NCBI GenBank assembly: GCA_049515655.1
Contig: JBEKTW010000001.1
Coordinates: 419 to 64,418 of the forward strand
DNA: 64,000 nucleotides
Direction: 5' to 3'
From: Bacteroidota bacterium
Lineage (GTDB): Bacteria; Bacteroidota; Ignavibacteria; UBA10030; SZUA-254
In this document: positions 1 through 64,000 of the stretch, piece by piece
Position numbering within the stretch: position 1 is the stretch's first letter
Layout: each line of letters begins with the position of its first letter
Notes under the pieces: generated by a model
The model's database searches: none
Told to the model about the DNA's origin: nothing
What the model saw: only the letters and a program-made list of their open reading frames with translations
Position numbers and translations under genes: made by a program

Positions 1-489
1 TTTGTCGTCCGTGACGATTGTTATATCCGCCTGAGCATACAATGGCTCTCGTTCGGCCAGAAGATGTCGAATGCGGGCGTCCAGCTCTTCGTCGGTGAGA
101 AGTTTTCCGTCAACGGTGTCAAGGAGAGGTCGATCTGTTTTCAATCGAACTCGCTGGAAGATGGCTTCCGGACGTGCTTTCAGGTACACGAGAATGCCGG
201 TCGATTTTACGACGTGCAGGTTATCCGCATGTGTGATCGTGCCGCCGCCTAACGAGACGACGTATCCCTCACGCTTGCTCACGTTGGCAAGTATCGCACG
301 TTCGAGCCGGCGAAAATAGCTCTCGCCAAGCGTTCTGAAAATCTCTGGTACGGTTTGCCCTGCGGATGATTCGATCTCACGATCGATGTCGATCAAACCG
401 AAGCCGAGCTTCTGGGCGAGGAACGGTGCGAGGGTGCTTTTCCCGCTGCTCATGAATCCCGTGAGGTAGACGAGGTTTCCCTTTATCTG
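1..489 (-). CDS. aroK: shikimate kinase (C-terminal end runs off the window)
   Basis: Minus-strand reading frame from the ATG at 489-487 to the window edge. It translates MNQIKGNLVYLTGFMSSGKSTLAPFLAQKLGFGLIDIDREIE..., with a P-loop GFMSSGKST and shikimate-kinase-like spacing. It is absent from the ORF track because there is no stop inside the window. Confidence 0.8.
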
Positions 490-832
490 GTTCATCGGAC
501 CAAAGCGTCGAAATTCATTCCGGATTGTGCGGGGGGGAATTCGAATATCGCGTAAGTTGTATTAAACCGTCGAATCGACGGATGCGCAGTCTTAGTTCCG
601 GTGAGGTGTGATGAGAACGTCGTAATCATCCCCGCCGGCCTTGCAGAGCCCGGACGATCCTGACCGGACGTAGTGTAAGGGTTGAGCGTTTTCATTCCAC
701 GGTGGACGGAATTCAAGTTTCGGTTTCCGCAACCTACGGGTCTCCGGTGCCCCCCTCAGCGAAGCGCCGGTCTGACCTTAGCTTCGTGTGCCACCACCGG
801 CGGTGCTGTTCCTGTGCGGCGGGGGCTGGACG

Positions 833-2941
833 CTATCGATAGAACACATCACGGTTGTCGACGATATCAGCGGATTTCTTGAGCTGGTCCAACCATTCCG
901 TAAAGAAACGATTTCGTTCGTCTCTCAACAACTGGGCGCGCAAGAGTTCCTTCTGCGCGTTGTAGAGGGTAGAATCAAACGCCGACTTGCTGATCAAACG
1001 GATGAGGTAATAACCGCGCGAACTCTCAATCGGTTTGGAAATCTGTCCGACATTCAAGCTCGAGGTCCCTCCGATGAAGCCCAGATCACGGCCTATGCCC
1101 GGTATCGCTCCGCTCAGCGTGAACGATGCGAGCTTTTGAACAATGATTTGTCCATTGCGTGATACGAGTGTGGCCAGACTGTCTCCTGCATTGAGCGATT
1201 GCCGGAGTTGGGTGGCGAGAGACTTCACTTTTTCCATCTTCTTCTCGCGCTTGACGCGCGCCTCCAGAGTTGTCTTCACCTCGTCGAACGGCCGCATGCC
1301 GGCATCCTTCACCTCGGAGACCATGAAGACGCCATACCCGTTTGAAAGCAACATGGCATCGGAGATGCTGCCCACTTTGCCGTTGAAAGCGAACTTGTTG
1401 AGCGCGTTGTTCAAACCGACGCCGGGAATGACTGCATTCTTCTGGAATGCCGGAGTCTCGCTCACCGTGTAGCCCTGTCCCTGGGCTTCTTTTACGAAAT
1501 CCCCGTGTTTCGCAAGGTACTGAAAATCCTGTGACTGCTGATTCAAGGCATCGCGGGTTTGTCCGCTGACCTTCACGCTGATACGAATGTCTGCAGATTT
1601 CACCTCACGATTGTCTCTGCCGAGGACCTTGATGATGTGGTAACCGAACTGGGTGCGAACTGGACCGACAATTTGTCCGACCTTGGCTTTGAGGGCCGCT
1701 TCTTCAAACGGCTTCACCATTCGACCTTTTCCAAACCAACCCAGGTCTCCACCGCGGGAACCGGAGCCCACATCCTTCGAGTGCTGTTTCGCGAGCGCTG
1801 CGAAATCTTCGCCTTGCTTTGCTGCGGCCAGCACCTCGCGCGCTTCTTTGAGTGCTTTCACGCTGTCATTGTTTTCAATTTGTATCAGGATATGGCTTGC
1901 GTGGATGAAATCATCCTTGCCGGGTCGGAATTCTTCCACCTTGATCACATGGAAGCCGTCGAAGTCTTTGAGGGGACCGATAATCTCTCCGACCTTCGCC
2001 TTGAAGATAGCATTTTCCTTATCCTGGGAGACTTCGCCGTGTTTGAAGAATGCTTCGGAAACCGGCGCCTCAGAGTAGGTTTTTGCCAGGTCCTGGAAGT
2101 CGGCTCCCGCCTGGGCGCGCTGTGCCACGTCATCGAGTTCGGACGTAACGGATTCGGTGTCAGCCTTGGAGGGGACTTCGTTGAACATCACGTACTTGAG
2201 TCTGCGGCTGGACTCGAATTTGAATTCCTCGGAGTGCTCGTTGTAGTAATGCCGCAGGTCGTCGTCGGTGACTTTTATTTCATCGTCCCTCACAAGCTGA
2301 TTGGGTTCGAAGAGGGCGTACTCTGCCTCGTATTTCGTATTCTGATCGGTGAATCTCTGCAGGACTTCGCTTTCAGGAACGCGAAGGCCGGAGAGAATGA
2401 TACTTTGCAGCTTCTCCCGCTTGCGCTGCTTGCGCAGGATTCCTTCAACCTGCAGCCACGCTGCCTTGTTCTTTGGATTCTGGATGGCCGACTCGTAGGC
2501 TTGGCGGTTAAATACGCCGGTCGAGTCGGTGAATCTCTGCCGCAAAAAGTCCGGTGGACTATCCCCGCGCACCCAATCCACTATTTCCTGGTCGGTGACG
2601 GCGACACCGAATTTCTGGATTTGCTCATCGAAGAGTTTCTCTTCAACGAGGTCGTTCCACACCTGGTCTCTGATCGTGCGGAGCTGGTTTTCGTCCGGCT
2701 CGTTGTTGGTTTGCGCTTTCTGGTTCTCGGCGATCTGTTTCACCATATCCGAAAAATCTTTGTAAAAAATCGGCTGGTCGTTGATGACGCCGATTTCCTG
2801 AGACTCCGTCGAGGGGCCTCCACGCCGTCTGCGACCCGTGATATCCATACCCCAGTCGAGGACGATGTACACCACGAATACTCCGGCAAAGACAGCAAAG
2901 ACCGTCGAGAGACTCTCTCGTAATTTCGTCATTAAAGGCAT
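833..2941 (-). CDS. periplasmic peptidyl-prolyl cis-trans isomerase, SurA/PpiD-like with two parvulin domains
   Basis: 702-aa ORF. It has an N-terminal membrane anchor and two parvulin-type segments (DFIHASHILIQ...; SRGGDLGWFGKGRMVKPFEEAA). Confidence 0.75.
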   Translation of the reverse strand: MPLMTKLRESLSTVFAVFAGVFVVYIVLDWGMDITGRRRRGGPSTESQEIGVINDQPIFYKDFSDMVKQIAENQKAQTNNEPDENQLRTIRDQVWNDLVEEKLFDEQIQKFGVAVTDQEIVDWVRGDSPPDFLRQRFTDSTGVFNRQAYESAIQNPKNKAAWLQVEGILRKQRKREKLQSIILSGLRVPESEVLQRFTDQNTKYEAEYALFEPNQLVRDDEIKVTDDDLRHYYNEHSEEFKFESSRRLKYVMFNEVPSKADTESVTSELDDVAQRAQAGADFQDLAKTYSEAPVSEAFFKHGEVSQDKENAIFKAKVGEIIGPLKDFDGFHVIKVEEFRPGKDDFIHASHILIQIENNDSVKALKEAREVLAAAKQGEDFAALAKQHSKDVGSGSRGGDLGWFGKGRMVKPFEEAALKAKVGQIVGPVRTQFGYHIIKVLGRDNREVKSADIRISVKVSGQTRDALNQQSQDFQYLAKHGDFVKEAQGQGYTVSETPAFQKNAVIPGVGLNNALNKFAFNGKVGSISDAMLLSNGYGVFMVSEVKDAGMRPFDEVKTTLEARVKREKKMEKVKSLATQLRQSLNAGDSLATLVSRNGQIIVQKLASFTLSGAIPGIGRDLGFIGGTSSLNVGQISKPIESSRGYYLIRLISKSAFDSTLYNAQKELLRAQLLRDERNRFFTEWLDQLKKSADIVDNRDVFYR

Positions 2942-3091
2942 TTTGGCAGATTTCCTAAGCTAAGAAATGGAGATTTGTTGGTTTAGCAAAGAAATATACG
3001 GGAAAAATAGCTGAGAAGCAATGGATTTTCGAATTTCTGGAGGGACTTTCAAATCAGCGTCGTCCGAACGGCTCGCCGGCGGAGAATCCTC

Positions 3092-4264
3092 CTAGAACCA
3101 TCGCCACAGCCAGTATTTCTCGGCGACAACTTTCGCCCAATGGTAGGTGACGCTCGGTTCGTGCACTTCGATTTTCGGCGCTGGCAGGTTGTAGAAGTCG
3201 CCATGGATATATCCGGCTTTCCCATTCCCTGTCTCCAGGAAACAAAATCCGGTGCCGGGGTAATCCTTCTTCATGCCATGATGGAGGATGTCGCAGGCAA
3301 TATTATGCGCCACAGTCTCCGCTTGATTGAGCGCGAAAACGCCGACTTTCGGCAACGCAGAACCGTTTGCGAGAGGGACCGTTGCAACATCTCCGATGGC
3401 ATAAACGTCCGGGTGCTGAGTCTGCATATTTCGGGGATTCACGGGAATCCAGCCCGTGGCATCGTTGAGGCCCGACGAACGAACAACTTCGGGAGCCCGA
3501 TGCGGAGGAACGGCAAGGCAAAGGTCAAACTCTGCGAGCACCCCATTTTCGAATGTCAGTTGTTTCTTGGCCGGGTCGATATGTTTGACCTTGTGGTCCG
3601 GCCTGTAGAGAATACCCCGCTGTTCCAGAAGCGGCAGTAGCTCTGTGCCTGCCTGAATGCCTGCTGCGGCGAGAGGGAACGGTTCCGGAGTATATATCTC
3701 AACCTTGCATTCTTTCGTGCCCGCTCCGGGTCGGAAACGCTCCTTTCGGGAGAAAAAAGATTCCAAAAGGAGAGCAGCCTCATAGGGAACCGGAGGACAC
3801 TTGTACGGGAGATTTGTCACTACGATGGCGATTCTCCCGCCGCCGAATGTCTGGAGTGCTGAGCGAAGCCGTTGGGCTCCGTCGAGAGTGTAAAAGGAAT
3901 GAATCGATTCTTGCATTCCCGCGACGCCGTACGGCGCCAGCTCGGCCCCCAGTGCCACGACGAGATAGTCAAATGTGATGGTTGAAGCGTCCGTTTTCAC
4001 CGCGCGCCGCTCAAGGTCGATCTCGCGAACGACGGTATGCTGAATCTCAATGCCGTATCTACTGAGGAGTGAAAGTGGTTTCAGGATTGCCTCGGGCTTG
4101 CGCCAGCCCAGCATGACCCAGAGGTACGAAGGTGGGAACGAGTGGACGGCCGCCTTTTCGACGACGACCACGCGGTGGTCTTTTCCGAGATGACTCCTCA
4201 ATTCTCTCGCCGTCACGATGCCGCCGATACCGCCGCCGAGGATCAATATTGTTTTCTCATTCAT
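3092..4264 (-). CDS. FAD-dependent pyridine-nucleotide-disulfide oxidoreductase, sulfide:quinone oxidoreductase-like
   Basis: 390 aa. N-terminal Rossmann dinucleotide-binding motif ILILGGGIGG, a second GG motif, and conserved Cys in the LPYKCPPVPYE context typical of the SQR/FCSD family. Confidence 0.6.
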   Translation of the reverse strand: MNEKTILILGGGIGGIVTARELRSHLGKDHRVVVVEKAAVHSFPPSYLWVMLGWRKPEAILKPLSLLSRYGIEIQHTVVREIDLERRAVKTDASTITFDYLVVALGAELAPYGVAGMQESIHSFYTLDGAQRLRSALQTFGGGRIAIVVTNLPYKCPPVPYEAALLLESFFSRKERFRPGAGTKECKVEIYTPEPFPLAAAGIQAGTELLPLLEQRGILYRPDHKVKHIDPAKKQLTFENGVLAEFDLCLAVPPHRAPEVVRSSGLNDATGWIPVNPRNMQTQHPDVYAIGDVATVPLANGSALPKVGVFALNQAETVAHNIACDILHHGMKKDYPGTGFCFLETGNGKAGYIHGDFYNLPAPKIEVHEPSVTYHWAKVVAEKYWLWRWF

Positions 4265-4468
4265 ACATGGAATCTACAAAAATATTTTAAAAAAGTCGAG
4301 TGCCCGCATCACTCAGAATGACCGGCGGCCGGTTGATTTCCATTCAAAACCGGAGTATATTGAACGAAAGAAAACAATAACGGTAACCCGTTCCAGGCCC
4401 GCAGTTGAGAAAGCAATCCTCGACTGGCGCCTTCGCCGGAGCCGGGTTGTCGGCGGATTCCCGCTACG

Positions 4469-5674
4469 ATGAACTCAAAGGACAAACGCTTGGGCCATAC
4501 TTTTTTTTCTCATCTTCGCTGCAGCCAATGTGATCGGACGTACGATCCGGTCAAAGTCCAAACAGTGTGCGGACAATGCAACAAGACTCTGCTTGCAGTG
4601 TATGATCTTGCTTCTGCGAAGAGGTCTCTTTCAATCCGGCAATTCTCAACTCGGGAGAAAGGTCTTTGGCGCTATCGGGAATTGCTCCCCGTGGTTGATG
4701 ATGCGTCCATCGTTTCTCTTGGTGAAGGGTGGACCCCGCTTCTCCAAGCGAAAACCTTGGGGAAAGAATTAGGACTCCGACATCTTTTCATCAAAGATGA
4801 AAGCCTGAATCCAACGGGATCGTTCAAGGCGCGAGGGCTCTGCGTGGCAGTTTCGAGGTTAAAGGAACTGGGGATCGCGGAGGTCGCGATGCCGTCCGCG
4901 GGCAATGCAGGCGGGGCACTCGCCGCCTACGCCGCGAAGGCCGGCATACAAGCGCATGTTTTTGTTCCGAACGACACGCCGGTCATCAACGTCAGGGAAA
5001 CGAGACTCTATGGCGCGGAAGTATTTATGGTTGACGGGGTCATTAGCGATGCAGGGAAAATAATGAATGAAATGCGGCAGGGGAAAAATTGGTTCGATAT
5101 GTCCACGATGAAGGAGCCGTACCGCCTTGAGGGGAAGAAAACGCTGGGCTATGAATTGGCTGAACAATTCGACTGGAAGCTTCCCGACGTCATTGTTTAC
5201 CCGACCGGCGGGGGGACCGGACTTATCGGGATGTGGAAGGCCTTCCGGGAAATGGAAGAGCTGGGATGGATCACAGGGAGAAAACCGAGAATGGTTGTCG
5301 TCCAATCGGCAGGTTGTGCGCCGATCGTGAAGGCCTTTGAGGACGGCAGGAAAGATTCGGAATTTTGGAATAATTCTGCCACTCTCGCATCCGGGTTGCG
5401 CGTGCCGAAAGCTTTTGCCGATGAATTGATCCTCTCCGCGGTTTATGAAAGCGGGGGGACGGCTGTTTCTGTGAACGACGATGAGCTCCTTGCCGATATG
5501 AAACTAGTAGCCCGGCAGGAGGGATTGCTGCTCTGTCCCGAGGGTGCTGCAACCGTTTCCGCTGTTCGTCATCTTTTGAAGAAGGGTTTCATTCAAGAGA
5601 ACGAGACGGTTGTCGCGTTCAACACCGGCTCGGGATATAAGTATGTGGAAGTCCTGGAACGGTTAGAGAAGTAA
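4469..5674 (+). CDS. threonine synthase family PLP-dependent enzyme with N-terminal zinc-ribbon
   Basis: 401 aa. N-terminal CxxC...CxxC ribbon (CSQCDRT...CGQCNK), then the ThrC-like core LGEGWTPL...NPTGSFKARG (PLP lysine motif) and a GGGTG glycine loop. Confidence 0.7.
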   Translation: MNSKDKRLGHTFFSHLRCSQCDRTYDPVKVQTVCGQCNKTLLAVYDLASAKRSLSIRQFSTREKGLWRYRELLPVVDDASIVSLGEGWTPLLQAKTLGKELGLRHLFIKDESLNPTGSFKARGLCVAVSRLKELGIAEVAMPSAGNAGGALAAYAAKAGIQAHVFVPNDTPVINVRETRLYGAEVFMVDGVISDAGKIMNEMRQGKNWFDMSTMKEPYRLEGKKTLGYELAEQFDWKLPDVIVYPTGGGTGLIGMWKAFREMEELGWITGRKPRMVVVQSAGCAPIVKAFEDGRKDSEFWNNSATLASGLRVPKAFADELILSAVYESGGTAVSVNDDELLADMKLVARQEGLLLCPEGAATVSAVRHLLKKGFIQENETVVAFNTGSGYKYVEVLERLEK

Positions 5675-5766
5675 AGGAGATATCTGTTTCTTATTATTGA
5701 AGAGCCAAATTCCCGTCATTGCAATTCATTGCCATTCGGCGTATATTGCAATGAAAAGTTCGGGTT

Positions 5767-6843
5767 TTGGAGAATTTGGAACAACAATATCGCCGCATTC
5801 TTATCGTTCGGACGGACAGAATTGGGGACGTCATACTGACCCTGCCCGTCGTTCAGGTTCTCCGGGCACGATTTCCGACATCCCACTTGACAATGCTTAT
5901 CCGCCGTTACACCGCCGACCTTATAGAAGACAATTCCTCTATTGATAAGATCCTCTTCTATGACGACGGGGTTCAACCTGTACCTTTCATGCGGCTGGCC
6001 AGAATGCTGCGGAGCGAACATTTCGATGTCGTCATCCACACGTACCCGAGGTTCCGGCTGGCGTTAATGACGTGGATTGCCGGAATACCATTGCGCATCG
6101 GCACGGGATTTCGCTGGTATTCTCTTTTGTTCAACAGGAAACTCTATGAGCACCGGAAGGATGCAACACGTCATGAGCTCGAGTACAACCTCAATCTCCT
6201 GAAAACCCTGGGGTGCCCGGTCGACGGTCAAAACATTTTTCCGTCACTCGAGGTTAGAGAGACCACGGTTGAGAGAGTCAAAGTGTTGTTGAGAAGTCTG
6301 GGGGTTCGTGAAGAGAGCAGGCTGGTTATATTGCATCCCGGCAGCGGCGGATCCGCGCGGGATTGGAGTGCGCGTAGCTTCGGCTTGCTCGGTCGAAGTC
6401 TCGACGAGATCACCGACGTGCAAACAATCATCACCGGGACCGCTCACGAGCGGAATCTGGTGGAAAACGTCCGGGGCGTCGCCGGCGGCCGTACACTCGC
6501 CCTGGCGGGCCGGCTCAGCCTCAAGGAATTTGCGGCACTCGCGAAGATCTCCTCGTTGCTTGTTGCCAACTCGACGGGACCAATTCACATCGCCGCCGCC
6601 GTGGGGACTCCAGTGATCGGCCTGTATCCACAGGTGATTCCTATGACCGCGGATCGGTGGGGTCCGGTGACGGATAAGAAAATCATTTTTTCACCTTCCA
6701 ACATGCCGAAGGATTGCAGCAAATGTGTGAAACAACGGTTGCCCGTGTGTGAGTGCATGGACTCGATAACTGTTGCGGAAGTCTTTGGGGCTGCGAAAAA
6801 GCTGTTGGCGGGCGAGCCCGTAAGAGTCCAGTTTCGTGTATGA
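5767..6843 (+). CDS. glycosyltransferase family 9 (ADP-heptose:LPS heptosyltransferase-like)
   Basis: 358 aa with RILIVRTDRIGDVILTLP at the N-terminus, a GT9 hallmark. The stop overlaps the next start (ATGA at 6840-6843). Confidence 0.8.
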   Translation: MENLEQQYRRILIVRTDRIGDVILTLPVVQVLRARFPTSHLTMLIRRYTADLIEDNSSIDKILFYDDGVQPVPFMRLARMLRSEHFDVVIHTYPRFRLALMTWIAGIPLRIGTGFRWYSLLFNRKLYEHRKDATRHELEYNLNLLKTLGCPVDGQNIFPSLEVRETTVERVKVLLRSLGVREESRLVILHPGSGGSARDWSARSFGLLGRSLDEITDVQTIITGTAHERNLVENVRGVAGGRTLALAGRLSLKEFAALAKISSLLVANSTGPIHIAAAVGTPVIGLYPQVIPMTADRWGPVTDKKIIFSPSNMPKDCSKCVKQRLPVCECMDSITVAEVFGAAKKLLAGEPVRVQFRV

Positions 6844-7727
6844 GGCTCATTCCCCTGGCGTTCCTCGCCCTCGGTTTGGTCATCGCATTCCCCGCGGGTC
6901 AAGATCGTCCGGACATTGTGGTCGGGAATCCCGTATTCATGTTCCAGGACACGATTCCAGCCAGAAAGGATTCCGCGGTTGCCCGGGCGGATACGATCTC
7001 TTTTGCATCGATGAGAAAAGTCAGCAACTATGCATTCAGCTCGGGGGAATACTTGAAGTTCGAAGTGAAGTATGGTTTTATCTCCGCTGGCGATGCAGTT
7101 ATGAAAATCTCCGACACCGTCTATTCCAACGGCCGCAAGTGTTTCAAGATAGAATTCCAGGTTGACTCGAAGCCGTTTTTCAACTGGATCTACAGGGTCA
7201 AAGACCGGTACAGCACCATCGTCGATTCCGAAGGGGTCTTTCCCTGGAGGTTCGAGCAGCATATCCGGGAAGGCAACTTCCGGCGGGACTTCACCGCCGA
7301 GTTTGACCAGATCAATCATGTCGCGAAAACGTCGGAAGGGTCGCACCGGATACCGGCGTATGTTCAGGACATCATGTCGGCGTTTTATTTCACTCGGTTG
7401 GTCGATTTTTCCAATTACCATCCCGGACAGAAACTCCATCTGCAAAACTTCTATAAAGATTCCACGTATGAGCTTGATGTGAAGTTTAAAGGACGGCAAA
7501 CCATTGATGTCGCGGCCGGGACATTCAACTGCATTGTTGTCGAGCCGCTGGCACGGGAAGGCGGATTGTTCAAGAGCGATGGTCATGTCTATGTGTGGCT
7601 CACCGATGATGAACGGAAACTTCCCGTCAAGGTCAGCACGCAGATCATCATTGGCTCAATAGATTCGGAACTAACGGAGTATCGTGGGATCAACGGTATC
7701 ATTTCGGCCAAAGTCAAGGAAGAGTAA
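6840..7727 (+). CDS. secreted DUF3108-like protein
   Basis: Start chosen at MRLIPLAFLALGLVIAFPAG, a signal peptide. The internal EYLKFEVKYGFISAGDAVMKI segment is DUF3108-like. Translationally coupled to both neighbours. Confidence 0.55.
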   Translation: MRLIPLAFLALGLVIAFPAGQDRPDIVVGNPVFMFQDTIPARKDSAVARADTISFASMRKVSNYAFSSGEYLKFEVKYGFISAGDAVMKISDTVYSNGRKCFKIEFQVDSKPFFNWIYRVKDRYSTIVDSEGVFPWRFEQHIREGNFRRDFTAEFDQINHVAKTSEGSHRIPAYVQDIMSAFYFTRLVDFSNYHPGQKLHLQNFYKDSTYELDVKFKGRQTIDVAAGTFNCIVVEPLAREGGLFKSDGHVYVWLTDDERKLPVKVSTQIIIGSIDSELTEYRGINGIISAKVKEE

Positions 7728-7730
7728 GCC

Positions 7731-8684
7731 ATGCCAAAATATAAACAGGTGGATTTGACGAACGTCAAGACAATTTCGATTCTGCGGCGAAAGAGCAAGG
7801 TACACCCCGGGGATTTCGCGAAAGTGTTTGAGCCATCCCGCCAGACATTTCCGGAGTTTGTTCGATCGTTGCCGCGCATTCTGGCGGCGGAGGATTTGCG
7901 CCGATTCGTCGAGAGCGTTGTGGGGGCCTACCGGCGTAAAAAGCCCGTCATCGCCTTGATCGGCGCTCATGTGGTCAAGGTTGGGTTGAATCCCCTGATG
8001 ATCGACATGGTCAAGCGCAGGATTATTACAAGTGTGAGCATGAACAGCGCCGCGGCGATTCACGATGTCGAGACCGCGATGTGGGGGCAGACGTCGGAAG
8101 ATGTGGAAGCGAGTATTCTCAACGGGACGTTCGGGATGTCGAAAGAGACGGGTGAATTCATCAACGGAGTTCTCGGACACGCGATGGTGAGCGACGACGC
8201 CGGGTACGGTGAAGCGTTGGGGAAGGCGCTCCAGAGGGCTCCCCTTAGAAAGATGAGTCTCCTGGCGACCTGTTATCGACTGGGCGTACCCGCCACCGTG
8301 CACGCTGCGATCGGAACGGACATTGTGCATCAACAGCCGACGATGGATGGGGCCGCAACCGGTGAAATGACGTTTCGCGATTTCAAGGTGCTTTGCAACG
8401 AAGTGAAAAACCTGCGCGGCGGCGGTGTTGTCATGAACATCGGCTCGGCGGTGGTCTTGCCCGAAGTGTTTTTGAAAGCCCTCACTGTCGTTCGAAATCT
8501 CGGTTTCAAAGCTCAGGGATTCAACACGGCCAATTTCGACATGATTCAGCATTACCGGCCGCGCATGAATATTGTGCTTCGGCCGACGAAAAACCACGGG
8601 AAAGGATATTGTTTTACCGGACATCATGAAATCATGATACCACTACTCTTCGCGATGATCAAGGACCGACTGAAGACCCGATGA
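7731..8684 (+). CDS. deoxyhypusine-synthase-like protein (DHS family)
   Basis: 317 aa. KKPVIALIGAHVVKVG...GGGVVMNIGSAVVLPEVF resembles the NAD-binding core of deoxyhypusine synthase-like proteins. Assigned from memory of the family, not a search. Confidence 0.45.
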   Translation: MPKYKQVDLTNVKTISILRRKSKVHPGDFAKVFEPSRQTFPEFVRSLPRILAAEDLRRFVESVVGAYRRKKPVIALIGAHVVKVGLNPLMIDMVKRRIITSVSMNSAAAIHDVETAMWGQTSEDVEASILNGTFGMSKETGEFINGVLGHAMVSDDAGYGEALGKALQRAPLRKMSLLATCYRLGVPATVHAAIGTDIVHQQPTMDGAATGEMTFRDFKVLCNEVKNLRGGGVVMNIGSAVVLPEVFLKALTVVRNLGFKAQGFNTANFDMIQHYRPRMNIVLRPTKNHGKGYCFTGHHEIMIPLLFAMIKDRLKTR

Positions 8685-9646
8685 ACGAACCGGGGAATCC
8701 GATAGAACCACATCCCCAAACGGCCTTCGCCGGGGTACCTCATCAAGAGCTTTCATTCCTCGAGAAGTACGGCATTTCTCCCGTCATTTTTGGACTTGCT
8801 TCCGTCGTTCTCGTTTTTTTTCTCTATGAGATCGTCGGCGGGACTCTCACGTTTCTATTCTTCGGTGTAAAGTTGACGACGGAAAATGCCACCGGTTTCA
8901 GGGTTGCCACTGCGATCGGACAATGTGCGCTTATTCTCCTTCCGACGATCGCCCTGGCCCGGTTGGCGACCTCCAAACCCGCGCAGTACCTCCGGCTCGG
9001 GTTCCCGCAGCCCCTGGTGTTTGTTCCCCCGATCATTGGAATTTTTTCCCTCCAACAGATGCTCCAGGTCTATCTGGTATTCCAGGAGAAGATTCCCCTG
9101 CCGCAGCGTCTTTTGCCGGTCATCAAGCAATTGAAGGAATTGGTCGAAGAGGCGTATAGAATTCTTGTCAGCTCAAACTCCATCCCGGAGCTGCTGTTTG
9201 TTGTCGTTATCGTGGCGTTTATTCCCGCGATCGTCGAAGAACTCATGTTTCGCGGGTTGATACAACGGAGCTTTGAAAAGGGGCTTGGTCCCTTGAGCGG
9301 CGTTGTTCTCACCGGGGTCATCTTTGGGGCCTACCATCTGAACCCATTCGCGTTTCTTCCGCTGGCCGCACTCGGTGTGTATCTCGGTTTTCTAGCTCTG
9401 CGGGCGAACAGCATCTGGGTTTCGGCCGCCGCGCATTTTTTCAACAACGCGACTGCTTCCCTCGCGGTCTATCTTCACTATGACGATGATGCTATTGTCA
9501 CCGGCAATCCGGGAGCCATGCCGGTGGGAATTCTTTTATTGACATTCTTGGCTTTCACCCTGCTATTTCTTGGATCGACATATTGGTTTGTCCGCATGAC
9601 TGCACAGAAGGAAGAAACTTCACCACCTGAGAAAGGAGTGGCATGA
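8681..9646 (+). CDS. CPBP (CAAX protease/Abi) family intramembrane metalloprotease
   Basis: Multi-TM protein with EExxxR (IVEELMFRGLIQ) and FxxxH (FGAYHL) motifs and the HFFNN motif characteristic of CPBP proteases. ATGA overlap with the upstream gene. Confidence 0.75.
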   Translation: MNEPGNPIEPHPQTAFAGVPHQELSFLEKYGISPVIFGLASVVLVFFLYEIVGGTLTFLFFGVKLTTENATGFRVATAIGQCALILLPTIALARLATSKPAQYLRLGFPQPLVFVPPIIGIFSLQQMLQVYLVFQEKIPLPQRLLPVIKQLKELVEEAYRILVSSNSIPELLFVVVIVAFIPAIVEELMFRGLIQRSFEKGLGPLSGVVLTGVIFGAYHLNPFAFLPLAALGVYLGFLALRANSIWVSAAAHFFNNATASLAVYLHYDDDAIVTGNPGAMPVGILLLTFLAFTLLFLGSTYWFVRMTAQKEETSPPEKGVA

Positions 9647-10581
9647 GCAACCTCACGCAGAGAGTCCTGACAGCCGTTGTTGCCATCCCGATTATTCTGG
9701 TTATTACCCTGGCGGGAGGTATTTATTTTTTTGGATTCGTGGCACTTGCATCTGCCGTGGCGTTGAAGGAGTTCTATGCATTGGCAAAAGCGAGGGGAGC
9801 TCAACCACTCATCGGGCTGGGAATCGTATCCGGTTTTTTCGTCAATCTCACTTTCTTCCATGCGAAACTTTATGCTCTCCTCATCGCGTTGTTTGGAGGA
9901 AACCCGATGCCCCTGCCATCGCAAACTCAGGCGCTGCTCATCATTCTCCTGGTGAGCGTCGCGGTCATGAGTCTCGTCGAGTTGTTCCGGAACAAAGGCT
10001 CGGCGATAACGAATCTCTCAACAACGGTGTTCGGTGTGCTGTACGTCTCCATGTTCTTCGGCACTCTCATTGGAATACGCGAGTTGTTCATTCCGCTCGA
10101 TTTTCCGATGCTCCGCTATTTCCCGGGTGGGGCGGCGATGAGCGCAACAACAGCGGCGCAGGTATACCGGTGGGGTGGGTACACGGTGATTTCGGTTCTG
10201 GCGATGATCTGGATTTGCGACTCGGCAGCGTTCTACGGGGGATTGGCATTGGGAAGGCACAAGCTCTTCCCGCGAGTCAGCCCGAACAAGACCTGGGAGG
10301 GAGCTGTTTTCGGATTCATTTTCGCGATTGCCGCCGCTCTTGCCGCAAAATACCTTGTTCTCGAGTATCTTCCCCTCGACGGAGCAATTACGCTCGGCGT
10401 CATTGTCGGTGCGGTGGGACAGCTTGGCGACCTCGTGGAATCGCTCTTCAAGCGCGACGCGGGAGTGAAGGATTCATCTCAGTTGATTCCGGGCCACGGA
10501 GGCGTGTTCGACCGGTTCGACAGTTTGCTTTTGGTAGCCCCACTTGTGTATCTTTACTTAGATTTCGTTCTTTTTTCATAA
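9643..10581 (+). CDS. cdsA: phosphatidate cytidylyltransferase
   Basis: 312-aa membrane protein with the CdsA signature KTWEGAVFGF...GHGGVFDRFDSLL. Confidence 0.85.
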   Translation: MSNLTQRVLTAVVAIPIILVITLAGGIYFFGFVALASAVALKEFYALAKARGAQPLIGLGIVSGFFVNLTFFHAKLYALLIALFGGNPMPLPSQTQALLIILLVSVAVMSLVELFRNKGSAITNLSTTVFGVLYVSMFFGTLIGIRELFIPLDFPMLRYFPGGAAMSATTAAQVYRWGGYTVISVLAMIWICDSAAFYGGLALGRHKLFPRVSPNKTWEGAVFGFIFAIAAALAAKYLVLEYLPLDGAITLGVIVGAVGQLGDLVESLFKRDAGVKDSSQLIPGHGGVFDRFDSLLLVAPLVYLYLDFVLFS

Positions 10582-10673
10582 GAGACACATGCTCGGGGGA
10601 TTCAGGTGCTTCCGGAAAAAAGCAGGATCCTCGAGAGTCATCACTCCATAACGAAGGGCTGTAGGTTTTTCAG

Positions 10674-11993
10674 ATGCTGAACGGAAATCGGTATATTTCC
10701 TGTGTTGTGGCAGCCGTGCTGGGGATGTTCATTTTCCCGAACAGGGTGCTTTCCCAGGATCCGTCGATGCCTATTCAACAGTTCGACCTTCCCCGTTTCT
10801 ACTTCGATGCCTTGAGTTTCGCAACCCAACAACAGGACACGTCACGCCTCGATGTGTACATCGAGTTGCCCTATGAATTGCTTTCGTTCACAAAAGACGG
10901 CGATGTGTTCCGGGCAAACCTCGAAGTCACCATGGATATTTCCGATTCCCTCGGGAATCTCTTGAATGAACAACTGTGGACCGAGAAAATCGAGGCGAAA
11001 AACTATGACGAATCCGTCTCCGGACACCTCGGGAAGGTGTGCCAGAAGTCCTTCCTGCTGAGCCCGGGGGTGTACAAAACTGCGGTGCAGGTCAGGGATG
11101 CCGAAACGAAAAATTCGAGGCACATCAACCGGACGGTGATCGTCAGGAAATTCGCCCCCGGTGCGTTGAGGATCAGTGATTTGCTGCTGGTCAATCGCCT
11201 GGAGAGACGGCCGGAAAGAACCGTCGTTGTCCCGAATATCTCGGGGAACATCGGCACAAAGCGGGACAGTTTCTATATTTTCTTCGAGGCCTATCGCAGC
11301 GGGATCGCGGAGTCGGCCAAGTTCTTGCTCACGGTCCACACCGTAAAAGGTGAGATCGTTCAGCGTGATTCACTCCTGCGATCTCTCGGCAATGGAGGGA
11401 ACGCTTGCTTCATGAAGGTTGACTGCAGCAAACTCTCCGCTGGCGGGTACATTGCAGAGGTCCAGGGCTGGTCGGTCGATACATCCTCGGGGTTGGTGAT
11501 TCGCCCAGGAACGGCAATCGCTTCCCATATGTTTACGATTCGGTGGAAAGGTTTGCCACCGACCGTCACTGATTTGGACCTTGCGATCGATGAGCTGCAG
11601 TACATTGCGGACAAAGATGTGATTCAAGCGATGAAACAGGAGACTCCCGAGAAGAGGCGGCAGATGTTCCTGGATTTCTGGAAGAAACGCGACCCGACGC
11701 CCAATACCGAAACCAACGAACTAATGGAGGAGTATTATCAGCGCGTCGATTACGCGAACAAGACCTTCAGCCATTATGCCGATGGATGGAAAACGGACCG
11801 CGGAATGGTGTACATTATCTTTGGGGTACCCAGCAACGTCGAACGCCATCCGTTTGACATGGACTCAAAACCGTATGAAGTGTGGACGTACTATGAACAC
11901 AACCGCCAGTTCGTCTTTGTCGACGCGACAGGGTTCGGGGACTACCGGCTTCAAAACCCAATTTGGGATACGTGGCGGACCGGATACCGCTGA
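10674..11993 (+). CDS. GWxTD domain-containing secreted protein
   Basis: Signal peptide, and the C-terminal motif GWKTDRGMVYIIFGVPS matches the GWxTD domain. Confidence 0.75.
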   Translation: MLNGNRYISCVVAAVLGMFIFPNRVLSQDPSMPIQQFDLPRFYFDALSFATQQQDTSRLDVYIELPYELLSFTKDGDVFRANLEVTMDISDSLGNLLNEQLWTEKIEAKNYDESVSGHLGKVCQKSFLLSPGVYKTAVQVRDAETKNSRHINRTVIVRKFAPGALRISDLLLVNRLERRPERTVVVPNISGNIGTKRDSFYIFFEAYRSGIAESAKFLLTVHTVKGEIVQRDSLLRSLGNGGNACFMKVDCSKLSAGGYIAEVQGWSVDTSSGLVIRPGTAIASHMFTIRWKGLPPTVTDLDLAIDELQYIADKDVIQAMKQETPEKRRQMFLDFWKKRDPTPNTETNELMEEYYQRVDYANKTFSHYADGWKTDRGMVYIIFGVPSNVERHPFDMDSKPYEVWTYYEHNRQFVFVDATGFGDYRLQNPIWDTWRTGYR

Positions 11994-12025
11994 CAACGAT
12001 CTGAGTACTACATGATAGAGGGAAA

Positions 12026-13801
12026 GTGCTTCCGTTCCTTCGCAGAAATCTGATTTCCAGGCTGGGAGGTTTGGTACTGCTTTCCGTGTTAGTGTCGCAC
12101 GCCGACCAGCCGGCGGTTATTCGAGCCGTTAGCATCTCCGGCAATCATGCCCTGACCGTGAACCAGCTCATGGCAGTTATTACGGATAAACGGGGTTCCA
12201 CGTTTTCAAAGCTGCGGATCAATGTGGACGTCGCATCACTCCTCCAGCGATATCATGAAGATGGCTATTACTTCGCGACGGTGAGTCTCGTTCCTCCGGT
12301 CTTTTCCATCGACAGCGCGTTCGTCGACGTCGGTTTTACCATCGACGAAGGGGAGCAGACAAGCATTGGAACGATTGAACTCGAAGGGAATACAGCTTTC
12401 ACGCGGGATGAGATCCTTCAACAGCTCGAAACTCATCCCGGCGGATTTCTCGACCCCAGAGTGCTTGAACGCGATATTGACGCCCTGCTGACCCGCTATG
12501 AACGGCACGGCTATCCGTTTACCGATATCGCCGTCGAAGAAATCTCGCGGTATCAGGAAGAATCTGCCTCGAAACTGCGCGTCGTGCTGCACTTCGAAGA
12601 GGGCGAAAAGGTGACTATTGATGAAATCCACGTTGCGGGGAACAAAGAGACAAAAGAGCACGTCATTGTGCGCGAATCAGGCATCCGGCCCGGCGATTAC
12701 TATGACCAGGAAGAAATAGAAAAGATCCCGCAACGGCTCAACCGCATGAATATTTTCTCCCGCGTCGAAGAGCCCGAGTTCTTTGTAAAGAAATCCGGCT
12801 CCGGCGGCTTGCTTCTTTCAGTTCAGGAAGGGAATACCAGCACGTTCGACGGTATCATTGGATACGTCCCTGCCCCGACCGCTGACGCGCAGGGGTACGT
12901 GATGGGTTTAGTGAACGTGACGATGAGAAATCTCTTCGGGACGGCACGCAAGCTCAATGTTCATTGGCAGCGCGATGACCAGCTTTCGCAGGAGCTGTCG
13001 GCGCAGTACGTAGAGCCGTGGGTCGCCGACCTTCCCGTTGACGCGAGTGCCCTCTTCCAGCAGCGCCAGCAGGACACCACCTACGTTCGTCGTGCGTTCG
13101 AGCTGAAAGCCGACCTGCATGTTTCGGACGCGTTCACGGTCGGAGGAATTTTTGACCAGGAAAATGTCATTCCGTCAAGCACCCTGAGCGGCGTGGTATT
13201 GTCGAACAGCAGAACGGTGACGACAGGACTGGAACTCCGATACGATTCGCGTGACGATATCTTCAGCCCGACGAACGGCGTCAATTACCGCAGCGATTAC
13301 CAGTTCGGCAATAAAACCATCCTTGGCCAGCCAATCGATTCTGCATCGAAAACCAGCTTTACTGTTCAGAAGGTCAGCTTCGACGCTGAGTTTTTCGTAC
13401 AACCGTTCCTCCGCCAGGTCGTTGCCTTCGGCGTTCATGGTCGCCAGTTGACGAGCGACAATATCGACGTCGGGGACCTGTACCGCTTCGGGGGCGCGAC
13501 GACGATGCGTGGTTACCGGGAAAATCAGTTTCTCGGTTCGCGCGTCGGGTGGACGAATACGGAATACCGCTTCCTGCTCGCCCGGCGTTCCTACTTCCTT
13601 GTTTTTTTCGACACCGGTTATTACTTTCTACCGGGCGATGACGCTAAGGGGATTTCATCGATTGAAAATCTGAAGTACGGTTATGGCATCGGCATCCGGC
13701 TTGAATCGTCGCTCGGGAATATCGGCGTGAGTTTCGCGCTGGGGCAGGGTGACTCGTTCAGTCAGGGAAAAATCCACATCGGACTGATCAATGATTTCTG
13801 A
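12026..13801 (+). CDS. Omp85/BamA-family outer membrane protein (POTRA repeats plus beta-barrel)
   Basis: 591 aa. Signal peptide, repeated POTRA-like segments (VIRAVSISGN..., IGTIELEGNTAF..., IDEIHVAGNKETK...), and a C-terminal barrel ending ...IHIGLINDF. Confidence 0.7.
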   Translation: MLPFLRRNLISRLGGLVLLSVLVSHADQPAVIRAVSISGNHALTVNQLMAVITDKRGSTFSKLRINVDVASLLQRYHEDGYYFATVSLVPPVFSIDSAFVDVGFTIDEGEQTSIGTIELEGNTAFTRDEILQQLETHPGGFLDPRVLERDIDALLTRYERHGYPFTDIAVEEISRYQEESASKLRVVLHFEEGEKVTIDEIHVAGNKETKEHVIVRESGIRPGDYYDQEEIEKIPQRLNRMNIFSRVEEPEFFVKKSGSGGLLLSVQEGNTSTFDGIIGYVPAPTADAQGYVMGLVNVTMRNLFGTARKLNVHWQRDDQLSQELSAQYVEPWVADLPVDASALFQQRQQDTTYVRRAFELKADLHVSDAFTVGGIFDQENVIPSSTLSGVVLSNSRTVTTGLELRYDSRDDIFSPTNGVNYRSDYQFGNKTILGQPIDSASKTSFTVQKVSFDAEFFVQPFLRQVVAFGVHGRQLTSDNIDVGDLYRFGGATTMRGYRENQFLGSRVGWTNTEYRFLLARRSYFLVFFDTGYYFLPGDDAKGISSIENLKYGYGIGIRLESSLGNIGVSFALGQGDSFSQGKIHIGLINDF

Positions 13802-13935
13802 GCAATGATCAATGACCAATGACAAATAACAAATGACAGGAGTATTGGAGTGATGGAAGATGTAGATAATGAGATTATGAGTAGTTGAGATATGCCAAAA
13901 CGTTTTTTAATTTTGCATTTTTAATTTTTGATTGC
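13802..13935 (+). repeat. intergenic repeat family 1, copy A: (CAATGAC)-like heptamers plus a promoter-like core
   Basis: caatgatcaatgaccaatgacaaataacaaatgac followed by gttgagatatgccaaaacgttttttaattttgcatttttaatttttg. The core matches copies B and C and contains TAATTTTG, a Bacteroidota -7-like motif. It sits directly upstream of rnhB. Confidence 0.6.
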
Positions 13936-13962
13936 TGCGTACGTCATGGCAGGCAAGATAAA

Positions 13963-14580
13963 ATGGTAGACCTGGAATTCGAACGGAGACTTTGGTCGAA
14001 AGGAATTGGACTCATCGCGGGCGTCGATGAAGCCGGCAGGGGACCCTTGGCAGGTCCGGTCGTTGCGGCCGCGGTTGTATTTCCGGCGGACACCTGGATT
14101 GAAGGTGTAGATGATTCAAAAAAACTCTCTGCCGGCAAACGGGAACAGGTTTTCGAGCTGATCACTCAAAAAGCAGTGAGCGTTGGCATCGGTATCGTCC
14201 CGAATACCGTCATTGATAGAGTGAATATTTTCCAAGCTACTATGCAGGCAATGGCGGAAGCAGTGACGAAACTCTCATCCGCGCCCCAGCATCTGCTGGT
14301 CGATGGACCGCACTATCGCGACAGCACCATCCCGTGCACGAGAATTATCGATGGCGACGCAAAGAGTTTTACGATTGCTGCCGCTTCCATTATCGCAAAA
14401 GTCACAAGGGACCGGATCATGATCGAATACGACAAAGCCTGGCCTCAATACGGGTTCGCAAAACACAAGGGATACGGAACGAAGGAACACCGTGATGCGA
14501 TTCGCAAATTCGGTTCCTGTGAGCTCCACCGCCAGAGTTTCCGTTTGCCGGCAAGAATTCTTTCCGATGCGCATGAATAG
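13963..14580 (+). CDS. rnhB: ribonuclease HII
   Basis: Internal start MVDLEFERRLWSKGIGLIAGVDEAGRGPLAGPVVAAAVV carries the canonical RNase HII DEAGRGP motif. The upstream part of the track ORF lies within the repeat. Confidence 0.85.
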   Translation: MVDLEFERRLWSKGIGLIAGVDEAGRGPLAGPVVAAAVVFPADTWIEGVDDSKKLSAGKREQVFELITQKAVSVGIGIVPNTVIDRVNIFQATMQAMAEAVTKLSSAPQHLLVDGPHYRDSTIPCTRIIDGDAKSFTIAAASIIAKVTRDRIMIEYDKAWPQYGFAKHKGYGTKEHRDAIRKFGSCELHRQSFRLPARILSDAHE

Positions 14581-14923
14581 GCGTGCATGGGGCAAGGAAG
14601 GCGAGGACCGTGCCGTTGGTTTTCTGTTGAAAAAGGGTTACCGTATACTTGAACGAAACTTTCGATTCGAACGTGGTGAAATCGATATCGTCGCGGAAGA
14701 TGGTGAGACCCTGGTTTTTGTGGAGGTAAAATCACGCCGGTCGAAATCCTTTGGTGAAGCGGAAAACGCAATTTCGGTACACAAAAGAAAACAGTTGAGA
14801 AGAATAGCCGAGGGATATCTCTTCAAGAACAGTATTGACGGAAAAGCATGCCGGTTCGATGTCATTGGAGTCCAGTATGTTGGTAAGGAGACGGAGATTC
14901 GGCATCTGGTGGACGCGTTCTGA
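14567..14923 (+). CDS. yraN: YraN-family (UPF0102) endonuclease
   Basis: RAWGKEGEDRAVGFLLKKGYRILERNFRFERGEIDIVAED...LVFVEVK is typical of YraN. The start overlaps the rnhB stop. Confidence 0.75.
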   Translation: MRMNRRAWGKEGEDRAVGFLLKKGYRILERNFRFERGEIDIVAEDGETLVFVEVKSRRSKSFGEAENAISVHKRKQLRRIAEGYLFKNSIDGKACRFDVIGVQYVGKETEIRHLVDAF

Positions 14924-15151
14924 AAATAGAAGATAGGTGGTAGGTTATAGGTGGTAGGTGAATGGGTGAAACGGTGAGATGATGAGATAGGCCAGAACGT
15001 TTTTTAATTTTGAATTGATAGCTAATAGCTAAAGGCCAACGGCCAACAGCCCGAGGCAATGAGCAATGAACAATGAGTAATGACCAATGACCAATGACCA
15101 ATGACGAATGACCAAGAACCAAGAACTACGAACTAAGAACCAACTAACCCC
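14924..15151 (+). repeat. intergenic repeat family 1, copy B: full element (GGTAGGT array, core, CAATGAN array, AAGAAC array)
   Basis: ggtggtaggttataggtggtaggtgaatgggtgaaacggtgagatgatgagataggccagaacgttttttaattttgaattgatagctaatagctaaaggccaacggccaacagcccgaggcaatga, then about 13 heptamer units (caatgag, caatgac x4, caagaac ...) ending at the cstA start. Confidence 0.7.
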
Positions 15152-17005
15152 ATGAACGCCTTGCCCCTTGTTATTGCTGCCTTGTGCGTTATGGCGATCG
15201 CGTATCGTTATTACGGCGCGTTCCTCGCCGCGAAGGTTGTCGCCCTTGACGACGCGCGGGTAACGCCGGCGCATACGTTGTACGACGGTCAGAACTATCA
15301 TCCCACCAACAAATGGGTCTTGTTCGGACATCATTTCGCCGCCATATCCGGCGCGGGCCCGCTCATCGGGCCTGTGCTTGCGGCCCAGTTTGGATTCCTC
15401 CCGGGGTATTTGTGGCTGCTGATCGGCGTGTGTCTTGGCGGGGCAGTGCATGACTTTGTGATTCTTTCTGCGTCAATCAGGAGAAAAGGGAAATCGCTCG
15501 CCGAGATAGCCCGCAATGAGATCAGTCCGCTCGCCGGAATCATCGGCTCGGTCGCGATTCTTATCATCGTTGTGATTGCCCTTGCAGGTCTTGGCCTGGC
15601 TGTTGTGAATGCGCTGAGAGACAGCGCGTGGGGCACATTTACCATCGGCATGACCATTCCTGTTGCATTGTTTGTCGGACTTTGGATGTACCGCATCCGC
15701 CCGGGAAAGATTGTCGAGGCAAGCGTGATCGGTGTCGTGGCGGTCGTAGCCGCCGTCGTCGCCGGGGCGTGGATTCCGCAGTCGTCACTCGGGCAGTACT
15801 TCACGCTGTCACGAGAGGGTATCATTATTTCAATTGCAGTGTATGGATTCATTGCATCCGTCCTGCCGGTGTGGCTTTTGCTCGCTCCGCGGGATTATTT
15901 GAGCTCCTACATGAAAATAGGAACAATCGCCGCCCTCATCGTGGGTGTTATTGTCGTGCATCCCGACCTGAAAATGCCCGCGATGACGCAATTCGTGAAT
16001 GGCGGGGGTCCGATCGTCTCCGGAAAATTGTTTCCCTTTGTCTTCATCACCATTGCCTGTGGAGCGATCTCGGGGTTCCACGCGCTCGTGTCGTCCGGGA
16101 CGACTCCGAAGATGCTCAACCGTGAATCCGACGCGCGGATGATCGGCTACGGCGCGATGCTCATGGAAGGGGTCGTCGGAATTATTTCTTTGATCGCGGC
16201 ATGCTCGCTTTTTCCCGGAGATTATTTTGCCATCAACGCCTCGCCGGAAAAATTCGCAGCGCTTGGTTTACCGACCGTAAACCTCAGTCAGCTTTCTCAG
16301 GAGGTGGGGGAGAAGCTCGTTGCGCGGCCGGGGGGAGCTGTTTCGCTGGCGGTCGGCTTCGCGCAGATCTTTTCGGGTATCCCTGGCATGCGCAGCCTCA
16401 TGTCCTACTGGTATCATTTTGCGATCATGTTCGAGGCGCTGTTCATCCTCACGACGATCGATGCGGGGACCCGCATAGCGAGATTTCTCGTCCAGGAATT
16501 TGTAGGGAAAGTGTGGAAGCCGTTTGAGCGGACGAACTGGATGCCTGGAGCATTCATCGCGACCGCGGTGTCTGTCTTCGCCTGGGCCTATTTCATCTGG
16601 ACGGGAAGCATCAATACGATCTGGCCCATGTTCGGGACGGCAAACCAGTTGCTCGCGAGCGTCGCGCTTGCAGTGGGAACGAGCGCGATTATCAATTCGG
16701 GGAAGTCGCGCTACGCCTGGGTGACGCTGGTCCCCATGTTGTTTGTCGCAACGACGACATTGACGGCGTGCTGGTTGAATATTACCGATAGCTTTCTGCC
16801 GCTCATAAGGAACCCGGGGACGGAGCTGCAGGGCTCCGTCGATGCGATCCTGACTGCCGTTATCATGATATGCGCGGCGATCGTGCTGGTCGAGGCATTC
16901 CGGCGGTGGTACAGGGTGCTCGTCAAGCACGAATATTTGGTCGCGGGTGAGGTTATGTACGCCACTGACAGCAAGTTTACTCCTCCCGATTTTGGCTGCT
17001 GCTGA
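15152..17005 (+). CDS. cstA: carbon starvation protein A (peptide/pyruvate transporter family)
   Basis: 617-aa polytopic membrane protein. The N-terminus [29 protein letters not shown] and [19 protein letters not shown] are typical of CstA. Confidence 0.9.
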
Positions 17006-17334
17006 CCGGGACAACACCGTTCCTTCCCCGTTACCCTGAGCAAGTCCTGAGCGACCCCGAGCGAGCGTAGCGAGTCGAGGGGGAGTCGAAGGACGAGTCG
17101 AGGGGTGTCCGTCGGGTGGCCGGTCAGGGGACCGGCCTCTACGGCAGGGAAGCGCTTGCGGTGCGTTCTCCATCTCGATGACGCACACGCTTGACTTTTT
17201 AGGGTGTGCTTATTGTATTTACTCAACGCACTGAGTAGATTATCTCAATGTATTGAGTAAGTACGATGCCAAAAAGAAGGAATTTTGGCGCAAACAGCGC
17301 GGACTCAGTCGCTCAGGGAGGGCACGTGATCGCT

Positions 17335-18324
17335 CTATTTCTTTCCAATAATCTGCGTCACACCGAATGCCGTTTCTCTCCTGACAATCTTCGATAAGCC
17401 GGCCTCCTCCATCCATGACCGCACCTCGGATTCCGTATATGTATCTCCGGATCCTGTCCCGACGAGCATGTTCAGGGCGAAGAAGGCCCCGTGCAGGGGG
17501 GCCGTCCGGTCATCATCCATGATGAAATCCTGCACCACGACCCGCCCGTTCGGATTCAGAGCTCTCGCGCATTTCTTGATGAGCTTCCGGTTTTCGCTCT
17601 CGGAATTGCTGTGGACGATCGCGGAAAGAAACACTATGTCAAACCCCCTCCCGAGATCGTCCATCAGGTAATCGCCGGCTTGCAGCTCGACTTTCCCGGA
17701 GAGTTTCGCCTGCCTCACATACCGCTTCGTCAGCGGAAGAACATTCGGAAGGTCAAAAACGGTTGCAGTGATGCCTTCCTTCGCTTTCACAAAAGCCATT
17801 GCAAACGCGCCCGAGCCGCTGCCGACATCAAGCACGCGGGACACGCTCGAGAGGTCCATTTGAGCAACGACTGCCGGAGCCTGCTTCGCGGCCCGGTCGT
17901 GCATCGCAGCTATGAACGCGGTGAGCCACGTGTCGCCCCGGCTATTTATTTCCGGTCGCACTGCGACCGAGGTGCCTTTCCTAACTGCGGCAGTGAGTGT
18001 TGTCCATGTGTCCCACAGGTGAACGGTGTGCATCAAGCCGGATGTAAATTCCGGTTTACCCTTCACCAGAAATCGGGAGGCGACGGGGGTATTTTGGAAT
18101 CTTCCGTTCTTTTTTACCAGCATCTTCATCGCACAGAGAGCGTTCATCAATCTGTCCGTGGCGCGCGGGTCGGTCTTCAGCGCTCTTGCAACTTCCGAAG
18201 ATGACCTCTTCCGGTTGCCCAATTCGGTGAACACGCCGAGTTCGAATGCCGTCAGTAGAATCCGGCTGCTCTGAAAACGATATGCGATTTCTCTGATGAT
18301 GTTTGGAGATAAGGACTCCGTCAT
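17335..18324 (-). CDS. class I SAM-dependent O-methyltransferase (COMT-like, with dimerisation domain)
   Basis: 329 aa. N-terminal winged-helix dimerisation region, and the SAM motif VLDVGSGSGAFAMAF plus DIVFLSAIVH, as in plant and bacterial O-methyltransferases. Confidence 0.8.
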   Translation of the reverse strand: MTESLSPNIIREIAYRFQSSRILLTAFELGVFTELGNRKRSSSEVARALKTDPRATDRLMNALCAMKMLVKKNGRFQNTPVASRFLVKGKPEFTSGLMHTVHLWDTWTTLTAAVRKGTSVAVRPEINSRGDTWLTAFIAAMHDRAAKQAPAVVAQMDLSSVSRVLDVGSGSGAFAMAFVKAKEGITATVFDLPNVLPLTKRYVRQAKLSGKVELQAGDYLMDDLGRGFDIVFLSAIVHSNSESENRKLIKKCARALNPNGRVVVQDFIMDDDRTAPLHGAFFALNMLVGTGSGDTYTESEVRSWMEEAGLSKIVRRETAFGVTQIIGKK

Positions 18325-18641
18325 TGGTCATCGGTCATTGGTTGTTGGCTCTTAATTGAAAGTTGTCAGTTCTTGGTTGTTAGTTCTTAGTTGTTGGTCA
18401 CTAGTCAATAGTCATTCGTCATTGCTCATTGATCATTGCTTCGGGCTGTTGGCCTTTAGCTATTAGCTCTCAATTCAAAGTTAAAAAGTCAAAATTAAAA
18501 AACGCCTTCACATATCTCATAATCTCAACTACTCCATTAATCCATTTCTCCAACGATCATCTCGCCGTTTCACCCTTTCACCGGTTCTCCCCTTCACCCT
18601 TCGCCGATTCTCCCCATCACCTATCACCTACAATCTACCAC
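18325..18641 (-). repeat. intergenic repeat family 1, copy C (reverse orientation, so the same polarity relative to the downstream O-methyltransferase gene)
   Basis: The reverse complement reads ggtggtagattgtaggtgataggtga...gttgagattatgagatatgtgaaggcgttttttaattttgactttttaactttgaattgagagctaatagctaaaggccaacagcccgaagcaatgatcaatgagcaatgacgaatgac..., about 85-90% identical to copy B in the core. Confidence 0.7.
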
Positions 18642-21530
18642 CTACTTCCGTACTTCACTCGAAATCCATTCGAGGTACTTTTCCATCCTTGTGAGAAAAT
18701 TCAAATACGCCGTCGACCATTCGACAGGACTGGCCGGCTGGGATTTCCCCACCACATCCTGGAATAACTTGGCGACCACTACGGCAACTTTCTTTCTCCC
18801 TTCTTCCACGACCGCTTCCACGTCCGACGAATAAAAAACCTTCAGCGTATTGATGTCCCACCTCACGCGGGACTCGGGGGTGTGCTTCGCGAAGAACGAG
18901 AGGTCGGTCTTATCGCCGCCCGACATCTGGTAAATCAAGAGATCCCATTTGTGCATGTTGTCGCTGAAATTTTTCTCGTTTTGACAAAAGTCAATACGCA
19001 AACGCGACGCGGTCTGCTCCGTAGCGAGTGTGTGCCGGAACAGCGCTTCGCCCCCGACGTACTGGCTTAGCAAATCGATGTCAGTCCAGAGGCCGAGGAC
19101 GCGATTCACCGCAACGTAGGTTTCCAGCTCATAATTTCGTCCGCTCGCCAGCGCCTTTGAGCCGGCTTGCTGCTTCTCGAGCATTTTCATCTTAACTTCC
19201 GCCTCAATATCGCCTTTGGTCCGCTCGGTTTTGAACGTGTCTTCAGCTATCGACGGGGGAGGGGGCCCTTTCCGCGTATGTTCGAACAGTGGCGCGCGCT
19301 GGTGCCATTCCAACTGGTCGAACTTCTTGGCTGAGCCAGAGAACGAAGTGGTTGTCGTCGCGTGACCTTTGAGAAGCGTGAGCAGATTCGTGAATAGCCT
19401 GTCCTTGTATCGTGTTTGAAAATGGCTCATGTCGGCAAGGATATACACTTCTTCCTCAGCGGAGGCGAGGACCGATGCCAGAAGTCGCATGATAAACTGT
19501 TCTCCCGCTTTCTTGTCGTCGATCGGACGCATGGTGTAGTCGACACCCGACATCGTCGTATCGAAGATGATCGCCTTTTTCCGTCTTCCCACAAATCCCT
19601 GCGGCAAGCCGACTTCCACGTTGCGAATGCCGTGCAGCCGGAGCTGGAGTTTTGTCGAGAGTGTCGGACCGGGAAACGGCACGACGACACCGATGTCCCC
19701 GGCGATTCGATGCGGCTGCAGCAAGGCGTTCTTCACGCACTCGATCGTTTTCTTCGTCTGGAGGTCGTTGAACGGAAGGATCTTCTTTCTCCCGATATAT
19801 TGGCGGCATTTCGAATGAAGGTCGGTTGTGTCGATGAAATAGATTGTTCCGCGCGGCTTCACGGAAGCAGGGAGACTGATTTTTTCGGGAAACAATTTGG
19901 AAAGAAAAAAGTGAGAGAACTGCGGCTTCTCCGAATCCGGCGGAGAGAGAAAAACCGACGATTGTTGCTGCTGTTCTTTCCATTCAAAGAGCTGTGCGAG
20001 CTCGCGGGTTCCGGCAACCTGCACAAAGATGTCCTGCTGCAGCCAGCTCTGCGCCAGCTCCGATTTGGAGCAGGATTCCGGTTCGAGCTGAAATGGGTCT
20101 CCCGCGACGACCATCTGCCCCGACGAGCGAAGGGCGAGGACGGCAAGATGCGCCAGGTTGACGCGTTCCGCATTGTCGATGATAACAACGTCGAATTGCT
20201 GCGCACTAAAATGAGGGTCGGCAAGTGCCGTCGCGACCGTTGCGATGACCAGAGGTTTTGTCCGCAGCAGGTCGGAACGGTCGACCTTCAGGTATTCGTC
20301 CGCAGTCTGCATCACCCGGTCAATACCGCCAAGTTCGGTGATACGCTTCAGGGCGGATTGGTATTCCCTCAACCGTTCCGGCGTGACCGGAGCGTTGTTC
20401 TCCAGCTTTGATATCTCCGAGGCGATATTCTGTTGAATCGCCTGCAGTCTTTTTTGAGACGCGACTTTTTCGTCGCACTGTTTCTGCGTGACGACGGACT
20501 CATCTCTGCTGAAACCTTTCTTCATCCGTTCAAGCATGGAGGCGTTCTTCACCCGGTTGAGAGCATCCCGCAATTTCAGCAGTTCCTCGGAAATCTGAAG
20601 AACCTGCTGTTTCTTCTCGTCGAGCCTTTTGTTGAGGTCATCAAGTCGCGCACTGAAGTCTTCATGGAGGACCTGTTTAATTCTCGTCGACCGGTATGTG
20701 TCAAGCAGCGTGAAGACCTCCGGAAATTTCCTTCTCGTCTCGGCGTGAAGCGCCGAGGACTGGAGTTCAAGGGATACCTGACCGACTGTGGCAGAGTTCA
20801 GATCGAGCGGAAACCCTGCGCGCAGTGCGGAAGGAAGAATATTCACTCCGATCTGGTCGCCCGCGCGTGAAATTTCTTCCAGAAGGCCGTCGGCTCGCTC
20901 GCAGGTCTGCGTCAGATAGAGTACTCTTTTTCCGGCTTTCACGAAGTTCACGGTCGCCGAAGCCAGGATCTCCGACTCACCGGATCCGGATGGTCCCCAG
21001 AGAAACGTGACGCTGTTCCGTATCATTTTCCCGACCGCGTCCTGCTGATGGGGTGGCATGTCCGGAGGGAAGAGAGGCTCGACCGTCCCCTCGACGCCCA
21101 AGTTCTCTTCAAGTCCGAACAGCATCGAAGCGATCGGAGGCGGATCCTCGATTGAAGAAAGCAAGCCGATGACGGGTTTCATCTCTTCATCGAAATTCCA
21201 CGAGCACCGTACTTCGGGAATCACATGTCCGACATCCACCGGCAGCGCGACGACGACGAACTGGTTGCTGACGCTGACGATGCAGCCCTTCACCACGACC
21301 GGGTCCGAGTGCCCGAGCGTAAACGTGGCCTGGGTGACTGCCTGCAGCCACATATCCTCGGGAACTTCGAAGCGGTAGTAGTAATACTCGGCAAACGGGC
21401 CGAGGAACTCGCCGCTCACGAGTGTCGCCCCCCGGCGCGTGGTATTAAGCTGGTCGAGTTCGCCCTGAAGCGCCTGTGAAAGGATACCGTAAAGAGAACG
21501 AACCGCTTCTGCCCGCTGTTCTGAATTCAT
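18642..21530 (-). CDS. Upf1-like SF1B helicase homologue with degenerate ATPase motifs (pseudo-helicase) and a novel C-terminal extension
   Basis: 962 aa. Motif Q-Ia PHQQDAVGKMIRNSVTFLWGPSGSGES (Walker A GPPGTGKT becomes GPSGSGES, lysine to glutamate). Walker B VVIIDNAERV (catalytic glutamate becomes asparagine). Motif III GDPFQLEP is intact. Motif V/VI-like GVVVPF...AIIFDTT...RLLASVLASAEEEVYIL. There is an approximately 230-aa coiled-coil insert between Walker A and B, and an uncharacterised C-terminal tail of about 300 aa. Confidence 0.75.
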   Translation of the reverse strand: MNSEQRAEAVRSLYGILSQALQGELDQLNTTRRGATLVSGEFLGPFAEYYYYRFEVPEDMWLQAVTQATFTLGHSDPVVVKGCIVSVSNQFVVVALPVDVGHVIPEVRCSWNFDEEMKPVIGLLSSIEDPPPIASMLFGLEENLGVEGTVEPLFPPDMPPHQQDAVGKMIRNSVTFLWGPSGSGESEILASATVNFVKAGKRVLYLTQTCERADGLLEEISRAGDQIGVNILPSALRAGFPLDLNSATVGQVSLELQSSALHAETRRKFPEVFTLLDTYRSTRIKQVLHEDFSARLDDLNKRLDEKKQQVLQISEELLKLRDALNRVKNASMLERMKKGFSRDESVVTQKQCDEKVASQKRLQAIQQNIASEISKLENNAPVTPERLREYQSALKRITELGGIDRVMQTADEYLKVDRSDLLRTKPLVIATVATALADPHFSAQQFDVVIIDNAERVNLAHLAVLALRSSGQMVVAGDPFQLEPESCSKSELAQSWLQQDIFVQVAGTRELAQLFEWKEQQQQSSVFLSPPDSEKPQFSHFFLSKLFPEKISLPASVKPRGTIYFIDTTDLHSKCRQYIGRKKILPFNDLQTKKTIECVKNALLQPHRIAGDIGVVVPFPGPTLSTKLQLRLHGIRNVEVGLPQGFVGRRKKAIIFDTTMSGVDYTMRPIDDKKAGEQFIMRLLASVLASAEEEVYILADMSHFQTRYKDRLFTNLLTLLKGHATTTTSFSGSAKKFDQLEWHQRAPLFEHTRKGPPPPSIAEDTFKTERTKGDIEAEVKMKMLEKQQAGSKALASGRNYELETYVAVNRVLGLWTDIDLLSQYVGGEALFRHTLATEQTASRLRIDFCQNEKNFSDNMHKWDLLIYQMSGGDKTDLSFFAKHTPESRVRWDINTLKVFYSSDVEAVVEEGRKKVAVVVAKLFQDVVGKSQPASPVEWSTAYLNFLTRMEKYLEWISSEVRK

Positions 21531-21643
21531 GCCTGCTCCGTGCTATTATGAGCGACGTGAAAGCGGAAAGAATTCGTGAGGGGGCAGCCCTCAATCCGGG
21601 AAGAGTCGGGGAAACGGGAATCGTGTAATCTCTTGCGCACGGC

Positions 21644-21937
21644 CTAGAGTGATCTCCAGACATTCCATGCCAGGACAAGCCAGCCGGCGAGAAAGCAAAG
21701 TCCTCCCACAGGTGTGATTGCCCCGAGCCAGCGGATGTCGGTCAGACTGAGGGCGTAAAGACTTCCGGAAAAGAGGATCGTTCCTCCGACGAAAAAGCAT
21801 TTCATGTCAAGCTTTCTCTCCATATTCCACACTTGCAAGAGTATGAACTCCTCCCCGGATCCTATAGTCAAGGACGACTTGCATCCATTTGGGTTTGCAG
21901 CAACCCGCAAGGTCGTTGAGGATATGATTGGCCGCAT
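21644..21937 (-). pseudogene. DUF423 (YgdD-family) membrane protein, C-terminal half only
   Basis: [49 protein letters not shown] matches the C-terminal two TM helices of the approximately 125-aa DUF423 family. The expected N-terminal half is missing, and the upstream in-frame sequence is non-hydrophobic and overlaps queF. Confidence 0.4.
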
Positions 21938-22253
21938 GTTCCTGATAGATACCGACGTTGCGATAACTGAGCAGATAATACTTCAATGAACGCAATTCGA
22001 TGAGGAATTTGTCGGGGATGTAGTTGACTTTGACCGTCCCGAAATCGGGCAAGCCAGACCAGGGGCAGACGGCTGTAAATTCATCGGTATCGATGTTGAT
22101 TATTGCATCCTTTCCCAGGTACTCATACGGAAACGAATGAAGAACGCCCGGGTCGATTGACTCGGCGGTTTCCACATCGTAGCGCCTGTCGAGCGGTTGG
22201 AACTGCACATTGGCCGCAGCGGATGCCCGCTTTGATTGTTGCTTTTTCCTCAT
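21807..22253 (-). CDS. queF: NADPH-dependent 7-cyano-7-deazaguanine (preQ0) reductase, unimodular type
   Basis: 148 aa. Catalytic Cys in [14 protein letters not shown] and the QueF motif [14 protein letters not shown] (E(S/L)K(S/A)LK(L/Y)Y). Confidence 0.8.
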
Positions 22254-22764
22254 TTTCTTGCTACTTTCCCTACTGAAAACTCGTACTGTTTCTCAGTCGT
22301 TCTCTAACAATATACGAGTTTTTAGTGTTGAAGTCCATGTAAGCTCAAGTTTGTCTTACGTAGAAGGATATTCATGGTAAGTCAATTCTTTGACAAAGTG
22401 GATCGACATCAGAACAAACATCATCTCGTGGCACCCGGGAGGAGATTTTGTCGCCTAATCGAAAGAAATCATTCCCCCGGACTCGCGACGCACATGCCGC
22501 ACTCATCAAAAGTGATGACAATTCCGTTCATTTCAATTCCTTATTTCATTTCCACGGGGAAGATGTCCTGGGAGATGATCGCGGGCACATTGAAGTTAAT
22601 GAAAAGAAAACCATTTTGACGGGTGGCGATCATTGACTCCGGTGGTTAGCAAAATGGAAAGAATTGCTGTGATGATGATCAATCATGTGATCTTCATGGT
22701 TGCATATTCAACGACATTTCGATATATTTTTTGAGTGGCGGTCATTTATAACCGGTGATATCGA

Positions 22765-25059
22765 TTGCAGGATAACGAAGACAAAATACAAGCGGCGAGG
22801 CAAGCGGCGGTAGAAGACGAGATACGTCACATTGAGCAGGACCTGGAACCGCGCGCCCTTGAGCTTGCCGGTCAATGGTTGAAGCAGGAGGATCGTCTCC
22901 GCCAGCAGGAGTTGCAGGCCTCCGAAATTGAACGTCGCCGGGAAGAAGGTGTTCTCCAGGGGCGGCTTCAGGATTTTACCCGCAAGCTCGAGGAGGGACG
23001 AAAGAGAAGGGAAGACGCGCGCCGGCGTGCGGAGGAAGAACGTCTAAGGGCTGAAGAAGAACGAAAGAGATTAGAGCAGGAAAAACTGCCAAAACCTGAA
23101 CCTTTGAAAGAACAACCGCAGCCGTCGGCCAAGAAGGCAGCTCAGGAGGATGCGATCTGGGGATCGGTGGAACAGGCGGCGGAAGAAGTTCACGTCGAGG
23201 CGCCGAAAGCAACAGACGCGCCGAGACCAACAGACGCGCTCCTCAATCGGGCCCGGGAGTTTTTCTCCCAAGGTGATGTTGAGAATGCTGCCGCTGTGAT
23301 TGCCAGGGCACTGGAGCTTGACCCCTCGCACGAGGCCGCCTTGAAATTTCAAAAGGAAATTGCACCAGGGCGAGCAGCTGCAACGGAGGCTGCGCCAGTC
23401 GAAGCTGCCGCCCAGGAAGAGACTGAAGCTCCTCCCAAGGCGAAGCCCAAATTGTCGAAGAAGACCGTCACCAGATTGGTCTGGATAGCCGGGGGGGCGA
23501 TACTTCTCGGCGTGGCTGTCGTGCTGTTCTTCCGTTTCAAGAGCACACTATTTCCACGCAATGTTTCTATCGCAGTCATGCCCTTCACCGATGGTAGCGC
23601 TGCTTCTGCTGGGAGCGCCATCGGCTCGTCACTCGCGCAGGAAATTGTGAGTCGCCTGGAGCATTTGAAGTCCGTGAGCGTGATGGGGTTCTCTTCATCG
23701 CAGGCAGTGGCGCGCTCGGCATCCGACGCGCCGCATGCCGTCTTTGACCTGGGGTACCCTGTCATCCTCGAAGGGAAAATCAGGATGGGGGAGGGAAGCT
23801 ACGTCGTGGATGTGAAGATATCGGATTCCGTGGGCGCAACGCAGTGGTCACACTCGTATGAGAAAACTGCGGATCAACTGGCACAGCTTCCGAGTGAAAT
23901 TGTTGCGCAAATCGTGGACTCGTATGGTCTTGCGCTCGACGCCCAGAGCAAAACCTTCCTCTCCGCGGAGGTCACGTCGAACGGCAACGCCTATACGGCA
24001 TACCTCCAGGGACTTGCCCTTCTTCAACATCATGATGCCGACAGCGCACAGAGAGCGCTCGAGCTATTTCAGCAGGCTATCGATCAGGATAAGGAATTCA
24101 TGGGAGTGCTGGCGGAGGCATCGCTGGCGGTCATAGCGAAAGCTGAGTACAGCGGGAACGCGGATGAGAGCACCCTTGCGCACGCGGAGCAGTTGGCCCG
24201 CGCCTGCATGACGGCAGATGCATCTGTTGTCGAGGCGCATGTAGCGCTGGGGAAAATATTCGGTCTTCGAAAGCAGTACGATGCCGCCCTCAAGGAATTT
24301 GACGGGGCATTGGAGCAGTCGCCGAACAATACCGAAGCACTTGCCGCGAAGGCCCGCATCTATCTCGAAATCGGAAAATACGACGATGCCACGGACGCAT
24401 TGACTCGTGCAACGGAGCTGAACCCCCGCGACCCCGCGATCCTGGAGTTATTTGCCTTCGCCAATCAGCTCAAGAACGACCCGCGTGAGGCGAGCCGGTA
24501 CCACGAGATCGCTCTGCCGGTTTCCGAAGACTCGACGCGATACCTGACCGGGCCGATGGCCGATGCCATTCTGTTTGACCCCGATATGATTTTGAGTTAC
24601 GGTGGGCGCGTGGCGGCGGCGCTCGAACACAACATTACGTCCGACCCCACTGACTATGTGGACATGTATCGGCTTGGTCGTCTCCTCCAGGTGAGCGGGA
24701 AGGTCCCCGAGGCGTCGGAAATGTTGGGAAGACTTTCGGAGCTGCTGCGCAGAGATCTTCGTGTTCATCCGCAGAATGCCAATGCCATGGTCTGTCTTGG
24801 TCTTGCGTTGACCCGGTTGGGCAAGTTCCCTGAAGCCGCGGACCTTGCCAAGAAGGCATTGGTGGTGGGCAAGTCGGATCCCGGGATTCCGTACAAAGTG
24901 GCACAGATCTATGCTCTTCAGAAAAATCCCGAAGCTCTACAGATTCTACATGATGCAGTTGCAGGACAATTCAGGCTGGCCGAACTAACAAACGGCGATT
25001 TCTATAATTTCCGTGATAACCAGGATTTTTATTCAACTATTCAGTTGTCATCGAAATAG
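22765..25059 (+). CDS. single-pass membrane protein with charged cytoplasmic coiled-coil and C-terminal TPR domain (paralogue 1)
   Basis: 764 aa. Glu/Arg-rich coiled coil (RRREEGV...RRRAEEERLRAEEERKRLEQEK), a TPR-like unit (...ALELDPSHEAALKFQKEI), TM LVWIAGGAILLGVAVVLFF, and a C-terminal about 180 aa recognisably similar to the C-terminus of the next gene (…RYLTGPMADAIL… vs …RYLVGPVADAIL…). Confidence 0.65.
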   Translation: MQDNEDKIQAARQAAVEDEIRHIEQDLEPRALELAGQWLKQEDRLRQQELQASEIERRREEGVLQGRLQDFTRKLEEGRKRREDARRRAEEERLRAEEERKRLEQEKLPKPEPLKEQPQPSAKKAAQEDAIWGSVEQAAEEVHVEAPKATDAPRPTDALLNRAREFFSQGDVENAAAVIARALELDPSHEAALKFQKEIAPGRAAATEAAPVEAAAQEETEAPPKAKPKLSKKTVTRLVWIAGGAILLGVAVVLFFRFKSTLFPRNVSIAVMPFTDGSAASAGSAIGSSLAQEIVSRLEHLKSVSVMGFSSSQAVARSASDAPHAVFDLGYPVILEGKIRMGEGSYVVDVKISDSVGATQWSHSYEKTADQLAQLPSEIVAQIVDSYGLALDAQSKTFLSAEVTSNGNAYTAYLQGLALLQHHDADSAQRALELFQQAIDQDKEFMGVLAEASLAVIAKAEYSGNADESTLAHAEQLARACMTADASVVEAHVALGKIFGLRKQYDAALKEFDGALEQSPNNTEALAAKARIYLEIGKYDDATDALTRATELNPRDPAILELFAFANQLKNDPREASRYHEIALPVSEDSTRYLTGPMADAILFDPDMILSYGGRVAAALEHNITSDPTDYVDMYRLGRLLQVSGKVPEASEMLGRLSELLRRDLRVHPQNANAMVCLGLALTRLGKFPEAADLAKKALVVGKSDPGIPYKVAQIYALQKNPEALQILHDAVAGQFRLAELTNGDFYNFRDNQDFYSTIQLSSK

Positions 25060-25065
25060 GAACAT

Positions 25066-27558
25066 ATGGCAAACAATCCATCTCCAGAAGACCAACAAAA
25101 ACGTGCCAATGACTACCTGATCGTTGTCCCCGATTTTATCAGGTTGAAGGATTACGACCTGGCACTCCTGCAAGTCGAACGCGCCCTTTCCATCGATCCC
25201 GGCAATGCCAAGGCCCTCGAGTACAGGAAGCGCATCATCGCCATCCAGGGGCGCCCTGCGCAGCCCCCTTCTCCTCCTCCCACGGCTGAAGTTAAACCGG
25301 ATGAAAAAGAAATCCTCCAGAGTCGTAAGCAGGAAAAATTGCGGGAGCTGGAGGAAGAGCGGAGAAGATTGGAGAAGATCAGGCAGGAATTCGAGGAACT
25401 CCAGCGGCAGGAGGAGGAGCTTCATAGAAAGGAGGAGGAGGAACGAAAACGGCGCATCGAGGAAGTTAGGAAAGTAGAGGAACAACGGCGCCTAGAGGAG
25501 GAGGAACGGCGGCAACTCCTGGAACTTAAGAGAAAAGAGGAAGAACAAAAACGACAGGAGGAGATGAGTAGAAAAAAGGAGGAAGAAGAACGTCTGCGCC
25601 GTGAGGAAGAAGAGCGGAAAAGACAGGAGGAACTGCGAAAGAAAGAGGAAGAAGAGGAACGGAGAAAACAAGAAGAATTGAAAAGGAAAGAGGAGGAAGA
25701 GCGGAAAAGGCAGGAGGAACTGCGAAAGAAGCAGGAAGAAGAGGAACGGAGAAAGCAGGAGGAACTGAAAAGGAAAGAGGAGGAAGAGCGGAAAAGGCAG
25801 GAGGAACTGCGAAGGAAGCAGGAAGAAGAAGAACGGAAAAAACAGGAAGAACTGAAGAGGAAACAGGAAGAAGAGCGCAGGAGGCAGGAAGAAGTCCGGA
25901 AAAAGCAGGAGGAAGAACGGCAGCGGAAAATCCAGGAACTGCAATCTCAGCTTGAAGGCCTGAAGCAGGAAGAAGAGCGGCAAAAGAAGCTGGAGGAAGA
26001 GGCCAGGATAAAACAACAGGAACAGGAAAAACGGCGACACGAGGAGCAGTCGCGCAGACATGAAGAAGAACGTCGGAGGGCTGAACAGCAGAAAAGAAAA
26101 GCCGCCGAACACAAGGCGAAAGAGGAGGAACAGAAGCGGAAGGAAGAGGAACTCCGCCGTCGCGAGGTCGAGCACTTGATCCAGATGGATCCGCTCAGGC
26201 GCCTTGAGGAAGAGACGCGTCTCGCGAAAGAAAAGAAAGACCGCGTCCATGCTCAAATCACAGTCGCGGAGGATTTCTTTAGCTCCGGCAACTATGAACA
26301 GGCAATGGCGGAATTGACGAAGATCTTGGAAGTCGACCCCTCGTATCCGCGGGCGTTGACGCTTCGTCTCCGCATAAAGCAAGCCGAGGAGAAACACAAG
26401 GAACGAGCGACAGCGAAGAATGGCGAAAAAACAGAACCGGTTGTGGAGACCGCTGCGGTGGTAGAGCCCGTGATCATAGAGAAGAATAAGGCTATGAGAA
26501 TCGTGAAGTGGACCGGAGGTGTGGTTCTCATCATCGTCGTCGGCATCATTGTCATGACGCAAATGAGGAGACGAAGTGGCCTGGAAGTCGCGCCCCAGAG
26601 CAAGCCGGCAGCCGAAGGCACGGTGGCGAAGCCTTCACCGGAGACGACAAAGACGCCGATCGCTACACCTGCCAGCGTTGTGCCGACCGTTACGGCGGAG
26701 GAACACGTCGCCCGCGCAAATCTTTTCATCCAGCATAGGTCGTATCAATCTGCGTTGCAGGAATTCGACAGCGCGGCCGCGCTTGCTCCGAAGAGGGTCG
26801 AGACGTTTGTCTCTCAAGCCGATGTCGATCTCAAGGTGGGCAAGTATCCCGACGCGATTAAAGCCCTCTCCCACGCAGCCGAACTTGTACCTCGTGATAC
26901 AACAATTCTTCTGATGACCGCCTTTGCCCACTACCTGAACGGTGCCTACGAAGACGGTTTCAAGTATCACGAGCAGGTATTGGCCCTAACGGTGGATTCA
27001 ATCAGGTACCTCGTGGGACCCGTTGCCGACGCGATTCTCTCCAGCAAGGCGCTCCTTGCAAAATATGGCGGTCGCGTCAAAGCCGCCTTTGAAGGAAGCA
27101 TGAGCGGAGCTCCCAACGACTTTGTCAACAGGTATCGCTATGCGAGACTCCTGCTGGCACTCGGCAGTACGAAAGAAGCGAATGACGTCTTGAAAAAAAA
27201 TGTCGACTACCTTGTTGAGGAATACCGGAATCATCCGGACGACGGGCTGATCACAATGTATCTCGCCCTCTCCATGACGCGGCAAGGACATTTTTCAGAG
27301 GCGGAAGGATTCGCGAAAGATGCCAAGGACCTTGCCCGGGGAAATCCGGAAATTCTCTATAAGATCGCCCAGATGTATGCACTCCAAATGCATTCGTCCC
27401 GGGGACAGGCAACCATCGCCCAAATGAAGAAGAAAGCGCTGCAGTCCGTTCACGAAGCTGTGAACCTGCGATTCATACTGAATGAACTAACCAACGCGGA
27501 CCTGTACAGCGTTTATGGCAAGGATTTCGTCGTCGCCGCTCGGCTCCCGCTAAAGTGA
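25066..27558 (+). CDS. single-pass membrane protein with highly repetitive E/R/K coiled-coil and C-terminal TPR domain (paralogue 2)
   Basis: 830 aa. N-terminal TPR-like unit (LLQVERALSIDPGNAKALEYRKRI), about 300 aa of (EEERKRQEELRKKQEEEERRKQEELKRK)n, a TM (VVLIIVVGIIVMTQM), and a C-terminal domain paralogous to the gene at 22765. Confidence 0.65.
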   Translation: MANNPSPEDQQKRANDYLIVVPDFIRLKDYDLALLQVERALSIDPGNAKALEYRKRIIAIQGRPAQPPSPPPTAEVKPDEKEILQSRKQEKLRELEEERRRLEKIRQEFEELQRQEEELHRKEEEERKRRIEEVRKVEEQRRLEEEERRQLLELKRKEEEQKRQEEMSRKKEEEERLRREEEERKRQEELRKKEEEEERRKQEELKRKEEEERKRQEELRKKQEEEERRKQEELKRKEEEERKRQEELRRKQEEEERKKQEELKRKQEEERRRQEEVRKKQEEERQRKIQELQSQLEGLKQEEERQKKLEEEARIKQQEQEKRRHEEQSRRHEEERRRAEQQKRKAAEHKAKEEEQKRKEEELRRREVEHLIQMDPLRRLEEETRLAKEKKDRVHAQITVAEDFFSSGNYEQAMAELTKILEVDPSYPRALTLRLRIKQAEEKHKERATAKNGEKTEPVVETAAVVEPVIIEKNKAMRIVKWTGGVVLIIVVGIIVMTQMRRRSGLEVAPQSKPAAEGTVAKPSPETTKTPIATPASVVPTVTAEEHVARANLFIQHRSYQSALQEFDSAAALAPKRVETFVSQADVDLKVGKYPDAIKALSHAAELVPRDTTILLMTAFAHYLNGAYEDGFKYHEQVLALTVDSIRYLVGPVADAILSSKALLAKYGGRVKAAFEGSMSGAPNDFVNRYRYARLLLALGSTKEANDVLKKNVDYLVEEYRNHPDDGLITMYLALSMTRQGHFSEAEGFAKDAKDLARGNPEILYKIAQMYALQMHSSRGQATIAQMKKKALQSVHEAVNLRFILNELTNADLYSVYGKDFVVAARLPLK
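25540..25910 (+). repeat. near-perfect 60-bp tandem repeats (about 5-6 copies) inside the CDS
   Basis: Units such as aggaggaactgcgaaagaagcaggaagaagaggaacggagaaagcaggaggaactgaaaaggaaagaggaggaagagcggaaaagg recur with only a few substitutions. They encode 20-aa E/R/K repeats. Confidence 0.8.
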
Positions 27559-27602
27559 ACAACCGCCGGTACATTCGTTGAGAAGAACAACTTTGCATAT
27601 CC

Positions 27603-28832
27603 ATGAAAAACGAATCACCTCAACAAACTGAAAGCCCGAAGAAAAAAGCAAGTGAGCATCTCAGAAATGTCGACAGGCTGCTGAAAGCCGGCCAACACGC
27701 CGAGGCGCTCCAGGAGGTCGAACAGGCGCTTGAACTGGACCCAAACAATGCTTATGCGCTCGCCTATAAGCAACGGATTACACGAGCGATGGCACAAACG
27801 ACCCTGGCTCCTCCGCCGCCGATAAAACCTGAAGCAAAGGAACCACCCAGGGCTGAGGCGGTGCAGGGTACCCAGGAAGAAGCTGCCAGGAAATCACAGA
27901 GGAAGTTGGCGGCGATTGTGTTCACGGATATTGTAGCATACTCCGCGATCACACAACGAAGCGAGACCGGCGCTTTGCAGCTGCTCGAAGTCCATAATCG
28001 GATCCTCCGCCCCATTTTCCTCAAACATGAGGGCAATGTCGTCAAGACAATCGGGGATTCATTCCTTGTCGAATTTACAAGCGTCCTCCAGGCAGTCCGA
28101 TGTGCAATTGAAATCCAGGATTCGATCGCGCAGCATAACGCGACAGCGAGCGAGGAGCTTCAGATGAAAATCCGCATCGGCATTCACCTGGGCGATGTGG
28201 TGTACCAGGATAACGATATTTTCGGCGACGGTGTGAATATTGCTTCCCGGCTGCAGGAACGGGCGGATCCGGGTGGAATCTGTGTGTCGCAGGATGTCTA
28301 CAACCAAATACGAAATCGGGAGGGGTTCCACACCGAGTACATCGGGGAAACGGAACTCAAAAACATCCGGACTCCGATTTCATTGTACCATGTCCTGACC
28401 TCGGAGCAGGTCCAGCGCAAAGCATTCGATGCGGCAATCAACAAGGCTCATGAAGAAGGCATCGCGGCAGCGAGGGAAAAGAAACTCGAAGGATACCTTT
28501 CGCGTGCAGAAGAACTTATCGGTCAAAAATCATACGACGAGGCAATCATCGAAGCGATGAAACTGCAGGCACTGGACGCCCAGCACCCGCAAGCCAGGAG
28601 TCTGATCGAGCGTATACGCAAGGAGCGTCAGGAAGCTTGGAAAAAAGATGTCACTGAAGCGAAAAAGGTCCCGCGGCAAACTGTGCTTGAGATGTACGGG
28701 CGCGTCGTCCAACAAGTTAAGTCTGGAGAAAGCCTTACGCTGGAGGAAGACGCTCTGCTGAAGAACTTGAGAACCAACCTGCAGATATCTGAAGAAGAGG
28801 ACCGGACGATCGAGCAAGCGAATCATCCCTGA
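27603..28832 (+). CDS. class III adenylate/guanylate cyclase flanked by TPR-like units
   Basis: 409 aa. The cyclase-homology-domain core LAAIVFTDIVAYSAIT...KTIGDSFLVEF...IRIGIHLGDVVYQDNDIFGDGVNIASRL is framed by the same about 30-aa motif (…ALELDPNNAYALAYKQRI; …AMKLQALDAQHPQARSLIERI) found in the two upstream proteins. Confidence 0.8.
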   Translation: MKNESPQQTESPKKKASEHLRNVDRLLKAGQHAEALQEVEQALELDPNNAYALAYKQRITRAMAQTTLAPPPPIKPEAKEPPRAEAVQGTQEEAARKSQRKLAAIVFTDIVAYSAITQRSETGALQLLEVHNRILRPIFLKHEGNVVKTIGDSFLVEFTSVLQAVRCAIEIQDSIAQHNATASEELQMKIRIGIHLGDVVYQDNDIFGDGVNIASRLQERADPGGICVSQDVYNQIRNREGFHTEYIGETELKNIRTPISLYHVLTSEQVQRKAFDAAINKAHEEGIAAAREKKLEGYLSRAEELIGQKSYDEAIIEAMKLQALDAQHPQARSLIERIRKERQEAWKKDVTEAKKVPRQTVLEMYGRVVQQVKSGESLTLEEDALLKNLRTNLQISEEEDRTIEQANHP

Positions 28833-28874
28833 GCATTCTTCTGAGTACTGGAGCTGAAATATCTCGAGCTTCTC

Positions 28875-29168
28875 CTACGCCTTGGCGAGATTGCTGAAAA
28901 CTCCGCGAAAGCTCCATTTCATGGCCGCATGGCGGTAGGCCGCCATCGCTTTGACAAGACCCTGAAGGAAGAGGCACTCATCCTCCGCCTGCCTTCTCCA
29001 CACTGACTCCCAGGCCTCGTGCGCGTGCCAGAATTTTCCCCTATCGAAGAGTTCGGCGCCGTGCACCGGGTCTTTCCGATTTTCCTGCGAGAGGAGCAAT
29101 TCCTTGAGGGGAGTGCGCTGAATGTCGCCGGCTTTTTTCTTTTTCGGGTCGGGCGGTCGCGTGCTCAC
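28875..29168 (-). CDS. DUF309-domain protein
   Basis: 97 aa. FDRGKFWHAHEAWESVWRR matches the DUF309 helical motif (FN.GxFWEAHE.LE.LW). Confidence 0.55.
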   Translation of the reverse strand: MSTRPPDPKKKKAGDIQRTPLKELLLSQENRKDPVHGAELFDRGKFWHAHEAWESVWRRQAEDECLFLQGLVKAMAAYRHAAMKWSFRGVFSNLAKA

Positions 29169-29217
29169 TCAGGAATGCATAGGGGAGACGGAGTGTCGCG
29201 GAACTGAGGGGGTTTCC

Positions 29218-30297
29218 TCACGCTGAAATCTTGGGCTTCATCCAGAATCCCGCAATCGCCGTCTTGCACTTCGGGCAATGTCCGTCGAAGAGAATATTTT
29301 TCCTGACGCTGAAGCCCCGGCGCTCGATGAGCAGCTCGTGGCATGACGGACAATAAGTGTTCTCGTAGTTACGCACGGCCCCGGGAATATTTCCCGCGTA
29401 CACGAAGTTCAGCCCCGCCTCGTACCCGATCTCCACTGCACGGAGAATCGTGCGCACCGGGGTGTTCGGTGTCGTCTCCATATTGTAGTCGGAATGGAAC
29501 GCTGTCACGTGCCACGGTATATTCCCGGAAATCGATTTGATGAAAGCGGCGATGTCTTTCAACTCTCCCTCCGAATCGTTGAACCCCGGTATAATAAGCG
29601 TAACGATTTCGACCCAGAATCCTTTCTCAAATGTTAACTTGACCGTGTCCAGGACGTTCTTCAGGATACCCCCCATCTCGCGGTACCGTTTGTCATTAAA
29701 GCCCTTGAGGTCGATCTTGAAGAGGTCGAGCCAAGGACGAACGTAATCGACCACCTCCGGCGTTCCGTTTCCGTTGGACACGTAAGAAGTGACAAGATTG
29801 TACCGCTTTGCCAATTTGAAAACTTCGACAGCCCATTCGCTTGTGATGAGCGGCTCGTTGTATGTGCTGGTGACAACCTTCGCCTGACGCCGATGTGCCA
29901 GCAAAACGATATCTTCGGGAGTCGTTACCTCGATCGAGGATACCGCATGGGGGTCCCGAAGGGTCTGAGAGGTGATCCAGTTTTGACAGAAGGAACAATG
30001 GTAGTCGCAGCCCAGCATGCCGAAACTCATTGCCAGACTTCCCGGCAGCGCATGGTAAAAGGGTTTCTTCTCAATAGGGTCAAGTGCCAGAGAACCGACG
30101 TACCCCCACGGTATCAATAATTTCCCGCCCCGGTTGAATCGGATCCGGCAGATGCCGTCCTTCCCGTCTCCGATCTTGCATCGGTGGCCGCAGGCAAAGC
30201 ATTCGATTCTTCCATCGCCCTGGTCGCGGTAGAGTTCGCCCTCTTTCGTGTGGAGTTGCAGAATCTCTTTCAGCGTCTTCTCACGTGGTTCCGGCAT
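29218..30297 (-). CDS. radical SAM enzyme, AmmeMemoRadiSam-system type (PFL-activase-like)
   Basis: 359 aa. CDYHCSFCQNW is the CxxxCxxC cluster. There is an N-terminal Cys-rich segment (ECFACGHRCKI) and a C-terminal CPSCHE...CPKC as in AmmeMemoRadiSam radical SAM proteins. No AMMECR1 or Memo partner is present in the window. Confidence 0.75.
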   Translation of the reverse strand: MPEPREKTLKEILQLHTKEGELYRDQGDGRIECFACGHRCKIGDGKDGICRIRFNRGGKLLIPWGYVGSLALDPIEKKPFYHALPGSLAMSFGMLGCDYHCSFCQNWITSQTLRDPHAVSSIEVTTPEDIVLLAHRRQAKVVTSTYNEPLITSEWAVEVFKLAKRYNLVTSYVSNGNGTPEVVDYVRPWLDLFKIDLKGFNDKRYREMGGILKNVLDTVKLTFEKGFWVEIVTLIIPGFNDSEGELKDIAAFIKSISGNIPWHVTAFHSDYNMETTPNTPVRTILRAVEIGYEAGLNFVYAGNIPGAVRNYENTYCPSCHELLIERRGFSVRKNILFDGHCPKCKTAIAGFWMKPKISA

Positions 30298-30445
30298 AAA
30301 TGTAAGGTAAGCGAACTACGATAAAAATACAACATTCGGTAGTGGGGCAGTTCGAAGTGGCGAAATCATTCTATTTTTGATCCGGTAAAGAAGTAATGGA
30401 AAAATCTTTGAAAAGTTGTGAATCTGAACTACAAAAGGAGCCAAC

Positions 30446-30652
30446 ATGACAAAATCAAAAATTAAAAAGCAGCAGCCCCTTTTTGCGGGCATCAGCTTGG
30501 CGGAATTAATGGCGGGCGTTATCAAAAATCCCTCGATATGGTATTTAACCATTTATCGTAAGGGATACCGACCACCACCGGAGAGATTTATGAAACGATC
30601 CCAGCCACCCTCGCATTCCAAAACACGACATGACCGCACGAAGGACAAGTAA
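30446..30652 (+). CDS. small basic hypothetical protein (cargo of the insertion)
   Basis: 68 aa preceded by a good RBS (caaaaggagccaacATG). No recognisable domain. Confidence 0.4.
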   Translation: MTKSKIKKQQPLFAGISLAELMAGVIKNPSIWYLTIYRKGYRPPPERFMKRSQPPSHSKTRHDRTKDK

Positions 30653-30856
30653 GCATCACGCACACTTCGGATTTTTTGTCTTTTTCGTTGGCTAATGGAA
30701 ACCAAACCAATTCAGGTTCAGAGAGTGGATAGGAATGGCAAGTAGTACAATTAGCGTGATCTGGATTTTGACTAACCCAGCCCGGCTACTTAGACTTTTG
30801 TTCTTTGGTAAGTGGCATGGTCTTGGCTCCTTTTCTTTGTTATGTGTGTGGTTGCC

Positions 30857-31453
30857 TCAGAATGGGGGCTCTCCCTCAAGATTTACATTGCTTGGGGTGG
30901 GGGGCGAAACCTCTCGCCTGTGCCGCTTCCGTTTGCTCGGCGGGGACCACTGTTCTATCAACTCCCCCATGTGTTTGTGAAGGATGGTGTCGATAGAATG
31001 GCACTTCTTTTCAAACTGAAATAATTGTGTCGTGATTTTGCGAATTCTTTCATTGAGGCTCTTAAGAGAATCCAAGCCGACCGGGGGTGTTTTAGAAAAG
31101 GGAATAACCCCGGATCGTCGATTGAATTTCCAGGCAGTTGTTTGTTGTTTTTCATCTTGGTACCAAACCGCATGGAAACATTCATTTTTGTCTCTGTTTG
31201 CCTCAGATATGTTTTTGTGAAGTAAGTCGAATTCCTTTATCAGGGGATCGTTTGTCAAATAGTAATCAAGTAGTTTGCGATACTTGGCTAAAAGCACATC
31301 AAAGTTATCACCACCGATGAGAGCAAGGGCTCCATCGCCTATTCCTATTAGTTTAAGGAGAGAGTAAAACAATGCGAACTCCAAATGACCATGAGCGACA
31401 GCTATCTCGCCGATCAGTCTTTCATACTCATCAGATAATTTAAGCGCAGCCAT
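30857..31453 (-). CDS. hypothetical protein, possibly HEPN-like (cargo)
   Basis: 198-aa ORF. Helical N-terminal region (EIAVAHGHLEFALFYSLL) and an R-x6-H spacing (RDKNECFH) that fits the HEPN Rx4-6H pattern. This assignment is speculative. The low-complexity C-terminal tail overlaps the GC-rich segment at 30700-31020. Confidence 0.35.
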   Translation of the reverse strand: MAALKLSDEYERLIGEIAVAHGHLEFALFYSLLKLIGIGDGALALIGGDNFDVLLAKYRKLLDYYLTNDPLIKEFDLLHKNISEANRDKNECFHAVWYQDEKQQTTAWKFNRRSGVIPFSKTPPVGLDSLKSLNERIRKITTQLFQFEKKCHSIDTILHKHMGELIEQWSPPSKRKRHRREVSPPTPSNVNLEGEPPF

Positions 31454-31687
31454 GACAAATCCAATAATTATTGCCGAAATTGAGCACTTTATTACAACAC
31501 AAATGGAAGATTATTTGATATGCGGCCTGGATTCTACCGACATATCCACACTAACCGACAAAATCCTGACCCTACATAAGCACTTAAAAGAAATGGGGCG
31601 CGTGCGCGGTCGGATGAGTCAAAAATATATTGTGAATAATTCTCATTTGCCTCTTGACAAATGATAAAGTATTCATTATATTGTATC

Positions 31688-31891
31688 ATGACAATGAGAG
31701 AACTCAAACACAGTGTAGATATTGACGAATACCTCACGGTAGAGGAGTCGGCCAATCTCCTGGGCATTAAGGAGAGTGCGATCAGAAACTATCTATCGCT
31801 CGGCCTTCTCGTTAGCTATAAGCTCAAGACGCTAACACTCCTCAAAGTCGATGAAGTACGGCGCTGGAAAGAACGTCAAAAGAGACGCTGA
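31688..31891 (+). CDS. excisionase/MerR-like helix-turn-helix DNA-binding protein (cargo)
   Basis: LTVEESANLLGIKESAIRNYLSLGLL is a typical Xis-family HTH. The short protein ends with a basic tail. Confidence 0.5.
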   Translation: MTMRELKHSVDIDEYLTVEESANLLGIKESAIRNYLSLGLLVSYKLKTLTLLKVDEVRRWKERQKRR

Positions 31892-32071
31892 TATATTTTT
31901 TACTCTTGCTCTTGATAATGTATAAAGTATCAAGATATGCCAATAAATCAAACGAGCTTGCGGGTGTTGTAGCACTCGCAAGCCCTGATAATCAACGCCC
32001 GCGTGAACGAGCATTGACCGTACTCAAATGTAGTTCATTGTGGGCAAAAAGTCAATATAGGAGATACCCCA

Positions 32072-32914
32072 ATGAACTGCCTTCCGATTGAGAAAAAAGC
32101 CCTAATCTTGACCCTTCTAAGCGAGGGTAATTCAATTCGATCTATTGAACGAATTTCCGGTTGTAGTAAGCACACCATTTCAAGACTATTGCTTGAAGCG
32201 GGAGAAAAGGCTAAAGAAATACATGACCGCGAAATGATGAACCTAAGAGTGAATTTCTTGCAGGTAGATGAAATATGGACATTTGTAGCAAGAAAACAAA
32301 AACAAATAAAACAGCATGAAATCAACAACCCCGACATTGGCGATCAATACGTATTCGTAGCTCTTGACCAACAAACCAAATTAGTACCCGCTTTTCGTGT
32401 CGGCAAAAGAACCTTGAAGCTTGCATCTTCTTTCATGACAGAATTGAGAACGAGAATCGACACAATCTTTCAGTTGTCCACCGATGCTTTTGCTGGCTAT
32501 TGGAATGCTGTGGACAGGGTTTTTGGCAATGACATTCACTATGCACAAATACACAAACACTATGGAGAAGAGCCAAGAGGGGAAAAACGATACAGCCCGG
32601 CAAATATTATAAGCGTTACCAAGAGGGTACTTCTCGGTGAACCAGACCCCCAAAAGATTTCTACAAGTCACGTAGAACGGCAGAACTTGACTATGAGAAT
32701 GCAGATGCGTAGATTTACGCGGTTGACGAATGCCTTCAGCAAGAAGTTAGAGTATCTTGAGGCCGCGATTGCATTACATTTCTTCCATTACAATTTCATG
32801 CGGATTCATCAAACTTTGAGGGTAACTCCGGCAATGCAATCGGGGATTTCGAGACACCTTTGGACTTGGGAAGAGTTCTTGGGATTCGGCAAGCGACAAA
32901 GTGAGGCGGCATGA
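32072..32914 (+). CDS. IS1/IS1595-superfamily DDE transposase with fused N-terminal HTH
   Basis: 280 aa. N-terminal HTH (KKALILTLLSEGNSIRSIERISGCSKHTISRLL) followed by a catalytic core with D(EIWTF), D(QYVFVALD), STDAFAGY and HVERQNLTMRMQMRRFTRLTNAFSKKLE...HFFHYNFMRIHQTL. This parallels the IS1 InsB pattern ...SHIERFNNTLRQRCSRFVRKTLSFSK...HYNF..H. Confidence 0.8.
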   Translation: MNCLPIEKKALILTLLSEGNSIRSIERISGCSKHTISRLLLEAGEKAKEIHDREMMNLRVNFLQVDEIWTFVARKQKQIKQHEINNPDIGDQYVFVALDQQTKLVPAFRVGKRTLKLASSFMTELRTRIDTIFQLSTDAFAGYWNAVDRVFGNDIHYAQIHKHYGEEPRGEKRYSPANIISVTKRVLLGEPDPQKISTSHVERQNLTMRMQMRRFTRLTNAFSKKLEYLEAAIALHFFHYNFMRIHQTLRVTPAMQSGISRHLWTWEEFLGFGKRQSEAA

Positions 32915-33115
32915 AAAGGGTTCTCAATTTTAGCTAAAAAATTCAAAACCTTTGAAAACATGCGGAATTAGAGACCTTTACACCTAAAACCGGCCAAAAC
33001 TTTGAAATTTCAAAACTTTTTTCCCTTGATATTATCTAAGCAATGGGTTATCTTTATTCAGCCACTTAACCCTGAAAGGGGTCAATCCGATAAGCCTGTA
33101 GGCAGGCAAAAGATT

Positions 33116-33150
33116 ATACCCCACGCCAAAAACGTGGGGTATGTTTTTTT
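33116..33150 (+). terminator. rho-independent terminator
   Basis: ataCCCCACGccaaaaaCGTGGGGtat followed by gttttttt, 236 bp downstream of the transposase stop and immediately before the NYN gene ATG. Confidence 0.6.
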
Positions 33151-33846
33151 ATGAAAACAGCGATACTATTAGACGGACATTTTTCCCGCATTCATCTTAG
33201 AAGCCTCACCAAGAAGAATGCCACGAGGAAAAGACTTGACGCACTTGCCGAAGCTTCCCTTATTGATGGAGAGATGTCGTCGGGAATTTATTACTACGAT
33301 TGCTCTCCTTATTCTGAAATATTGAACTTACCAATATCCAACACCCCGCATGACTTCTCAAAAGATCCGAATTACTATATGGCAAAAAGGATGCAGGGAA
33401 AATTAAGAGCCGACCAACATTTCCATTTAAGGCGCGGTCAACTGTCTTTTGATGGATGGGCGCTTCGACCAGAATGCCTCGAAGAACTCAAAAACAAACC
33501 CCGCCGCCTTGTCGATGAGGATTTTGAACCAAGGATAAGACAGAAACAGGTTGATCTGTTGATTGGTATTGATATGGCGAAGTTAGCCATAAAGAAAGAG
33601 GTCGAAAGAATGGTTTTAGTTACCTCTGATTCCGACTTGGTGCCAGCAATCAAATACGCACAGACGCGGGGGGTCAAAGTATTTTTGATTACTTCTGATA
33701 GGGCAAAGGCAATCCTCAAACAGTCTTGCCAACGTCGCCATGTTGATTTAGACAAGTTAAAAAGACTTCTTCCAGATGATTTCCCCATTGAGGTTGTTTT
33801 ACCGGATGCCCCCCAATCCTCTCAAGCAATTCCCCCGATTCAATAA
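33151..33846 (+). CDS. NYN-domain (LabA/DUF88, PIN-like) protein (cargo)
   Basis: AILLDGHF...VDLLIGIDMAKLAIKKEVERMVLVTSDSDLVPAIKYAQTRGVKVFLITSD. The Asp-rich layout is characteristic of NYN/LabA nuclease-like domains. Confidence 0.75.
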   Translation: MKTAILLDGHFSRIHLRSLTKKNATRKRLDALAEASLIDGEMSSGIYYYDCSPYSEILNLPISNTPHDFSKDPNYYMAKRMQGKLRADQHFHLRRGQLSFDGWALRPECLEELKNKPRRLVDEDFEPRIRQKQVDLLIGIDMAKLAIKKEVERMVLVTSDSDLVPAIKYAQTRGVKVFLITSDRAKAILKQSCQRRHVDLDKLKRLLPDDFPIEVVLPDAPQSSQAIPPIQ

Positions 33847-33872
33847 GCATTTCGTGCTTATCAGTAATCGAC

Positions 33873-34301
33873 TCATTCATCCATACCCTCCCCACTCAAT
33901 GTTTTTTCTCCCCGGTTCTTCATTTGGTCGAATTTGTAGGCCGTGTCTGCAAGAAAACCAACGGTATCTACATCGTCTGGACTTCTCAAATGTTCCTCGA
34001 CTATTTTGTATGCCTGTTTTGGGTTCAAAGTAACCTCATTAAAATCGGCATAGAATTTCACCAAATATGCCAGGTAAACGGTTGGTATATTGCCCATGAG
34101 AACCCCAACCACACAAAATCCGAGTGCAACCAATAGGATAAGCCATCCCGCGCCAAAGATTTCTATTGCCAATCCGACGATTGCTAACACCATGCCGATT
34201 CTTAGTAGAACCCCTCCGATCCTATAAATAGGTCGGCATAGCCTGATGAAAGTAGTATTGTATGGCATTGGTTTTGCCTCTTTTGTTGTGGCTCTCACCA
34301 A
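33873..34301 (-). CDS. two-TM membrane protein, hypothetical (cargo)
   Basis: 142 aa with two long hydrophobic helices (GMVLAIVGLAIEIFGAGWLILLVALGFCVVGVLMG). Convergent with the NYN gene and 46 bp inside the right inverted repeat. Confidence 0.45.
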   Translation of the reverse strand: MVRATTKEAKPMPYNTTFIRLCRPIYRIGGVLLRIGMVLAIVGLAIEIFGAGWLILLVALGFCVVGVLMGNIPTVYLAYLVKFYADFNEVTLNPKQAYKIVEEHLRSPDDVDTVGFLADTAYKFDQMKNRGEKTLSGEGMDE

Positions 34302-34639
34302 TGTAAGAAAAAGGAGGGACTACCTCAATTCAAACTGCCCCACTACCCAACATTCGGACAGGCGTGAATCACCCCAGGAGGTGAGCAGCCTCCCTCTCCT
34401 ATAACCCCTTCGGGAAACGTAGTCAAAATGCGTGCTCAAACACACGAATCAGTGTTGTGAATTCTGAAATGTTCCCTCCCCCACGCCCTCTGATTTATTT
34501 GGGGGGAAATCACGCAGAAACCCAAAAGGCCCGGTTCTCGCCGGACGGCAACAGAGGCGATGCTTGATTTCTAGCCCGGAGTTTTGTAGTTTGACTCGTC
34601 CTCAGGATCAACCTGTAATTGCCAGACTGGATCAGGCAC

Positions 34640-35821
34640 ATGATAGCGCTCGAACACCTACGAAAGAAAAAAACAAAACTCGTTGTCGGTTTGATGTCTG
34701 GGACATCGGCAGACGGGATCGATGCGGTTGTCGTCGAGATTCGTGGAAGCGGAGAACTCACGAGGCTCCGGCAGCGGGCGTTTCGCACATTTCCTTTCCC
34801 TTCTGGGTTCAAATCCTTCCTGTTGAAGAATTCCGATGCTCGTATTGCCCGTCTCGACGATGTCGCGAGGTTGAATGTTTTGCTGGGAATGTTGTTTGCC
34901 GACGCCGCGAAAGGAATAGTGCGCCGCGCCGGAGTTCGCCTCGGCAACATTGATTTGATCGGTTCCCACGGGCAAACGATCCAGCATCTGCCGGAGAAGA
35001 GACGATTATTCGGCAAAGATGTTGGGGCGACGCTGCAGATCGGTTCGCCATCAGTGATTGCGAAACACACCGGTGTCGTAACGGTTGGCGATTTCCGTCT
35101 CGGCGATATAGCCGTTGGCGGAAATGGTGCGCCGCTGGTGCCTTATTTCGACTACATCATGTTCCGTTCGGCGCACGTCACCCGCGCACTCCTGAACATC
35201 GGAGGCATCGCCAACCTCACGGTTCTCCCCAGGCGCTGCACGGTGAACAATGTGTGGGCATTCGATACAGGTCCGGGGAATATGATCATCGATGGTCTTA
35301 TGAGAAAGTGGTTCGGGCGCCCCTGCGACACCTCCGGCGTGCTCGCGTCACGGGGCCAGATCATTCCGGAGCTGCTTCGCTGGCTGATGAGCCATCCTTA
35401 CCTGAAAGAAGAACCGCCGAAGTCAACAGGCAGAGAGGTTTTCGGGGAGGCTCTCATCCAAAAAATAGTTCAGCGCTCGAAGCGGCAACGCAAACAAGAC
35501 ATGGTAGCGACAGTTTCAGAATTTACCGCGCTCAGCGTGTATGAAGGATATCTTCGATTTGTCGGTCCGGCAACGAAGCTCGAGGGGCTTCTCGTTAGTG
35601 GCGGGGGTGCCCACAATACCTACATCATGGAGAGACTCCGGAGGTATTTTCACCCCGTACCGGTTATGCCGGTCAATGAACCAGGTTTTACTTCCGATTC
35701 CAAGGAAGCGGTATGTTTCGCGGTTCTCGCGAACGAAACGGTGGCGGGAAATCCTGCCAACGTTCCCCGGGCGACGGGAGCGCGGTCGGCCTCCGTCCTT
35801 GGAACCGTCTGCCTCCCTTAG
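34640..35821 (+). CDS. anmK: anhydro-N-acetylmuramic acid kinase
   Basis: Start at MIALEHLRKKKTKLVVGLMSGTSADGIDAVVVEI. The GLMSGTS(A/L)DGID motif and length are typical of AnmK. Confidence 0.85.
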   Translation: MIALEHLRKKKTKLVVGLMSGTSADGIDAVVVEIRGSGELTRLRQRAFRTFPFPSGFKSFLLKNSDARIARLDDVARLNVLLGMLFADAAKGIVRRAGVRLGNIDLIGSHGQTIQHLPEKRRLFGKDVGATLQIGSPSVIAKHTGVVTVGDFRLGDIAVGGNGAPLVPYFDYIMFRSAHVTRALLNIGGIANLTVLPRRCTVNNVWAFDTGPGNMIIDGLMRKWFGRPCDTSGVLASRGQIIPELLRWLMSHPYLKEEPPKSTGREVFGEALIQKIVQRSKRQRKQDMVATVSEFTALSVYEGYLRFVGPATKLEGLLVSGGGAHNTYIMERLRRYFHPVPVMPVNEPGFTSDSKEAVCFAVLANETVAGNPANVPRATGARSASVLGTVCLP

Positions 35822-35836
35822 AACCCTCGAAGGGCG

Positions 35837-36612
35837 TCAGTCGTTTGCCGATTGTTGCTCCATCCGGCTCTGGAGGATCTCGCCGACCCAACCGCCCACA
35901 AGGCTGAGAAGGAAACAGACGATCAATGCGACAACGATGTATCCGAGGGGCAGCCACGCGCTGAAACCAAGGTACACGGAGATGAAGTTCACAACCACGA
36001 GAACAATCCCGGCGACGGCGGCTTCCTTGATGGTGACCCCGGGCGAGCGATAGCCCGTGACGATACCTGTCACGACGAAGCTAAGTCCCAGCGATACGAG
36101 AATTTGCGTCACACCGAAATGGAAGACGGCGAAAAGGATGAACACGGACAGGTTATTCAACAGAAAACCGATCACTACTCCGGTGGCGACCCACGGTAAG
36201 CTCATCTTCGAGTTGTCGGTGGAGGCAGTCGCAAGCGTTCCCTGCAGTTGTTCGCCGACCCATGCACCGAGCATCGAGAGAAAGAATCCAAGCGCGAGTG
36301 CGAATATCCAATAACCCGGCGAGAGCGTGATATTGAAGCCGAACGTCAGAACGAGGAGCGTGAAAACCATCAGAATGACTCCCGAGGCGGCTGCTTCCCG
36401 GATTGTTATGCCGGGGGATTTGTAGCCGACGATGATCCCCGTGATGACAAAACAGAGGCTCGCGATGAGGGTCGGCACGTAGGGATTATGAAACTGGGAG
36501 CTGGCGAGGGCGACGAAGCTCGTGACAAGAACGGCGCCGAAGACAACTCCTACCCAGACCCACTTCCATTGCAAGGGTGAGGGCGTTTGCGTTGTTTCCT
36601 GGTTTTCCATGA
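35837..36612 (-). CDS. membrane protein with internal tandem duplication (GY[KR]SPG[IV]TI[RK]EAA motif twice)
   Basis: Start at MENQETTQ, which has an aaaggag RBS. Two homologous halves, each with ...TGI(I/V)(V/T)GY(K/R)SPG(I/V)TI(R/K)EAA(A/V)(S/A)G(V/I)(I/V)L... and ...G(A/G)WVGE(Q/I)LQ. Confidence 0.55.
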
Positions 36613-36651
36613 AATGCTCCTTTATTGAATTGGTTTGGTAATGTGACTTAA

Positions 36652-37638
36652 TTAATTGGTTCCTACGATACAATTGATAGCCACCACATTGACGATGTCT
36701 TCCACGCTACAGCCTCGTGAAAGGTCAAAGGCAGGTTTGTTCAAACCCTGTACAATCGGGCCGATCGCCTCGGCACCGCCCAGTCGCTGTGCGAGCTTGT
36801 AGCCGATATTGCCCGCATTAAGGTCAGGAAAAATCAGGACGTTCGCGTTTCCCTCAACCGGACTGCCGGGGGACTTTGATCGGGCCACGCCGGGAACAAT
36901 CGCCGCGTCGAGCTGCAGCTCGCCGTCGACGCACAGGGAGGGGGCTTTCCGTTTCACGACCGCGGTTGCCTGTTGCACTTTTTCGACGAGCGGGTGGGAG
37001 GCGCTTCCTTTGGTGGAGAACGACAACATCGCAACCCTTGGCTCTTCGCCCAGTAACTTCTTATGATTTTCCGCGGTGGTGATGGCGATGTCGGCGAGTT
37101 GTTCAAACGTCGGGTCAGGAACCACGGCACAGTCCGAAAACGAAAAGACCTTGTGGGGAAATACCATCAGGAAGAAACTCGATACGATGCTGATCCCTTC
37201 CTTGACGCCGATAACCTGGATGCCGGCACGCAAAACATCCCCCGTTGTCGAAAGAGAGCCGGCGACGCTTCCGTTCGCCAGGCCCTCGCGTACCATCATC
37301 GCTCCGAAGAAGAGCGGATGGGTCATTGTCTTTTGCGCCTGCGCGAATTCGATGCCCTTCGATTTTCTCAGGTTGTAGAAGATGTGCGAGAAATCGGAGA
37401 GTTTGTCGGATCTCTCTGGGTCGGTAAGGCGAATTCCGTTGAGCGCGACGTTTAACAACTGGGCTTTCTCGCGAATCTTGTTCTCATCGCCGATGAGAAT
37501 GATATTCGCGATCCCAGCGTCTGTAACCAAACGGGCCGCCTTTATCGCGCGTTCATCGAGCGCGTCCGGGAAGACCACGGTTCGCTTGAGTTTCTTTGCT
37601 TGTTCTTTGACAGATGTTAAAAGTTCAGAGGGAATCAT
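36652..37638 (-). CDS. pta: phosphate acetyl/butyryltransferase
   Basis: 328 aa. The length and segments such as [24 protein letters not shown] and [27 protein letters not shown] are typical of Pta/Ptb. Confidence 0.8.
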
Positions 37639-37859
37639 TGCTAGTTCTTTTTCTTCTGTTATTTACATGAATGATAGAAAACTTGTGAGCCCAATATACG
37701 ATTTTTCTCTCTATTCTTCAATCCAAAGTATCCTGCCTTCTTGTCAATTCCTGTGCCGGCGTATCAGAACAAAACTCTTGAATTCATGGTCAAAATCGTT
37801 GATTTGCAAAGTCCTGCTTGATTATCTGACATTTTTTCCGTATCTTTACCAGCGAAATC

Positions 37860-39245
37860 ATGCAGAAAAAGCGTGTCTATATAGAAACGTATGGTTGCCA
37901 GATGAACGTGGCAGACTCCGAGACCATATTGAGCCTCCTGACGCGGGAGGATCATGAAATCACCAACACCATCGGAGACGCAGATGTTATTCTGGTGAAT
38001 ACATGCAGTGTGCGGGAGAATGCGGAGCAGCGGGTCTACGGACGGCTTGGAGAATTCAAGCGTCTCAAGGCAAAGAAGCCCGGGGTTGTTGTTGGAGTGC
38101 TTGGATGCATGGCTGAACGCTTACGGACCAAATTGACGGGAGAAAAAGCCAATGGCGTTGGCCATGTTGTCGATGTCATCGTCGGTCCGGATGAATATCG
38201 CAAACTGCCGGGGCTTATTCGAAAAGCCTGGCACGGCGAGCAAGGTGTAGCCGTCCAGCTTTCGCGTGTTGAAACGTACGACGATATCATTCCATTGCGA
38301 ACGGAAGGCATCAGCGCTTGGGTATCGGTGATGCGGGGGTGCGACAAGTTCTGCTCCTTCTGCGTTGTCCCCTTTACCCGTGGCCGCGAGCGAAGCCGCT
38401 CTTCCGGCAGCATCGTACGCGAGGTCGGCGAGCTTTCGGCTCGTGGGTTCAAGGAAGTTACCCTTCTCGGACAAAACGTGAATTCGTACCGTGACGGCGA
38501 TTACGATTTCTCCGACCTTTTGAAAGCGGTCGCCCTCGTCAATTCCTCGATTCGTGTCAGGTTCACGACCTCACACCCACAGGATATGTCCGATAAGCTT
38601 ATCGAGACGATAGCGAGGTATCCGAATATCTGCAAATATATCCATCTGCCTGTGCAATCCGGTTCGGATAGAGTTCTGAACTTGATGAATCGAACGTATG
38701 ACCGTGCTCACTACATGCGTCTTGTCGGAAGAATCAAGGAGGCGATTCCCGATGTCTGTCTTTCGACCGACGTCATCGCGGGTTTCCCGACGGAGACGGA
38801 AGAGGACCACCGCCAGACGATGGGGCTGTTGGAGGAAGTGAGTTATGACGGCGCCTTCATGTTCAAGTATTCTCCCCGTGAAAACACACCCGCCTACAAA
38901 ATGGGCGACGATGTTCCCGATGAGGAAAAATCACGGCGCATATCTGAAATTATTGAACTGCAAACCCGGATGGCGAACTTGAAAAACCAGCGGCTCGTCG
39001 GTCGGACGGTGGAAATACTGGTTGAGGGTCTCAGCAAGAAATCTGCCGATGAATGGAGCGGTCGGACGGATGGAAATAAGACAGTAGTGTTTCCGAAAGA
39101 TGGTTTCAAAGCTGGAGACTACGTTCGGGTGGCGATCGACCGCGCGAATTCCGCGACATTGTTCGGTCATACAACGGGTAGTAGAGTTAATCCCGGCCCG
39201 CGATTGGAATCAACGGTCGGAACCGCACGAAGATGTGCACCATGA
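37860..39245 (+). CDS. miaB: tRNA (i6A37) methylthiotransferase
   Basis: N-terminal MTTase motif VYIETYGCQMN, radical SAM cluster GCDKFCSFCVVP, and a C-terminal TRAM domain. Confidence 0.9.
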   Translation: MQKKRVYIETYGCQMNVADSETILSLLTREDHEITNTIGDADVILVNTCSVRENAEQRVYGRLGEFKRLKAKKPGVVVGVLGCMAERLRTKLTGEKANGVGHVVDVIVGPDEYRKLPGLIRKAWHGEQGVAVQLSRVETYDDIIPLRTEGISAWVSVMRGCDKFCSFCVVPFTRGRERSRSSGSIVREVGELSARGFKEVTLLGQNVNSYRDGDYDFSDLLKAVALVNSSIRVRFTTSHPQDMSDKLIETIARYPNICKYIHLPVQSGSDRVLNLMNRTYDRAHYMRLVGRIKEAIPDVCLSTDVIAGFPTETEEDHRQTMGLLEEVSYDGAFMFKYSPRENTPAYKMGDDVPDEEKSRRISEIIELQTRMANLKNQRLVGRTVEILVEGLSKKSADEWSGRTDGNKTVVFPKDGFKAGDYVRVAIDRANSATLFGHTTGSRVNPGPRLESTVGTARRCAP

Positions 39246-40063
39246 GAGAGCAACGTGCCAATAGAAGACTTCTTTTTAGGTCGCTGTTTCTCGCTTGGAT
39301 GAGCTTCAGCCTCACTCATAGCTCACTGCTCCTCGCTCAAAGCTCCGACGAAGAGGTTAAGTCATATATCGATAAGCTGGAGAAGGGGCAGACGGATGAA
39401 GTCAAGAAAGCACTGCCTGACCTTGCTGCTAAGTATCAGAACCAACCCGGGGTCATATACCTCCAGGGACGATTGGCGTCCAACGGGATTGAAGCGGTGA
39501 AATTGTATCAATCGGTGGTGACCAATTTCCCCAAGAGTGAATGGGCAGACGAGGCGCTCTACCGCATCTACCAGTATTACTACGCTATGGGTCTGTATCG
39601 TACCGCGGAAGCGAAGCTCCAGCAGTTGAAACGGGACTACCCCAATTCTCCGTACGCTGCCACAACGCCCGGCGGAGAACTGTCTTCCCGAAAGGATAGT
39701 GGATCGCAGATCGTCAGGAAACAACCTCCCGTAGATACGTCGACGTCGAACGAGGACCGAGAGGCGCCGGCCGTTGACACAAAACCCGTTTCCAGGATTC
39801 CGCCGCCTTCGCCGGCCCCTGTTGAAAAAAAAGGAAAGTACACACTGCAAGTCGGAGCATTTACGACTGCCGCGAATGCACAGAAGCAAAAGAGATTCTT
39901 TGAAAATCTGGGTTACTCCGCCGAAATTACGAACAAAGTGCGCGGGGGCAAAAGTCTCTTTGTGGTGCTGGTCGGCTCGTTCGATAGCACCAACGAGGCG
40001 AAGGTCGTTGCCAGGCAAGTGAAATCGAGATACAAGATTAGTCCGATGGTCGTGGAGAGGTAG
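39242..40063 (+). CDS. SPOR-domain protein with N-terminal TPR-like region
   Basis: Signal/anchor, then a C-terminal SPOR segment YTLQVGAFTTAANAQKQKRFFENLGY...LFVVLVGSFDSTNEAKVVARQVK. The start is uncertain (39233 or 39242) and overlaps the miaB stop. Confidence 0.65.
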   Translation: MREQRANRRLLFRSLFLAWMSFSLTHSSLLLAQSSDEEVKSYIDKLEKGQTDEVKKALPDLAAKYQNQPGVIYLQGRLASNGIEAVKLYQSVVTNFPKSEWADEALYRIYQYYYAMGLYRTAEAKLQQLKRDYPNSPYAATTPGGELSSRKDSGSQIVRKQPPVDTSTSNEDREAPAVDTKPVSRIPPPSPAPVEKKGKYTLQVGAFTTAANAQKQKRFFENLGYSAEITNKVRGGKSLFVVLVGSFDSTNEAKVVARQVKSRYKISPMVVER

Positions 40064-40069
40064 GAGGCT

Positions 40070-41203
40070 ATGACGGGGCAGGAATTCCAGGACAAATCGG
40101 GTATCATGGGCCAGTCGGTCGAGATCAGGGAGATCGTTGAAGTGATCCAGCAGGTTGCCTCAACCGACATTACCGTCCTGATTACCGGCGAGAGCGGCGT
40201 CGGGAAGGAAGTGATCGCAAAAGCGATTCACCGGGCAAGCAAGCGCTCGGGCAGGTCGATGATCTCCGTCAATGCCGGCGCGATTCCCGAGGGAATCATC
40301 GAGAGCGAGCTCTTTGGACATGAAAAAGGCGCTTTTACCGGAGCCTCCGAGACACGCAAAGGGTACTTCGAACTTGCCGACGGCGGAACGATTTTTCTCG
40401 ATGAAATCGGCGAGCTCCCCATCGGAACACAGGTCAAGTTTCTTCGCGTGCTGGAAAGCGGTGAATACATGCGCGTGGGTTCCGCGACTCCACGGAAGGT
40501 CGATGTTCGGATCATTGCCGCCACCAATAAAGACCTCGAATCGGAAGTCCGGCAGGAGAATTTTCGTGCTGACCTATTTTATCGCTTGCGTTCGGTCAAT
40601 ATTCGGATTCCTCCGCTGAGGGAGAGAAAAGAGGATATCCCGTTGTTTGTCGAGGAGTTCGCCAGGCAGATTGCCGCGAAAAACGACATTGTGTTCGGGG
40701 GTATTTCGGATGATGCGATGGAAATCCTGCAACGATACCACTGGCCGGGCAATGTCCGAGAGTTGCGTAATGTCATAGAAAGCATGCTGGTGATCGAGAA
40801 AGGCAGAAGAATCGAGGCAATTGATGTGAAAAAATATCTGAAAGAATTTCACGATAACGGACGCAATCTTCCGGTGCACACGCGGAGGACGCCTGAACAG
40901 GTGGAGCGGGAGTTGATTTACCGAGCGCTCCTTGAGGTGAAAAGCGACATCATGGCGTTGAAGCAAATGCTGGAGGAGCGCAAGGTGCCCGCCGATGCAA
41001 TGGCAGCACAATACGTTGACGCGAATGTGCGCACGGAACCGAACGGTCAGAATGAGCCCGTGCTGCCTCTCGAAGAGGTCGAAAAACGAATGATTATCGG
41101 CGCACTGGAAAGGTTTGAGAATAACCGCCGGCTCGCGGCGAAAGCGCTCAATATCAGCGAACGCACGCTCTACCGCAAGATCAAAGAATATCATCTGGAC
41201 TGA
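40070..41203 (+). CDS. sigma-54-dependent transcriptional activator (AAA+ plus Fis-type HTH, no receiver domain)
   Basis: Walker A GESGVGKE, the ESELFGHEKGAFTGA motif (GAFTGA), an arginine finger region, and a C-terminal HTH RRLAAKALNISERTLYRKIKEY. The protein starts essentially at the AAA+ domain. Confidence 0.85.
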   Translation: MTGQEFQDKSGIMGQSVEIREIVEVIQQVASTDITVLITGESGVGKEVIAKAIHRASKRSGRSMISVNAGAIPEGIIESELFGHEKGAFTGASETRKGYFELADGGTIFLDEIGELPIGTQVKFLRVLESGEYMRVGSATPRKVDVRIIAATNKDLESEVRQENFRADLFYRLRSVNIRIPPLRERKEDIPLFVEEFARQIAAKNDIVFGGISDDAMEILQRYHWPGNVRELRNVIESMLVIEKGRRIEAIDVKKYLKEFHDNGRNLPVHTRRTPEQVERELIYRALLEVKSDIMALKQMLEERKVPADAMAAQYVDANVRTEPNGQNEPVLPLEEVEKRMIIGALERFENNRRLAAKALNISERTLYRKIKEYHLD

Positions 41204-41241
41204 GAGTGACGATGAATCCCCGCGCTTACGAGAATGTCGAC

Positions 41242-41754
41242 ATGAAAAATCTTGCGCGATGGTTGATGGTTTTACTCGCCATCGTGAGCCTTGCCGGATG
41301 TGGAGGTTGCCCGTATTCATTTACGGGGTCGTCCGTGCCGCCGCATTTGAAAACGATCGGGATACCGCTGTTCGACGACCAGAGTGGATTTGGTGAGCCG
41401 AACTTGCGTGAGAATTTCACGAACAAATTGATAAGCCTCTTCCAGCAGGACAATAGCCTTGAAGTTGCGGACAAAACCCACGCCGATTCGATTCTGGAAG
41501 GAATCATCGCGAGCGTGCGCGATGACCCGTCGGTCGTCTCCACGGGAGAAACGGTGACGAAGCGCCGGGTGACCATTTCCGTCAAGGTCACCTACCAGGA
41601 TATGAAGCTCCGGAAGAAAGTGTGGGAGAGGGAGTTCTCCGGCTGGGGAGACTATGAAATCTCATCCGGTCTGGCGGAACGTACGACCGCGATCGCCGAC
41701 GCGATTCAGAAATTGGGGGAAGATATATTGAATGCCACGGTTTCAGGATGGTAA
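41242..41754 (+). CDS. LptE-like outer-membrane lipoprotein
   Basis: Lipoprotein signal MKNLARWLMVLLAIVSLAGC. The length and alternating beta-strand pattern are consistent with LptE-family proteins. An alternative upstream start lies at 41206. Confidence 0.45.
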   Translation: MKNLARWLMVLLAIVSLAGCGGCPYSFTGSSVPPHLKTIGIPLFDDQSGFGEPNLRENFTNKLISLFQQDNSLEVADKTHADSILEGIIASVRDDPSVVSTGETVTKRRVTISVKVTYQDMKLRKKVWEREFSGWGDYEISSGLAERTTAIADAIQKLGEDILNATVSGW

Positions 41755-41796
41755 CCAAAACAATTTTCGTAACAACAAGGTAATCATTGAACAGTT

Positions 41797-43362
41797 ATGT
41801 CTCTCCAGGATATCGTTATTGATGTCTATTTTGTCTCGCTGACCGTCTTGTTCTTGTTCGGGTCGAGCGGTTTTGTGATGATGTACTATTATTTCAAATA
41901 CCGGAAGAAACGGCCCGAACCACCTCCGGAGCTGAACGAATTTCCCGTAGTCACGCTGCAACTCCCCGTGTACAATGAATTGTACGTCGTTCGCCGCCTC
42001 ATCGACGCCGCGTGCAGGATCGTCTATCCCCCGGAGAAGCTCGAAATTCAGATCCTCGACGATTCAACGGATGAAACGTCCGCCGTGATCGCGGAGTGTA
42101 TCACTGCGCACCGGAAGCGCGGGGTGGAAATCAAGCATATCCAGCGCGCTAACCGCCAGGGTTACAAAGCCGGCGCGTTGAAGGAAGGATTGAAAACTGT
42201 GCGCGGGGAGTTTGTCGCAGTCTTCGACGCGGATTTCGTTCCCAGCCCGGATTTCCTGCTCGAAACGCTCCCGTATTTTTATCAAGATCCCGCCGTCGGT
42301 ATGGTGCAGACCCGCTGGGAACATCTCAACAGCGATTATTCGCTGCTGACGCGGGCCCAGGCAATGGCTCTCGACGCTCATTTTGTAATTGAACAGAATG
42401 TCAGAAACAAAGCGGGATTCTTCATCAACTTCAACGGTACCGGGGGGATCTGGCGGAAATCGTGCATCGAGGACGCCGGCAACTGGCAGGCCGATACGCT
42501 CACGGAAGACCTCGACCTGAGCTACCGCGCACAGCTCCGCGGCTGGAAATTCAAATTCCTTAATGATATCACCTCGCCTGCCGAGTTGCCTTCAGAAATC
42601 AACGCCCTGAAGACGCAGCAGTTTCGCTGGACGAAAGGTGCGATTGAAACCGCGAGAAAGATCCTCCCAAAGGTTTGGAAATCGGATATATCGTTGGAGA
42701 AGAAAATTCACGCCACGGTTCATCTTTCCAACAATATTGTGTTCCCGTTCATCCTTCTTGCCGGTATTTTGAATGTCCCGCTGATTTATATCAAACATGA
42801 AGGCGGTTATGAGACGTATTTTGCAATCATGGCCGTATTTGTGTTCGCGTTCCTCGGGTCGTTTCTGTTTTATCTCTATTCTCAGAAGGACGTGTATAAG
42901 GATTGGCACAAGAGAATACTGCTGTTTCCGCTCTTCATGGCCGGGAGTATGGGATTTGCCGTGAACAACACAAAGGCAGTCTTCGAAGGACTGTTCAAGA
43001 AGCGATCGGAATTCGTGCGAACGCCAAAGTACCATATCGTCGATAAGAAGGACTTCTGGATGGACAAAAAATACGTTCCGGCGAAGATGAGTTTCACGGT
43101 CATTATCGAAGTACTGCTGGCGTTGTATTGCCTGTTCGGCGTTGTTTCTTCCATCTATTATCTGGAGATCGCCGCCGTGCCTTTCCAGCTTCTGTTCTCC
43201 ATGGGATTCGGGATCGTGGCGACGCTCAGCTTGAAACATGCGTGGCTTGCCCGGAGACTCGCCCGTGCCGGCAGAAAACAGACGGGACCTCTCGCGGGGG
43301 CAGCGGTCGCTCTTGCTCCGGAATTCCAGACATCGCAAACAATCGAGCACGTAGAGGTATGA
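41797..43362 (+). CDS. processive family-2 glycosyltransferase (cellulose synthase/PNAG synthase-like)
   Basis: 521 aa. Catalytic motifs DDSTDET, DADF, QTRWEHLN and QQFRWTKG (QxxRW). Multiple TM helices at both ends. Confidence 0.8.
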   Translation: MSLQDIVIDVYFVSLTVLFLFGSSGFVMMYYYFKYRKKRPEPPPELNEFPVVTLQLPVYNELYVVRRLIDAACRIVYPPEKLEIQILDDSTDETSAVIAECITAHRKRGVEIKHIQRANRQGYKAGALKEGLKTVRGEFVAVFDADFVPSPDFLLETLPYFYQDPAVGMVQTRWEHLNSDYSLLTRAQAMALDAHFVIEQNVRNKAGFFINFNGTGGIWRKSCIEDAGNWQADTLTEDLDLSYRAQLRGWKFKFLNDITSPAELPSEINALKTQQFRWTKGAIETARKILPKVWKSDISLEKKIHATVHLSNNIVFPFILLAGILNVPLIYIKHEGGYETYFAIMAVFVFAFLGSFLFYLYSQKDVYKDWHKRILLFPLFMAGSMGFAVNNTKAVFEGLFKKRSEFVRTPKYHIVDKKDFWMDKKYVPAKMSFTVIIEVLLALYCLFGVVSSIYYLEIAAVPFQLLFSMGFGIVATLSLKHAWLARRLARAGRKQTGPLAGAAVALAPEFQTSQTIEHVEV

Positions 43363-44165
43363 ATCTCGCACAATTGGAAGCAAAGCTCAATCAGCACCCG
43401 CGCTCGCCGCTGTTCGCACGGCTGGCCGAGGAGCACCTCGCCGCCGAACGGGTAAAGGACGCCAAAGAACTGTGTCTCAGCGGGCTGCAGAAATATCCCG
43501 GCTATTTGACGGCACAGGTTATCCTTGCGAAATGCTATGCCGAGGAACAGCAGATCGATAAGGCTATTCAACTGATCGGTCAGGTGTCCGGCGCGTTCCC
43601 CGGAGCAACGGCACTCCAGGCGCTTCTCGCTCAGTTGAAGGCACTTCCGGCTTCGCAGCAAAGTGCCCCGCCGGCGGAAGGGCAGGCGGTGCAAGTGGTC
43701 GCGGCAGCAGAGTCACCCGCTGCCATCGAGCAGGCCCCCGTGGTTGTCGACACACCGGTGGTGGAGAAAATTCCGGAACCTAGCCCGGCGCCCCAAGTGA
43801 GTGAGATATCCGTCAAAGAAAGCCGGCCACTGGAGTCTTCAGAAATGGAACGGCCGCCAGTCGCGGAAGCGCCGCTGCCGGGTGGGCAGTGGGTGGGCAG
43901 TGGGCCGGCTCCAACTGTTCCTGAAGAGCCCGCGGGTCCGGCAAAGCCCGAATCGAAGCCGTTGTCGGACGAGTCAAGGATCGTGAGCAAGACATTGGCG
44001 GAAATCTACGTGGAACAAAATCAATTTGTAGAAGCAATACGAACGTATCAACTGCTGAAGAAACAGAAGCCTGAACTCACGGGAGAAATTGATAAGCGGA
44101 TCAAAGAGCTGGAAATAAAATTGCAGGTACGGCAAGTGGAATTTGGCAATCTTCTCCCATCGTGA
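43359..44165 (+). CDS. TPR-repeat protein with Pro/Ala-rich linker
   Basis: Start MNLAQLEAKL overlaps the GT2 stop (ATGA). Helical TPR-like N-terminal region and a C-terminal TPR unit (IYVEQNQFVEAIRTYQLLKK). Confidence 0.55.
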   Translation: MNLAQLEAKLNQHPRSPLFARLAEEHLAAERVKDAKELCLSGLQKYPGYLTAQVILAKCYAEEQQIDKAIQLIGQVSGAFPGATALQALLAQLKALPASQQSAPPAEGQAVQVVAAAESPAAIEQAPVVVDTPVVEKIPEPSPAPQVSEISVKESRPLESSEMERPPVAEAPLPGGQWVGSGPAPTVPEEPAGPAKPESKPLSDESRIVSKTLAEIYVEQNQFVEAIRTYQLLKKQKPELTGEIDKRIKELEIKLQVRQVEFGNLLPS

Positions 44166-44203
44166 ACTAACGTGTCGCTTCTCTCAGCAAGCGTCTCGGG
44201 CTG

Positions 44204-45094
44204 ATGCCGACTGAAGTGCTTAGTGTGAAGGCAATGTCCAAACGCATTCTCACTCTTGTACGACAAATTCTCGTCGCTGCGGTCGCAGCCATTCTCATCT
44301 GGTCGATTGTCATGATGATCTTCGAAAAGAAATTCATTTTCTTTCCGTCAAAGTATCCCGAAGGGATGTATGAAGACGCACGCTACATTCCGAACCTCCA
44401 GGAGTGCTGGATAAAAACTGAAGACGGGGTAAAACTTCATGCCTGGTTTGCTTCTGTCGACACTCCCATCGCTACACTGGTGATCTCCCACGGCAATGCC
44501 GGCAACATTTCTCACAGAAGCCAAATCATGATTAGATTGCTACGGACGGGCTTTAGTGTGTTGATGTACGACTATCGCGGCTACGGCAAGAGCGAAGGCG
44601 TACCGGATGAAGAAGGAGTGTACAAGGATGGACGTGCAGCCTTTGACTATGTGCTGACGCTTCATGGCGTTGATCCGGGTCGAGTTGTCCTGTGGGGAAC
44701 AAGCCTTGGCGGGGCAGTAGCTGTCGATGTCGCCACGCAGCGTCCCGCCGCTGCTTTGATTCTGGAGTCAACTTTTTCATCTGCAAAAGATATGGCCGCC
44801 GCCCTGTATCCTTTTCTTCCTGCAAGGTTTTTCGTTCGGTCTCAATTCAACTCCAACGACAAGATCCGGAATATCAGGATCCCGGTTCTGTGCATGCACG
44901 GCACCCGGGATGGGACTATTCCGTTCGGACTCGGGAAGAAACTGTTCAACGCTGCCAACGAGCCGAAGCAGTTTTACGAAATCGAGGGGGCAAATCACAA
45001 TGACACCTATATTGTCGGCGGTACTGAATACCTGGAACAAGCCCGCACCTTCGTTATTCGGCAACTGAGCCCCGTGGGAAATCTCCCCAACTGA
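44204..45094 (+). CDS. alpha/beta-hydrolase fold serine hydrolase
   Basis: N-terminal TM. HGNAGN oxyanion region and nucleophile elbow GTSLGG, with a downstream D and H. Confidence 0.8.
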   Translation: MPTEVLSVKAMSKRILTLVRQILVAAVAAILIWSIVMMIFEKKFIFFPSKYPEGMYEDARYIPNLQECWIKTEDGVKLHAWFASVDTPIATLVISHGNAGNISHRSQIMIRLLRTGFSVLMYDYRGYGKSEGVPDEEGVYKDGRAAFDYVLTLHGVDPGRVVLWGTSLGGAVAVDVATQRPAAALILESTFSSAKDMAAALYPFLPARFFVRSQFNSNDKIRNIRIPVLCMHGTRDGTIPFGLGKKLFNAANEPKQFYEIEGANHNDTYIVGGTEYLEQARTFVIRQLSPVGNLPN

Positions 45095-45242
45095 CAAGTG
45101 GCTGCGGCGATCCGGATGAAAGCATACCGGCCTTCCTTAAGCAACCATCATTTCAGACTCCGGCAAAGCCTTCCTGCAGGTGAAGAGAATGCTGTTGTTG
45201 AAATGAGTGGACCCTTCGCGCGAGACCCGTCTCATCCTTGAT

Positions 45243-45279
45243 TGAAAAAAAGTCCCGTTCCGTAGTGTCGGAGCGGGAC
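45243..45279 (-). terminator. rho-independent terminator of rpsT
   Basis: On the minus strand: GTCCCGCTCCGacactaCGGAACGGGAC followed by TTTTTTT. Confidence 0.7.
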
Positions 45280-45304
45280 CCGAGTTGTTGCCAGATCTCA
45301 GTTG

Positions 45305-45559
45305 CTACTTCAGAGAGGCTACGAATTTCGTAAGTTTCGATTTCTGGTTTGCGGCCTTGTTGCGGTGGATAACACCTTTGGATGCAAGTTGATCCAGGAG
45401 TTTTGATGCTCGACGCAGGGACGCAACCGCCTTCTCTTTTTCCTTCGACTGTCGTACTCGTTTGACCGCGGTTCTCATCAATGAAAGATAATGTCGATTT
45501 CTCTCATGATGCTTGACGGCCTGACGTGCCTGCTTTTCTGCTGAAAGATGTTGTGCCAT
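45305..45559 (-). CDS. rpsT: 30S ribosomal protein S20
   Basis: Start at MAQHLSAEKQARQAVKHHERNRHYLSLMRTAVKRVR... The S20 signature is present. The upstream part of the track ORF is non-coding. Confidence 0.85.
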   Translation of the reverse strand: MAQHLSAEKQARQAVKHHERNRHYLSLMRTAVKRVRQSKEKEKAVASLRRASKLLDQLASKGVIHRNKAANQKSKLTKFVASLK

Positions 45560-45618
45560 TACTCCAATTCCTTGTTGATGATGATTGACTATCAATATAA
45601 CGAGAAATTTCCAGAGAA

Positions 45619-46461
45619 TCAAAACAACGTGTAGCTGAGTCCGAGAGCGAGCCCTTCTTTGACCTGCGTTCGCGGGTCGACGTGCTTCTCGTTGATCAAC
45701 TGAACGTTGAGAATGGTGGTTATGTACTTGCTCACCCTGGCGGTGATGGAGCTGTTGTCGCGAACAACCACTACGTCCATTGTCTTGAACGGCTCAAAGA
45801 GCGACAACTGGGTCGTGAACAGAACGTTTTCGTCGAGATGCCAGTTGACTTCTATCACCGATTCGAAACCGCCGTCCACGGAAACCTTCTCGTTGTCCGT
45901 CGTATATTGCCTGAACTGATTCGTGATGATCTCGCGGAGGCCGAGGCCGAGTCGTGTTTTAATTTCCCTGATCGGCTGGAATCCCGCGCCGGCGGTTTGC
46001 GTGATATATGCGGGGTCGAAGAATTGGGAAACGGGAGTACCGATTCCCTGGGCGTTATAAACATACCCGGCGGCAAATTGTGTCTTTAACGTCGCCGAGA
46101 TGTACGGGTTGACATAGGAGTCAAGTTTATACGTCAGGACCGAGCCAAGGTCGATCATGTCGTCGGCTTTTCGGAGCCCCTCGTTCCCGAGCCGCGTCTG
46201 GCCGAACGCGAACTTGTAGATCGTCGTCCAGTTTGTCGGTGATTCTTCATCGACAGATCTGCCGGCGGCCGAAATCGTATACGAGAGAGCGCTCTCGCCC
46301 CCCTGCGCCCAGTCTGTGAACGCCACCTGCGTCATCGTCAGACCGGAGACAAGACTATTCTTCCAGCCTAACTCATGCACGGTTGGGGCGGGAGCGGCTT
46401 CCTGGGCTAAGGCGCTCGACAACAAGAAAACTACCACACAAAGAAAAATGCTGATTTTCAT
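45619..46461 (-). CDS. outer-membrane beta-barrel protein (DUF3078-like)
   Basis: Signal peptide MKISIFLCVVVFLLSSALAQ, alternating amphipathic strands, and a C-terminal ...LGLSYTLF aromatic terminus. Confidence 0.5.
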   Translation of the reverse strand: MKISIFLCVVVFLLSSALAQEAAPAPTVHELGWKNSLVSGLTMTQVAFTDWAQGGESALSYTISAAGRSVDEESPTNWTTIYKFAFGQTRLGNEGLRKADDMIDLGSVLTYKLDSYVNPYISATLKTQFAAGYVYNAQGIGTPVSQFFDPAYITQTAGAGFQPIREIKTRLGLGLREIITNQFRQYTTDNEKVSVDGGFESVIEVNWHLDENVLFTTQLSLFEPFKTMDVVVVRDNSSITARVSKYITTILNVQLINEKHVDPRTQVKEGLALGLSYTLF

Positions 46462-46534
46462 TTGCTAACCCTTCTCTTATATTCAAAAAATAGTGACGGT
46501 CGATGATGTCGGAGACCGGAACCGATGCAATGAG

Positions 46535-46944
46535 TTACGCGGGCTGCAGTACAACCGCACAATGACCGCATCGCTTTGCACCGACGGGAATGGTCATCCG
46601 GCATTCCGGACATTCCGTTGTCGTCGGCTGTGCTTCTTCCTTCCTCTGTAATCTATTCATTGCGCGGATGAGCAGGAAGATGGCAAACGCAACAATGATG
46701 AAATCGATAGTGGTGTTGATGAAAACGCCGTATCTGATCACAACAGCCGGTGCCGCGCCCGAGGTTTCCTTGAGGGTGAAGGCGAAGCCGCTGAAATCGA
46801 CTCCCCCGAGTAGAAGGCCGATGGGCGGCATGAGTACATCGTTGACGATCGAGGCGACAATCTTCCCAAAGGCGGCACCGATAATGATACCGATTGCCAT
46901 ATCGACGACGTTTCCGCGCATCGCGAATGCTTTGAATTCCTTGA
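46535..46944 (-). CDS. mscL: large-conductance mechanosensitive channel with C-terminal CxxC...CxxC zinc-ribbon
   Basis: Start at [33 protein letters not shown] (aaggaga RBS), which is the canonical MscL TM1. It ends ...[27 protein letters not shown]. Confidence 0.8.
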
Positions 46945-47395
46945 ACATTGACATGCTGACTCTCCTTTCCTGGCTTTGAACGTTGTTTTGATTGCAACGG
47001 AGGAAATGCTTGCGAAGACCTTCGAACAATCCACACATACTCATCCGATTTATTCTTCGGCATTCCGGTAAACCGGCGAAAATATACTGGTTCATGGGAC
47101 GAAATCCAAACACTTTGGTTTATCACTGTCATTATTCTGTGCCGTGCCAAACCCCACCTCATTGGATGTTGTGCCGTCCATTCTCGTTCCCAAATTCCAT
47201 TGAGGAGTGTCGGTTGCAGTGAGTAGTTCCTCGTTCGCCCCGAACTCATCCCCTGCCCCCTTCTCTACAAGTGGAGAAGGGGAAGCGCTTCCGCGGCCAA
47301 CGTCCCTCTCTAATTTTAGAGAGGGACCACAGGGTGAGTTCGAAGGTGGTTCGTTCCCAAGCAGGACACACTGTGTGAGGAGCTTGGGAACGAGC

Positions 47396-47450
47396 AGGGA
47401 AGGGGAGAATTAAAGAGGGGGTCAGGCAAAGATGACACAATTTCGAACTT
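47396..47450 (+). repeat. intergenic repeat family 2, copy 1
   Basis: gaaggggagaattaaagagggggtcaggcaaagatgacacaatttcgaactt, preceded by GC-rich hairpins (CCCCTTCTCtacaagtgGAGAAGGGG; TTCCCAAGC...GCTTGGGAA). Confidence 0.5.
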
Positions 47451-47585
47451 AGGCACTACCACACTTTTCAGTGACTTGCTTTCTGCACTCTGAACCATTA
47501 TATTTCGAATGCGGGCGAACTTGACGCCCGGGAATCCGACAACCCTCTCATCCTTCGGGCGTGAGCGGGAGAGTTCTTTGAAACG

Positions 47586-47692
47586 ATGTTGTACGGGGTG
47601 CTCCGATCCTGTCATCGACGGGAATCGGGGCTGAGAGTATACCCTTGAACCTGATCTGGATAATACCAGCGTAGGAAATACGAATGATATTT
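47586..47692 (+). ncRNA. TPP (thiamine pyrophosphate) riboswitch
   Basis: gtacGGGGTGCtccgatcctgtcatcgacgggaatcGGGGCTGAGAGtatACCCTTGAACCTGATCTGGATAATACCAGCGTAGGAAata carries the THI-box core (CUGAGA...ACCUGAUCUGGAUAAUGCCAGCGUAGGGA, with one or two substitutions). Confidence 0.85.
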
Positions 47693-47696
47693 TTTT

Positions 47697-47756
47697 GGCG
47701 CCGTTTTTCCGATGCCTTCAATGCTGGAGGATCCGGGAAAACGGCGTTTTTTTTTA
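47697..47756 (+). terminator. riboswitch expression-platform intrinsic terminator
   Basis: GCCGTTTTTCCGatgccttcaatgctggaggatCCGGGAAAACGGCG followed by TTTTTTTTT, about 20 bp before the receptor gene ATG. Confidence 0.65.
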
Positions 47757-47777
47757 TCACATTTGATGAGATGAACC

Positions 47778-50081
47778 ATGAAATTGCGACCACGATTCCT
47801 TGGTGTCCTTGCAGCAATTCTTGTGAATTCTGTTTCAGGACAACAGGTCTCCAGAAACGACAAGGACACGTTGTATTACCTTTCTCCCGTCATCATCACG
47901 GCAACGCAGGCGAAAGAGCGCGAGACTCCGGCGACATTTTCCTCGTTCGACCGTCAACAGATCGTCGAGCGAACTACGGTGCAGGATGTACCTGCCGTGC
48001 TGTCCGAGCTTCCCTCGATCATCACCTATTCGGAGAACGGGAATGACATCGGGTACACGCATCTGAACATGCGTGGCTTTGACGAACGCCGCGTCGCGGT
48101 TATGGTCAACGGTGTTCCGCAAAACGACCCGGAAGACCACATCGTCTACTGGATCGATATGCCGGATTTGCTCGCATACACCCAGAATGTTCAGGTGATG
48201 CGCGGCGCGGGCAGCGATTTCTACGGCCCGCCGGCCATCGGCGGATCGATCAACTTCACAACGATGCCCCTCTCTTTGAAACCGGGTGTGGTGCTGAGCT
48301 CCGACGCCGGATTTCAGGAATACGGTGATGAGAAGAGAACGATCCTGAATACGCACAAGTATGGGCTTGCCTTGAATTCCGGCCTCGTCGACGGCAAGTA
48401 CATGCTTTTCGGCAACTTCTCCGCGGCCAGCAGCTCCGGTTATCGCCAGCATTCATGGACCGACGTGAACAGCTACTACATCGGCGCGGAGCGGCTCGAC
48501 GAATCGATGACGACGCGGATTGACATCTACGGTGGACCCTTACATGACGGCCTCGCGTATAATGGCATCCCGCGATTCTATAATAACGACTTTGCCCTGC
48601 GCCGCATTAACTACAATTACTTTGGATTGAATGCGGCGGGCGATTCCGTCCAGTACCCAACGCTCCGGAGACCGGAAGAGAATGAGAGTTTTTCCCAGCC
48701 GCACTATGAATTGCTCAATGAATGGAGAATCTCACCCGCGGTCAAGTTGTACAACACGTTTTTTTATATCGAAGGAAACGGGTACTTCGACTATGATGGA
48801 AGCTGGATCCCGTATCCCGACCCTCAAACGGGCAAACCGACACCCGCCATGCTGTACTTCATGCGCTACGTCGGCTATGATTCCACGTTCGGCTCCACGA
48901 CAGTTCCGGATTTTTTGATCCGCGCCTTTGTGGGCAATAAGCAATGGGGTTGGCTGCCGCGCTTCGACATCGACCACGGGTCGGGGACGTTAACGGTCGG
49001 CGGCGAGCTGCGCATCCATCGCTCCCTCCACTGGGGGAGTATTCCTTATGCCTCTGTCTATCCTCAGAACTATGAACCGGATTTTCATTTTTATCAGTTC
49101 AATGGAGAGAAGGATATGGCTTCACTCTACGGGCACGAGATTCTTCATGCGAGCGACCGGATGACGTTGATGGTGGACGTGCAGTTCGTCTACGACAGAT
49201 ATGGACTGGATAACGAAAAGTTTCTCGGAACATCGTTCAGCGTGCCGTATTTCTTCGTCAATCCACACGTCGGGTTGAATCAGAACTTCACCGACCAGCT
49301 CAACGGTTATGTCTCCGTGAGTCTGACATCACGGGAGCCGAGTTTGCCGAATCTCTACCAGGGCGAAGAAGCGTACTACGGCGCGACGCCGAGCTTTGAC
49401 ACGATGACCGCTGGGGGGAAATCGGTTCTCGATTTCAGCAAGCCGCTCGCAAGATCCGAACGCTTGCTAGACGTTGAAATGGGAAGCCATCTGACGTCAT
49501 CGGCGGGCAAGTTTTCAGCGAACCTATACTGGATGGAATTCAACGATGAATTGATCGACAACGGGCAGCTCGACGTGTTCGGCGTTCCGGTGACGGGCAA
49601 CGCCGACCGAACGCGGCATATCGGGCTCGAGCTGACGGCCCAGACGGCGGTCAGCAAAATGTTCGACCTGGGCGGAACGATGACGGTTTCACGCAACCGG
49701 CTGATCCGGTACACGGCGTATGACGATTCTTCACGCCCGGTTTCGCTCGACGGCAATCGCATCTCCGGTTTTCCCGAGTTCCTCGCGAACGCGCGCTTCG
49801 GTTATCATGAGGGACCGTTTACCGCGAGTCTCCACGGCAGGTACGTGGGCCCGTTTTACACAGACAACACATCCAACGAGCAACGCAAGGTCGATGCGTA
49901 CACGGTGTTCGACCTGGACGCATCGTACGGGCCGTATATTTTGACCCCGGGAGTCTCGGTCGCGATTCACGGGAAAGTGATCAATCTCTTCAACAGACTC
50001 TATCTCGCTGGCGGTCAGGGAATAGAATTCTTTCCGGCGGCAGAGCGGAGTTACCTCGTCGGACTTACGGTGGGATTGTGA
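47778..50081 (+). CDS. TonB-dependent outer-membrane receptor (putative thiamine/precursor importer)
   Basis: 767 aa with signal peptide, plug domain (TonB box-like DTLYYLSPVIITAT; ...NGVPQND...) and a beta-barrel. It lies directly downstream of the TPP riboswitch. Confidence 0.85.
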   Translation: MKLRPRFLGVLAAILVNSVSGQQVSRNDKDTLYYLSPVIITATQAKERETPATFSSFDRQQIVERTTVQDVPAVLSELPSIITYSENGNDIGYTHLNMRGFDERRVAVMVNGVPQNDPEDHIVYWIDMPDLLAYTQNVQVMRGAGSDFYGPPAIGGSINFTTMPLSLKPGVVLSSDAGFQEYGDEKRTILNTHKYGLALNSGLVDGKYMLFGNFSAASSSGYRQHSWTDVNSYYIGAERLDESMTTRIDIYGGPLHDGLAYNGIPRFYNNDFALRRINYNYFGLNAAGDSVQYPTLRRPEENESFSQPHYELLNEWRISPAVKLYNTFFYIEGNGYFDYDGSWIPYPDPQTGKPTPAMLYFMRYVGYDSTFGSTTVPDFLIRAFVGNKQWGWLPRFDIDHGSGTLTVGGELRIHRSLHWGSIPYASVYPQNYEPDFHFYQFNGEKDMASLYGHEILHASDRMTLMVDVQFVYDRYGLDNEKFLGTSFSVPYFFVNPHVGLNQNFTDQLNGYVSVSLTSREPSLPNLYQGEEAYYGATPSFDTMTAGGKSVLDFSKPLARSERLLDVEMGSHLTSSAGKFSANLYWMEFNDELIDNGQLDVFGVPVTGNADRTRHIGLELTAQTAVSKMFDLGGTMTVSRNRLIRYTAYDDSSRPVSLDGNRISGFPEFLANARFGYHEGPFTASLHGRYVGPFYTDNTSNEQRKVDAYTVFDLDASYGPYILTPGVSVAIHGKVINLFNRLYLAGGQGIEFFPAAERSYLVGLTVGL

Positions 50082-50082
50082 A

Positions 50083-50721
50083 ATGAAAGCTCTTATTATT
50101 GCCAACGGAACACCTCCGTCGCGATTTCTTGTTCGCCGGCTGGCGTCGGCGGCAGATATCGTCGTCTGCGCGGACGGGGGTGCGAACCATGCGCGCCCGA
50201 TGCGCATCACGCCGGACATCATCGTTGGTGACATGGATTCGATAACGCCATCCACAAAAAGGCAATTTCACCGGGTTCCAACGATGCTCGTCGATGACCA
50301 GGACAGCACCGACCTGGAAAAAACAATTCAATTGTGCATTGACATGATGTGCACATCGGTTGACATCGTCGGGGCGACAGGGGACCGGCTCGACCACACG
50401 ACGGGCACCCTGGGCTGCTTTAAGAAATTCGGGAAAAAGGTCCGACTGCAACTGTTCGATACCGTGGGAGTGGTTTCCATGATAGAAAAAAAAATCGCAT
50501 TCGCGTCGACGGTCGGTGAGATAGTCTCCCTGATTCCACTGGAACGGTGTGAGGGAGTGACGACACACAATCTCAAGTATGCCCTGCAGAACGAGAGTCT
50601 TGAGCTCGGAGTCCGTGAAGGAATCAGCAATGAAACAACGGGGCGAAGAGTGACCATTTCGGTAAAGCGAGGAACTCTGCTCCTGTACCGCTTCCGTCGT
50701 GTGCGGAATAAAACGAAATGA
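50083..50721 (+). CDS. thiamine pyrophosphokinase
   Basis: 212 aa. ALIIANGTP...VVCADGGANH...IVGDMDS and C-terminal thiamin-binding half typical of TPK. Confidence 0.75.
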   Translation: MKALIIANGTPPSRFLVRRLASAADIVVCADGGANHARPMRITPDIIVGDMDSITPSTKRQFHRVPTMLVDDQDSTDLEKTIQLCIDMMCTSVDIVGATGDRLDHTTGTLGCFKKFGKKVRLQLFDTVGVVSMIEKKIAFASTVGEIVSLIPLERCEGVTTHNLKYALQNESLELGVREGISNETTGRRVTISVKRGTLLLYRFRRVRNKTK

Positions 50722-50797
50722 CATTTCCTCAGCCCTCATTTCTCTAACCTCTAACCTCGAACCCCGAACCTCTAACCCCAAACCTCCAATCCTCCAC

Positions 50798-52288
50798 ATG
50801 ATTCACCTCTCCGCTCCCGACTTTGTCGTGATCTTCCTTTACTTCGGCGGCGTACTGTTCGTCGGTTACCGCTCGGCGAGGAAAACACGGTCGACGGAGG
50901 AAGACTTCTTGCTTGCGGGCAGGACGCTGACACTTCCGATTTTCATCATGACGCTCGTTTCAACCTGGTACGGAGGTATTCTCGGCGTTGGAGAGTTTTC
51001 GTACCGATGGGGTATAGCGAACTGGACGACACAGGGAGTACCGTATTACTTCTTCGCCGCGGTGTTCGCCATGTTTCTTGCCAAAAGAATTCGGGCGACA
51101 AACTTCTACACCATTCCCGATAAGCTGGAATCATCGTACGACAAGAAGACGGCGGTGCTCGGTTCGATTCTCACATTTATCCTGATGACGCCCGCGCCGT
51201 ACATTTTGATGCTGAGCGTGCTGCTGCAAATGCTATTCGGGTGGAGCTTGCTCGTCAGCCTCATCGTCACCGCAATCGTCGCGGTTTCGTATTTGTTCTG
51301 GGGCGGATTCCGCTCGGACGTCCAGACGAACGTGCTCGAGTTTTTTCTGATGTTTGTTGGATTTGCGGTCATTCTCCCGTTTTGCCATGTCCGCTACGGG
51401 GGAATTGAATTTCTGAAGACTCACCTGCCGCCGCTGCATCTTACGTGGAACGGAGGGAATTCGATACAGTTCATCCTTGTCTGGTTCTTCATAGCTCTCT
51501 GGACCCTTGTCGACCCGGCCTTCCACCAGCGCTGCTACGCGGCAAAAGATGGAAAGGTCGCCCAGAGAGGAATTCTTCTGTCAATCATCTTCTGGTTCTT
51601 GTTCGATGCGATGACGGCGACGGCGGGTCTGTACGCTCGCGCGGCAATCGCGCACCTCGACCAGCCAATGATGGCCTATCCCATGCTCGCTGAACTTGTG
51701 CTTCCTCCGATCGCGAAGGGGTTATTCTTCGTCGGATTGATGGCAACCATCATGGCGTCGCTCGACACGCTGGCGTTTGTGTCGGCTCAAACATTGGGCA
51801 GAGATCTTTACGGAAGATTACGGGGTTTCAATCTCAATTCTCAATCCCCAATTCTCAATCCCCAATCGTCAATCCCCAATCCGCAATCGTCAATCCCCAA
51901 TCCCAAATCCCAAATCCCCAATCCCAAATCATCGGGAACCACCCCCTACACCCGGGTCGGTCTGGTGGTCACGTTCGTCTTCTCCGTCGTTCTTTCGGTC
52001 TTCATGCCGAGCGTCATTCAGATGTGGTACACGATCGGGACGGTAATCATTCCGGGCTTGCTCGTTCCTCTAATGGCCGGTTACTTCGAACAGTTAACTA
52101 TTCCGTCGCGCTACGCTTTTCTCGCCATGTTGTGTGGCTGGCTCACGTCGCTTGGATGGCTGATTGCGGGTTCGGTCAACGGAAACTCCGGACTTTATCC
52201 TCTCGGGATCGAGCCGATGTATCCCGGGCTGGTTGTGAGTTTGGTGTGGTGGGGAATCGGCAGGACTCAAGTACGGAAAATCGCATGA
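50798..52288 (+). CDS. sodium:solute symporter (SSS) family transporter with an in-frame simple-repeat insertion
   Basis: Start at MIHLSAPDFVVIFLYFGGVLFVGYRSARK. SSS family motifs (GRTLTLPIFIMTLVSTWYGG...) across 13 or so TM helices. The cytoplasmic loop carries ...NLNSQSPILNPQSSIPNPQSSIPNPKSQIPNPKSS, encoded by the AATCCCC-type repeats. Confidence 0.7.
   Translation: MIHLSAPDFVVIFLYFGGVLFVGYRSARKTRSTEEDFLLAGRTLTLPIFIMTLVSTWYGGILGVGEFSYRWGIANWTTQGVPYYFFAAVFAMFLAKRIRATNFYTIPDKLESSYDKKTAVLGSILTFILMTPAPYILMLSVLLQMLFGWSLLVSLIVTAIVAVSYLFWGGFRSDVQTNVLEFFLMFVGFAVILPFCHVRYGGIEFLKTHLPPLHLTWNGGNSIQFILVWFFIALWTLVDPAFHQRCYAAKDGKVAQRGILLSIIFWFLFDAMTATAGLYARAAIAHLDQPMMAYPMLAELVLPPIAKGLFFVGLMATIMASLDTLAFVSAQTLGRDLYGRLRGFNLNSQSPILNPQSSIPNPQSSIPNPKSQIPNPKSSGTTPYTRVGLVVTFVFSVVLSVFMPSVIQMWYTIGTVIIPGLLVPLMAGYFEQLTIPSRYAFLAMLCGWLTSLGWLIAGSVNGNSGLYPLGIEPMYPGLVVSLVWWGIGRTQVRKIA
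51828..51931 (+). repeat. imperfect heptamer/octamer microsatellite (caatcccca-like) inside the transporter CDS
   Basis: ttcaatctcaattctcaatccccaattctcaatccccaatcgtcaatccccaatccgcaatcgtcaatccccaatcccaaatcccaaatccccaatcccaaatca. A related simple repeat (ctctaacct/cgaacc) occupies the intergenic 50722-50797. Confidence 0.75.
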
Positions 52289-52331
52289 AAGCCGGCGCGC
52301 GAAGCCGGAGGTCCATCCGTCCGACGTGCAG

Positions 52332-52802
52332 TCAGGAGGTCATTGGATCTGGAGGGACCAGGACGAATATAGGTGCTAGCCGGATGTCGTCATTTGTGAC
52401 GACGAGCGCATACCGGTCTGTTGACCCAAGGATATCCACATCCACATTGTAAGCGCCGGACGCAAGTTCAATCGGTGTGGAAGCGACGGCGGGTCCCAGT
52501 GCCGTGAGGCATATCTCTCCGATTGTCACGCCGAGTATCGCCAGATGAATGGAATCCTGAGACTTGGCAAGTTCGTACAAGAAAGTGTAATTCATACAGG
52601 AATAGATTCTTACCGAGGTCATCGTGAGCATGATGGCCGGATCGCCGACTGCGGACATTGACGGATACCCTTCTGAAAATCCGACAATTATCTTGTCGTT
52701 GATATTTTCAAAATGCGACGGGCCGTTTTCGAAAACATTGCATTGCATGCTCGTCGAAGCGAAAACGATCGATGCCACAACCAAACAATGTTTTGGGCGC
52801 AT
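52332..52802 (-). CDS. hypothetical secreted protein
   Basis: Start at MRPKHCLVVASIVFASTSMQ (a signal-like segment, with a ggaaagga RBS). No recognisable domain. Confidence 0.4.
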   Translation of the reverse strand: MRPKHCLVVASIVFASTSMQCNVFENGPSHFENINDKIIVGFSEGYPSMSAVGDPAIMLTMTSVRIYSCMNYTFLYELAKSQDSIHLAILGVTIGEICLTALGPAVASTPIELASGAYNVDVDILGSTDRYALVVTNDDIRLAPIFVLVPPDPMTS

Positions 52803-52882
52803 GATTGTCCTTTCCGATGCCGGAGACCAAGGCACTGTCAGCGGGACAAGCACGGGTTCTCGGCATCTTTCCAAAGATGCTC

Positions 52883-53695
52883 TTACATATACAGCGCGCT
52901 CCCGAAATCCCTGCGATGCTTCCGCGTGATTTCGTGTTCTTCGCCCAGGAACTTGAAGAGGGCGATGCACGCTTTTCGGGAGCCGTCATCGTCGTAATAG
53001 CGGTCGGTGCGAATAATGTCGATGAATTTTTCAAGCGCGGCATCGAATTGCCGCGAGCGAACGTCAGCGACCGCTTCGGCATACTTCTGGCGGGAAATGC
53101 TTTCGGGGAAGTCTCCCAATGGAACCGCGATTTCCACCAATCGTGATAATGTCCGGATCGCGTCGGCGAGCTCACTGAACTTCGGATCCTCGACATCTCT
53201 TACGAAATCCGCCGCCGTTTTCGGATCATCAAAAAGGCACAACTGGGCAAGGAGGACCTTCACTTCCTGGTTCTCGGGTTCGGCGGCAAAAATATTCTCC
53301 AACAGTTTCCGTGCATCGGGTTCCCGTTCTTCGGCGATCAATGTCCTGGCCAGGTCAATCCGGCCCTGGAGTTTGCTCGGAAGATGTTTGCGAAGCCACT
53401 GGGTGATGACGTGCTCCGGTTGGGCGCCAACGAACTCTCCAGCGATTTTTCCTTCAACAAACAGCTTCACATCGGGGATGCTTTGAACGGCGTATTTCGA
53501 CGCGACGTCGGGAAGCCGTTCCGTATTCACTTTTGCCAGCACCCATTTCTCTATATTCTGCCGTGCGAGTTGCTCCAGGACGGGGCTGAGCATCCGGCAC
53601 GGCGCGCACCACTCCGCCCAGAAGTCCACGAGCACCGGAATGTCGAAGCTACGTTCGAGAACTTCCTTCTGGAAATCGGAGACATCGTATGGCAT
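52883..53695 (-). CDS. thioredoxin-domain protein with C-terminal TPR-like domain (YbbN/CnoX-like)
   Basis: WCAPC active site in FWAEWCAPCRMLSP, followed by an approximately 170-aa helical TPR-like extension. Confidence 0.8.
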   Translation of the reverse strand: MPYDVSDFQKEVLERSFDIPVLVDFWAEWCAPCRMLSPVLEQLARQNIEKWVLAKVNTERLPDVASKYAVQSIPDVKLFVEGKIAGEFVGAQPEHVITQWLRKHLPSKLQGRIDLARTLIAEEREPDARKLLENIFAAEPENQEVKVLLAQLCLFDDPKTAADFVRDVEDPKFSELADAIRTLSRLVEIAVPLGDFPESISRQKYAEAVADVRSRQFDAALEKFIDIIRTDRYYDDDGSRKACIALFKFLGEEHEITRKHRRDFGSALYM

Positions 53696-53702
53696 GTCTT
53701 TC

Positions 53703-54172
53703 TTACTCGTGGAGATGCTGATGAGGAGGTTTGTTTGCTGAGTCGTTCCAGAGCCAGAAGAGCGGCACGATCATTGAAAATCCGATGATCGTGATGAGAA
53801 CGGAGGCAACCAGAAAGGGAGCGGCAGCATAGTACTCCGGCCCGATGAGTGCGATGAGAATGATGGGGAGCAGGAGAACGGCCAGGGCGTTCGTCATCGC
53901 GATCACGCGCGCCCAGCGCTGGCCCGCCCTCACCCCGATGGCGCTGTACAGAGTGCTGACGCCGAACGGAATCAAGAGAACGCCGACAATAAGATGATTC
54001 AATAAAAAGGGAGCTGAAATGCCGGAGAGGACTTTGGGCGTAAGCTCCCGCGCAAGCCAGTCTTTCAGGGGAAATGTGGAAAGTAAATGAATGAACGAGA
54101 CAACGATCAGGAGAACTCCATCGACCAGAAGAATCCGTGACACGATGATCCGCTTATCGGCTGTGGAAATCA
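53703..54172 (-). CDS. hypothetical polytopic membrane protein
   Basis: Start at MISTADKRIIV. 4-5 hydrophobic helices. Confidence 0.45.
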
Positions 54173-54661
54173 TGTTTAAAGATACAGAGTTTTGGAAAAT
54201 AGTGCAACCGGACGGAGCCCCCGCCACGCGGCGAGGCAATGGCAGGGCGCCCCGGGCAGGCTCATGACATACCCATCAACAACTTTCAGACGGAATCCGC
54301 GTATATCTATGTGTGGACGATCTTGTATATTGTTAGGTGATTTCAGGCAAAACCATGTTCAAGGTTCCGAATCCGAAGCACCGAACCTTAATTTGTCATG
54401 TTGAGGGAAGCGAAACATCCCCCAGCGCCCGGGTTAGACCGTTCGCGGAGTTTGTCCTGGACGCTAGCGAAGGACTCATGATGACAATCTCCAAACGATT
54501 GCCGCGGTCAGATGCTGACCAAAAGCGCGTCAGCAAAACGGGTTTGTTTAGGATTTTAATATTGGAGTTTCGTGCTTGTTTAGGATTTCGGCATTAGGAT
54601 TTAAGATTTTTCATTAACAATCAAGTTCTCAGGGAACGCTAGTTATTAAAAGAGCATACTC

Positions 54662-55774
54662 ATGGAACAGAATACATCCGACAAAAATCGCGAACCCCGT
54701 TTCGGAAGAGTGATTCGTGAAGATCTGCGGCGGAAGGATTTTAGACGCACGGTTCGCCGGGACTACGAGGAACTTAAAGAATTCTTCATCGATGACGAGC
54801 GAAAGAAAAGGTTGAAGGAGATGCGGCCCCTGAAGCGGTGGCTCTTCACCGCCGGCTGGCTGCTCAAAGCTCTCTTGCTGAAACTCACTCCCACCCGGCG
54901 CCTGTTGCTGGTTGTGGCATTTATACTTGTGCTTTTTGCCAATGATCTTGAGTACAACGGCGAGAAGGTGAAGGTCCGGGTCGATATGGGAGTTGGAGCC
55001 GCAGCTATTGTTCTCTTTGTGCTTATGCTCGAGTTGAAAGACAAACTGCTCGCGCGGGACGAGCTCGCGGCCGGCAGGGCCGTGCAAATGGCGCTCCTTC
55101 CGGAAAGAACTCCGAAGGTGCAGGGTTGGTCCGTGTGGCTCTTTACGCGTACCGCGAATGAAGTGGGGGGCGATCTGGTCGACTTCCAAAAAGTCGCTGA
55201 GGACCGTTTCAGGGTGACGCTTGCCGATGTCGCAGGCAAAGGGTTGAGCGCGGCGTTGCTTACGGCGAAACTTCAGGCAACCGTCAGGGCGCTCGCTCCG
55301 GATATCGACTCCTTGAGCGAGGTCGGGACAAAGCTCAACAGGATTTTCTACCGCGACAGCCTTCGTAATGTCTTCGCGTCGGTGGTGTATCTCGAGGTGC
55401 GATCCGACTCGGGAAATCTGCGATTCGTCAACGCCGGGCACCTGCCGCCATTGCTCCTGAGAGGAACGGAAATCGAGGATATGCCCAAAGGGGATGCGGC
55501 CATCGGAATCCTTCCCGAGGCAGCCTGCACTGAAAATCGTATCGAGCTCCGGAAAGGCGACATGCTGCTTGTCTATTCGGATGGATTGTCGGATGCGAAG
55601 AATGTGGCGGGGGAGTTCTTCGGAACTCAGCGGCTGCTGAAACTTCTCCCCACCTTGAAGGACCTCGGCGCGCCCGAAGCCGGCGAGAGAATTGTTGCAG
55701 AAGTCAATCGTTTTGTAGGCGATGCCCGGGTGTACGACGACCTTTCGCTCATCGTTCTGAAGCGTCTGGCGTAA
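54662..55774 (+). CDS. PP2C-family (SpoIIE/RsbU-like) serine phosphatase with N-terminal membrane anchor
   Basis: TM segment (RRLLLVVAFILVLF...), then PP2C motifs ...VGGDLVDF...TLADVAGKGLSAALL...NAGHLPPLL...VYSDGLSDA.... Confidence 0.8.
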   Translation: MEQNTSDKNREPRFGRVIREDLRRKDFRRTVRRDYEELKEFFIDDERKKRLKEMRPLKRWLFTAGWLLKALLLKLTPTRRLLLVVAFILVLFANDLEYNGEKVKVRVDMGVGAAAIVLFVLMLELKDKLLARDELAAGRAVQMALLPERTPKVQGWSVWLFTRTANEVGGDLVDFQKVAEDRFRVTLADVAGKGLSAALLTAKLQATVRALAPDIDSLSEVGTKLNRIFYRDSLRNVFASVVYLEVRSDSGNLRFVNAGHLPPLLLRGTEIEDMPKGDAAIGILPEAACTENRIELRKGDMLLVYSDGLSDAKNVAGEFFGTQRLLKLLPTLKDLGAPEAGERIVAEVNRFVGDARVYDDLSLIVLKRLA

Positions 55775-55999
55775 CCTCGCCCTCCGGGGCAGGTTTTGTC
55801 ATTTGTTCAGGTCTTTCGTGGAGGCGACAAGCGACTCCCGCGCAATTGCCGCTACTCGTTGGAAATATTGCGGCTGCACTTTTGCCTTCCCTGCGTCTCC
55901 CCTGCGGCGAAGCGCCGGGAAGGGAGGACCCCTCGCAAAACGGACAGGTACTCTCCGGATCTGCATTCTCTCATTTCCTCCATTTCTCGCCTGGAATAA

Positions 56000-56650
56000 G
56001 TGTATATTCTCGTAAACCTTTTCCTCCCGAACCTCGTCTTAGAATATAGTGAAGGGTACAATGTGACAGATGATCGACCGTTGGTCGAGCGCGCGAAGCG
56101 CGGCGACATGGATGCATTTCGTCGGCTTGTCGAGAGCTCAATGACCAAAGTGTATTGGATCGCGTACGATCTGACAGGATCCCGCCGCGATGCGGAAGAT
56201 CTGTCGCAGGATGTCTTTCTCAAAGCGTTCCACTCCCTCGATAGCTTTCGGGGTGACGCGAAGTGGAGCACATGGCTCTACAGAATCACGGTCAACACGT
56301 GTCTGGATTATCTCAAATCACCTGCAAGGAAGAGAATGCAACTCGATAATCCTACGTCAGACGACGGTCTTCCCCGGAATGTGGATTTCCATGAGCCGCT
56401 GACGCCCGACCGTATCACGGAATCGCGGATGATCCAGGTGAACATCGAGCGGGCGTTGGATAGTCTCTCGCCGCAGGAACGCTCCGTCTTTGTGCTTAGG
56501 CATTACCACGACCTGCCTTTGAAGCAAATCGCTGACACACTCAGCGTGGCGGAGGGCACCGTGAAGTCGTATCTATTCCGCGCCATACATAGTTTGCAGA
56601 AAGAGCTTGGCTTTTATCGAAATGAATTTGGACTGGAGGAAAAACCATGA
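56000..56650 (+). CDS. ECF (sigma-70 family, group IV) RNA polymerase sigma factor
   Basis: Region 2 FRRLVESSMTKVYWIAYDLTGSRRDAEDLSQDVFLKAF...TWLYRITVNTCLDYLK and region 4 ...RHYHDLPLKQIADTLSVAEGTVKSYLFRAIHSL. The start is uncertain (ATG 56000 or GTG 56063). Confidence 0.85.
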   Translation: MYILVNLFLPNLVLEYSEGYNVTDDRPLVERAKRGDMDAFRRLVESSMTKVYWIAYDLTGSRRDAEDLSQDVFLKAFHSLDSFRGDAKWSTWLYRITVNTCLDYLKSPARKRMQLDNPTSDDGLPRNVDFHEPLTPDRITESRMIQVNIERALDSLSPQERSVFVLRHYHDLPLKQIADTLSVAEGTVKSYLFRAIHSLQKELGFYRNEFGLEEKP

Positions 56651-57492
56651 CATGTGAAAAGTGCGAGGAATTATTTGTTGACGCTCGCTACGGCGAATTG
56701 GGGGCCGCGGATACTGCGGCATTCAAAGAACACCTCTCCTCGTGCACGGCATGCGCGTCAGGCTACGCACGCATGCAACAAGCTTTGGAGATCATGGACG
56801 GGCGTCTCCGGAGTGAGCCCGGAGAAGCGTTTTGGGCGAACTACTGGGAGAACCTCCGTTCCAGGATGGAATCGGACGAGAAAACACCACCCCTGCGGAC
56901 GCATTCCCCGAAGATTGTTCGTTTCAGACCGCCATTCATGCCTGCATGGGCGTACGGTGTCGCTGCGGTCCTGCTAGTCGCGCTCGGGATCTATCTGGGT
57001 AGAACTGTCCTCGTAAGACAAACTCAGGGTGCCGGCCGGCCGGCGAATGCTTCAATTGTCGGCACAGGCGCGGACTCTGCCACTGCATTGCGGCAAGCAA
57101 CGGAGAGACAATCCAACGAATACCTTGAACGGTCAAAGGTCTTGCTCATCGGACTCGTGAATACCCCGGTCGGGGTTTCGTCGACTTCCAATCTTGCGCG
57201 CCAACAACACATCTCGCGCGAGCTCATCCGGCAAGCCAGCTACCTCCAAACCGCCCTCAAGGAACCCGAGCAACGACATCTCCGGCAGCTCATCGGCGAC
57301 CTTGAAGTCGTTCTTATGGAGCTCGCAAACTATAGCGTCGAGAATGGCGTTCCACTGGTTGAGCTCGTCAAACAGGGCGTTGACAAGAAATCCATCTTAC
57401 TCAAAATTAACGTCGAGCAGATTCGTGCGCTTGGTTCTCGACCGGAACCTCCCGCGAAGACTCTCAAGGACAACGCGAAATCAAAAATCTGA
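56647..57492 (+). CDS. membrane-anchored anti-sigma factor (zf-HC2 type)
   Basis: N-terminal CEKCEE...H...CTAC (zf-HC2), a single TM (AYGVAAVLLVALGIYLG), and a periplasmic domain. ATGA overlap with the sigma gene. Confidence 0.7.
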   Translation: MTCEKCEELFVDARYGELGAADTAAFKEHLSSCTACASGYARMQQALEIMDGRLRSEPGEAFWANYWENLRSRMESDEKTPPLRTHSPKIVRFRPPFMPAWAYGVAAVLLVALGIYLGRTVLVRQTQGAGRPANASIVGTGADSATALRQATERQSNEYLERSKVLLIGLVNTPVGVSSTSNLARQQHISRELIRQASYLQTALKEPEQRHLRQLIGDLEVVLMELANYSVENGVPLVELVKQGVDKKSILLKINVEQIRALGSRPEPPAKTLKDNAKSKI

Positions 57493-57508
57493 AGAAGGAG
57501 TGCATGTG

Positions 57509-59104
57509 ATGACATCAAAAAGAGGTCTTTTGAAACGAACGACAAGCCTGTCAGGAGCAATTCTGCTCATGGCACTGCTGGCCATACTCATGCCGGTGGC
57601 GGTCCGCTGCCAGGATGCACCAACCAAAGCCTACGACCAGGCGTATGGGTGTATCCTCGACGAAAAATGGTTGGATGCCCAGAAAGCTCTTGGTGAGTTC
57701 ATCAAGCAGTACCCAAAGAGCAAAATGGTCGATGCGGCAGAATACTGGCAATGCTATACACGCGACAAGCTCGGCGAGGACCAGGAAAGCGTCTTTCAAT
57801 GTTACGACAACTTCATCAAATCGCATCCGAAAAGCAAATGGAAAGATGATGCCAAGTCGAATCTCGTGAGAATTGCCTACGATCTCTCAAAGAAGGGCAA
57901 GCCGGAGTACAAGGAAAAGATTCAGGGGATGGGGGAAGAGGAAGATGAGGATGTCAAGCTCGCGGCATTGAATGCGTTGAGCAACATGGGGAGTGACGAG
58001 GCGTACGCCGCGATAATCGACCTGTTCGACAGGATGCCGGGTGAGGGACTACGCAGCAAGATCGTATACGTTCTCGGCAACATAGAATCTCCTGAGGTTG
58101 GCAAGAAGCTCCAGGAGATTGCGACGAGAGATCAGAGCATAAGAGTCCGTAAGGACGCTGTCTACGCGCTCGGCAACCGTGGCGATTCGGCTGCGTTCAT
58201 GGCAATGGAACAGATCGTTCGCTCGAAAAACGACAGGGAAGTGCGGAAAGCCGCGCTGTACGCTCTCGGCAACATGGATGAGAAGAAGGTAATCCCATTT
58301 CTGGGCGAAGTCGGTCGAACCGAGCAGGACCAAGAGCTCGCGAAAGCCGCGACGTATTCTCTCGGCAATACTGATGGTGAGCAGGCTTCCGGTGAACTGA
58401 AGCGCATCTTCAAGGAGGCGAAGGAGACGGAAGTCCGAAAGGCGGCGATGTACGCCCTCGGCAACCGGGGCGACGCCGCTGCAGTTGCTGCGCTGAAGGA
58501 AGCAGCTCTTGCCGACCAGGACTCCGAAATCCGAAAAGCGGCCGCCTACGCCCTCGGCAACATCGGTGACCAGGACGTTGTCGAGGCATTGAAGGAGATT
58601 GTCAGCACAAGTCGCGATTCCGAAACGAAAAAGGCGGCACTCTTCAGTCTCGGAAACACCGGAAAGGAAGCAGCGAAGGTATTTCTCATCGCCACTGCGA
58701 CAACGGACACAGATGACGAAATCGCAAAGACGGCGATCTTTGCCCTCGGAAATCTTTCGGGTGGAGACGATCCGGATCTCATGCTGAATATCGCCCGGAA
58801 ATCCCCTTCGCTCGCAGTTCGAAAACAGGCAGTCTACCAGATCGGCAACGGCAATGGTCCCGCTTCCGTCAAAGCGCTGGCCAGGATTGCACGAGAGGAG
58901 CAAGACACCGAGCTCAGGATTACGGCAATCTACGCCTTAGGGAACTCGGGGAGCGACGATGCAGTCCCAACGCTCGCAGAGGTCGCGAAAACGGGCGGTG
59001 AAAAGAAACTACGCAGCGCGGCCGTGAGCGCACTGGGACAGATCGGCACCGACAAAGCCCGTGCTGCTTTGATGGAAATCCTGGGATATAAATCAAAGGA
59101 GTAA
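57509..59104 (+). CDS. periplasmic HEAT-repeat (PBS-lyase HEAT-like) protein with Cys-containing N-terminal domain
   Basis: Start at ATG 57509, which has an aggag RBS. Signal peptide, four Cys in the first 90 mature residues, then 12 or more repeats of the xVRKxAxYALGNxG type. Confidence 0.7.
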   Translation: MTSKRGLLKRTTSLSGAILLMALLAILMPVAVRCQDAPTKAYDQAYGCILDEKWLDAQKALGEFIKQYPKSKMVDAAEYWQCYTRDKLGEDQESVFQCYDNFIKSHPKSKWKDDAKSNLVRIAYDLSKKGKPEYKEKIQGMGEEEDEDVKLAALNALSNMGSDEAYAAIIDLFDRMPGEGLRSKIVYVLGNIESPEVGKKLQEIATRDQSIRVRKDAVYALGNRGDSAAFMAMEQIVRSKNDREVRKAALYALGNMDEKKVIPFLGEVGRTEQDQELAKAATYSLGNTDGEQASGELKRIFKEAKETEVRKAAMYALGNRGDAAAVAALKEAALADQDSEIRKAAAYALGNIGDQDVVEALKEIVSTSRDSETKKAALFSLGNTGKEAAKVFLIATATTDTDDEIAKTAIFALGNLSGGDDPDLMLNIARKSPSLAVRKQAVYQIGNGNGPASVKALARIAREEQDTELRITAIYALGNSGSDDAVPTLAEVAKTGGEKKLRSAAVSALGQIGTDKARAALMEILGYKSKE

Positions 59105-59107
59105 TCC

Positions 59108-60256
59108 ATGATCCGGGAAAAGCTTCTATTAAACATCATCATGGGTGGTCTGACGATTGCGTTGGTCGGCGGTACGATTTGCGCTCAGCCGGCAGTCGTT
59201 TGTCCGAACACAGCTCAGCCCCTGGCCGAACGGTGGGGTTGGGCCGGGCGGGAGGCCGGAGAGCGGGGATGGAACCGCGGCTATTGGGTAGGATATAGCA
59301 TTGTCAAATCCATGGGCGAAAATTGGTTCATCGGATCTTGTTTTACAGACTCGAGAAGAAACAGACCAAGTCTGTGCGAGATGCTGGGCCTGAGCCCGTG
59401 CCCTACAGAGCGTGAGGTCATGGGGCCGAACCACAATCTTACAATGACCGGTTGTCTGACCGTTGTCAATGACAGAGCCGGCAATGTGTGCAAGATACCT
59501 AAGGAAGTGGGGATTCTATTTCATCTGGATGGAAAAAAATCCAGGGAGTACTTCCACGACATCAAAATCAGCAATCTCTCGCTCCACGTCAATCTTGAAA
59601 ACGAACCCGTTCTCTGGCTTGGGACGGCTGATGATTCCGAGAGCGTCCTGTTCCTGCAATCAAAATACACACGCGAGGAATCTGAAGATGTGCAAGCGAG
59701 TATTGTCAGTGCTGTCGGCATACATCAGTCGTCGGAGCTCGTAACCTCCTTCCTGATCCGGGTGGTGAACGGGGAAGACCGGACGGAGGTGAGAAAGAAC
59801 GCAGTGTTCTGGCTTGGACAGACGAACTCTGACCCTGCGCTCAAACTGCTCCTCGGGATAGTTGAGACAGACAGGTCGGAAGACGTGCGCGGCGAAGCAG
59901 TTTTTGCCATCAGCGAGATGGAGGAAAACAAAGGGGAGGATCAATTGATCTCACTTGCGCGTACGGCGAAGGATCCTGAAGTGCGAAAAAAAGCGATGTT
60001 CTGGCTCGGACAGAAGGCCTCCGAGAAGAGTACAGCCGCACTCGAAAACATCGTGAACGATGACAAAGACACAGAGATTCAGAAGAGTGCCGTCTTCGCG
60101 TTGACCCAACTTCCGGACGAAGAGGGGCTCGATGCGCTCATCAAAATTGCTGAAACGCATCAGAATCCAAGGGTTCGGAAAGAAGCAATCTTTTGGTTGG
60201 GGGAGACGGGCAATGACCGGGCGCTGAATGCTCTGATAGAAATACTGCGCAAATAG
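59108..60256 (+). CDS. periplasmic HEAT-repeat protein with Cys-rich N-terminal domain (paralogous repeat type)
   Basis: Signal peptide, eight Cys in the first about 130 aa, then repeats (EVRKNAVFWLGQ..., EVRKKAMFWLGQ..., RVRKEAIFWLGE...). Confidence 0.65.
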   Translation: MIREKLLLNIIMGGLTIALVGGTICAQPAVVCPNTAQPLAERWGWAGREAGERGWNRGYWVGYSIVKSMGENWFIGSCFTDSRRNRPSLCEMLGLSPCPTEREVMGPNHNLTMTGCLTVVNDRAGNVCKIPKEVGILFHLDGKKSREYFHDIKISNLSLHVNLENEPVLWLGTADDSESVLFLQSKYTREESEDVQASIVSAVGIHQSSELVTSFLIRVVNGEDRTEVRKNAVFWLGQTNSDPALKLLLGIVETDRSEDVRGEAVFAISEMEENKGEDQLISLARTAKDPEVRKKAMFWLGQKASEKSTAALENIVNDDKDTEIQKSAVFALTQLPDEEGLDALIKIAETHQNPRVRKEAIFWLGETGNDRALNALIEILRK

Positions 60257-60484
60257 GTCGCTATTGGCAGATTTGGGATGCCCGGGAGGCATGTTCGGCC
60301 CACCTATCCCGATGGTCGGTTTGCAATCTATGGATTTTTCCGTTACCTTGTACCCTGCTTGACATATGAGTGTGGTGCGGGATTCCTTTCCTTCCATGTG
60401 CTCGATATGCCAAACCTAATCACGAAGCGCAGCGTTGATCGCGGGCGCATTGTTCATTCACTCTTTGAAGAGAAGGAGTCCAGT

Positions 60485-60790
60485 ATGAGGATATATGTCG
60501 GTAATTTGTCCACTGATGTCACAGACGAAGATCTGCGGACTGAGTTTGCGGCGTTCGGGCAGGTCGATAGTGCAAGTGTTATCAAGGATCGCTTCCGGGA
60601 CGTGTCCCGGGGATTCGCCTTTGTGGAAATGCCGGTGGAAGAGGAAGGTAAAGCTGCCATTACGGCGTTGCACGGGAAACAGATGAAGGGCCGGTCGATG
60701 GATGTCAACGAAGCGCGGCCGCGTGAACAGCGTCACTCCGGCGGCAGGTCGGGTGGACGAAGAGGCGGCGGCGGCAGGCGATCGTGGTAG
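60485..60790 (+). CDS. RRM-type RNA-binding protein with Gly/Arg-rich tail
   Basis: RNP2 MRIYVGNL and RNP1 RGFAFVEM, with a C-terminal GGRSGGRRGGGGRRSW tail. Confidence 0.85.
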   Translation: MRIYVGNLSTDVTDEDLRTEFAAFGQVDSASVIKDRFRDVSRGFAFVEMPVEEEGKAAITALHGKQMKGRSMDVNEARPREQRHSGGRSGGRRGGGGRRSW

Positions 60791-61122
60791 TCACGCGCTG
60801 ACCCTTCGAGTCATCCGCTTGTTCTTCCCGACCGTTTGACGATTCTGCGATGTGCAGGATCGTTTATGGGCCGGACGGTAGTATGGATTTTCCAGGGTCC
60901 GGAGCGTGCTTCTTCGGACCTTTTGTTTTCTCATGGGCTGACGAAACAAGTCGTTTCATGTATGTAATGTCCCGAAAGCACCGCAGGGGGACTGTCGGCA
61001 GATTCTTTGAGGGCGATCCTGCCGTCTTCAGAATTATCCTATTATAAATTCCGTTCTTTGGCTGTCGAAACATTCTGGTGTTTCCTAATTCACCTATTGT
61101 AGAACATATGTGGAGAAGTGCC

Positions 61123-62385
61123 ATGAGGTCAAGAACTTTTGCTGTTATGATCATGCTGATACTTGCCATTGGGATTGCCTATCCGAATGGTTTGAGTCTG
61201 AACAGCATTGGTCCCAAAGGGTTTGGAATGGGAGGAGCCTTCGTCGGGCTGGCGGATGATTACACGGCCGTGTACTGGAATCCATCCGGGCTTTCTCAGA
61301 TCCAGAAAAATTTTATCGGCGTGTTTGCAACGGATGTCATGCCAAAGGGAACCTACAAGTTCCCGTTGGCCGGAATCGATGCAAAAGAGAATACGAATAA
61401 TTACATCTCACCGAATCTCATGGGACTGTATCATTTCGGCGTTTCAGATAATCTCACATTCGGATTAGGGGTATACGTTCCTGCGGGGATAGGATCCGCG
61501 TGGGAAGGAAATGATTTGAAAAACCTCGACAGCGGCAGGGTGTACACATGGATGAGCAAGATCGCTGTGGTGAACATTTCACCGGCCGCCGCGTATAAGT
61601 TTTCCGATAATTTCTCAGTCGGGGTCGCTATCAACATTCTCTACGGCATGTTTGATCTGCAACATCCAGGTTTGCCGCTGGGACAGATAAACCGGCATGT
61701 GCCGGCAATGCAATTTACCGAGAGATCCCACGGGTTTGGATGTGGAATGTCGATTGGTGCACTGTACAAGGCCAGTGAAAAATTCAGCGCCGGTGTAACT
61801 TTCAGGTCTCAGGCCATTGTCAAAATGTCTGGAACCATGGAGAATCCATTCATGGCCGTTGCGAGTCCGGGCACCCCCCCAAGCGCGGATTTCACAAGGG
61901 ATATCGGTTGGCCGATGTGGATCGCCGGCGGTATCGCTTTCCGGCCGATGGATGATCTTGTCGTTACGTTCGACGTTCAGTACAGCGCCTGGTCCACAAC
62001 TGAAGACACGCTCAGGACCGAATTTACCGACCCGAAATGGGAGCCTCTAAAGAGCTCATACAACCTTAATCTGCACTGGAATGATGCGACGCAGATTCGA
62101 TTGGGTATTGGCTATACTGCATCCCAGAATCTGGACCTGCGCGCGGGTTTCTACATTGACCCTGCGCCCGCACCTGATGAGACTTACAGTATTCTTTTCC
62201 CAAGCATCAGCTATACCGGCATTACGCTCGGTGCTGGCTACAAAGTCAGCGATTTTGTGTTCGACCTCGGTGTGGAGTACCTGATCGGCAAGGATAGGGA
62301 TATCGCTGCGGCTACCAATGTCCTTCCAGGCACTTACGGTATGAATATCCCCGCCTGGAGCCTTGGTGTCGGATATGCGTTTTGA
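61123..62385 (+). CDS. FadL/OmpP1/TodX-family outer-membrane hydrophobic-compound transporter
   Basis: Start at MRSRTFAVMIMLILAIGIAY (signal peptide), a hatch-like NGLSLNSIGPKGFGMGGAFVG segment, and a barrel ending ...WSLGVGYAF. Confidence 0.75.
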   Translation: MRSRTFAVMIMLILAIGIAYPNGLSLNSIGPKGFGMGGAFVGLADDYTAVYWNPSGLSQIQKNFIGVFATDVMPKGTYKFPLAGIDAKENTNNYISPNLMGLYHFGVSDNLTFGLGVYVPAGIGSAWEGNDLKNLDSGRVYTWMSKIAVVNISPAAAYKFSDNFSVGVAINILYGMFDLQHPGLPLGQINRHVPAMQFTERSHGFGCGMSIGALYKASEKFSAGVTFRSQAIVKMSGTMENPFMAVASPGTPPSADFTRDIGWPMWIAGGIAFRPMDDLVVTFDVQYSAWSTTEDTLRTEFTDPKWEPLKSSYNLNLHWNDATQIRLGIGYTASQNLDLRAGFYIDPAPAPDETYSILFPSISYTGITLGAGYKVSDFVFDLGVEYLIGKDRDIAAATNVLPGTYGMNIPAWSLGVGYAF

Positions 62386-62537
62386 TTGAACCATCTCTCG
62401 TGCCTTGACAGGCGCGGAACAGTCATGTTGTGAAAGGGCGAGCCGCCAGGCTTGCCCTTTCTGTTTCCGTCAACGTTTCAACCTCATCTTGCATCCATTC
62501 AGTGATACCACATTTTCGATATTCATTGCTGCGTTCG

Positions 62538-62608
62538 ACCTTCTCCCCCTTTTTCAAGGGGGAGAATACAAGAGGGGGTCGGGGGCGGATGACACGACCT
62601 CGAACTGA
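62538..62608 (+). repeat. intergenic repeat family 2, copy 2
   Basis: ccTTCTCCCCCtttttcaaGGGGGAGAAtacaagagggggtcgggggcggatgacacgacctcgaactg. The tail is about 80% identical to 47404-47450, and a GGGGAGAA-ending hairpin precedes it. Confidence 0.5.
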
Positions 62609-62699
62609 TATGCTGCCGCCTGTCCTTTTGACACTTTGTCCCATTCTTCGTACATTTCCAGAAATATTCCCATCGATCTCACATTCGCAAGGTAGCGCC

Positions 62700-63749
62700 A
62701 TGAAACGGACGGCAATCGTCATCCTGATGCTCTTGATCGTTCTGCCACTGAGTGTGTACAACACCTCCGGGAGACTGCAGGCACAGCAGCAGTCGTCACA
62801 ACATCGTTTCGGTATTGTAGTCCACGGCGGAGCGGGGACAATCACGAAAAACAGCATGACGCCGGAACTCGAAAAACAGTTCAGGGAGAAAATGACCGAA
62901 GCCCTTCTCAAAGGATACAACATCCTCAAGAACAACGGAACGAGTATGGATGCCGTAGAAGCGGTCATCAACATTCTCGAAGATTCTCCACTGTTCAATG
63001 CTGGAAAAGGCGCTGTGTTCACCCACGAAGGGACCAACGAGATGGACGCCGCGGTCATGGATGGAAACACGCTCAAGGCGGGAGCGGTCGCAGCGGTGAA
63101 ACATATCAAAAATCCGATCAGTCTTGCGCGCATGGTGATGGAAAAATCGCCGCATGTCATGATGGTTGGCACGGGAGCCGAGGCGTTTGCGATGGCGCAC
63201 GGCATGGACACTGTGCCGCAAAAGTATTTTTATACCGAGAGGCGATGGAAGCAACTTCAGGAAGCATTGGCAAAGGAAAGGGAAAGCGATTCGTCGGGGC
63301 AGAAGAACTCAGCGCCCGATACATCCGAGCACAAGCACGGCACTGTAGGATGTGTCGCGCTCGATAAAATGGGCAACCTTGCGGCCGGAACGTCAACGGG
63401 CGGGACAACCAACAAGCGGTACGGGCGTGTCGGTGATTCGCCGATCATCGGAGCGGGAACGTACGCGAACAACAAAACCTGTGCCGTCTCAGCAACAGGA
63501 ACGGGGGAATATTTTATCCGCTCGGTCGTCGGATATGACATCTCCGCTTTGATGGAATACAAAGGCATGTCGGTCAAGGATGCCGCCGAAACGGTCGTGA
63601 TGGACAAACTTGTCAAGCTCGGCGGGGACGGCGGCGTCATTGCCATCGACAAGGATGGAAATATCGCAATGCCCTTCAACACCTCCGGCATGTACCGTGC
63701 GTACATCGACAGCACCGGCAACCCAGTCGTCAAGATCTACAAAGAATGA
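62700..63749 (+). CDS. isoaspartyl peptidase/L-asparaginase (Ntn-hydrolase, plant-type asparaginase family)
   Basis: Signal peptide, IVVHGGAGT, and the autoproteolytic GTVGCVALD (Thr nucleophile) plus GGTTNK motifs. Confidence 0.85.
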   Translation: MKRTAIVILMLLIVLPLSVYNTSGRLQAQQQSSQHRFGIVVHGGAGTITKNSMTPELEKQFREKMTEALLKGYNILKNNGTSMDAVEAVINILEDSPLFNAGKGAVFTHEGTNEMDAAVMDGNTLKAGAVAAVKHIKNPISLARMVMEKSPHVMMVGTGAEAFAMAHGMDTVPQKYFYTERRWKQLQEALAKERESDSSGQKNSAPDTSEHKHGTVGCVALDKMGNLAAGTSTGGTTNKRYGRVGDSPIIGAGTYANNKTCAVSATGTGEYFIRSVVGYDISALMEYKGMSVKDAAETVVMDKLVKLGGDGGVIAIDKDGNIAMPFNTSGMYRAYIDSTGNPVVKIYKE

Positions 63750-63838
63750 CCTGCCGTAGGTCCGATCTCCTGATCGGACCACGTAGGCGACCGGGTTCCC
63801 TGTTCGGACAACAAGCTCAATATGAAAGGAGCCAGCAA

Positions 63839-64000
63839 ATGAAAGTCATCGTCGATTTATGTATCATCCCCATCGGGGTAGGCGTGTCTCTCTCAAGCTA
63901 CGTCGCCGCCTGCGAGCGTATTCTCAAGGAGGCTGGACTAAAGGTCCAGCTTCACGCCAACGGGACGAATATTGAAGGGGATTGGGATGCGGTGTTCGGT
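63839..64000 (+). CDS. MTH1187/YkoF-family (UPF0045) protein, N-terminal part (gene runs off the window)
   Basis: MKVIVDLCIIPIGVGVSLSSYVAACERILKEAGLKVQLHANGTNIEGDWD matches the conserved N-terminal half of the family. RBS aaaggagcc. Confidence 0.55.
   Translation, partial: MKVIVDLCIIPIGVGVSLSSYVAACERILKEAGLKVQLHANGTNIEGDWDAVFG

Follow-up and report, generated by a model that had tools for sequence, protein, structure and literature searches.

Three repeat-filled spacers and their genes

The window analysed here, a 64-kb stretch of DNA (64,000 nt) from an uncultured Ignavibacteria genome (GTDB Bacteroidota), covers three neighbouring intergenic spacers: bamA/rnhB (spacer A), yraN/cstA (B) and helicase/O-methyltransferase (C). 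Each consists almost wholly of 7-nt tandem repeats with a promoter-like centre. An earlier note had described three copies of a core element upstream of rnhB, cstA and the O-methyltransferase gene, each co-oriented with the gene that follows, and all three are present in that orientation, the gene identities coming from Pfam. The period-7 array nature of the whole spacers, which is the main feature, was missing from that note. The true start of rnhB is probably ATG 13963, giving the first gene in the list below; the JGI call uses TTG 13885, inside core A, and rnhB orthologs are 205 aa long.

13785..13865, + strand: array after the bamA stop (TGA ends 13801), starting within the last bamA codons; units CAATGAT/CAATGAC/AAATAAC, then C-poor GGAGTAT, GGAGTGA, GGAAGAT (TRF period 7, phase print-out)
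~13866-13936, + strand: core copy A, made of GAGTAGTTGAGATA, 8 nt, CGTTTTTTAATTTTG and CATTTTTAATTTTTGATTG
13908-13915, + strand: predicted -7 box of copy A (TAATTTTG), with TTG 20 nt upstream (13885-13887) and a predicted TSS near 13920
13963..14580, + strand: rnhB (RNase HII; Pfam RNase_HII)
14573..14923, + strand: yraN-like UPF0102 gene, overlapping the rnhB stop
14924..14990, + strand: upstream array of spacer B, C-free (C content 0.01); units TAGGTGG, TTATAGG, TGAATGG, GTGAAAC, GGTGAGA, TGATGAG (TRF)
~14965-15022, + strand: core copy B, made of GAGATGATGAGATA, GGCCAGAA, CGTTTTTTAATTTTG and AATTG
15005-15012, + strand: the one predicted -7 box of copy B (TAATTTTG), with ATG 20 nt upstream (14982-14984) and a predicted TSS near 15017
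15013..15151, + strand: cstA leader array; units AGCTAAT, GGCCAAC, CAATGAG, CAATGAC (four times), CAAGAAC (TRF, phase print-out)
15152..17005, + strand: cstA (carbon starvation protein A family transporter), from ATG 15152
17335..18324, - strand: O-methyltransferase gene (Pfam Dimerisation and Methyltransf_2), its ATG within a CAATGAC unit
18325..18469, - strand: O-methyltransferase leader array; sense units AGCTAAT, GGCCAAC, CAATGAn, CAACAAC, CAAGAAC (TRF)
~18470-18536, - strand: core copy C, made of GAGTAGTTGAGATTATGAGATA, TGTGAAGG, CGTTTTTTAATTTTG and ACTTTTTAACTTTGAATTG
18497-18490 and 18483-18476, - strand: predicted -7 boxes of copy C (the first TAATTTTG), with predicted TSSs near 18485 and 18471
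18537..18641, - strand: C-poor upstream array of spacer C, from the stop of an AAA_11 helicase-like gene to the core; units TAGGTGG, TAGGTGA, GGGGAGA, GGTGAAA, plus a 16/23-nt higher-order period (TRF)
50722..50797, + strand: related heptamer array (CTCTAAC/CCCGAAC/CCCAAAC) without a promoter core, filling the spacer between a TPK gene and an SSS symporter gene (ATG 50798); its length differs among relatives
51826..51941, + strand: in-frame CAATCCC array inside the symporter ORF, encoding a variable loop, NLNSQSPILNPQSSIPNPQSSIPNPKSQIPNPKSS

Heptanucleotide mosaics with a promoter-like centre

Degenerate heptamers run in a single phase from stop codon to start codon in all three spacers. Lag-7 autocorrelation is 0.44 (z = 4.3) in A, 0.62 (z = 12.0) in B and 0.52 (z = 10.2) in C, and none of the window's 23 other noncoding gaps of 70 nt or longer gives a period-7 signal (0.16-0.31). 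Period 7 is the sole enriched period in the window, and it alone is enriched at related loci, control periods yielding zero regions in nearly all of them. Spacer B comprises 33 units in one phase whose similarity falls with separation (4.28/7 between adjacent units vs 2.52 in random order), as expected from local duplication followed by mutation. The units also recur in a set order: C-poor TAGGTGG, GGTGAAA and GAGATnA, then AT-rich TTTTTAA and TTTTGAn, then AGCTAAT/GGCCAAC, and finally A/C-rich CAATGAC/CAAGAAC reaching the ATG.

The similarity among A, B and C exceeds chance. Pairwise blastn E-values range from 1e-9 to 2e-31, the copies score E = 3e-16 to 2.5e-14 against an nhmmer profile in the 64-kb window, where the profile found no further copy, and ACGTTTTTTAATTTTG occurs three times at no more than one mismatch vs 0.69 expected. 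The core had been put at about 90 bp in all three copies; about 50 nt are common to them (GAGATA, 8 variable nt, then the 15-mer CGTTTTTTAATTTTG), and the remainder is confined to B and C. Copy A corresponds to the first ~55 nt, without AGCTAATAGCTAAAGGCCAAC...GCAATGA, and copy B is without the 14-nt ACTTTTTAAyTTTG. Pairwise matches cover 42 nt at 86% (A-B), 49 nt at 82% (A-C) and 144 nt at 76% (B-C), the last extending far past the core, nearly up to the start codons, and including AGCTAATAGCTAAAGGCCAAC..AGCCCGArGCAATGA.

What makes the centre promoter-like is a Bacteroidota -7 box, TAATTTTG, formed where two AT-rich units, TTTTTAA and TTTTGnn, adjoin. The earlier note had recognised the match to TAnnTTTG. 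The box fits TAnnTTTG/TAHHTTTG perfectly in every copy, and a wTG lies 20 nt upstream. In five paralogous copies drawn from three genomes, GAGATA and an invariant CGTTTTTTAATTTTG flank the 8 variable nt, as would suit a promoter. Copy C has a second -7 box, TAACTTTG, 14 nt downstream of the first. The published -33/-7 consensus is TTTG/TANNTTTG (PMC6847099), so the -33 match, wTG vs TTTG, is weak. Only a few of the window's genes are preceded by TAnnTTTG. Judged by this consensus, A, B and C each carry a predicted promoter, and the predicted start sites follow the geometry of Baez 2019 (PMC6847099). The cstA and O-methyltransferase leaders fold no better than shuffles (z = -0.64 and -0.25), and Rfam gave no matches. 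The cstA leader array is A/C-rich (A 0.43, C 0.27) with eight upstream AUGs in AUGA context. AUG trinucleotides are reportedly under-represented around Bacteroidetes start codons, so the abundance of upstream AUGs in CAATGAC leaders argues against simple translation optimisation.

Turnover and probable copying in related genomes

A strain-level relative (L006; CstA 99%, flanks near-identical to the window) differs from the window by indels of 21 nt, of +14/-21 nt, and of 7, 16 and 7 nt. Its bamA/rnhB array is 21 nt longer than 13785..13865, and its spacer B has two -7 boxes after a 14-nt gain vs one in the window. Strain differences thus come in 7-nt units, which points to tandem-repeat dynamics and not to transposition. 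Arrays are absent from relatives at 81-82% CstA identity, whose spacers measure 8-14 and 88 nt; a 90% relative has array traces only.

Within one genome, paralogous spacers have species-specific segments in common, whereas orthologous spacers of different species do not. Instead of the segment common to B and C in the window, L005 B and C have in common GCCCAGAGCCTTTrGCCATTAGC..GCTGTTGGyTAGAAACTGsCCGCAATGAC. Another module is common to L005-A, L005-B and L013 and missing from the window; in this 94% relative, L005-B and L013 are ~95% identical over 165 nt at sites 210 kb apart. Together, the genome-specific segments and this distant module suggest copying between arrays, and gene conversion may be the route. 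Global leader alignments did not separate paralogs from orthologs, all pairs being 80-86% identical.

Can the arrays be regarded as leaders alone? At the HAD site of another strain-level relative (L012) there is a 470-nt mosaic without a -7 box, upstream of a separate promoter-like site; arrays therefore need no promoter and are not always leaders.

Origin of the spacers and known heptamer repeats

The three copies are probably best viewed as the promoter-like middle parts of three mosaics built from heptanucleotide repeats. One alternative is a shared operator and promoter under selection, in which the direct repeat TGAGATnATGAGATA by the -7 box would be the binding site of a regulator that controls rnhB-yraN, cstA and the methyltransferase gene together, with the arrays incidental. 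The clustering of the target genes within 5 kb would suit this, as would the two conserved blocks around the 8-nt variable spacer, with the 15-mer unchanged across the five paralogous copies and the core kept at L005-A and L005-C. However, the two blocks fall where the -33 and -7 elements of an ordinary promoter would, which requires no additional factor, the L005 cstA and rnhB spacers use another promoter-like module with no GAGATA beside its TAATTTTG, GAGATnA is itself a 7-nt unit running on into the neighbouring array, and no candidate regulator was found. We consider this explanation unlikely.

It is equally unlikely that an expansion-prone repeat produced the arrays and their TAATTTTG matches as neutral by-products, with the real promoters elsewhere and the similarity devoid of regulatory meaning. 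Arrays do occur wherever they would be tolerated (after stops, in an intercistronic spacer, in a variable protein loop), they turn over fast between strains, TAnnTTTG arises almost by itself in an AT-rich heptamer array, and the L012 mosaic does without the box. Yet the 15-mer that holds the -7 box shows no variation in five paralogs, next to 8 nt that vary freely, all cores point to the next gene, and the spacers of former operon neighbours have grown from 8-14 nt to >150 nt, which makes some consequence for transcription or termination likely.

The earlier note favoured a mobile promoter cassette or MITE-like element. Of this, the copying of modules within genomes and their absence from the orthologous spacers of the 81-82% relatives stand. 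A discrete non-autonomous element, MITE-like or moved by some other transposase or recombinase, with an outward promoter and with arrays as preferred target or by-product, would also account for the co-orientation, for a fourth site in relatives (L004, L013), for the 165-nt module and for the fairly alike ends of A, C and the L004 copy (GAGTAGTTGAGAT ... TTTGAATTGAGA). Like MITEs, REP/REPIN and outward-facing mobile promoters, the segments are short, non-coding, gene-oriented, present at several intergenic sites and more alike within a genome. But the left end of B differs, and the edges of similarity vary from pair to pair. A and B have no terminal inverted repeats, C has one weak pair reaching into the CDS, and no target duplications are recognisable around any copy. 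Copy number is very low (three in 64 kb; two exact core-pattern matches in a metagenome contig scan), plasmid and phage collections gave no match, and no transposase or RAYT adjoins the copies in the window. With no terminal inverted repeats, hairpin or other RNA structure, or fixed ends, and with so few copies, the segments are not MITE-like; together with the 7-nt strain differences this makes a mobile element quite improbable. Least probable is a platform on which a single-stranded nucleic acid-binding protein (cold-shock-domain or S1-like) would step by 7 nt to control translation or mRNA stability, the promoter segment being secondary: sense-orientation arrays do extend to the start codon in cstA, the methyltransferase gene and the symporter gene, the leaders are unstructured and S1, Csp and CsrA have been proposed for TAACTGA repeats (PMC4679880), but the units are too heterogeneous for a single binding motif (CAATGAC, CAAGAAC, CTCTAAC, CAATCCC, AGCTAAT), arrays are found ahead of promoters, downstream of stop codons and within a coding loop as well, and no binding protein was found.

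The heptamer-array spacers are a fresh instance of an already known, unexplained class of bacterial repeats and are not transposon-like. The closest known case is that of the heptanucleotide repeats adjoining start codons that MacGregor 2015 described, namely direct repeats of TAACTGA and of other heptamers between genes of Beggiatoaceae, cyanobacteria and five Bacteroidetes (PMC4679880). In Elizabethkingia anophelis, larger heptamer-repeat assemblages lie in intergenic regions that are nearly identical to one another (PMC4679880). There too, close strains differ by 7-nt-step indels, close relatives have shorter repeat-free spacers and some repeats lie in frame within ORFs (PMC4679880). Unlike those repeats, the units here (CAATGAC, CAAGAAC, AGCTAAT, TAGGTGG, TTTTTAA) do not include TAACTGA and are far more degenerate, each spacer as a whole is a mosaic kept in one phase, AT-rich units form a promoter-like -7 box, and the host belongs to class Ignavibacteria, a name ('Ignavibacteri') with 0 mentions in the main text of PMC4679880.

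In Nostoc PCC 7120, contiguous TTTTGAA/TTCAAAA repeats lie near promoters and start codons, and their deletion changed recF/recO reporter expression (bioRxiv 10.1101/2022.06.06.494920). The present arrays are likewise heptanucleotide tandems by promoters and start codons, and the TTTTGAA unit is nearly the same in both. Cyanobacterial STRR heptamer repeats were reportedly described by Mazel et al. in 1990; we take CAATGAC to match the complement of STRR TTGGTCA after rotation, and CAATCCC presumably is a rotation of STRR CCCCAAT. Unlike the cyanobacterial heptamers, the arrays here belong to another phylum and promoter type; the likeness is one of unit sequence and placement. As cited in PMC4679880, Mrazek et al. 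2007 found that, among the long simple sequence repeats (LSSR) of prokaryotes, heptanucleotide units outnumbered every other class in most genomes and proposed polymerase slippage with a ~7-nt footprint as the cause. The 7-nt indels here fit such slippage, although LSSR, as summarised there, are near-perfect single-unit runs, whereas here many unit types intergrade and blocks are common to several loci.

In the mosaic explanation that we favour, arrays would grow by slipped-strand mispairing, and blocks would be copied from array to array by homologous recombination or gene conversion, the arrays supplying the homology. TAATTTTG with its wTG would act as a Bacteroidota-type promoter for the housekeeping sigma factor, so that rnhB-yraN, cstA and the methyltransferase gene would each gain a transcription start of their own, and the latter two would gain long, unstructured leaders without a Shine-Dalgarno sequence. 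This is reminiscent of the TTTTGAT heptads of the Vibrio cholerae ctxAB promoter (bioRxiv 10.1101/2021.05.14.444153) and the AGAT repeats of the Moraxella uspA2 5' UTR (as cited in PMC4679880), whose numbers vary by strain and affect expression. The ctx heptads are regulator-binding sites, unlike the units here, which form a predicted core promoter element. As read from sequence, -7 box number (1 vs 2) and leader length likewise vary by strain, and since both change with the gain and loss of units, such turnover could tune expression of the downstream genes.

The three spacers and their shared core

What kind of sequence stands in front of rnhB, cstA and the O-methyltransferase gene? Each of the three spacers, here called A, B and C in that order, holds one copy of a promoter-like core, and two further repeat arrays lie in and before a symporter gene of the SSS family.

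Genes, core copies and symporter arrays of the window
12026-13801, plus strand: bamA-like Omp85 gene
about 13866-13936, plus strand: core copy A
13963-14580, plus strand: rnhB
14573-14923, plus strand: UPF0102/yraN
about 14965-15022, plus strand: core copy B
15152-17005, plus strand: cstA
17335-18324, minus strand: O-methyltransferase gene
about 18470-18536, minus strand: core copy C
18642-21530, minus strand: AAA_11 helicase-like gene
50722-50797: CTCTAAC/CCCGAAC/CCCAAAC array without promoter core, in the spacer from the thiamine pyrophosphokinase gene to the symporter ATG
51826-51941: in-frame CAATCCC array within the symporter ORF (50798-52288), encoding a loop

The window lies within the JGI metagenome contig Ga0427939_0000042 (294 kb). 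The nearest named homologs of CstA and of the symporter are found in MAGs annotated as Ignavibacteriales, Ignavibacteriae or Bacteroidota. The three copies, each directed at its gene, are real: A matches B over 42 nt (86%) and C over 49 nt (82%), B matches C over 144 nt (76%), and an nhmmer profile built from the cores recovers all three at E = 3e-16 to 2.5e-14, with no further copy in the 64 kb. The motif ACGTTTTTTAATTTTG occurs three times at no more than one mismatch, versus 0.69 occurrences expected. All copies are confined to 5 kb of the 64-kb window. The core of about 90 bp that the earlier note ascribed to all three shrinks to about 50 nt common to A, B and C, copy A lacking the AGCTAATAGCTAAAGGCCAAC...GCAATGA part and copy B the 14-nt ACTTTTTAAyTTTG. 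A scan of metagenome contigs with the exact pattern GAGATANGNNNNNNCGTTTTTTAATTTTG gave two matches (contigs L003 and L004, the latter from a relative) in a collection that does not contain the source sample; among 185,579 representative species genomes, a set from which the source species is evidently missing, its single match, in a coding region of a Rhabdochlamydiaceae MAG, was judged to be due to chance.

[quoted passage not shown] TRF finds these arrays, at period 7, all along 13785-13933, 14933-15143 and 18320-18645, and in sliding windows period 7 alone is enriched, the other periods between 3 and 12 being at zero. Spacers A, B and C have lag-7 autocorrelations of 0.44, 0.62 and 0.52 (z = 4.3, 12.0 and 10.2), compared with 0.16-0.31 in 23 further noncoding gaps that are 70 nt or longer, and the units lie head to tail beyond chance, as in heptanucleotide tandem-repeat arrays of the LSSR, STRR or TAACTGA kind. 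Spacer B (14924-15154) can be read as 33 heptamers in one phase: TAGGTGG, TTATAGG, GTGAAAC, GGTGAGA, TGATGAG, ATAGGCC, AGAACGT, TTTTTAA, TTTTGAA, TTGATAG, CTAATAG, CTAAAGG, CCAACGG, ..., CAATGAC four times, CAAGAAC twice, ..., CCCCATG. Adjacent units agree at 4.28 of 7 positions versus 2.52 in random order, and their likeness falls with distance, as expected for local duplication followed by mutation. Units upstream of the core are nearly free of C (0.01-0.06), and the leaders, that is, the arrays between core and start codon, are rich in A (0.43) and C (0.24-0.27). The units are degenerate, most period-7 TRF rows having 69-87% matches and two 2-copy rows 100%, and each spacer holds about ten unit types that grade into one another rather than near-perfect repeats of a single unit.

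A promoter-like core and its leaders

The Bacteroidota -7 element TAnnTTTG that the earlier note had pointed out is present in all three copies as TAATTTTG, where it bridges two AT-rich units (TTTTTAA followed by TTTTGnn); copy C has TAACTTTG as a second box 14 nt downstream. GAGATA, eight variable nucleotides and an invariant CGTTTTTTAATTTTG recur in five paralogous copies, which come from three genomes. The published Bacteroidetes promoter consensus has TTTG at -33 and TANNTTTG at -7, the latter refined to TAHHTTTG with G at -5, and the -33 motif is reported to be weak in Flavobacterium johnsoniae (PMC6847099). We looked for TTTG about 19-21 nt upstream of the -7 box and placed the start about 5 nt past the G of that box. 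Of the -33 TTTG only wTG is present: at a spacing of exactly 20 nt, the box is preceded by TTG in A and by ATG in B and C. TAnnTTTG is found upstream of only a few genes in the window. The -7 box and the 20-nt spacing fit the consensus, from which we infer that the core may act as a promoter, with transcription predicted to start near 13920, 15017 and 18485/18471. A scan for sigma-70 promoters and intrinsic terminators found no more than shuffled sequences would give; the sigma-70 model does not suit this phylum.

In front of cstA, the methyltransferase gene and the symporter gene, the arrays reach within 0-6 nt of the ATG in forward orientation and without a Shine-Dalgarno sequence; the rnhB spacer is the exception, its arrays lying upstream of the core and not running to the ATG. 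The leaders, among them those of cstA and the methyltransferase gene, fold no better than shuffles (z = -0.64, -0.25 and -1.30), and Rfam gives no match in 13600-18800 at gathering or E <= 1 thresholds. At the methyltransferase start (18322-18340, minus strand), CAATGAC units place three AUGs at 7-nt spacing, the middle one of which opens a 91-aa ORF in a different frame (18056-18331), and in the cstA leader every AUG within a CAAUGAC run meets, after five codons, a UGA stop overlapping one of the later AUGs (AUGA). The JGI call for rnhB (231 aa) begins at TTG 13885, within the promoter-like core (13885-13962); rnhB orthologs have 205 aa and the Pfam domain agrees with a start at ATG 13963, and the call is likely an over-extension into the repeat. 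In practical terms, gene callers lengthen ORFs into these arrays.

At the symporter, the number of units in the 50722-50797 array varies among relatives (about 8, 7 and 3). Across 18 aligned Ignavibacteria orthologs, both the length and the sequence of the loop encoded by the in-frame array are hypervariable, and close relatives (L014, L015) have different arrays there, for example AATTCGA four times in L015; three GAAATCC units account for loop peptides like EIRNPKS. CAATGAC and CAATCCC presumably resemble the STRR units of cyanobacteria. The sole Rfam match in the window, a TPP riboswitch (47584-47695, 66 bits), precedes the genes of a TonB-dependent receptor, thiamine pyrophosphokinase and the symporter (47778-52288), and the symporter could thus belong to a riboswitch-controlled operon and serve as a thiamine-related transporter.

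Turnover among relatives and copying between loci

A strain-level relative, L006 (CstA 99% identical), has the same three spacers between almost identical flanking genes, and differs from the window by 21 nt in A, by +14 and -21 nt in B, and by 7, 16 and 7 nt in C. Apart from the 16-nt change, which falls in a higher-order repeat, these indels are multiples of 7, and length thus changes between close strains in steps of the unit. Through the 14-nt gain, spacer B of L006 has two TAATTTTG boxes versus one in the window; the number of -7 boxes and the length of the leader, which differs by 7-21 nt, are both polymorphic, as expected for phase-variable contingency loci with SSRs in a promoter or 5' UTR, at which repeat number would switch or tune expression. 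L005 (94% CstA identity) has mosaics, as we call these mixed arrays, at all three orthologous sites, longer and composed differently. In L009 and L010 (90%) the spacers are short (70 and 157 nt) with mere traces of heptamers, and in L007, L008 and L011 (81-82%) the bamA-rnhB gap is 8-14 nt, 88 nt precede cstA, and there are no period-7 regions. Near relatives with the same gene order, in which rnhB lies almost directly 3' of bamA, therefore have short, repeat-free spacers; with only traces in L009 and L010 and full mosaics in L005 and L006, the mosaics are a recent, lineage-specific gain. A possible inverted AT-rich module after the yraN stop codon of L009 and L010 was too weak to be retained (nhmmer E = 8.8; blastn 31 nt). 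Directly 3' of cstA, L007 (11962-12528) and L008 (9927-10493), both without arrays, have a Y1_Tnp-like gene of IS200/RAYT type, by a weak Pfam match.

Near the promoter, spacer sequences resemble those of the same genome rather than those of the same locus. Window B and C have in common AATTGAkAGCTAATAGCTAAAGGCCAAC(GGCCAAC)AGCCCGArGCAATGA, whereas B and C of L005 instead share about 55 nt, GCCCAGAGCCTTTrGCCATTAGC..GCTGTTGGyTAGAAACTGsCCGCAATGAC; start-proximal units are kept by locus, as with CTAAGAACTAACAACCAAGAACTGACAAC in spacer C of both species. By blastn, B and C within each of these genomes match at 76-78% over 144-162 nt, and window and L005 orthologs at 73% over 136 nt (B), 63% over 342 nt (C) and over only 27 nt (A). 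Global leader alignments give 80-86% for all pairs, paralogs and orthologs alike, and are uninformative because the arrays are low in complexity, so the argument rests on the presence or absence of specific segments.

A fourth array-bearing site adjoins a HAD hydrolase gene in the relatives, with conserved flanks and an interior that is completely different among them. In L004 it holds a 75-nt core with TAATTTTG; in L012, which comes from the same sample as L006 and is for that reason treated as belonging to a relative of the window genome at strain level, it holds a 470-nt mosaic without a -7 box, and a separate TTG-N20-TACCTTTG site adjoins the gene. In L013, a part of the L005 genome at a distance of 210 kb from its cstA locus, the site holds a 165-nt module that is about 95% identical to the module of L005 spacer B and partly common to L005 spacer A; its diagnostic segments are absent from the window. 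Given this pair and the genome-wise sharing of segments, modules have been copied within a genome between distant array-bearing spacers, and the simplest reading of the sequences is that this would occur by recombination between arrays.

Other repeats occur in the window and in relatives. L004 (5390-5640) has a further heptamer mosaic in front of a LOG/TIGR00730-like gene; GTAGTTGAGATGATGAGATAG is present in this mosaic, and its AT-rich -7 segment is replaced by TGAGAAGCCCGGGGCGAGA, a box-less variant also found in L012. A GC-rich tandem repeat of 11-12 nt (GAGTCGAGGGG-like) occupies 17030-17110 in the convergent spacer of cstA and the methyltransferase gene, which in L005 holds an additional Laminin_G_3 gene. 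At 25603-25917, inside ORF 25066-27558, a large 87-nt (also 45/21-nt) tandem repeat encodes a low-complexity stretch rich in E, K and R; orthologous gene calls carry TPR-family Pfam matches. In L012 (4343-4799), an insertion of about 430 nt with long inverted arms lies between the HAD hydrolase and GFO_IDH genes, which are 3-22 nt apart in L013 and L004; it contains TCTAAAC-type units and their complement, and may be a separate hairpin-type element.

A heptanucleotide mosaic and its meaning

A MITE-like nature, proposed in the earlier note, is unsupported. No terminal inverted pair was found in A or B; the one pair in C (21 nt, 81%) extends into the coding sequence. No flanking direct repeats or target duplications were recognised, in comparisons made without a clean empty site at high identity; the ends of similarity vary from pair to pair; and three copies in 64 kb are far from the many dispersed copies of a MITE. 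The plasmid and phage collections gave no match, and there is no transposase near the copies in the window. Nor is there a REP or REPIN hairpin (folding z = -0.25 to -1.3) or a RAYT/Y1 transposase in the window neighbourhood. The idea of a promoter-bearing repeat spreading in the genome has partial support, a module being shared between distant spacers and promoter activity being a prediction from the consensus. What fills the spacers is a heptanucleotide-repeat mosaic in which a promoter-like module is embedded, rather than a MITE.

Among described systems, the nearest are the heptamer direct repeats known from Beggiatoaceae, cyanobacteria and five Bacteroidetes (MacGregor 2015, PMC4679880). 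Common to those repeats and the arrays here are the forward orientation just upstream of start codons without a Shine-Dalgarno sequence, strain differences by 7-nt indels, shorter spacers free of repeats in relatives, and now and then in-frame arrays. Elizabethkingia, as here, has near-identical intergenic regions built of heptamer-repeat assemblages (PMC4679880). The role proposed there is translational control through S1, Csp or CsrA-like proteins, and we infer a role for the leaders here. Heptanucleotide units are the most abundant class of long SSRs, with polymerase slippage proposed as the cause, according to Mrazek et al. (2007) as cited in PMC4679880. In Nostoc, runs of contiguous heptamers, TTTTGAA among them, that lie close to promoters and start codons are reported to alter recF and recO reporter expression (bioRxiv 10.1101/2022.06.06.494920).

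A bolder reading, which we hold to be possible but rather unlikely, is that the arrays would serve as homology "landing pads" for the copying of promoter modules from spacer to spacer throughout the genome, with -7 boxes also arising de novo from AT-rich heptamers. Together these would amount to recombination-driven creation and movement of promoters that would have divided an ancestral bamA-rnhB-yraN(-cstA) arrangement into separate transcription units, the same repeat process invading a protein loop.

Cyanobacteria, giant sulfur bacteria and a few Bacteroidetes are reported to have heptanucleotide tandem repeats beside promoters and start codons, and the mosaics described here are a well-resolved new case of this known, unexplained repeat class; in the literature searched we found no report of them in this Ignavibacteria lineage. 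The locus adds an Ignavibacteria comparative series, at 99%, 94% and 90% CstA identity and at 81% with the ancestral short spacers, in which arrays can be seen to arise, to gain and lose length in 7-nt steps and to exchange blocks from one locus to another. The -7 promoter box of the phylum can be formed by two AT-rich units, and is presumably duplicated by slippage. Should the box be active, a phylum without Shine-Dalgarno-guided initiation would thereby have an easy way to gain new promoters and to tune expression from strain to strain.

Follow-up and report, generated by a model that had tools for sequence, protein, structure and literature searches.

A Upf1-like SF1B protein of Ignavibacteria, probably a pseudo-helicase, at the end of a family-wide decay of catalytic motifs

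The minus strand of the window, by which we mean the whole 64,000-nucleotide stretch of DNA analyzed here, carries a complete open reading frame (18642..21530, ATG start) that encodes a Upf1-like protein of 962 amino acids plus the stop. We consider it likely that this protein, hereafter the query, is a pseudo-helicase, an SF1B protein of the Upf1/IGHMBP2 fold that is unable to hydrolyze ATP and is nevertheless maintained as a working protein. No member of its family, which had not been described before, is more decayed, and the inactivation goes wider than an earlier note on this DNA saw, being the end point of a stepwise decay that runs through the whole family.

The 962-aa protein matches the Pfam AAA_11 model at 56.2 bits (cut-off 27), TIGR00376 (IGHMBP2) covers residues 80-357, and a profile of the family detects UPF1 at E = 1.7e-16; the Pfam AAA_12 model, which covers RecA2, has no match in it at E ≤ 1. 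An AF2 model (pLDDT 84.5, pTM 0.85) bears out the kinship with Upf1-type helicases, as Foldseek retrieves UPF1, IGHMBP2, SETX, and Dna2 at E ∼1e-21 with target-normalized TM values of at most 0.69. The protein has the two RecA-like domains, the barrel with a stalk, and the AAA_11 homology of the Upf1-like SF1B superfamily. Residues 1-155 (21066..21530; this and all further features are on the minus strand) comprise a helix (residues 3-28), a β-barrel (34-111), and linker helices, as delineated from AF2 secondary structure, invariant columns, and TIGR00376; they are equivalent to the Upf1/IGHMBP2 1B barrel with its stalk, and the barrel contains an invariant YYRFE[IV]PE that is also present in canonical outgroups. 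RecA1 begins at residues 156-246 (20793..21065), where the Q-motif region reads PPHQQDAV and motif Ia has diverged (LTQTCERAD here vs VAPSNDxVD in the family), and ends with residues 425-520 (19971..20258), assigned from alignments and AF2. Between these lies a helical and coiled-coil insertion (residues 247-424, 20259..20792; AF2 and conserved columns), which the AF2 model places between Walker A (179-186) and Walker B (450-455) and which forms a long antiparallel hairpin (290-328/342-378) with a conserved tip, NASxLERMKKGFS, and an invariant K337. The insert had been put at about 230 aa and is in fact shorter, roughly residues 247-424 or ∼180 aa. The degenerate RecA2 (residues 521-720, 19371..19970), in which AAA_12 is not detected, is recognized from AF2 and from two motifs inherited from the canonical relatives, G[KR]K[KR]ILP[YF]N[ED] and D[YH]T[MV][RK]xIDD[KR].

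The C-terminal region (residues 721-962, 18645..19370; AF2 and conservation) consists of a disordered linker (755-796) and a conserved all-α bundle. Where the earlier note saw a domain-less tail, there is a conserved, confidently folded all-α domain (∼800-961) that ends in ...GKSQPxxPxEWSTAYLNFL...W and is found in canonical full-length relatives too. This domain has no match in Pfam; its profile finds at best the CAP helical domain in the PDB, at only E = 0.076, and a Foldseek search of the PDB with a dedicated AF2 model (pLDDT 73) gives a best E of 0.37 with a TM of ∼0.2. The β-barrel, the coiled-coil tip, and the C-terminal helical bundle are conserved across the family and its relatives at ∼28% identity, and the accessory-domain motifs are common to the family and the canonical outgroups.

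Within this fold, Walker A reads GPSGSGES (residues 179-186, 20973..20996), with Lys185 replaced by Glu and Thr186 by Ser, and Walker B reads IIDNAE (residues 450-455, 20166..20183), with D452-N453 against D-D or D-E in the family and D-E in the canonical relatives. Both motifs had been identified as substituted in the earlier note, and a HMMER alignment with human UPF1 agrees, setting GPPGTGKT opposite GPSGSGES and IDES opposite IDNA. The true Walker motifs do not lie elsewhere: a regex scan of the whole 962-aa protein found no GxxxxGK[ST], hydrophobic-DE, hydrophobic-D[DE], QYR, or QGxE. The change at Walker B had been given as Glu to Asn; the Asn stands, but the immediate ancestor had D-D or D-E, so the last step is D/E to N. 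The description of the helicase core motifs as kept holds for motif III (GDPFQL, residues 477-482, 20085..20102), whose D478 is invariant in the family, and for the Q-motif region, but the V- and VI-like motifs are degenerate (GFVGRRKK and RLLASVLAS) and motif IV is gone. At the motif IV position, TQYRM is lost to PPDSE (residues 530-534, 19929..19943), and the equivalent of Arg533 is Ser in the query and Ala or Thr across the family. The motif V position has FVGRRK (residues 646-651, 19578..19595) for the canonical FQGREK, and the motif VI position has RLLASVLASA (residues 682-691, 19458..19487) for RLLNVALSRA, where the arginine finger has given way to Ser in the query and, among family members, to Cys, Ser, Thr, or Leu. 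The P-loop glycines G179 and G184 are invariant, the query clade included. Of the features of an active enzyme, then, the query retains the motif III pattern GDxxQL and has neither Walker A GxxxxGK[ST], Walker B hhhhDE, the arginines of motifs IV and VI, nor AAA_12. Judged by these residues, the query is predicted to have lost ATPase activity and, its P-loop Lys being exchanged for Glu, probably cannot bind ATP either.

The canonical state is preserved in outgroup sequences from metagenome contigs (P0067-P0071), which align with the family end to end at ∼28% identity and carry GPPGTGKT, IDEASM, GDPQQL, TQYRM, HTFQGREK, and RLLNVALSR; their motifs IV-VI align to SETX and UPF1, the SETX counterparts being MQYRM and RRMNVGLTRAR. 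The family itself, of ∼950-aa proteins, occurs in 78 GTDB species, nearly all labeled Ignavibacteriota, Ignavibacteria, or Bacteroidota, with one locus per genome among the 78 loci kept. We scored motif states in 49 metagenomic orthologues and in the 78 GTDB species loci. The motif VI Arg is found in 0 of 76 family members scored, and the motif IV QYRM, present in the outgroups, is missing throughout. Walker A is GK[ST] in 64 of the 75 scored, with GKR in 4, GKA in 1, [GS]TT in 5, and GES in 1, and Walker B (n = 78) is DD in 54, DE in 12, HE in 5, DN in 3, EE in 3, and EN in 1. An NJ tree, used for topology only while motif states were scored separately, sets the GES clade well apart from the [GS]TT clade; the P-loop Lys was lost twice independently, in the GES clade of the query and in the [GS]TT/HE clade. 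L040 carries an orthologue of the [GS]TT/HE kind, and the orthologue in L022, a MAG labeled Ignavibacterium album, has GKT with DD. Profile signals fade as well: AAA_12 matches the outgroups at E 1e-24 to 1e-28, family member P0028 at 2e-4 (below the cut-off), and the query not at all, and the PADLOC MkoA model goes from 1e-44 to 1e-53 in the outgroups through 3e-12 in family member P0021 to nothing in the query. With GK[ST] retained by ∼85% of species alongside the Walker B Asp, the pocket is therefore still selected in most of the family, a pattern that suggests residual nucleotide binding, perhaps of a structural or switch ligand. The family proteins are labeled as "AAA domain-containing protein" or as helicase.

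Among characterized proteins, the eukaryotic UPF1, IGHMBP2/SMUBP-2, SETX/Sen1, and Dna2 have the same fold and domain order (barrel on a stalk, RecA1 with a helical "prong", RecA2) and share motif III with the query. Unlike them, the query lacks the Lys of Walker A, the Glu of Walker B, the arginines of QYR and of motif VI, and the QGRE of motif V; its coiled-coil insert is far longer, and it bears an extra C-terminal helical bundle. Two bacterial defence systems invite comparison. Mokosh is an anti-phage system built from a Upf1-like COG1112 helicase and a PLD nuclease, in which a mutation in the ATP-binding site of the helicase abolishes defence (doi 10.1101/2022.05.11.491447), and related proteins therefore need their ATP site; the site that Mokosh requires is destroyed in the query. 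The canonical full-length relatives match the MkoA helicase core in PADLOC at the E-values given above, whereas the query has no match to MkoA or MkoC and is thus not placed in Mokosh, and neither a PLD nuclease, which Mokosh has fused or as a separate gene, nor a Ser/Thr kinase domain, which marks its type I, is found in the query protein or its neighbors. PADLOC gives no match to the query below E = 0.01; membership in another defence system was rejected, as the weak LmuB and RecD matches (E ∼0.01) come from the coiled coil and the Walker B region. In type II/III CoCoNuT, CnuH has an OB/barrel on a stalk, and its Walker A is immediately followed by a large insertion that is helical and in part coiled coil (PMC11090510). 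The AF2 model of the query agrees with this architecture, including the coiled-coil insert after Walker A, a likeness drawn from the description only. The catalytic motifs of the query are degenerate, and the operon partners CnuB/CnuC (McrBC-like) and CnuE (wHTH-nuclease) are not adjacent to the gene in the window or at the family loci.

The catalytic substitutions recur in the closest relatives, which keep them in place of canonical motifs: GES with [DE]N is found in P0002 (92% identity), P0003 (85%), and L008 (86%), and L001-L003, L004, and L008, independent assemblies from different samples, have an identical motif state. All ORFs of the GES clade are uninterrupted over 962 codons at dS up to 0.6. 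Omega (dN/dS) within this clade is 0.10-0.13 overall, 0.12-0.22 in the two RecA1 segments with the altered motifs, and 0.05-0.09 in RecA2 and the C-terminal domain, the latter being among the most constrained parts of the protein. Homology, loss of catalytic residues, and purifying selection, the marks of a pseudo-enzyme, are thus all present, and the selection and the agreement of independent assemblies uphold the proposal of the earlier note that this is an evolved ATPase-dead protein and not an error. A recently inactivated pseudogene, or an assembly or sequencing error, could be imagined from the metagenome-assembled source and from the true decay of the neighboring DUF423 gene, but the observations just given effectively refute it, and we regard it as scarcely credible. 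The protein could instead still be an NTPase or helicase with a non-canonical catalytic set, drawing on the motif V arginines or on another basic residue in lieu of the P-loop Lys. Such a reading is consistent with the retention, even in the query clade, of motif III, G179/G184, and a basic motif V, with the continued constraint on RecA1 (omega ∼0.16), and with the GK[ST] and Asp kept by most family members. In the query clade, however, the P-loop Lys has become acidic, the Mg-coordinating Thr has become Ser, and the second acidic residue of Walker B has become Asn, while both γ-phosphate arginines are missing and the protein has no other P-loop or DE box; in P-loop NTPases, substitutions of the Walker A Lys abolish hydrolysis. 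Where the query clade has gained Lys or Arg at family-conserved sites, the gains fall within the C-terminal domain and the coiled coil, and none adjoins the pocket in the linear sequence. Substitutions peculiar to this clade at such sites are spread evenly over the domains, at 14-23% in every region, so that the clade as a whole is divergent and sits on a long branch; no enrichment in the ATP pocket is seen. RecA1 omega in the Lys-less clades (0.09-0.16) exceeds that of most Lys-intact pairs (0.04-0.07) only slightly, and one Lys-intact clade reaches 0.20. We think catalysis by the query unlikely. Some other family members may bind or slowly hydrolyze NTP, and the Arg/Lys-rich motif V (GRRKK) could in principle serve as a substitute arginine finger.

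The genomic neighborhood bears on two further explanations. In the window, the gene is accompanied by queF, a DUF423 remnant, an O-methyltransferase, CstA, and TPR proteins, and the link to queF and DUF423 drawn by the earlier note is right insofar as these genes and the helicase-like gene share one orientation with short gaps in the window, L001, and L008. The arrangement is limited to the query clade, however, and is missing from the rest of the family: queF adjoins the family gene in only 1 of the 78 loci, that of the sister species. Elsewhere, the gene is flanked by a 57-aa ORF (45 loci) and by CNNM/CorC (54 loci), and the ancestral order is the 57-aa membrane ORF, the helicase-like gene, and CNNM/CorC; other family neighbors are GH20, DUF72, and Hc1, and the 57-aa membrane protein (orf57), tightly linked to the gene, has an invariant acidic tail, its C-terminal sequence being FFDSSxVADELFGDAFEELPDKP. 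The upstream intergenic region (21531..21643) is partly conserved in the sister species and has a weak terminator-like hairpin (21577-21593) that separates the gene from its upstream neighbors; an Rfam scan of 17000-23000 found nothing. That the protein works with a co-transcribed queF, in queuosine/7-deazaguanine metabolism or a Dpd-like DNA modification, accords with the co-orientation, but the clade-specific neighborhood, the internal deletion of the intervening DUF423 gene, the hairpin upstream of the start, and the lack of tgt or dpd genes among the neighbors scanned make it very improbable, and we rejected a functional link to queF/DUF423. The family might also still serve in defence against phages or mobile elements, as a sensor or regulator decayed from an MkoA/CnuH-like helicase, in place of a housekeeping role. 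The canonical relatives, apart from their match to MkoA, often adjoin defence genes (GmrSD, OLD-like, methyltransferase, and RadC). Genes for defence, however, tend to be patchily distributed and to move fast, whereas this family has stable synteny over dozens of species, no genome with two of the 78 loci kept, and housekeeping-type neighbors (CNNM/CorC, GH20, DUF72, and Hc1) without a nuclease or effector partner; the query, moreover, gave the negative PADLOC result described above. A present-day role in defence is in our judgment unlikely.

We favor the reading of the query as a pseudo-helicase, and a course of events can be proposed for it. The line would start from an active helicase that was akin to the core of Mokosh MkoA and had this full-length architecture, so that the family appears to descend from a defence-type helicase. 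The family ancestor would then have lost both γ-phosphate arginines (motifs IV and VI), while xGRR took the place of QGRE in motif V and DD mostly that of DE in Walker B. Most species would have remained at the following stage, still holding GK[ST] and the Walker B Asp, while the query clade would have gone on from GKT to GES and from D[DE] to [DE]N and a second clade, independently, to [GS]TT with HE. Function would reside in the conserved parts, namely, the barrel, the coiled-coil tip, motif III, the RecA2 surface motifs, and the C-terminal bundle, and we infer that the protein acts as a non-motor, ATP-independent nucleic-acid clamp or protein scaffold and not as a translocase. Its coiled coil may mediate dimerization. 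RecC of RecBCD and AddB of AddAB are pseudo-helicases. Deinococcus radiodurans PriA is another (PMC4504706). These proteins and the query are alike in a kept helicase fold, lost ATPase/helicase motifs, and a non-motor role, which for the query is a predicted one. PriA (SF2) and RecC/AddB (SF1A-like) belong to other superfamilies or branches and have known roles and partners, whereas the query is a stand-alone SF1B/Upf1-like protein whose family still displays, in lineages alive today, the successive stages of its decay.

To the best of our knowledge, discussion of Upf1-like proteins in bacteria has until now treated them as active motors in defence, as in Mokosh and CoCoNuT. The family described here is widely conserved, is as a whole without both arginine fingers, and has dropped the P-loop Lys independently in two lineages, with strong purifying selection in all. 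Its decayed members carry helicase or AAA labels, which is a warning for annotation. Canonical, Arg-less, and Lys-less proteins together form a natural graded series in which one can ask which helicase functions survive without ATP, and the family is a candidate for the exaptation of a defence-type helicase to a conserved role in the cell, within a phylum that has been little studied. As a tentative suggestion, and one that we hold to be improbable, Ignavibacteriota may have turned a Upf1/MkoA-like helicase of the defence type into a housekeeping protein, single-copy and phylum-wide, that serves without ATP turnover as a clamp or scaffold on RNA or ssDNA, possibly with the 57-aa membrane protein and/or CNNM/CorC, and living lineages would preserve the passage from motor to nucleotide-binding switch to nucleotide-free scaffold. 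If this is true, the family would offer a natural series for how a helicase turns into a pseudo-enzyme.

The ORF at 18642-21530 on the minus strand is real and intact, and it encodes a protein of 962 aa. This query protein matches Pfam AAA_11 at 56.2 bits (cut-off 27) and, in part, the NCBIfam IGHMBP2-family model; AAA_12 was not detected in the Pfam scan. An AF2 model built from 49 homologues is graded confident (pLDDT 84.5, pTM 0.85), and Foldseek matches it to UPF1, IGHMBP2, SETX, Dna2, ZNFX1, and Aquarius with E ~1e-21 and TM scores, normalized to the target, of at most 0.69. The model depicts an N-terminal helix (residues 3-28), a beta-barrel with an invariant YYRFE[IV]PE motif (34-111), a RecA1 domain (156-246 and 425-520) interrupted by a helical/coiled-coil insert with the conserved tip NASxLERMKKGFS (247-424), a RecA2 domain (521-720), a disordered linker (755-796), and a conserved all-alpha bundle (~800-961). 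The coiled-coil insert described in an earlier note is therefore present, but it spans ~180 rather than ~230 aa. The C-terminal tail, which that note called domain-less, is a real domain as judged from the modeled bundle. Few parts of the protein are as constrained (omega 0.05-0.09), and the domain has neither a Pfam match nor a relative among solved structures.

A HMMER alignment pairs GPPGTGKT of human UPF1 with GPSGSGES of the query and IDES with IDNA, so the earlier assignment of Walker A (GPSGSGES) and Walker B (IIDNAE) was correct. A regex scan of the query protein turned up neither an alternative P-loop nor any GxxxxGK[ST], hydrophobic-DE, hydrophobic-D[DE], QYR, or QGxE; the sole GK[ST] is a GKS at residue 928, within the all-alpha C-terminal domain. 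P-loop NTPases and SF1 helicases use the Walker A Lys to bind the beta and gamma phosphates, hold Mg2+ with the Walker A Thr/Ser and the Walker B Asp, activate water through the Walker B Glu, and stabilize the transition state with the arginines of motifs IV and VI. Of these residues, the query protein has neither the Lys nor the Glu nor either arginine, and it is therefore predicted not to hydrolyze ATP; given the acidic P-loop residue, it probably does not bind nucleotide either. It shares the fold of Upf1-like SF1B helicases, yet on sequence it falls outside them by five catalytic-motif criteria, so that helicase is not an appropriate annotation for it.

The same motif state recurs in independent material. 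Among ~49 full-length orthologues from a big-database search, GES together with [DE]N occurs only in the query and its closest homologues, P0002 (92% identity) and P0003 (85%), and a GTDB species representative at locus L008 (86% identity to the query) provides a fourth such sequence. Members of this GES clade come from different samples and assemblies, canonical motifs are absent from these close relatives, and the 962-codon ORF is intact in all. Within-clade dN/dS (Nei-Gojobori, dS 0.3-0.6) amounts to 0.10-0.13 over the full length, 0.12-0.22 across the two RecA1 segments, and 0.05-0.09 for RecA2 plus the C-terminal domain. These observations bear out the earlier view that the substitutions are not a sequencing error; nor is the gene a pseudogene, and the data support an evolved protein whose loss of ATPase activity is predicted from its residues. 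At comparable dS (~0.5-0.7), the GES clade has a RecA1 omega of 0.16, against 0.09-0.14 for a second clade without the P-loop Lys ([GS]TT), 0.04-0.07 for most Lys-intact pairs, and 0.20-0.21 for one Lys-intact clade whose Walker B is EE, a pattern compatible with, though not decisive for, modest relaxation after nucleotide use was lost. GES-clade-specific changes affect 45 of 250 family-conserved positions and every domain (14-23% each), so the query clade is generally divergent rather than remodeled at the pocket only.

Distant relatives from an exhaustive representative search were aligned to the family HMM, and motif states were scored across 78 GTDB species loci. Five full-length outgroups (P0067-P0071, ~28% identity, covering query residues ~10-958) carry all canonical SF1B motifs: WGPPGTGKT, IDEASM, GDPQQL, TQYRM, HTFQGREK, and RLLNVALSR. 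Motifs IV, V, and VI of SETX/UPF1 align directly with those of P0067. In the family, SH[FY][AT]TTPKL stands in place of TQYRM and xGRR in place of QGRE, and the motif VI arginine is absent from all 76 sequences scored (Cys 57, Ser 10, Thr 7, Leu 2). Walker B reads DD in 54 of 78 sequences (DE 12, HE 5, DN 3, EE 3, EN 1), and Walker A retains GK[ST] in 64 of 75 (GKR 4, GKA 1, [GS]TT 5, GES 1). Profile scores follow the same gradient: AAA_12 gives E 1e-24 to 1e-28 in the outgroups and 2e-4 in family member P0028, PADLOC MkoA gives 1e-44 to 1e-53 in the outgroups and 3e-12 in family member P0021, and the query matches neither. In an NJ tree with the canonical relatives as root and motif states taken from the 78-loci alignment, the GES clade forms a long separate branch, the [GS]TT/HE clade lies deep within a GKT/VDEAQ group, and the GKR clade is again separate. 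Independent losses of the P-loop Lys have therefore occurred at least twice. In each [GS]TT/HE locus (L040, L041, L047, L057, L071), the helicase-like gene lies at ~6001-8862; its Walker A, GPS[LF]S[GS]TT, is always coupled to a Walker B Asp-to-His change (VIVHEAQ), and it too is under purifying selection (omega ~0.10-0.15). A divergent subfamily of ~900 aa (L079-L085, 29-31% identity) took a different decay route, retaining GKT and DD while losing motif III (GDPFQ to ADVTEQ) and motif V; some of its host MAGs are labeled Chitinophagaceae.

The elements that stay invariant across the family have no catalytic role: the barrel motif, the coiled-coil tip, motif III GDPFQL, G[KR]K[KR]ILP[YF]N[ED], D[YH]T[MV][RK]xIDD[KR], and the C-terminal GKxQPxNPxEWS...W. 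Most of these elements are recognizable in the canonical outgroups; thus, an active helicase passed on the complete architecture and decay was confined to the catalytic residues, as is classical for a pseudo-enzyme. In the 85% of species where GK[ST] and the Asp persist and both arginines are gone, the likeliest state would be bound nucleotide with little or no turnover, the nucleotide serving as a switch or structural ligand, a requirement that would have become dispensable twice. The main rival reading is that basic residues of motif V (GRRKK) take the place of the arginine fingers, making the Lys-bearing members slow enzymes; such a substitution does not, however, rescue the Lys-less query clade. 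With its barrel, prong, and RecA cleft retained, the protein would be suited to gripping single-stranded nucleic acid without ATP, and the conserved coiled-coil tip and C-terminal bundle would lend themselves to partner binding.

The family gene occurs once per genome among the 78 loci kept, whose hosts are almost all labeled Ignavibacteriota, Ignavibacteria, or Bacteroidota MAGs. In the window, queF (21807-22253) and a DUF423 remnant (21644-21805, minus strand) lie upstream of the query gene, an O-methyltransferase (17335-18324) lies downstream, and CstA and TPR proteins are encoded further out on the opposite strand. This arrangement recurs only in the query's own clade (L001, L004, L008). 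The DUF423 remnant is in-frame and internally deleted, missing ~207 nt relative to the intact 122-aa gene of a sister species (L008:5519-5884) while keeping the start codon and last ~50 codons; ~225 nt are lost in the P0002 lineage (L001), so DUF423 is decaying while its neighbor is conserved. The query gene may be co-transcribed with queF, as the earlier note suggested; a weak terminator-like hairpin (21577-21593) lies between it and the queF/DUF423 side, and a scan that does not cover Bacteroidota-type promoters found no sigma-70-like promoter. Divergent from the group formed by queF and the query gene, 22765-28832 (plus strand) encodes TPR-repeat proteins of 764 and 830 aa and then a 409-aa TPR-adenylate/guanylate cyclase; the 764-aa gene is syntenic in L001 and L008. 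The segment at 30001-34000 (G+C 0.43-0.45 vs ~0.53 in the remaining window) may be horizontally acquired. Elsewhere in the family, the synteny is stable: 45 loci have a co-oriented, tightly linked 57-aa ORF ~221 bp upstream (e.g., L019:5528-5698), 54 of the ~62 loci with sufficient flank have CNNM/CBS/CorC ~330 bp downstream, and GH20, Hc1, and DUF72 are often neighbors; none of these is within the window. In the 57-aa product, a nearly invariant acidic tail (FFDSSxVADELFGDAFEELPDKP) follows an N-terminal transmembrane helix. It has no Pfam match and might act as a partner of the pseudo-helicase, or the linkage might simply reflect conserved gene order.

The canonical relatives have variable, defense-like neighborhoods at the four loci examined. 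P0071 (L086:1212-11384) occurs with GmrSD, an OLD-like ATPase-nuclease, an abutting 988-aa N6/N4 methyltransferase, and a nearby SMC-like ATPase; P0070 (L089:279-4954) overlaps a GmrSD gene; P0068 (L088:2302-5949) is followed by RadC; and the context of P0075 is uninformative. These four loci suggest that the family may descend from a defense helicase. The first three may be uncharacterized helicase-containing defense modules with an MkoA-like core and no PLD nuclease. By sequence, via the canonical outgroups, the helicase cores of Mokosh MkoA/MkoC are the query's nearest characterized prokaryotic relatives, but the query has neither of the components by which Mokosh is defined, the PLD nuclease and the kinase. 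Its architecture matches the published description of CoCoNuT CnuH, but it has no CoCoNuT partner gene alongside.

RecC and AddB are pseudo-helicases. Conceptually, the query joins them and Deinococcus radiodurans PriA (PMC4504706) as a pseudo-helicase, a known kind, and the finding is real, with the core of the earlier interpretation supported. The more interesting result lies in the family: across the phylum, the motor site of this Upf1-like protein has decayed step by step, and strong selection still holds the remainder.

Follow-up and report, generated by a model that had tools for sequence, protein, structure and literature searches.

How does a module of TPRs outside the membrane control a cyclase inside it when only one helix lies between them? 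The question concerns single-pass receptor cyclases whose sensor is a periplasmic TolB-like/TPR module, proteins that abound in environmental bacteria. Three adjacent genes, here called P1, P2 and P3, in a 64,000-nucleotide stretch of DNA from a Bacteroidota bacterium (the window) raise this question. Our preferred reading, to which we give a probability of about one half, is that they form an operon for an adenylate cyclase module of the receptor type, split between polypeptides and peculiar to one Ignavibacteriota clade. Such a natural split would place sensor and enzyme in two proteins, making the transmission step accessible to binding and reconstitution experiments. The components are ordinary, the host, an Ignavibacteriota bacterium, is uncultured and nothing points to a new biochemical activity.

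Three adjacent genes on one strand

The initial annotation of the window proposed a cluster of three paralogous TPR-motif genes. Three open reading frames were found exactly there, all on the plus strand, as are the coordinates given below: P1 (22765-25059, 764 aa), P2 (25066-27558, 830 aa) and P3 (27603-28832, 409 aa), with intergenic gaps of 6 nt (P1/P2) and 44 nt (P2/P3); the public annotation of the source contig gives exactly the same calls. A Kyte-Doolittle scan gave one hydrophobic span each in P1 (around residues 236-262) and P2 (around 478-500), in agreement with the single-pass topology proposed for both, and zero in P3. The paralogy held for P1 and P2, whose C-terminal regions are, as had been noticed, homologous (BLASTP, 38% identity over 320 aa, E 5e-58), the conserved strings RYL(T/V)GP..ADAIL, YGGRV and YK(V/I)AQ(I/M)YALQ all falling within this region; it did not extend to P3, which shares with P2 an N-terminal module only.

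P3, a predicted adenylate cyclase in a helical scaffold

P3 had been taken for a class III cyclase, and a match to Guanylate_cyc (PF00211) over residues 103-263 (77.5 bits against a cutoff of 21.9) bore this out. The cyclase homology domain (residues 100-264; 27900-28394), supported by its key residues, Foldseek and phmmer, contains D109, D152, K148, D205, N212 and R216, invariant in 25 orthologues; following the general class III motifs, we take D109 and D152 to serve the metal, K148 and D205 the adenine, and N212 and R216 the transition state. As K148/D205 is the ATP-specifying Lys/Asp pair, the sequence predicts conversion of ATP to cAMP; of the two products originally suggested, cAMP or cGMP, the latter is not predicted. 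The AF2 cyclase fold matched Ma1120, 3MR7 and Rv1900c in Foldseek (target-normalised TM 0.87-0.94, rmsd 1.4-2.8 Å), and phmmer E-values against solved catalytic domains ran from 2.7e-32 (3MR7) to 1.6e-12. Among the closest solved catalytic domains, those of the soluble mycobacterial and related class III cyclases Ma1120, Rv1900c (LipJ) and Silicibacter pomeroyi 3MR7, the adenine-specifying K/D pair is common to Ma1120 and P3. The flanks differ: LipJ and 3MR7 carry an alpha/beta hydrolase, P3 carries TPR hairpins plus an ENT-like tail.

These flanks make up a helical scaffold in which the predicted soluble cyclase is set. At the N-terminus lies a TPR hairpin that we call class A (residues 18-62; 27654-27788), recognized from AF2 and HMM scores, with modelled helices at residues 12-28, 32-45 and 50-67, and followed by a disordered P-rich linker (residues 69-95). 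Beyond the cyclase, HMM comparison identified a class C TPR-like motif (residues 297-341; 28491-28625), kept in all P3 orthologues and in a cyclase-less homologue at locus L011, and alignment defined a helical tail (residues 352-409; 28656-28829) with the consensus Y..ll...w.dG.Ls..E...L..lR..l.Is.eEh, which is present twice in response-regulator proteins of related loci. The tail is weakly ENT-like: ENT (PF03735) scored 17.7 bits, below its cutoff of 28.5, 13 of 18 tails matched Pfam ENT, also below threshold, and the PDB structure of EMSY (1UZ3) gave an E of 0.0014; we treat this likeness as a lead only. No transmembrane helix or sensor domain was found in P3 by Pfam and Kyte-Doolittle. The AF2 model of the whole protein had a pTM of 0.54, its domain-to-domain arrangement being uncertain, and this uncertainty was counted against the split-receptor reading. 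A Pfam scan of 20 other open reading frames from the window revealed no cNMP-binding effector, and none was seen among gene calls with Pfam annotation lying up to about 10 kb from the cluster; this too was counted against that reading.

P1, a predicted membrane protein with a CadC-like sensor-type module

P1 combines a helical N-terminus, a transmembrane helix, and a periplasmic alpha/beta domain followed by a TPR superhelix. The transmembrane helix (around residues 236-262; 23470-23550) corresponds to helix 2-27 of the AF2 model, and since its N-side flank is richer in K/R the N-terminus of P1 is predicted to be cytoplasmic. The alpha/beta domain (residues 267-385; 23563-23919), identified by AF2 and alignment, resembles TolB and the N-subdomain of CadC. 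It carries an SIAVMPF motif (consensus KSIAVLPF in P1 and related modules), its beta-alpha-beta pattern was modelled with a pLDDT mostly of about 80-95, and homologues bear the JGI name TolB-like protein. The superhelix and its C-terminal "TPR end" cap (residues 393-764; 23941-25056), of which residues from about 463 to 764 are the portion common to P2 by BLASTP, matched Pfam TPR_2 (75 bits, cutoff 27) and, at residues 710-756, NCBIfam TPR_END_plus.

The AF2 model of the periplasmic part was confident (pLDDT 88.7, pTM 0.84), and its best compact structural match in Foldseek was the periplasmic sensor domain of E. coli CadC (3LYA, 3LY7, 3LY8 and 3LY9; target-normalised TM 0.69-0.72, rmsd 4.3-4.7 Å over about 315 columns). 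A weak sequence match joined P1 residues 349-479 to CadC 280-411, and the NCBIfam CadC equivalog scored 33.9 bits, below its cutoff of 400. The modelled structure thus supports a sensor-type extracytoplasmic module with a CadC-like fold. Like CadC (3LYA, 3LY7), a member of the ToxR-like family, P1 is predicted to be single-pass with its N-terminus inside, and its periplasmic fold runs from an alpha/beta subdomain into a helical bundle of TPR-like type; unlike CadC, it has about 200 additional residues of TPR superhelix and lacks the cytoplasmic wHTH DNA-binding domain.

The cytoplasmic part of P1 begins with a conserved helical segment distinct from the TPR-like motif and continues with a short E/R/K-rich helix (residues 72-117; 22978-23115; 65% E/K/R, 11% hydrophobic), where a composition test, not a dedicated predictor, gave a hydrophobic occupancy of heptad positions a/d of up to 0.38. 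A membrane-proximal, three-helix TPR-like motif (class B, by HMM comparison; residues 158-202; 23236-23370) completes it. Orthologues of P1 were found in L003, L004, L006, L008, L009, L011, L012, L013 and L014, and comparison with them showed this part to be conserved as helical segments only. The periplasmic fold, the weak CadC match and the existence of wHTH-fused homologues of the sensor module would fit a ToxR/CadC-like one-component regulator that contacts DNA or some other target directly through its charged helix in the cytoplasm, the cyclase being unrelated, and K/E/R-rich single helices can indeed bind DNA, as in CAF-1 (PMC10335832). We hold this to be very improbable: Pfam gave no match to wHTH (PF00486) in P1 or P2, Pfam and NCBIfam revealed no other DNA-binding domain in P1, and conservation as helical segments alone speaks against this reading.

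P2, a truncated paralogue with a long charged, probably helical stretch

By sequence, P2 is a paralogue of P1 of recent origin, without the alpha/beta domain and the initial TPRs and with a P3-like N-terminal module; in the loci read it was seen in the window and in an 87%-identical relative (L003) only. Its class A hairpin, a single TPR with a capping helix (residues 16-60; 25111-25245; HMM, BLASTP), precedes a charged region (residues 103-371; 25372-26178). Then come a class B membrane-proximal motif (residues 396-440; 26251-26385; 25-27 bits against an HMM of the P1 orthologue motifs), the transmembrane helix (26497-26565), a P/T/A-rich linker and the periplasmic TPR domain (residues 540-830 approximately; 26683-27555), homologous to P1 residues 463-764 (TPR_2, 52 bits, cutoff 27).

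The charged region, like that of P1, had been described as a coiled coil, which heptad composition supports in neither protein. Of the 269 residues in P2, 72% are E/K/R and 11% hydrophobic, i/i+4 salt pairs number 0.52 per residue, and the best heptad register reached an a/d hydrophobic occupancy of 0.17 in a composition test made in place of a dedicated predictor, so the hydrophobic seam of a coiled coil is missing. Composition and salt-pair pattern indicate that it is probably an ER/K single alpha-helix, about 40 nm long if helical throughout. An 87-nt (29-aa) tandem repeat of 3.6 copies with 88% match (25603-25916; Tandem Repeats Finder) lies inside it. ER/K single alpha-helix (SAH) domains occur in myosins and INCENP (PMC5378345, PMC4183817, PMC4571873); P2 resembles them in its E/K/R composition, in its dense i/i+4 salt bridges and in having no hydrophobic seam along the heptad, and differs in that its predicted helix sits in a bacterial membrane protein, between TPR hairpins.

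Relationships among the TPR-like motifs

A helical TPR-like motif of about 45 aa occurs at P1 158-202, P2 16-60, P2 396-440, P3 18-62 and P3 297-341. The initial annotation had seen one motif at the N-terminus of all three proteins and again after the coiled coil or the cyclase. N-terminal copies exist in P2 and P3, but the copy of P1 lies at residues 158-202, none being N-terminal in the window or in the orthologues; copies do follow the charged helix of P2 and the cyclase of P3, but the five are not a single motif. With HMMs built from non-window orthologues only, the class A profile (cyclase N-termini) gave 32-34 bits for the N-terminal copy of P2, and the N-termini of response regulators at related loci reached 42-60 bits. 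The copy in P1 scored 7-18 bits, against 2-18 bits for the ordinary periplasmic TPRs of P1 and P2, and the post-cyclase copy of P3 scored 0-5 bits. The N-terminal modules of P2 and P3 are 35% identical over 94 aa (E 2e-9). Judged by these comparisons, the N-terminal hairpins of P2 and P3 are specifically related, P1 158-202 and P2 396-440 are related to each other (class B), and the P1 copy is similar to the motif of P3 and the response regulators at the generic TPR level only. This last point was counted against a split receptor.

Singly, the cytoplasmic hairpins fall below the TPR profile threshold (23.1 bits for P3), and a class A profile search retrieved 20,290 proteins, mostly ordinary multi-TPR ones. 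Both the size of this harvest and the generic character of the P1 motif favor an explanation in which the genes are co-transcribed yet functionally independent, P1 and P2 being envelope TPR scaffolds or sensors, P3 a separately regulated soluble cyclase, and the shared features no more than TPR hairpins of generic type and charged helices widespread in the lineage.

Gene order in related genomes

The co-occurrence of these genes in other genomes bears directly on such independence. At nine of nine independent loci read, the gene immediately upstream of the cyclase orthologue, and on its strand, is P1-like. The two overlap by as much as 23 nt or stand as far as 44 nt apart, and the pairing holds down to 41% cyclase identity. 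It is this pair, and not the three-gene unit first proposed, that is conserved, P2 being confined to the window and L003. The tight spacing at every locus argues against independent functions, as does the persistence of the pair where either flank is altered, upstream in L008 and downstream in L006 and L014. On the other side, the neighbors upstream (AAA_11 helicase, DUF423, QueF) and downstream (DUF309, radical SAM, AnmK) are largely syntenic in these genomes too, so the P1/cyclase adjacency may in part reflect the overall gene order of a single clade.

L011 cuts both ways. Its P1-like gene adjoins no cyclase domain, as independence would allow and as we counted against the split receptor; yet the next gene keeps the full helical scaffold of P3, with an ER/K helix replacing the cyclase domain, which suggests that the scaffold, and not the cyclase domain, is what is tied to P1. 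In relatives, a response regulator with a class A hairpin, missing from the window, often precedes the P1-like gene, and both its N-terminal hairpin and its tail are as in P3. Response regulator, P1 and cyclase together look like the ancestral form.

Fused relatives and a model for the split receptor

P1 aligned with TolB-like plus TPR sensor modules at 23-29% identity (E down to 2e-34), and modules of this type are fused elsewhere to wHTH, Ser/Thr kinase, cyclase, TIR or KaiC domains. Its scores were higher with wHTH- and kinase-fused than with cyclase-fused sensors, a further point held against the split receptor. About three quarters of the best non-orthologous relatives of P3, which share 50-61% identity with it over the catalytic domain, are cyclase-TPR fusions of 485-716 aa, and P0057 has the order cyclase, transmembrane helix, TolB-like domain, TPRs and end cap in one polypeptide. 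Such fusions of both domain types speak, in the Rosetta-stone sense, for a partnership of sensor and cyclase. Taken with the gene spacing and the altered flanks, they lead us to regard functional independence as rather unlikely, although it keeps real weight.

Because the same two parts are fused in many other bacteria, P1 and P3 look like a split, lineage-specific variant of the fused receptor class III cyclases with the architecture cyclase, transmembrane helix, TolB-like domain (COG5616) and TPRs (e.g. P0057 and P0035), which occur widely among metagenomic Verrucomicrobia, Deltaproteobacteria, Terriglobia and other groups. P3 belongs to the same cyclase subfamily, P1 has the same outer module of TolB-like alpha/beta domain, TPRs and "TPR end" cap, and the predicted topology, cyclase inside and TPRs outside, is alike. 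Here, in contrast, sensor and cyclase are separate polypeptides, Pfam giving no cyclase domain in P1, the cytoplasmic part of P1 is a helical ER/K-plus-hairpin region and not an enzyme, and P3 has N- and C-terminal helical modules absent from the fusions. These fused cyclases have been annotated, but we know of no biochemical study of them. Receptor cyclases of the CyaD1/CyaD2 type, whose sensor domains are of the CHASE2 type, embody the same concept of an extracytoplasmic signal leading to cAMP; they are single polypeptides, and the likeness is conceptual.

In the split receptor that we favor, P1 would be the sensor, with a purely helical cytoplasmic part (conserved N-terminal segment, short ER/K helix and one TPR hairpin) and no enzymatic or DNA-binding output of its own. 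P3 would be the output, a predicted catalytically competent soluble adenylate cyclase whose catalytic domain is inserted in a scaffold of N-terminal hairpin, flexible linker, post-cyclase helices and ENT-like tail. An envelope or periplasmic signal would alter the oligomeric or conformational state of P1 and, through its cytoplasmic helices, that of the P3 scaffold; as P3 would have to dimerise for activity, such a change would alter its state and hence the cAMP output. Both this partnership and its mode of signal transfer are inferred. P2, which would have kept only the distal periplasmic TPR domain and gained a P3-type hairpin borne on a spacer some 40 nm long, is plausibly an accessory or competing docking partner, and the response regulator with the same hairpin and tail would be the third member in most relatives. 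A module of membrane TPR receptor and soluble cyclase, as originally imagined, is thus favored by synteny, sensor fold and fusions, but the link through one shared motif is not supported for P1.

Hairpins, charged helices and tails in the wider lineage

Repeated units of a hairpin plus an ER/K helix, 3 to 11 per protein, occur in Bacteroidota/Ignavibacteriota MAGs (P0252, P0293, P0264, P0361 and P0277). They would fit a larger cytoplasmic scaffold system that includes the present unit, in which proteins made of a three-helix TPR hairpin and an ER/K single helix would assemble through their hairpins and keep enzymes (cyclase, receiver domain) a set distance away from the membrane. The role of the periplasmic TPRs would then be to anchor or localise the assembly and not to sense a ligand. 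The 269-aa helix of P2, its length changing by 87-nt repeats, and the class A hairpin common to P2, P3 and the response regulators agree with this, and single alpha-helices are known as spacers and springs (PMC5378345, PMC4183817). We nevertheless find such a system unlikely, since mutual binding of single TPR hairpins is without support, the conserved partner P1 has a short ER/K stretch only and a divergent hairpin, and the CadC-like fold of P1 points to sensing.

A related and equally doubtful proposal is that N-terminal hairpins, ER/K helices and ENT-like tails make up a modular system of docking elements and spacers, as yet undescribed, in Ignavibacteriota and their Bacteroidota relatives, where hairpin-bearing enzymes (adenylate cyclase, receiver-domain proteins) would join P1 and P2 in one complex, repeat-expanding ER/K helices would set the distance between enzyme and membrane, and the catalytic domain could be swapped, as at L011. 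Whatever its function, the signalling kit of this Ignavibacteriota clade is unusual in its single TPR hairpins, long ER/K helices and ENT-like tail, and in one case, L011, the cyclase domain has been swapped out. Some of the hairpin-plus-ER/K repeat proteins end in a P3-type tail or a receiver domain.

The gene cluster

The best-supported reading of this cluster, to which we assign a probability of about one half, is that it encodes a split receptor-type adenylate cyclase, with the membrane TPR protein P1 controlling the soluble class III cyclase P3. Its basis lies in the domain identities, the catalytic competence of P3 as judged by sequence, the operon-like arrangement of the genes, their conservation and the precedent of fused proteins.

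The window is part of a 294-kb JGI metagenome contig whose closest genome-level relatives are Ignavibacteriota MAGs. The three plus-strand ORFs, each identical to a public gene call, are P1 (22765-25059; 764 aa, TTG start), P2 (25066-27558; 830 aa) and P3 (27603-28832; 409 aa), separated by gaps of 6 nt (P1-P2) and 44 nt (P2-P3). P1 and P2 contain one hydrophobic helix each and P3 contains none; the C-terminal regions of P1 and P2 are homologous (38% identity over 320 aa, E 5e-58). Since the ORFs, the transmembrane helices, this homology and the cyclase domain of P3 were all found, the core of the initial annotation, a three-gene cluster combining transmembrane proteins with a class III cyclase, is real. 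Promoter and terminator scans gave counts not above those of shuffled sequence, the promoter model being the sigma-70 consensus, which is probably wrong for this phylum.

P3 is a predicted cAMP-producing enzyme

By sequence, the catalytic domain of P3 is closest to 3MR7, Ma1120 and Rv1900c, and its predicted fold matches these structures with a target-normalised TM of 0.87-0.94 (AlphaFold2), the model of the whole protein reaching a pTM of only 0.54. Residues D109, D152, K148, D205, N212 and R216 are invariant in 25 full-length P3 orthologues (41-88% identity); judged by the known class III motifs, they are the two metal-binding aspartates, the Lys/Asp pair specifying adenine, and the transition-state Asn and Arg. 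Because these catalytic residues, including the Lys/Asp pair, are invariant, P3 is predicted to be an active adenylate cyclase making cAMP rather than cGMP. Thus, of the cAMP/cGMP cyclase originally proposed, the class III assignment stands, and cGMP specificity was rejected on the Lys/Asp pair.

Four elements flank the catalytic domain: an N-terminal helical hairpin, a P-rich disordered linker (aa 69-95, pLDDT below 50), a 40-residue helix leading into a further TPR-like motif, and a helical tail (aa 352-409; window 28656-28829). The pattern of this tail is present twice in response-regulator proteins of related loci. Thirteen of 18 tails match the ENT domain (EMSY N-terminal domain), all below threshold, and the tail shows a weak likeness to EMSY 1UZ3 (E 0.0014) and to Tic110 (E 0.009). 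As a lead only, the tail may resemble the eukaryotic ENT domain; if this match were real, it would make the tail an ENT-like module in a bacterium and a candidate for dimerisation.

P1 carries a sensor-type module with relatives in fusion proteins

The AlphaFold2 model of P1 aa 236-764 (pLDDT 88.7, pTM 0.84) comprises the transmembrane helix, a beta-alpha-beta domain and about 20 helices. Generic TPR superhelices aside, the compact structure that it matches best is the CadC periplasmic sensor domain from E. coli (target-normalised TM 0.69-0.72, rmsd 4.3-4.7 A, about 315 columns), consistent with a weak CadC match and a 'TPR end' domain match in the P1 sequence. P1 has this sensor fold in common with CadC but lacks its wHTH domain, and because no DNA-binding domain is present, we regard a CadC-like regulator as a very improbable identity for P1.

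Sequence relatives of the sensor module (at 23-29% identity and E values reaching 2e-34), which carry the JGI name 'TolB-like protein/TPR', have wHTH, Ser/Thr kinase, class III cyclase, TIR or KaiC domains as fusion partners. P1 is therefore a member of a promiscuous extracytoplasmic sensor-module family, and no output domain was recognisable in it. P2 has a P/T/A-rich linker instead of the alpha/beta domain and initial TPRs.

One fused relative (database protein P0057) has the order cyclase, transmembrane helix, TolB-like domain, TPR and end cap. Likewise, beyond the orthologues, about three quarters of the best relatives of P3 are cyclase-TPR fusions of 485-716 aa, with 50-61% identity among the best non-orthologous relatives over the catalytic domain, and 'class 3 adenylate cyclase/TolB-like protein/TadD' is the name given to several of them. 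By the Rosetta-stone argument, the two domain types encoded side by side here thus commonly occur as fusions elsewhere. The cluster would work like these fused receptors, except that theirs is a single polypeptide and here the parts are separate. The nearest studied concept is that of the receptor-like cyclases of S. meliloti (PMC5498481). In the literature we found no description of a split TPR-sensor/cyclase arrangement or of a hairpin/ER-K family, and nothing relevant on COG5616.

In the split-cyclase reading, P1 would sense an envelope or periplasmic cue and control P3 via cytoplasmic helical modules, P2 would be an accessory paralogue, and a hairpin-bearing response regulator would also take part in most relatives; the cue, the physical coupling between the proteins and the direction in which regulation runs are inferred.

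Conservation of the P1-cyclase pair

The comparison covered nine independent loci with a P3 orthologue (the window, L003, L004, L006, L008, L009, L012, L013, which is cut by a contig end, and L014). Each has a P1-like gene as the immediate upstream neighbour of the cyclase gene on the same strand; the two genes overlap by up to 23 nt or lie up to 44 nt apart. Adjacency alone is weaker evidence because much of the wider neighbourhood (QueF, DUF423, DUF309 and radical SAM genes among others) is syntenic too, which bears on the rather unlikely alternative that the genes are co-transcribed and their products act independently; the pair is nevertheless kept despite a different upstream flank in L008 and a different downstream flank in L006 and L014. 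P2, a recent paralogue whose N-terminus is P3-like (35% identity over 94 aa), occurs nowhere but in the window and L003, a relative with 87% identity.

Upstream of the P1-like gene, five loci encode a response regulator of about 340 aa (L004 6555-7577; L006 2702-3715; L009 6532-7557; L012 4892-5614; L014 3800-4816), composed of a hairpin, a charged helix, two tail repeats and a receiver domain; the window, L003, L008 and L011 have no orthologue of it. In L011, from a further Ignavibacteriae MAG, the P1-like gene is followed by one (7782-9122) whose product keeps the hairpin, the further TPR-like motif and the tail, with an E/R/K-rich helix where the cyclase domain would be; Pfam detects no Guanylate_cyc domain in it. 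As this gene keeps the scaffold without the enzyme, it suggests that the scaffold is what stays with P1.

A contig scan with a C-terminal sub-alignment of P1/P2 and two peptide patterns (the full 11-sequence alignment contains no conserved stretch of 7-10 columns) recovered two species only, both Ignavibacteriota MAGs, so that prevalence is underestimated.

The hairpin motif and the predicted ER/K helix

From the window and four related loci, 20 ungapped 45-aa motif instances were taken, and HMMs were trained on the non-window sequences only. The instances sort into three classes. P3, P2 and the upstream response regulators all start with class A (consensus ..L..AD.LLK.G....AL.EVE.AL.LDP.N.YALAY..RI); a cyclase-derived HMM scores 42-60 bits on the regulators and 32-34 bits on P2. 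The P3 copy is modelled as three helices, one TPR plus a capping helix. Class B is membrane-proximal (P1 aa 158-202, P2 aa 396-440), and class C comes after the cyclase domain in P3 (aa 297-341; 0-5 bits against the class A HMM). With this HMM the P1 copy (7-18 bits) does not differ from ordinary periplasmic TPRs of P1 and P2 (2-18 bits).

The motif is absent from every other ORF of the 64 kb. An exhaustive class A profile search, informative only where the motif lies at residues 1-62 and there yielding matches that carry no context or annotation, returned 20,290 proteins, mostly multi-TPR proteins, and the motif is therefore a TPR variant; a homology search with the hairpin alignment returned 7 short fragments only, known cyclases not among them. 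The initial annotation had placed the motif at the N-terminus of all three proteins, which fails for P1, as neither it nor any orthologue has a copy there. Its caveat that the motif might be a generic TPR applies to P1; between P2, P3 and the regulators the motif is specifically conserved.

A coiled coil had also been proposed for P2 and was rejected. Residues 103-371 are 72% E/K/R and 11% hydrophobic; opposite charges pair at i/i+4 0.52 times per residue, and in the best heptad register hydrophobic residues occupy a fraction of 0.17 of the a/d positions. Such a composition is characteristic of an ER/K single alpha-helix, known as a spacer or spring element (PMC5378345, PMC4183817). The corresponding stretch of P1 is only 46 aa long. 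An in-frame 87-nt tandem repeat (25603-25916; 3.6 copies, 88% match) lies within the P2 helix, whose length is thus evolving. The P1 cytoplasmic linker contains an in-frame 18-nt tandem repeat (23200-23239; 2.2 copies).

Proteins with 3 to 11 units of a three-helix TPR hairpin plus ER/K helix (P0252, P0293, P0264, P0361, P0277), some such repeat proteins ending in the same tail or in a receiver domain, would favour placing the cluster in a larger hairpin/ER-K scaffold system, which we consider improbable. They come from Bacteroidota MAGs and are unannotated, hypothetical or labelled 'trichohyalin' or 'CheY-like'.

Other features of the window

Downstream of the cyclase, a minus-strand DUF309 gene (28875-29168) encodes only 97 aa and is probably a decaying remnant; it measures 280-293 aa in L004, L011, L012 and L013 and was not called in L003. 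A low-GC block of about 4 kb (30300-34600; GC 0.43-0.45 vs about 0.53), carrying HTH_17, an IS1-type DDE transposase and a NYN-domain gene, separates a radical-SAM gene from AnmK; because these two are direct neighbours in L003, the block appears to be a mobile element inserted recently. Neighbouring genes at 57194-60256 encode HEAT-repeat (PBS-lyase-type) proteins, one of 636 and one of 382 aa; these and a SpoIIE-type phosphatase gene (54662-55774) appear unrelated to the cluster.
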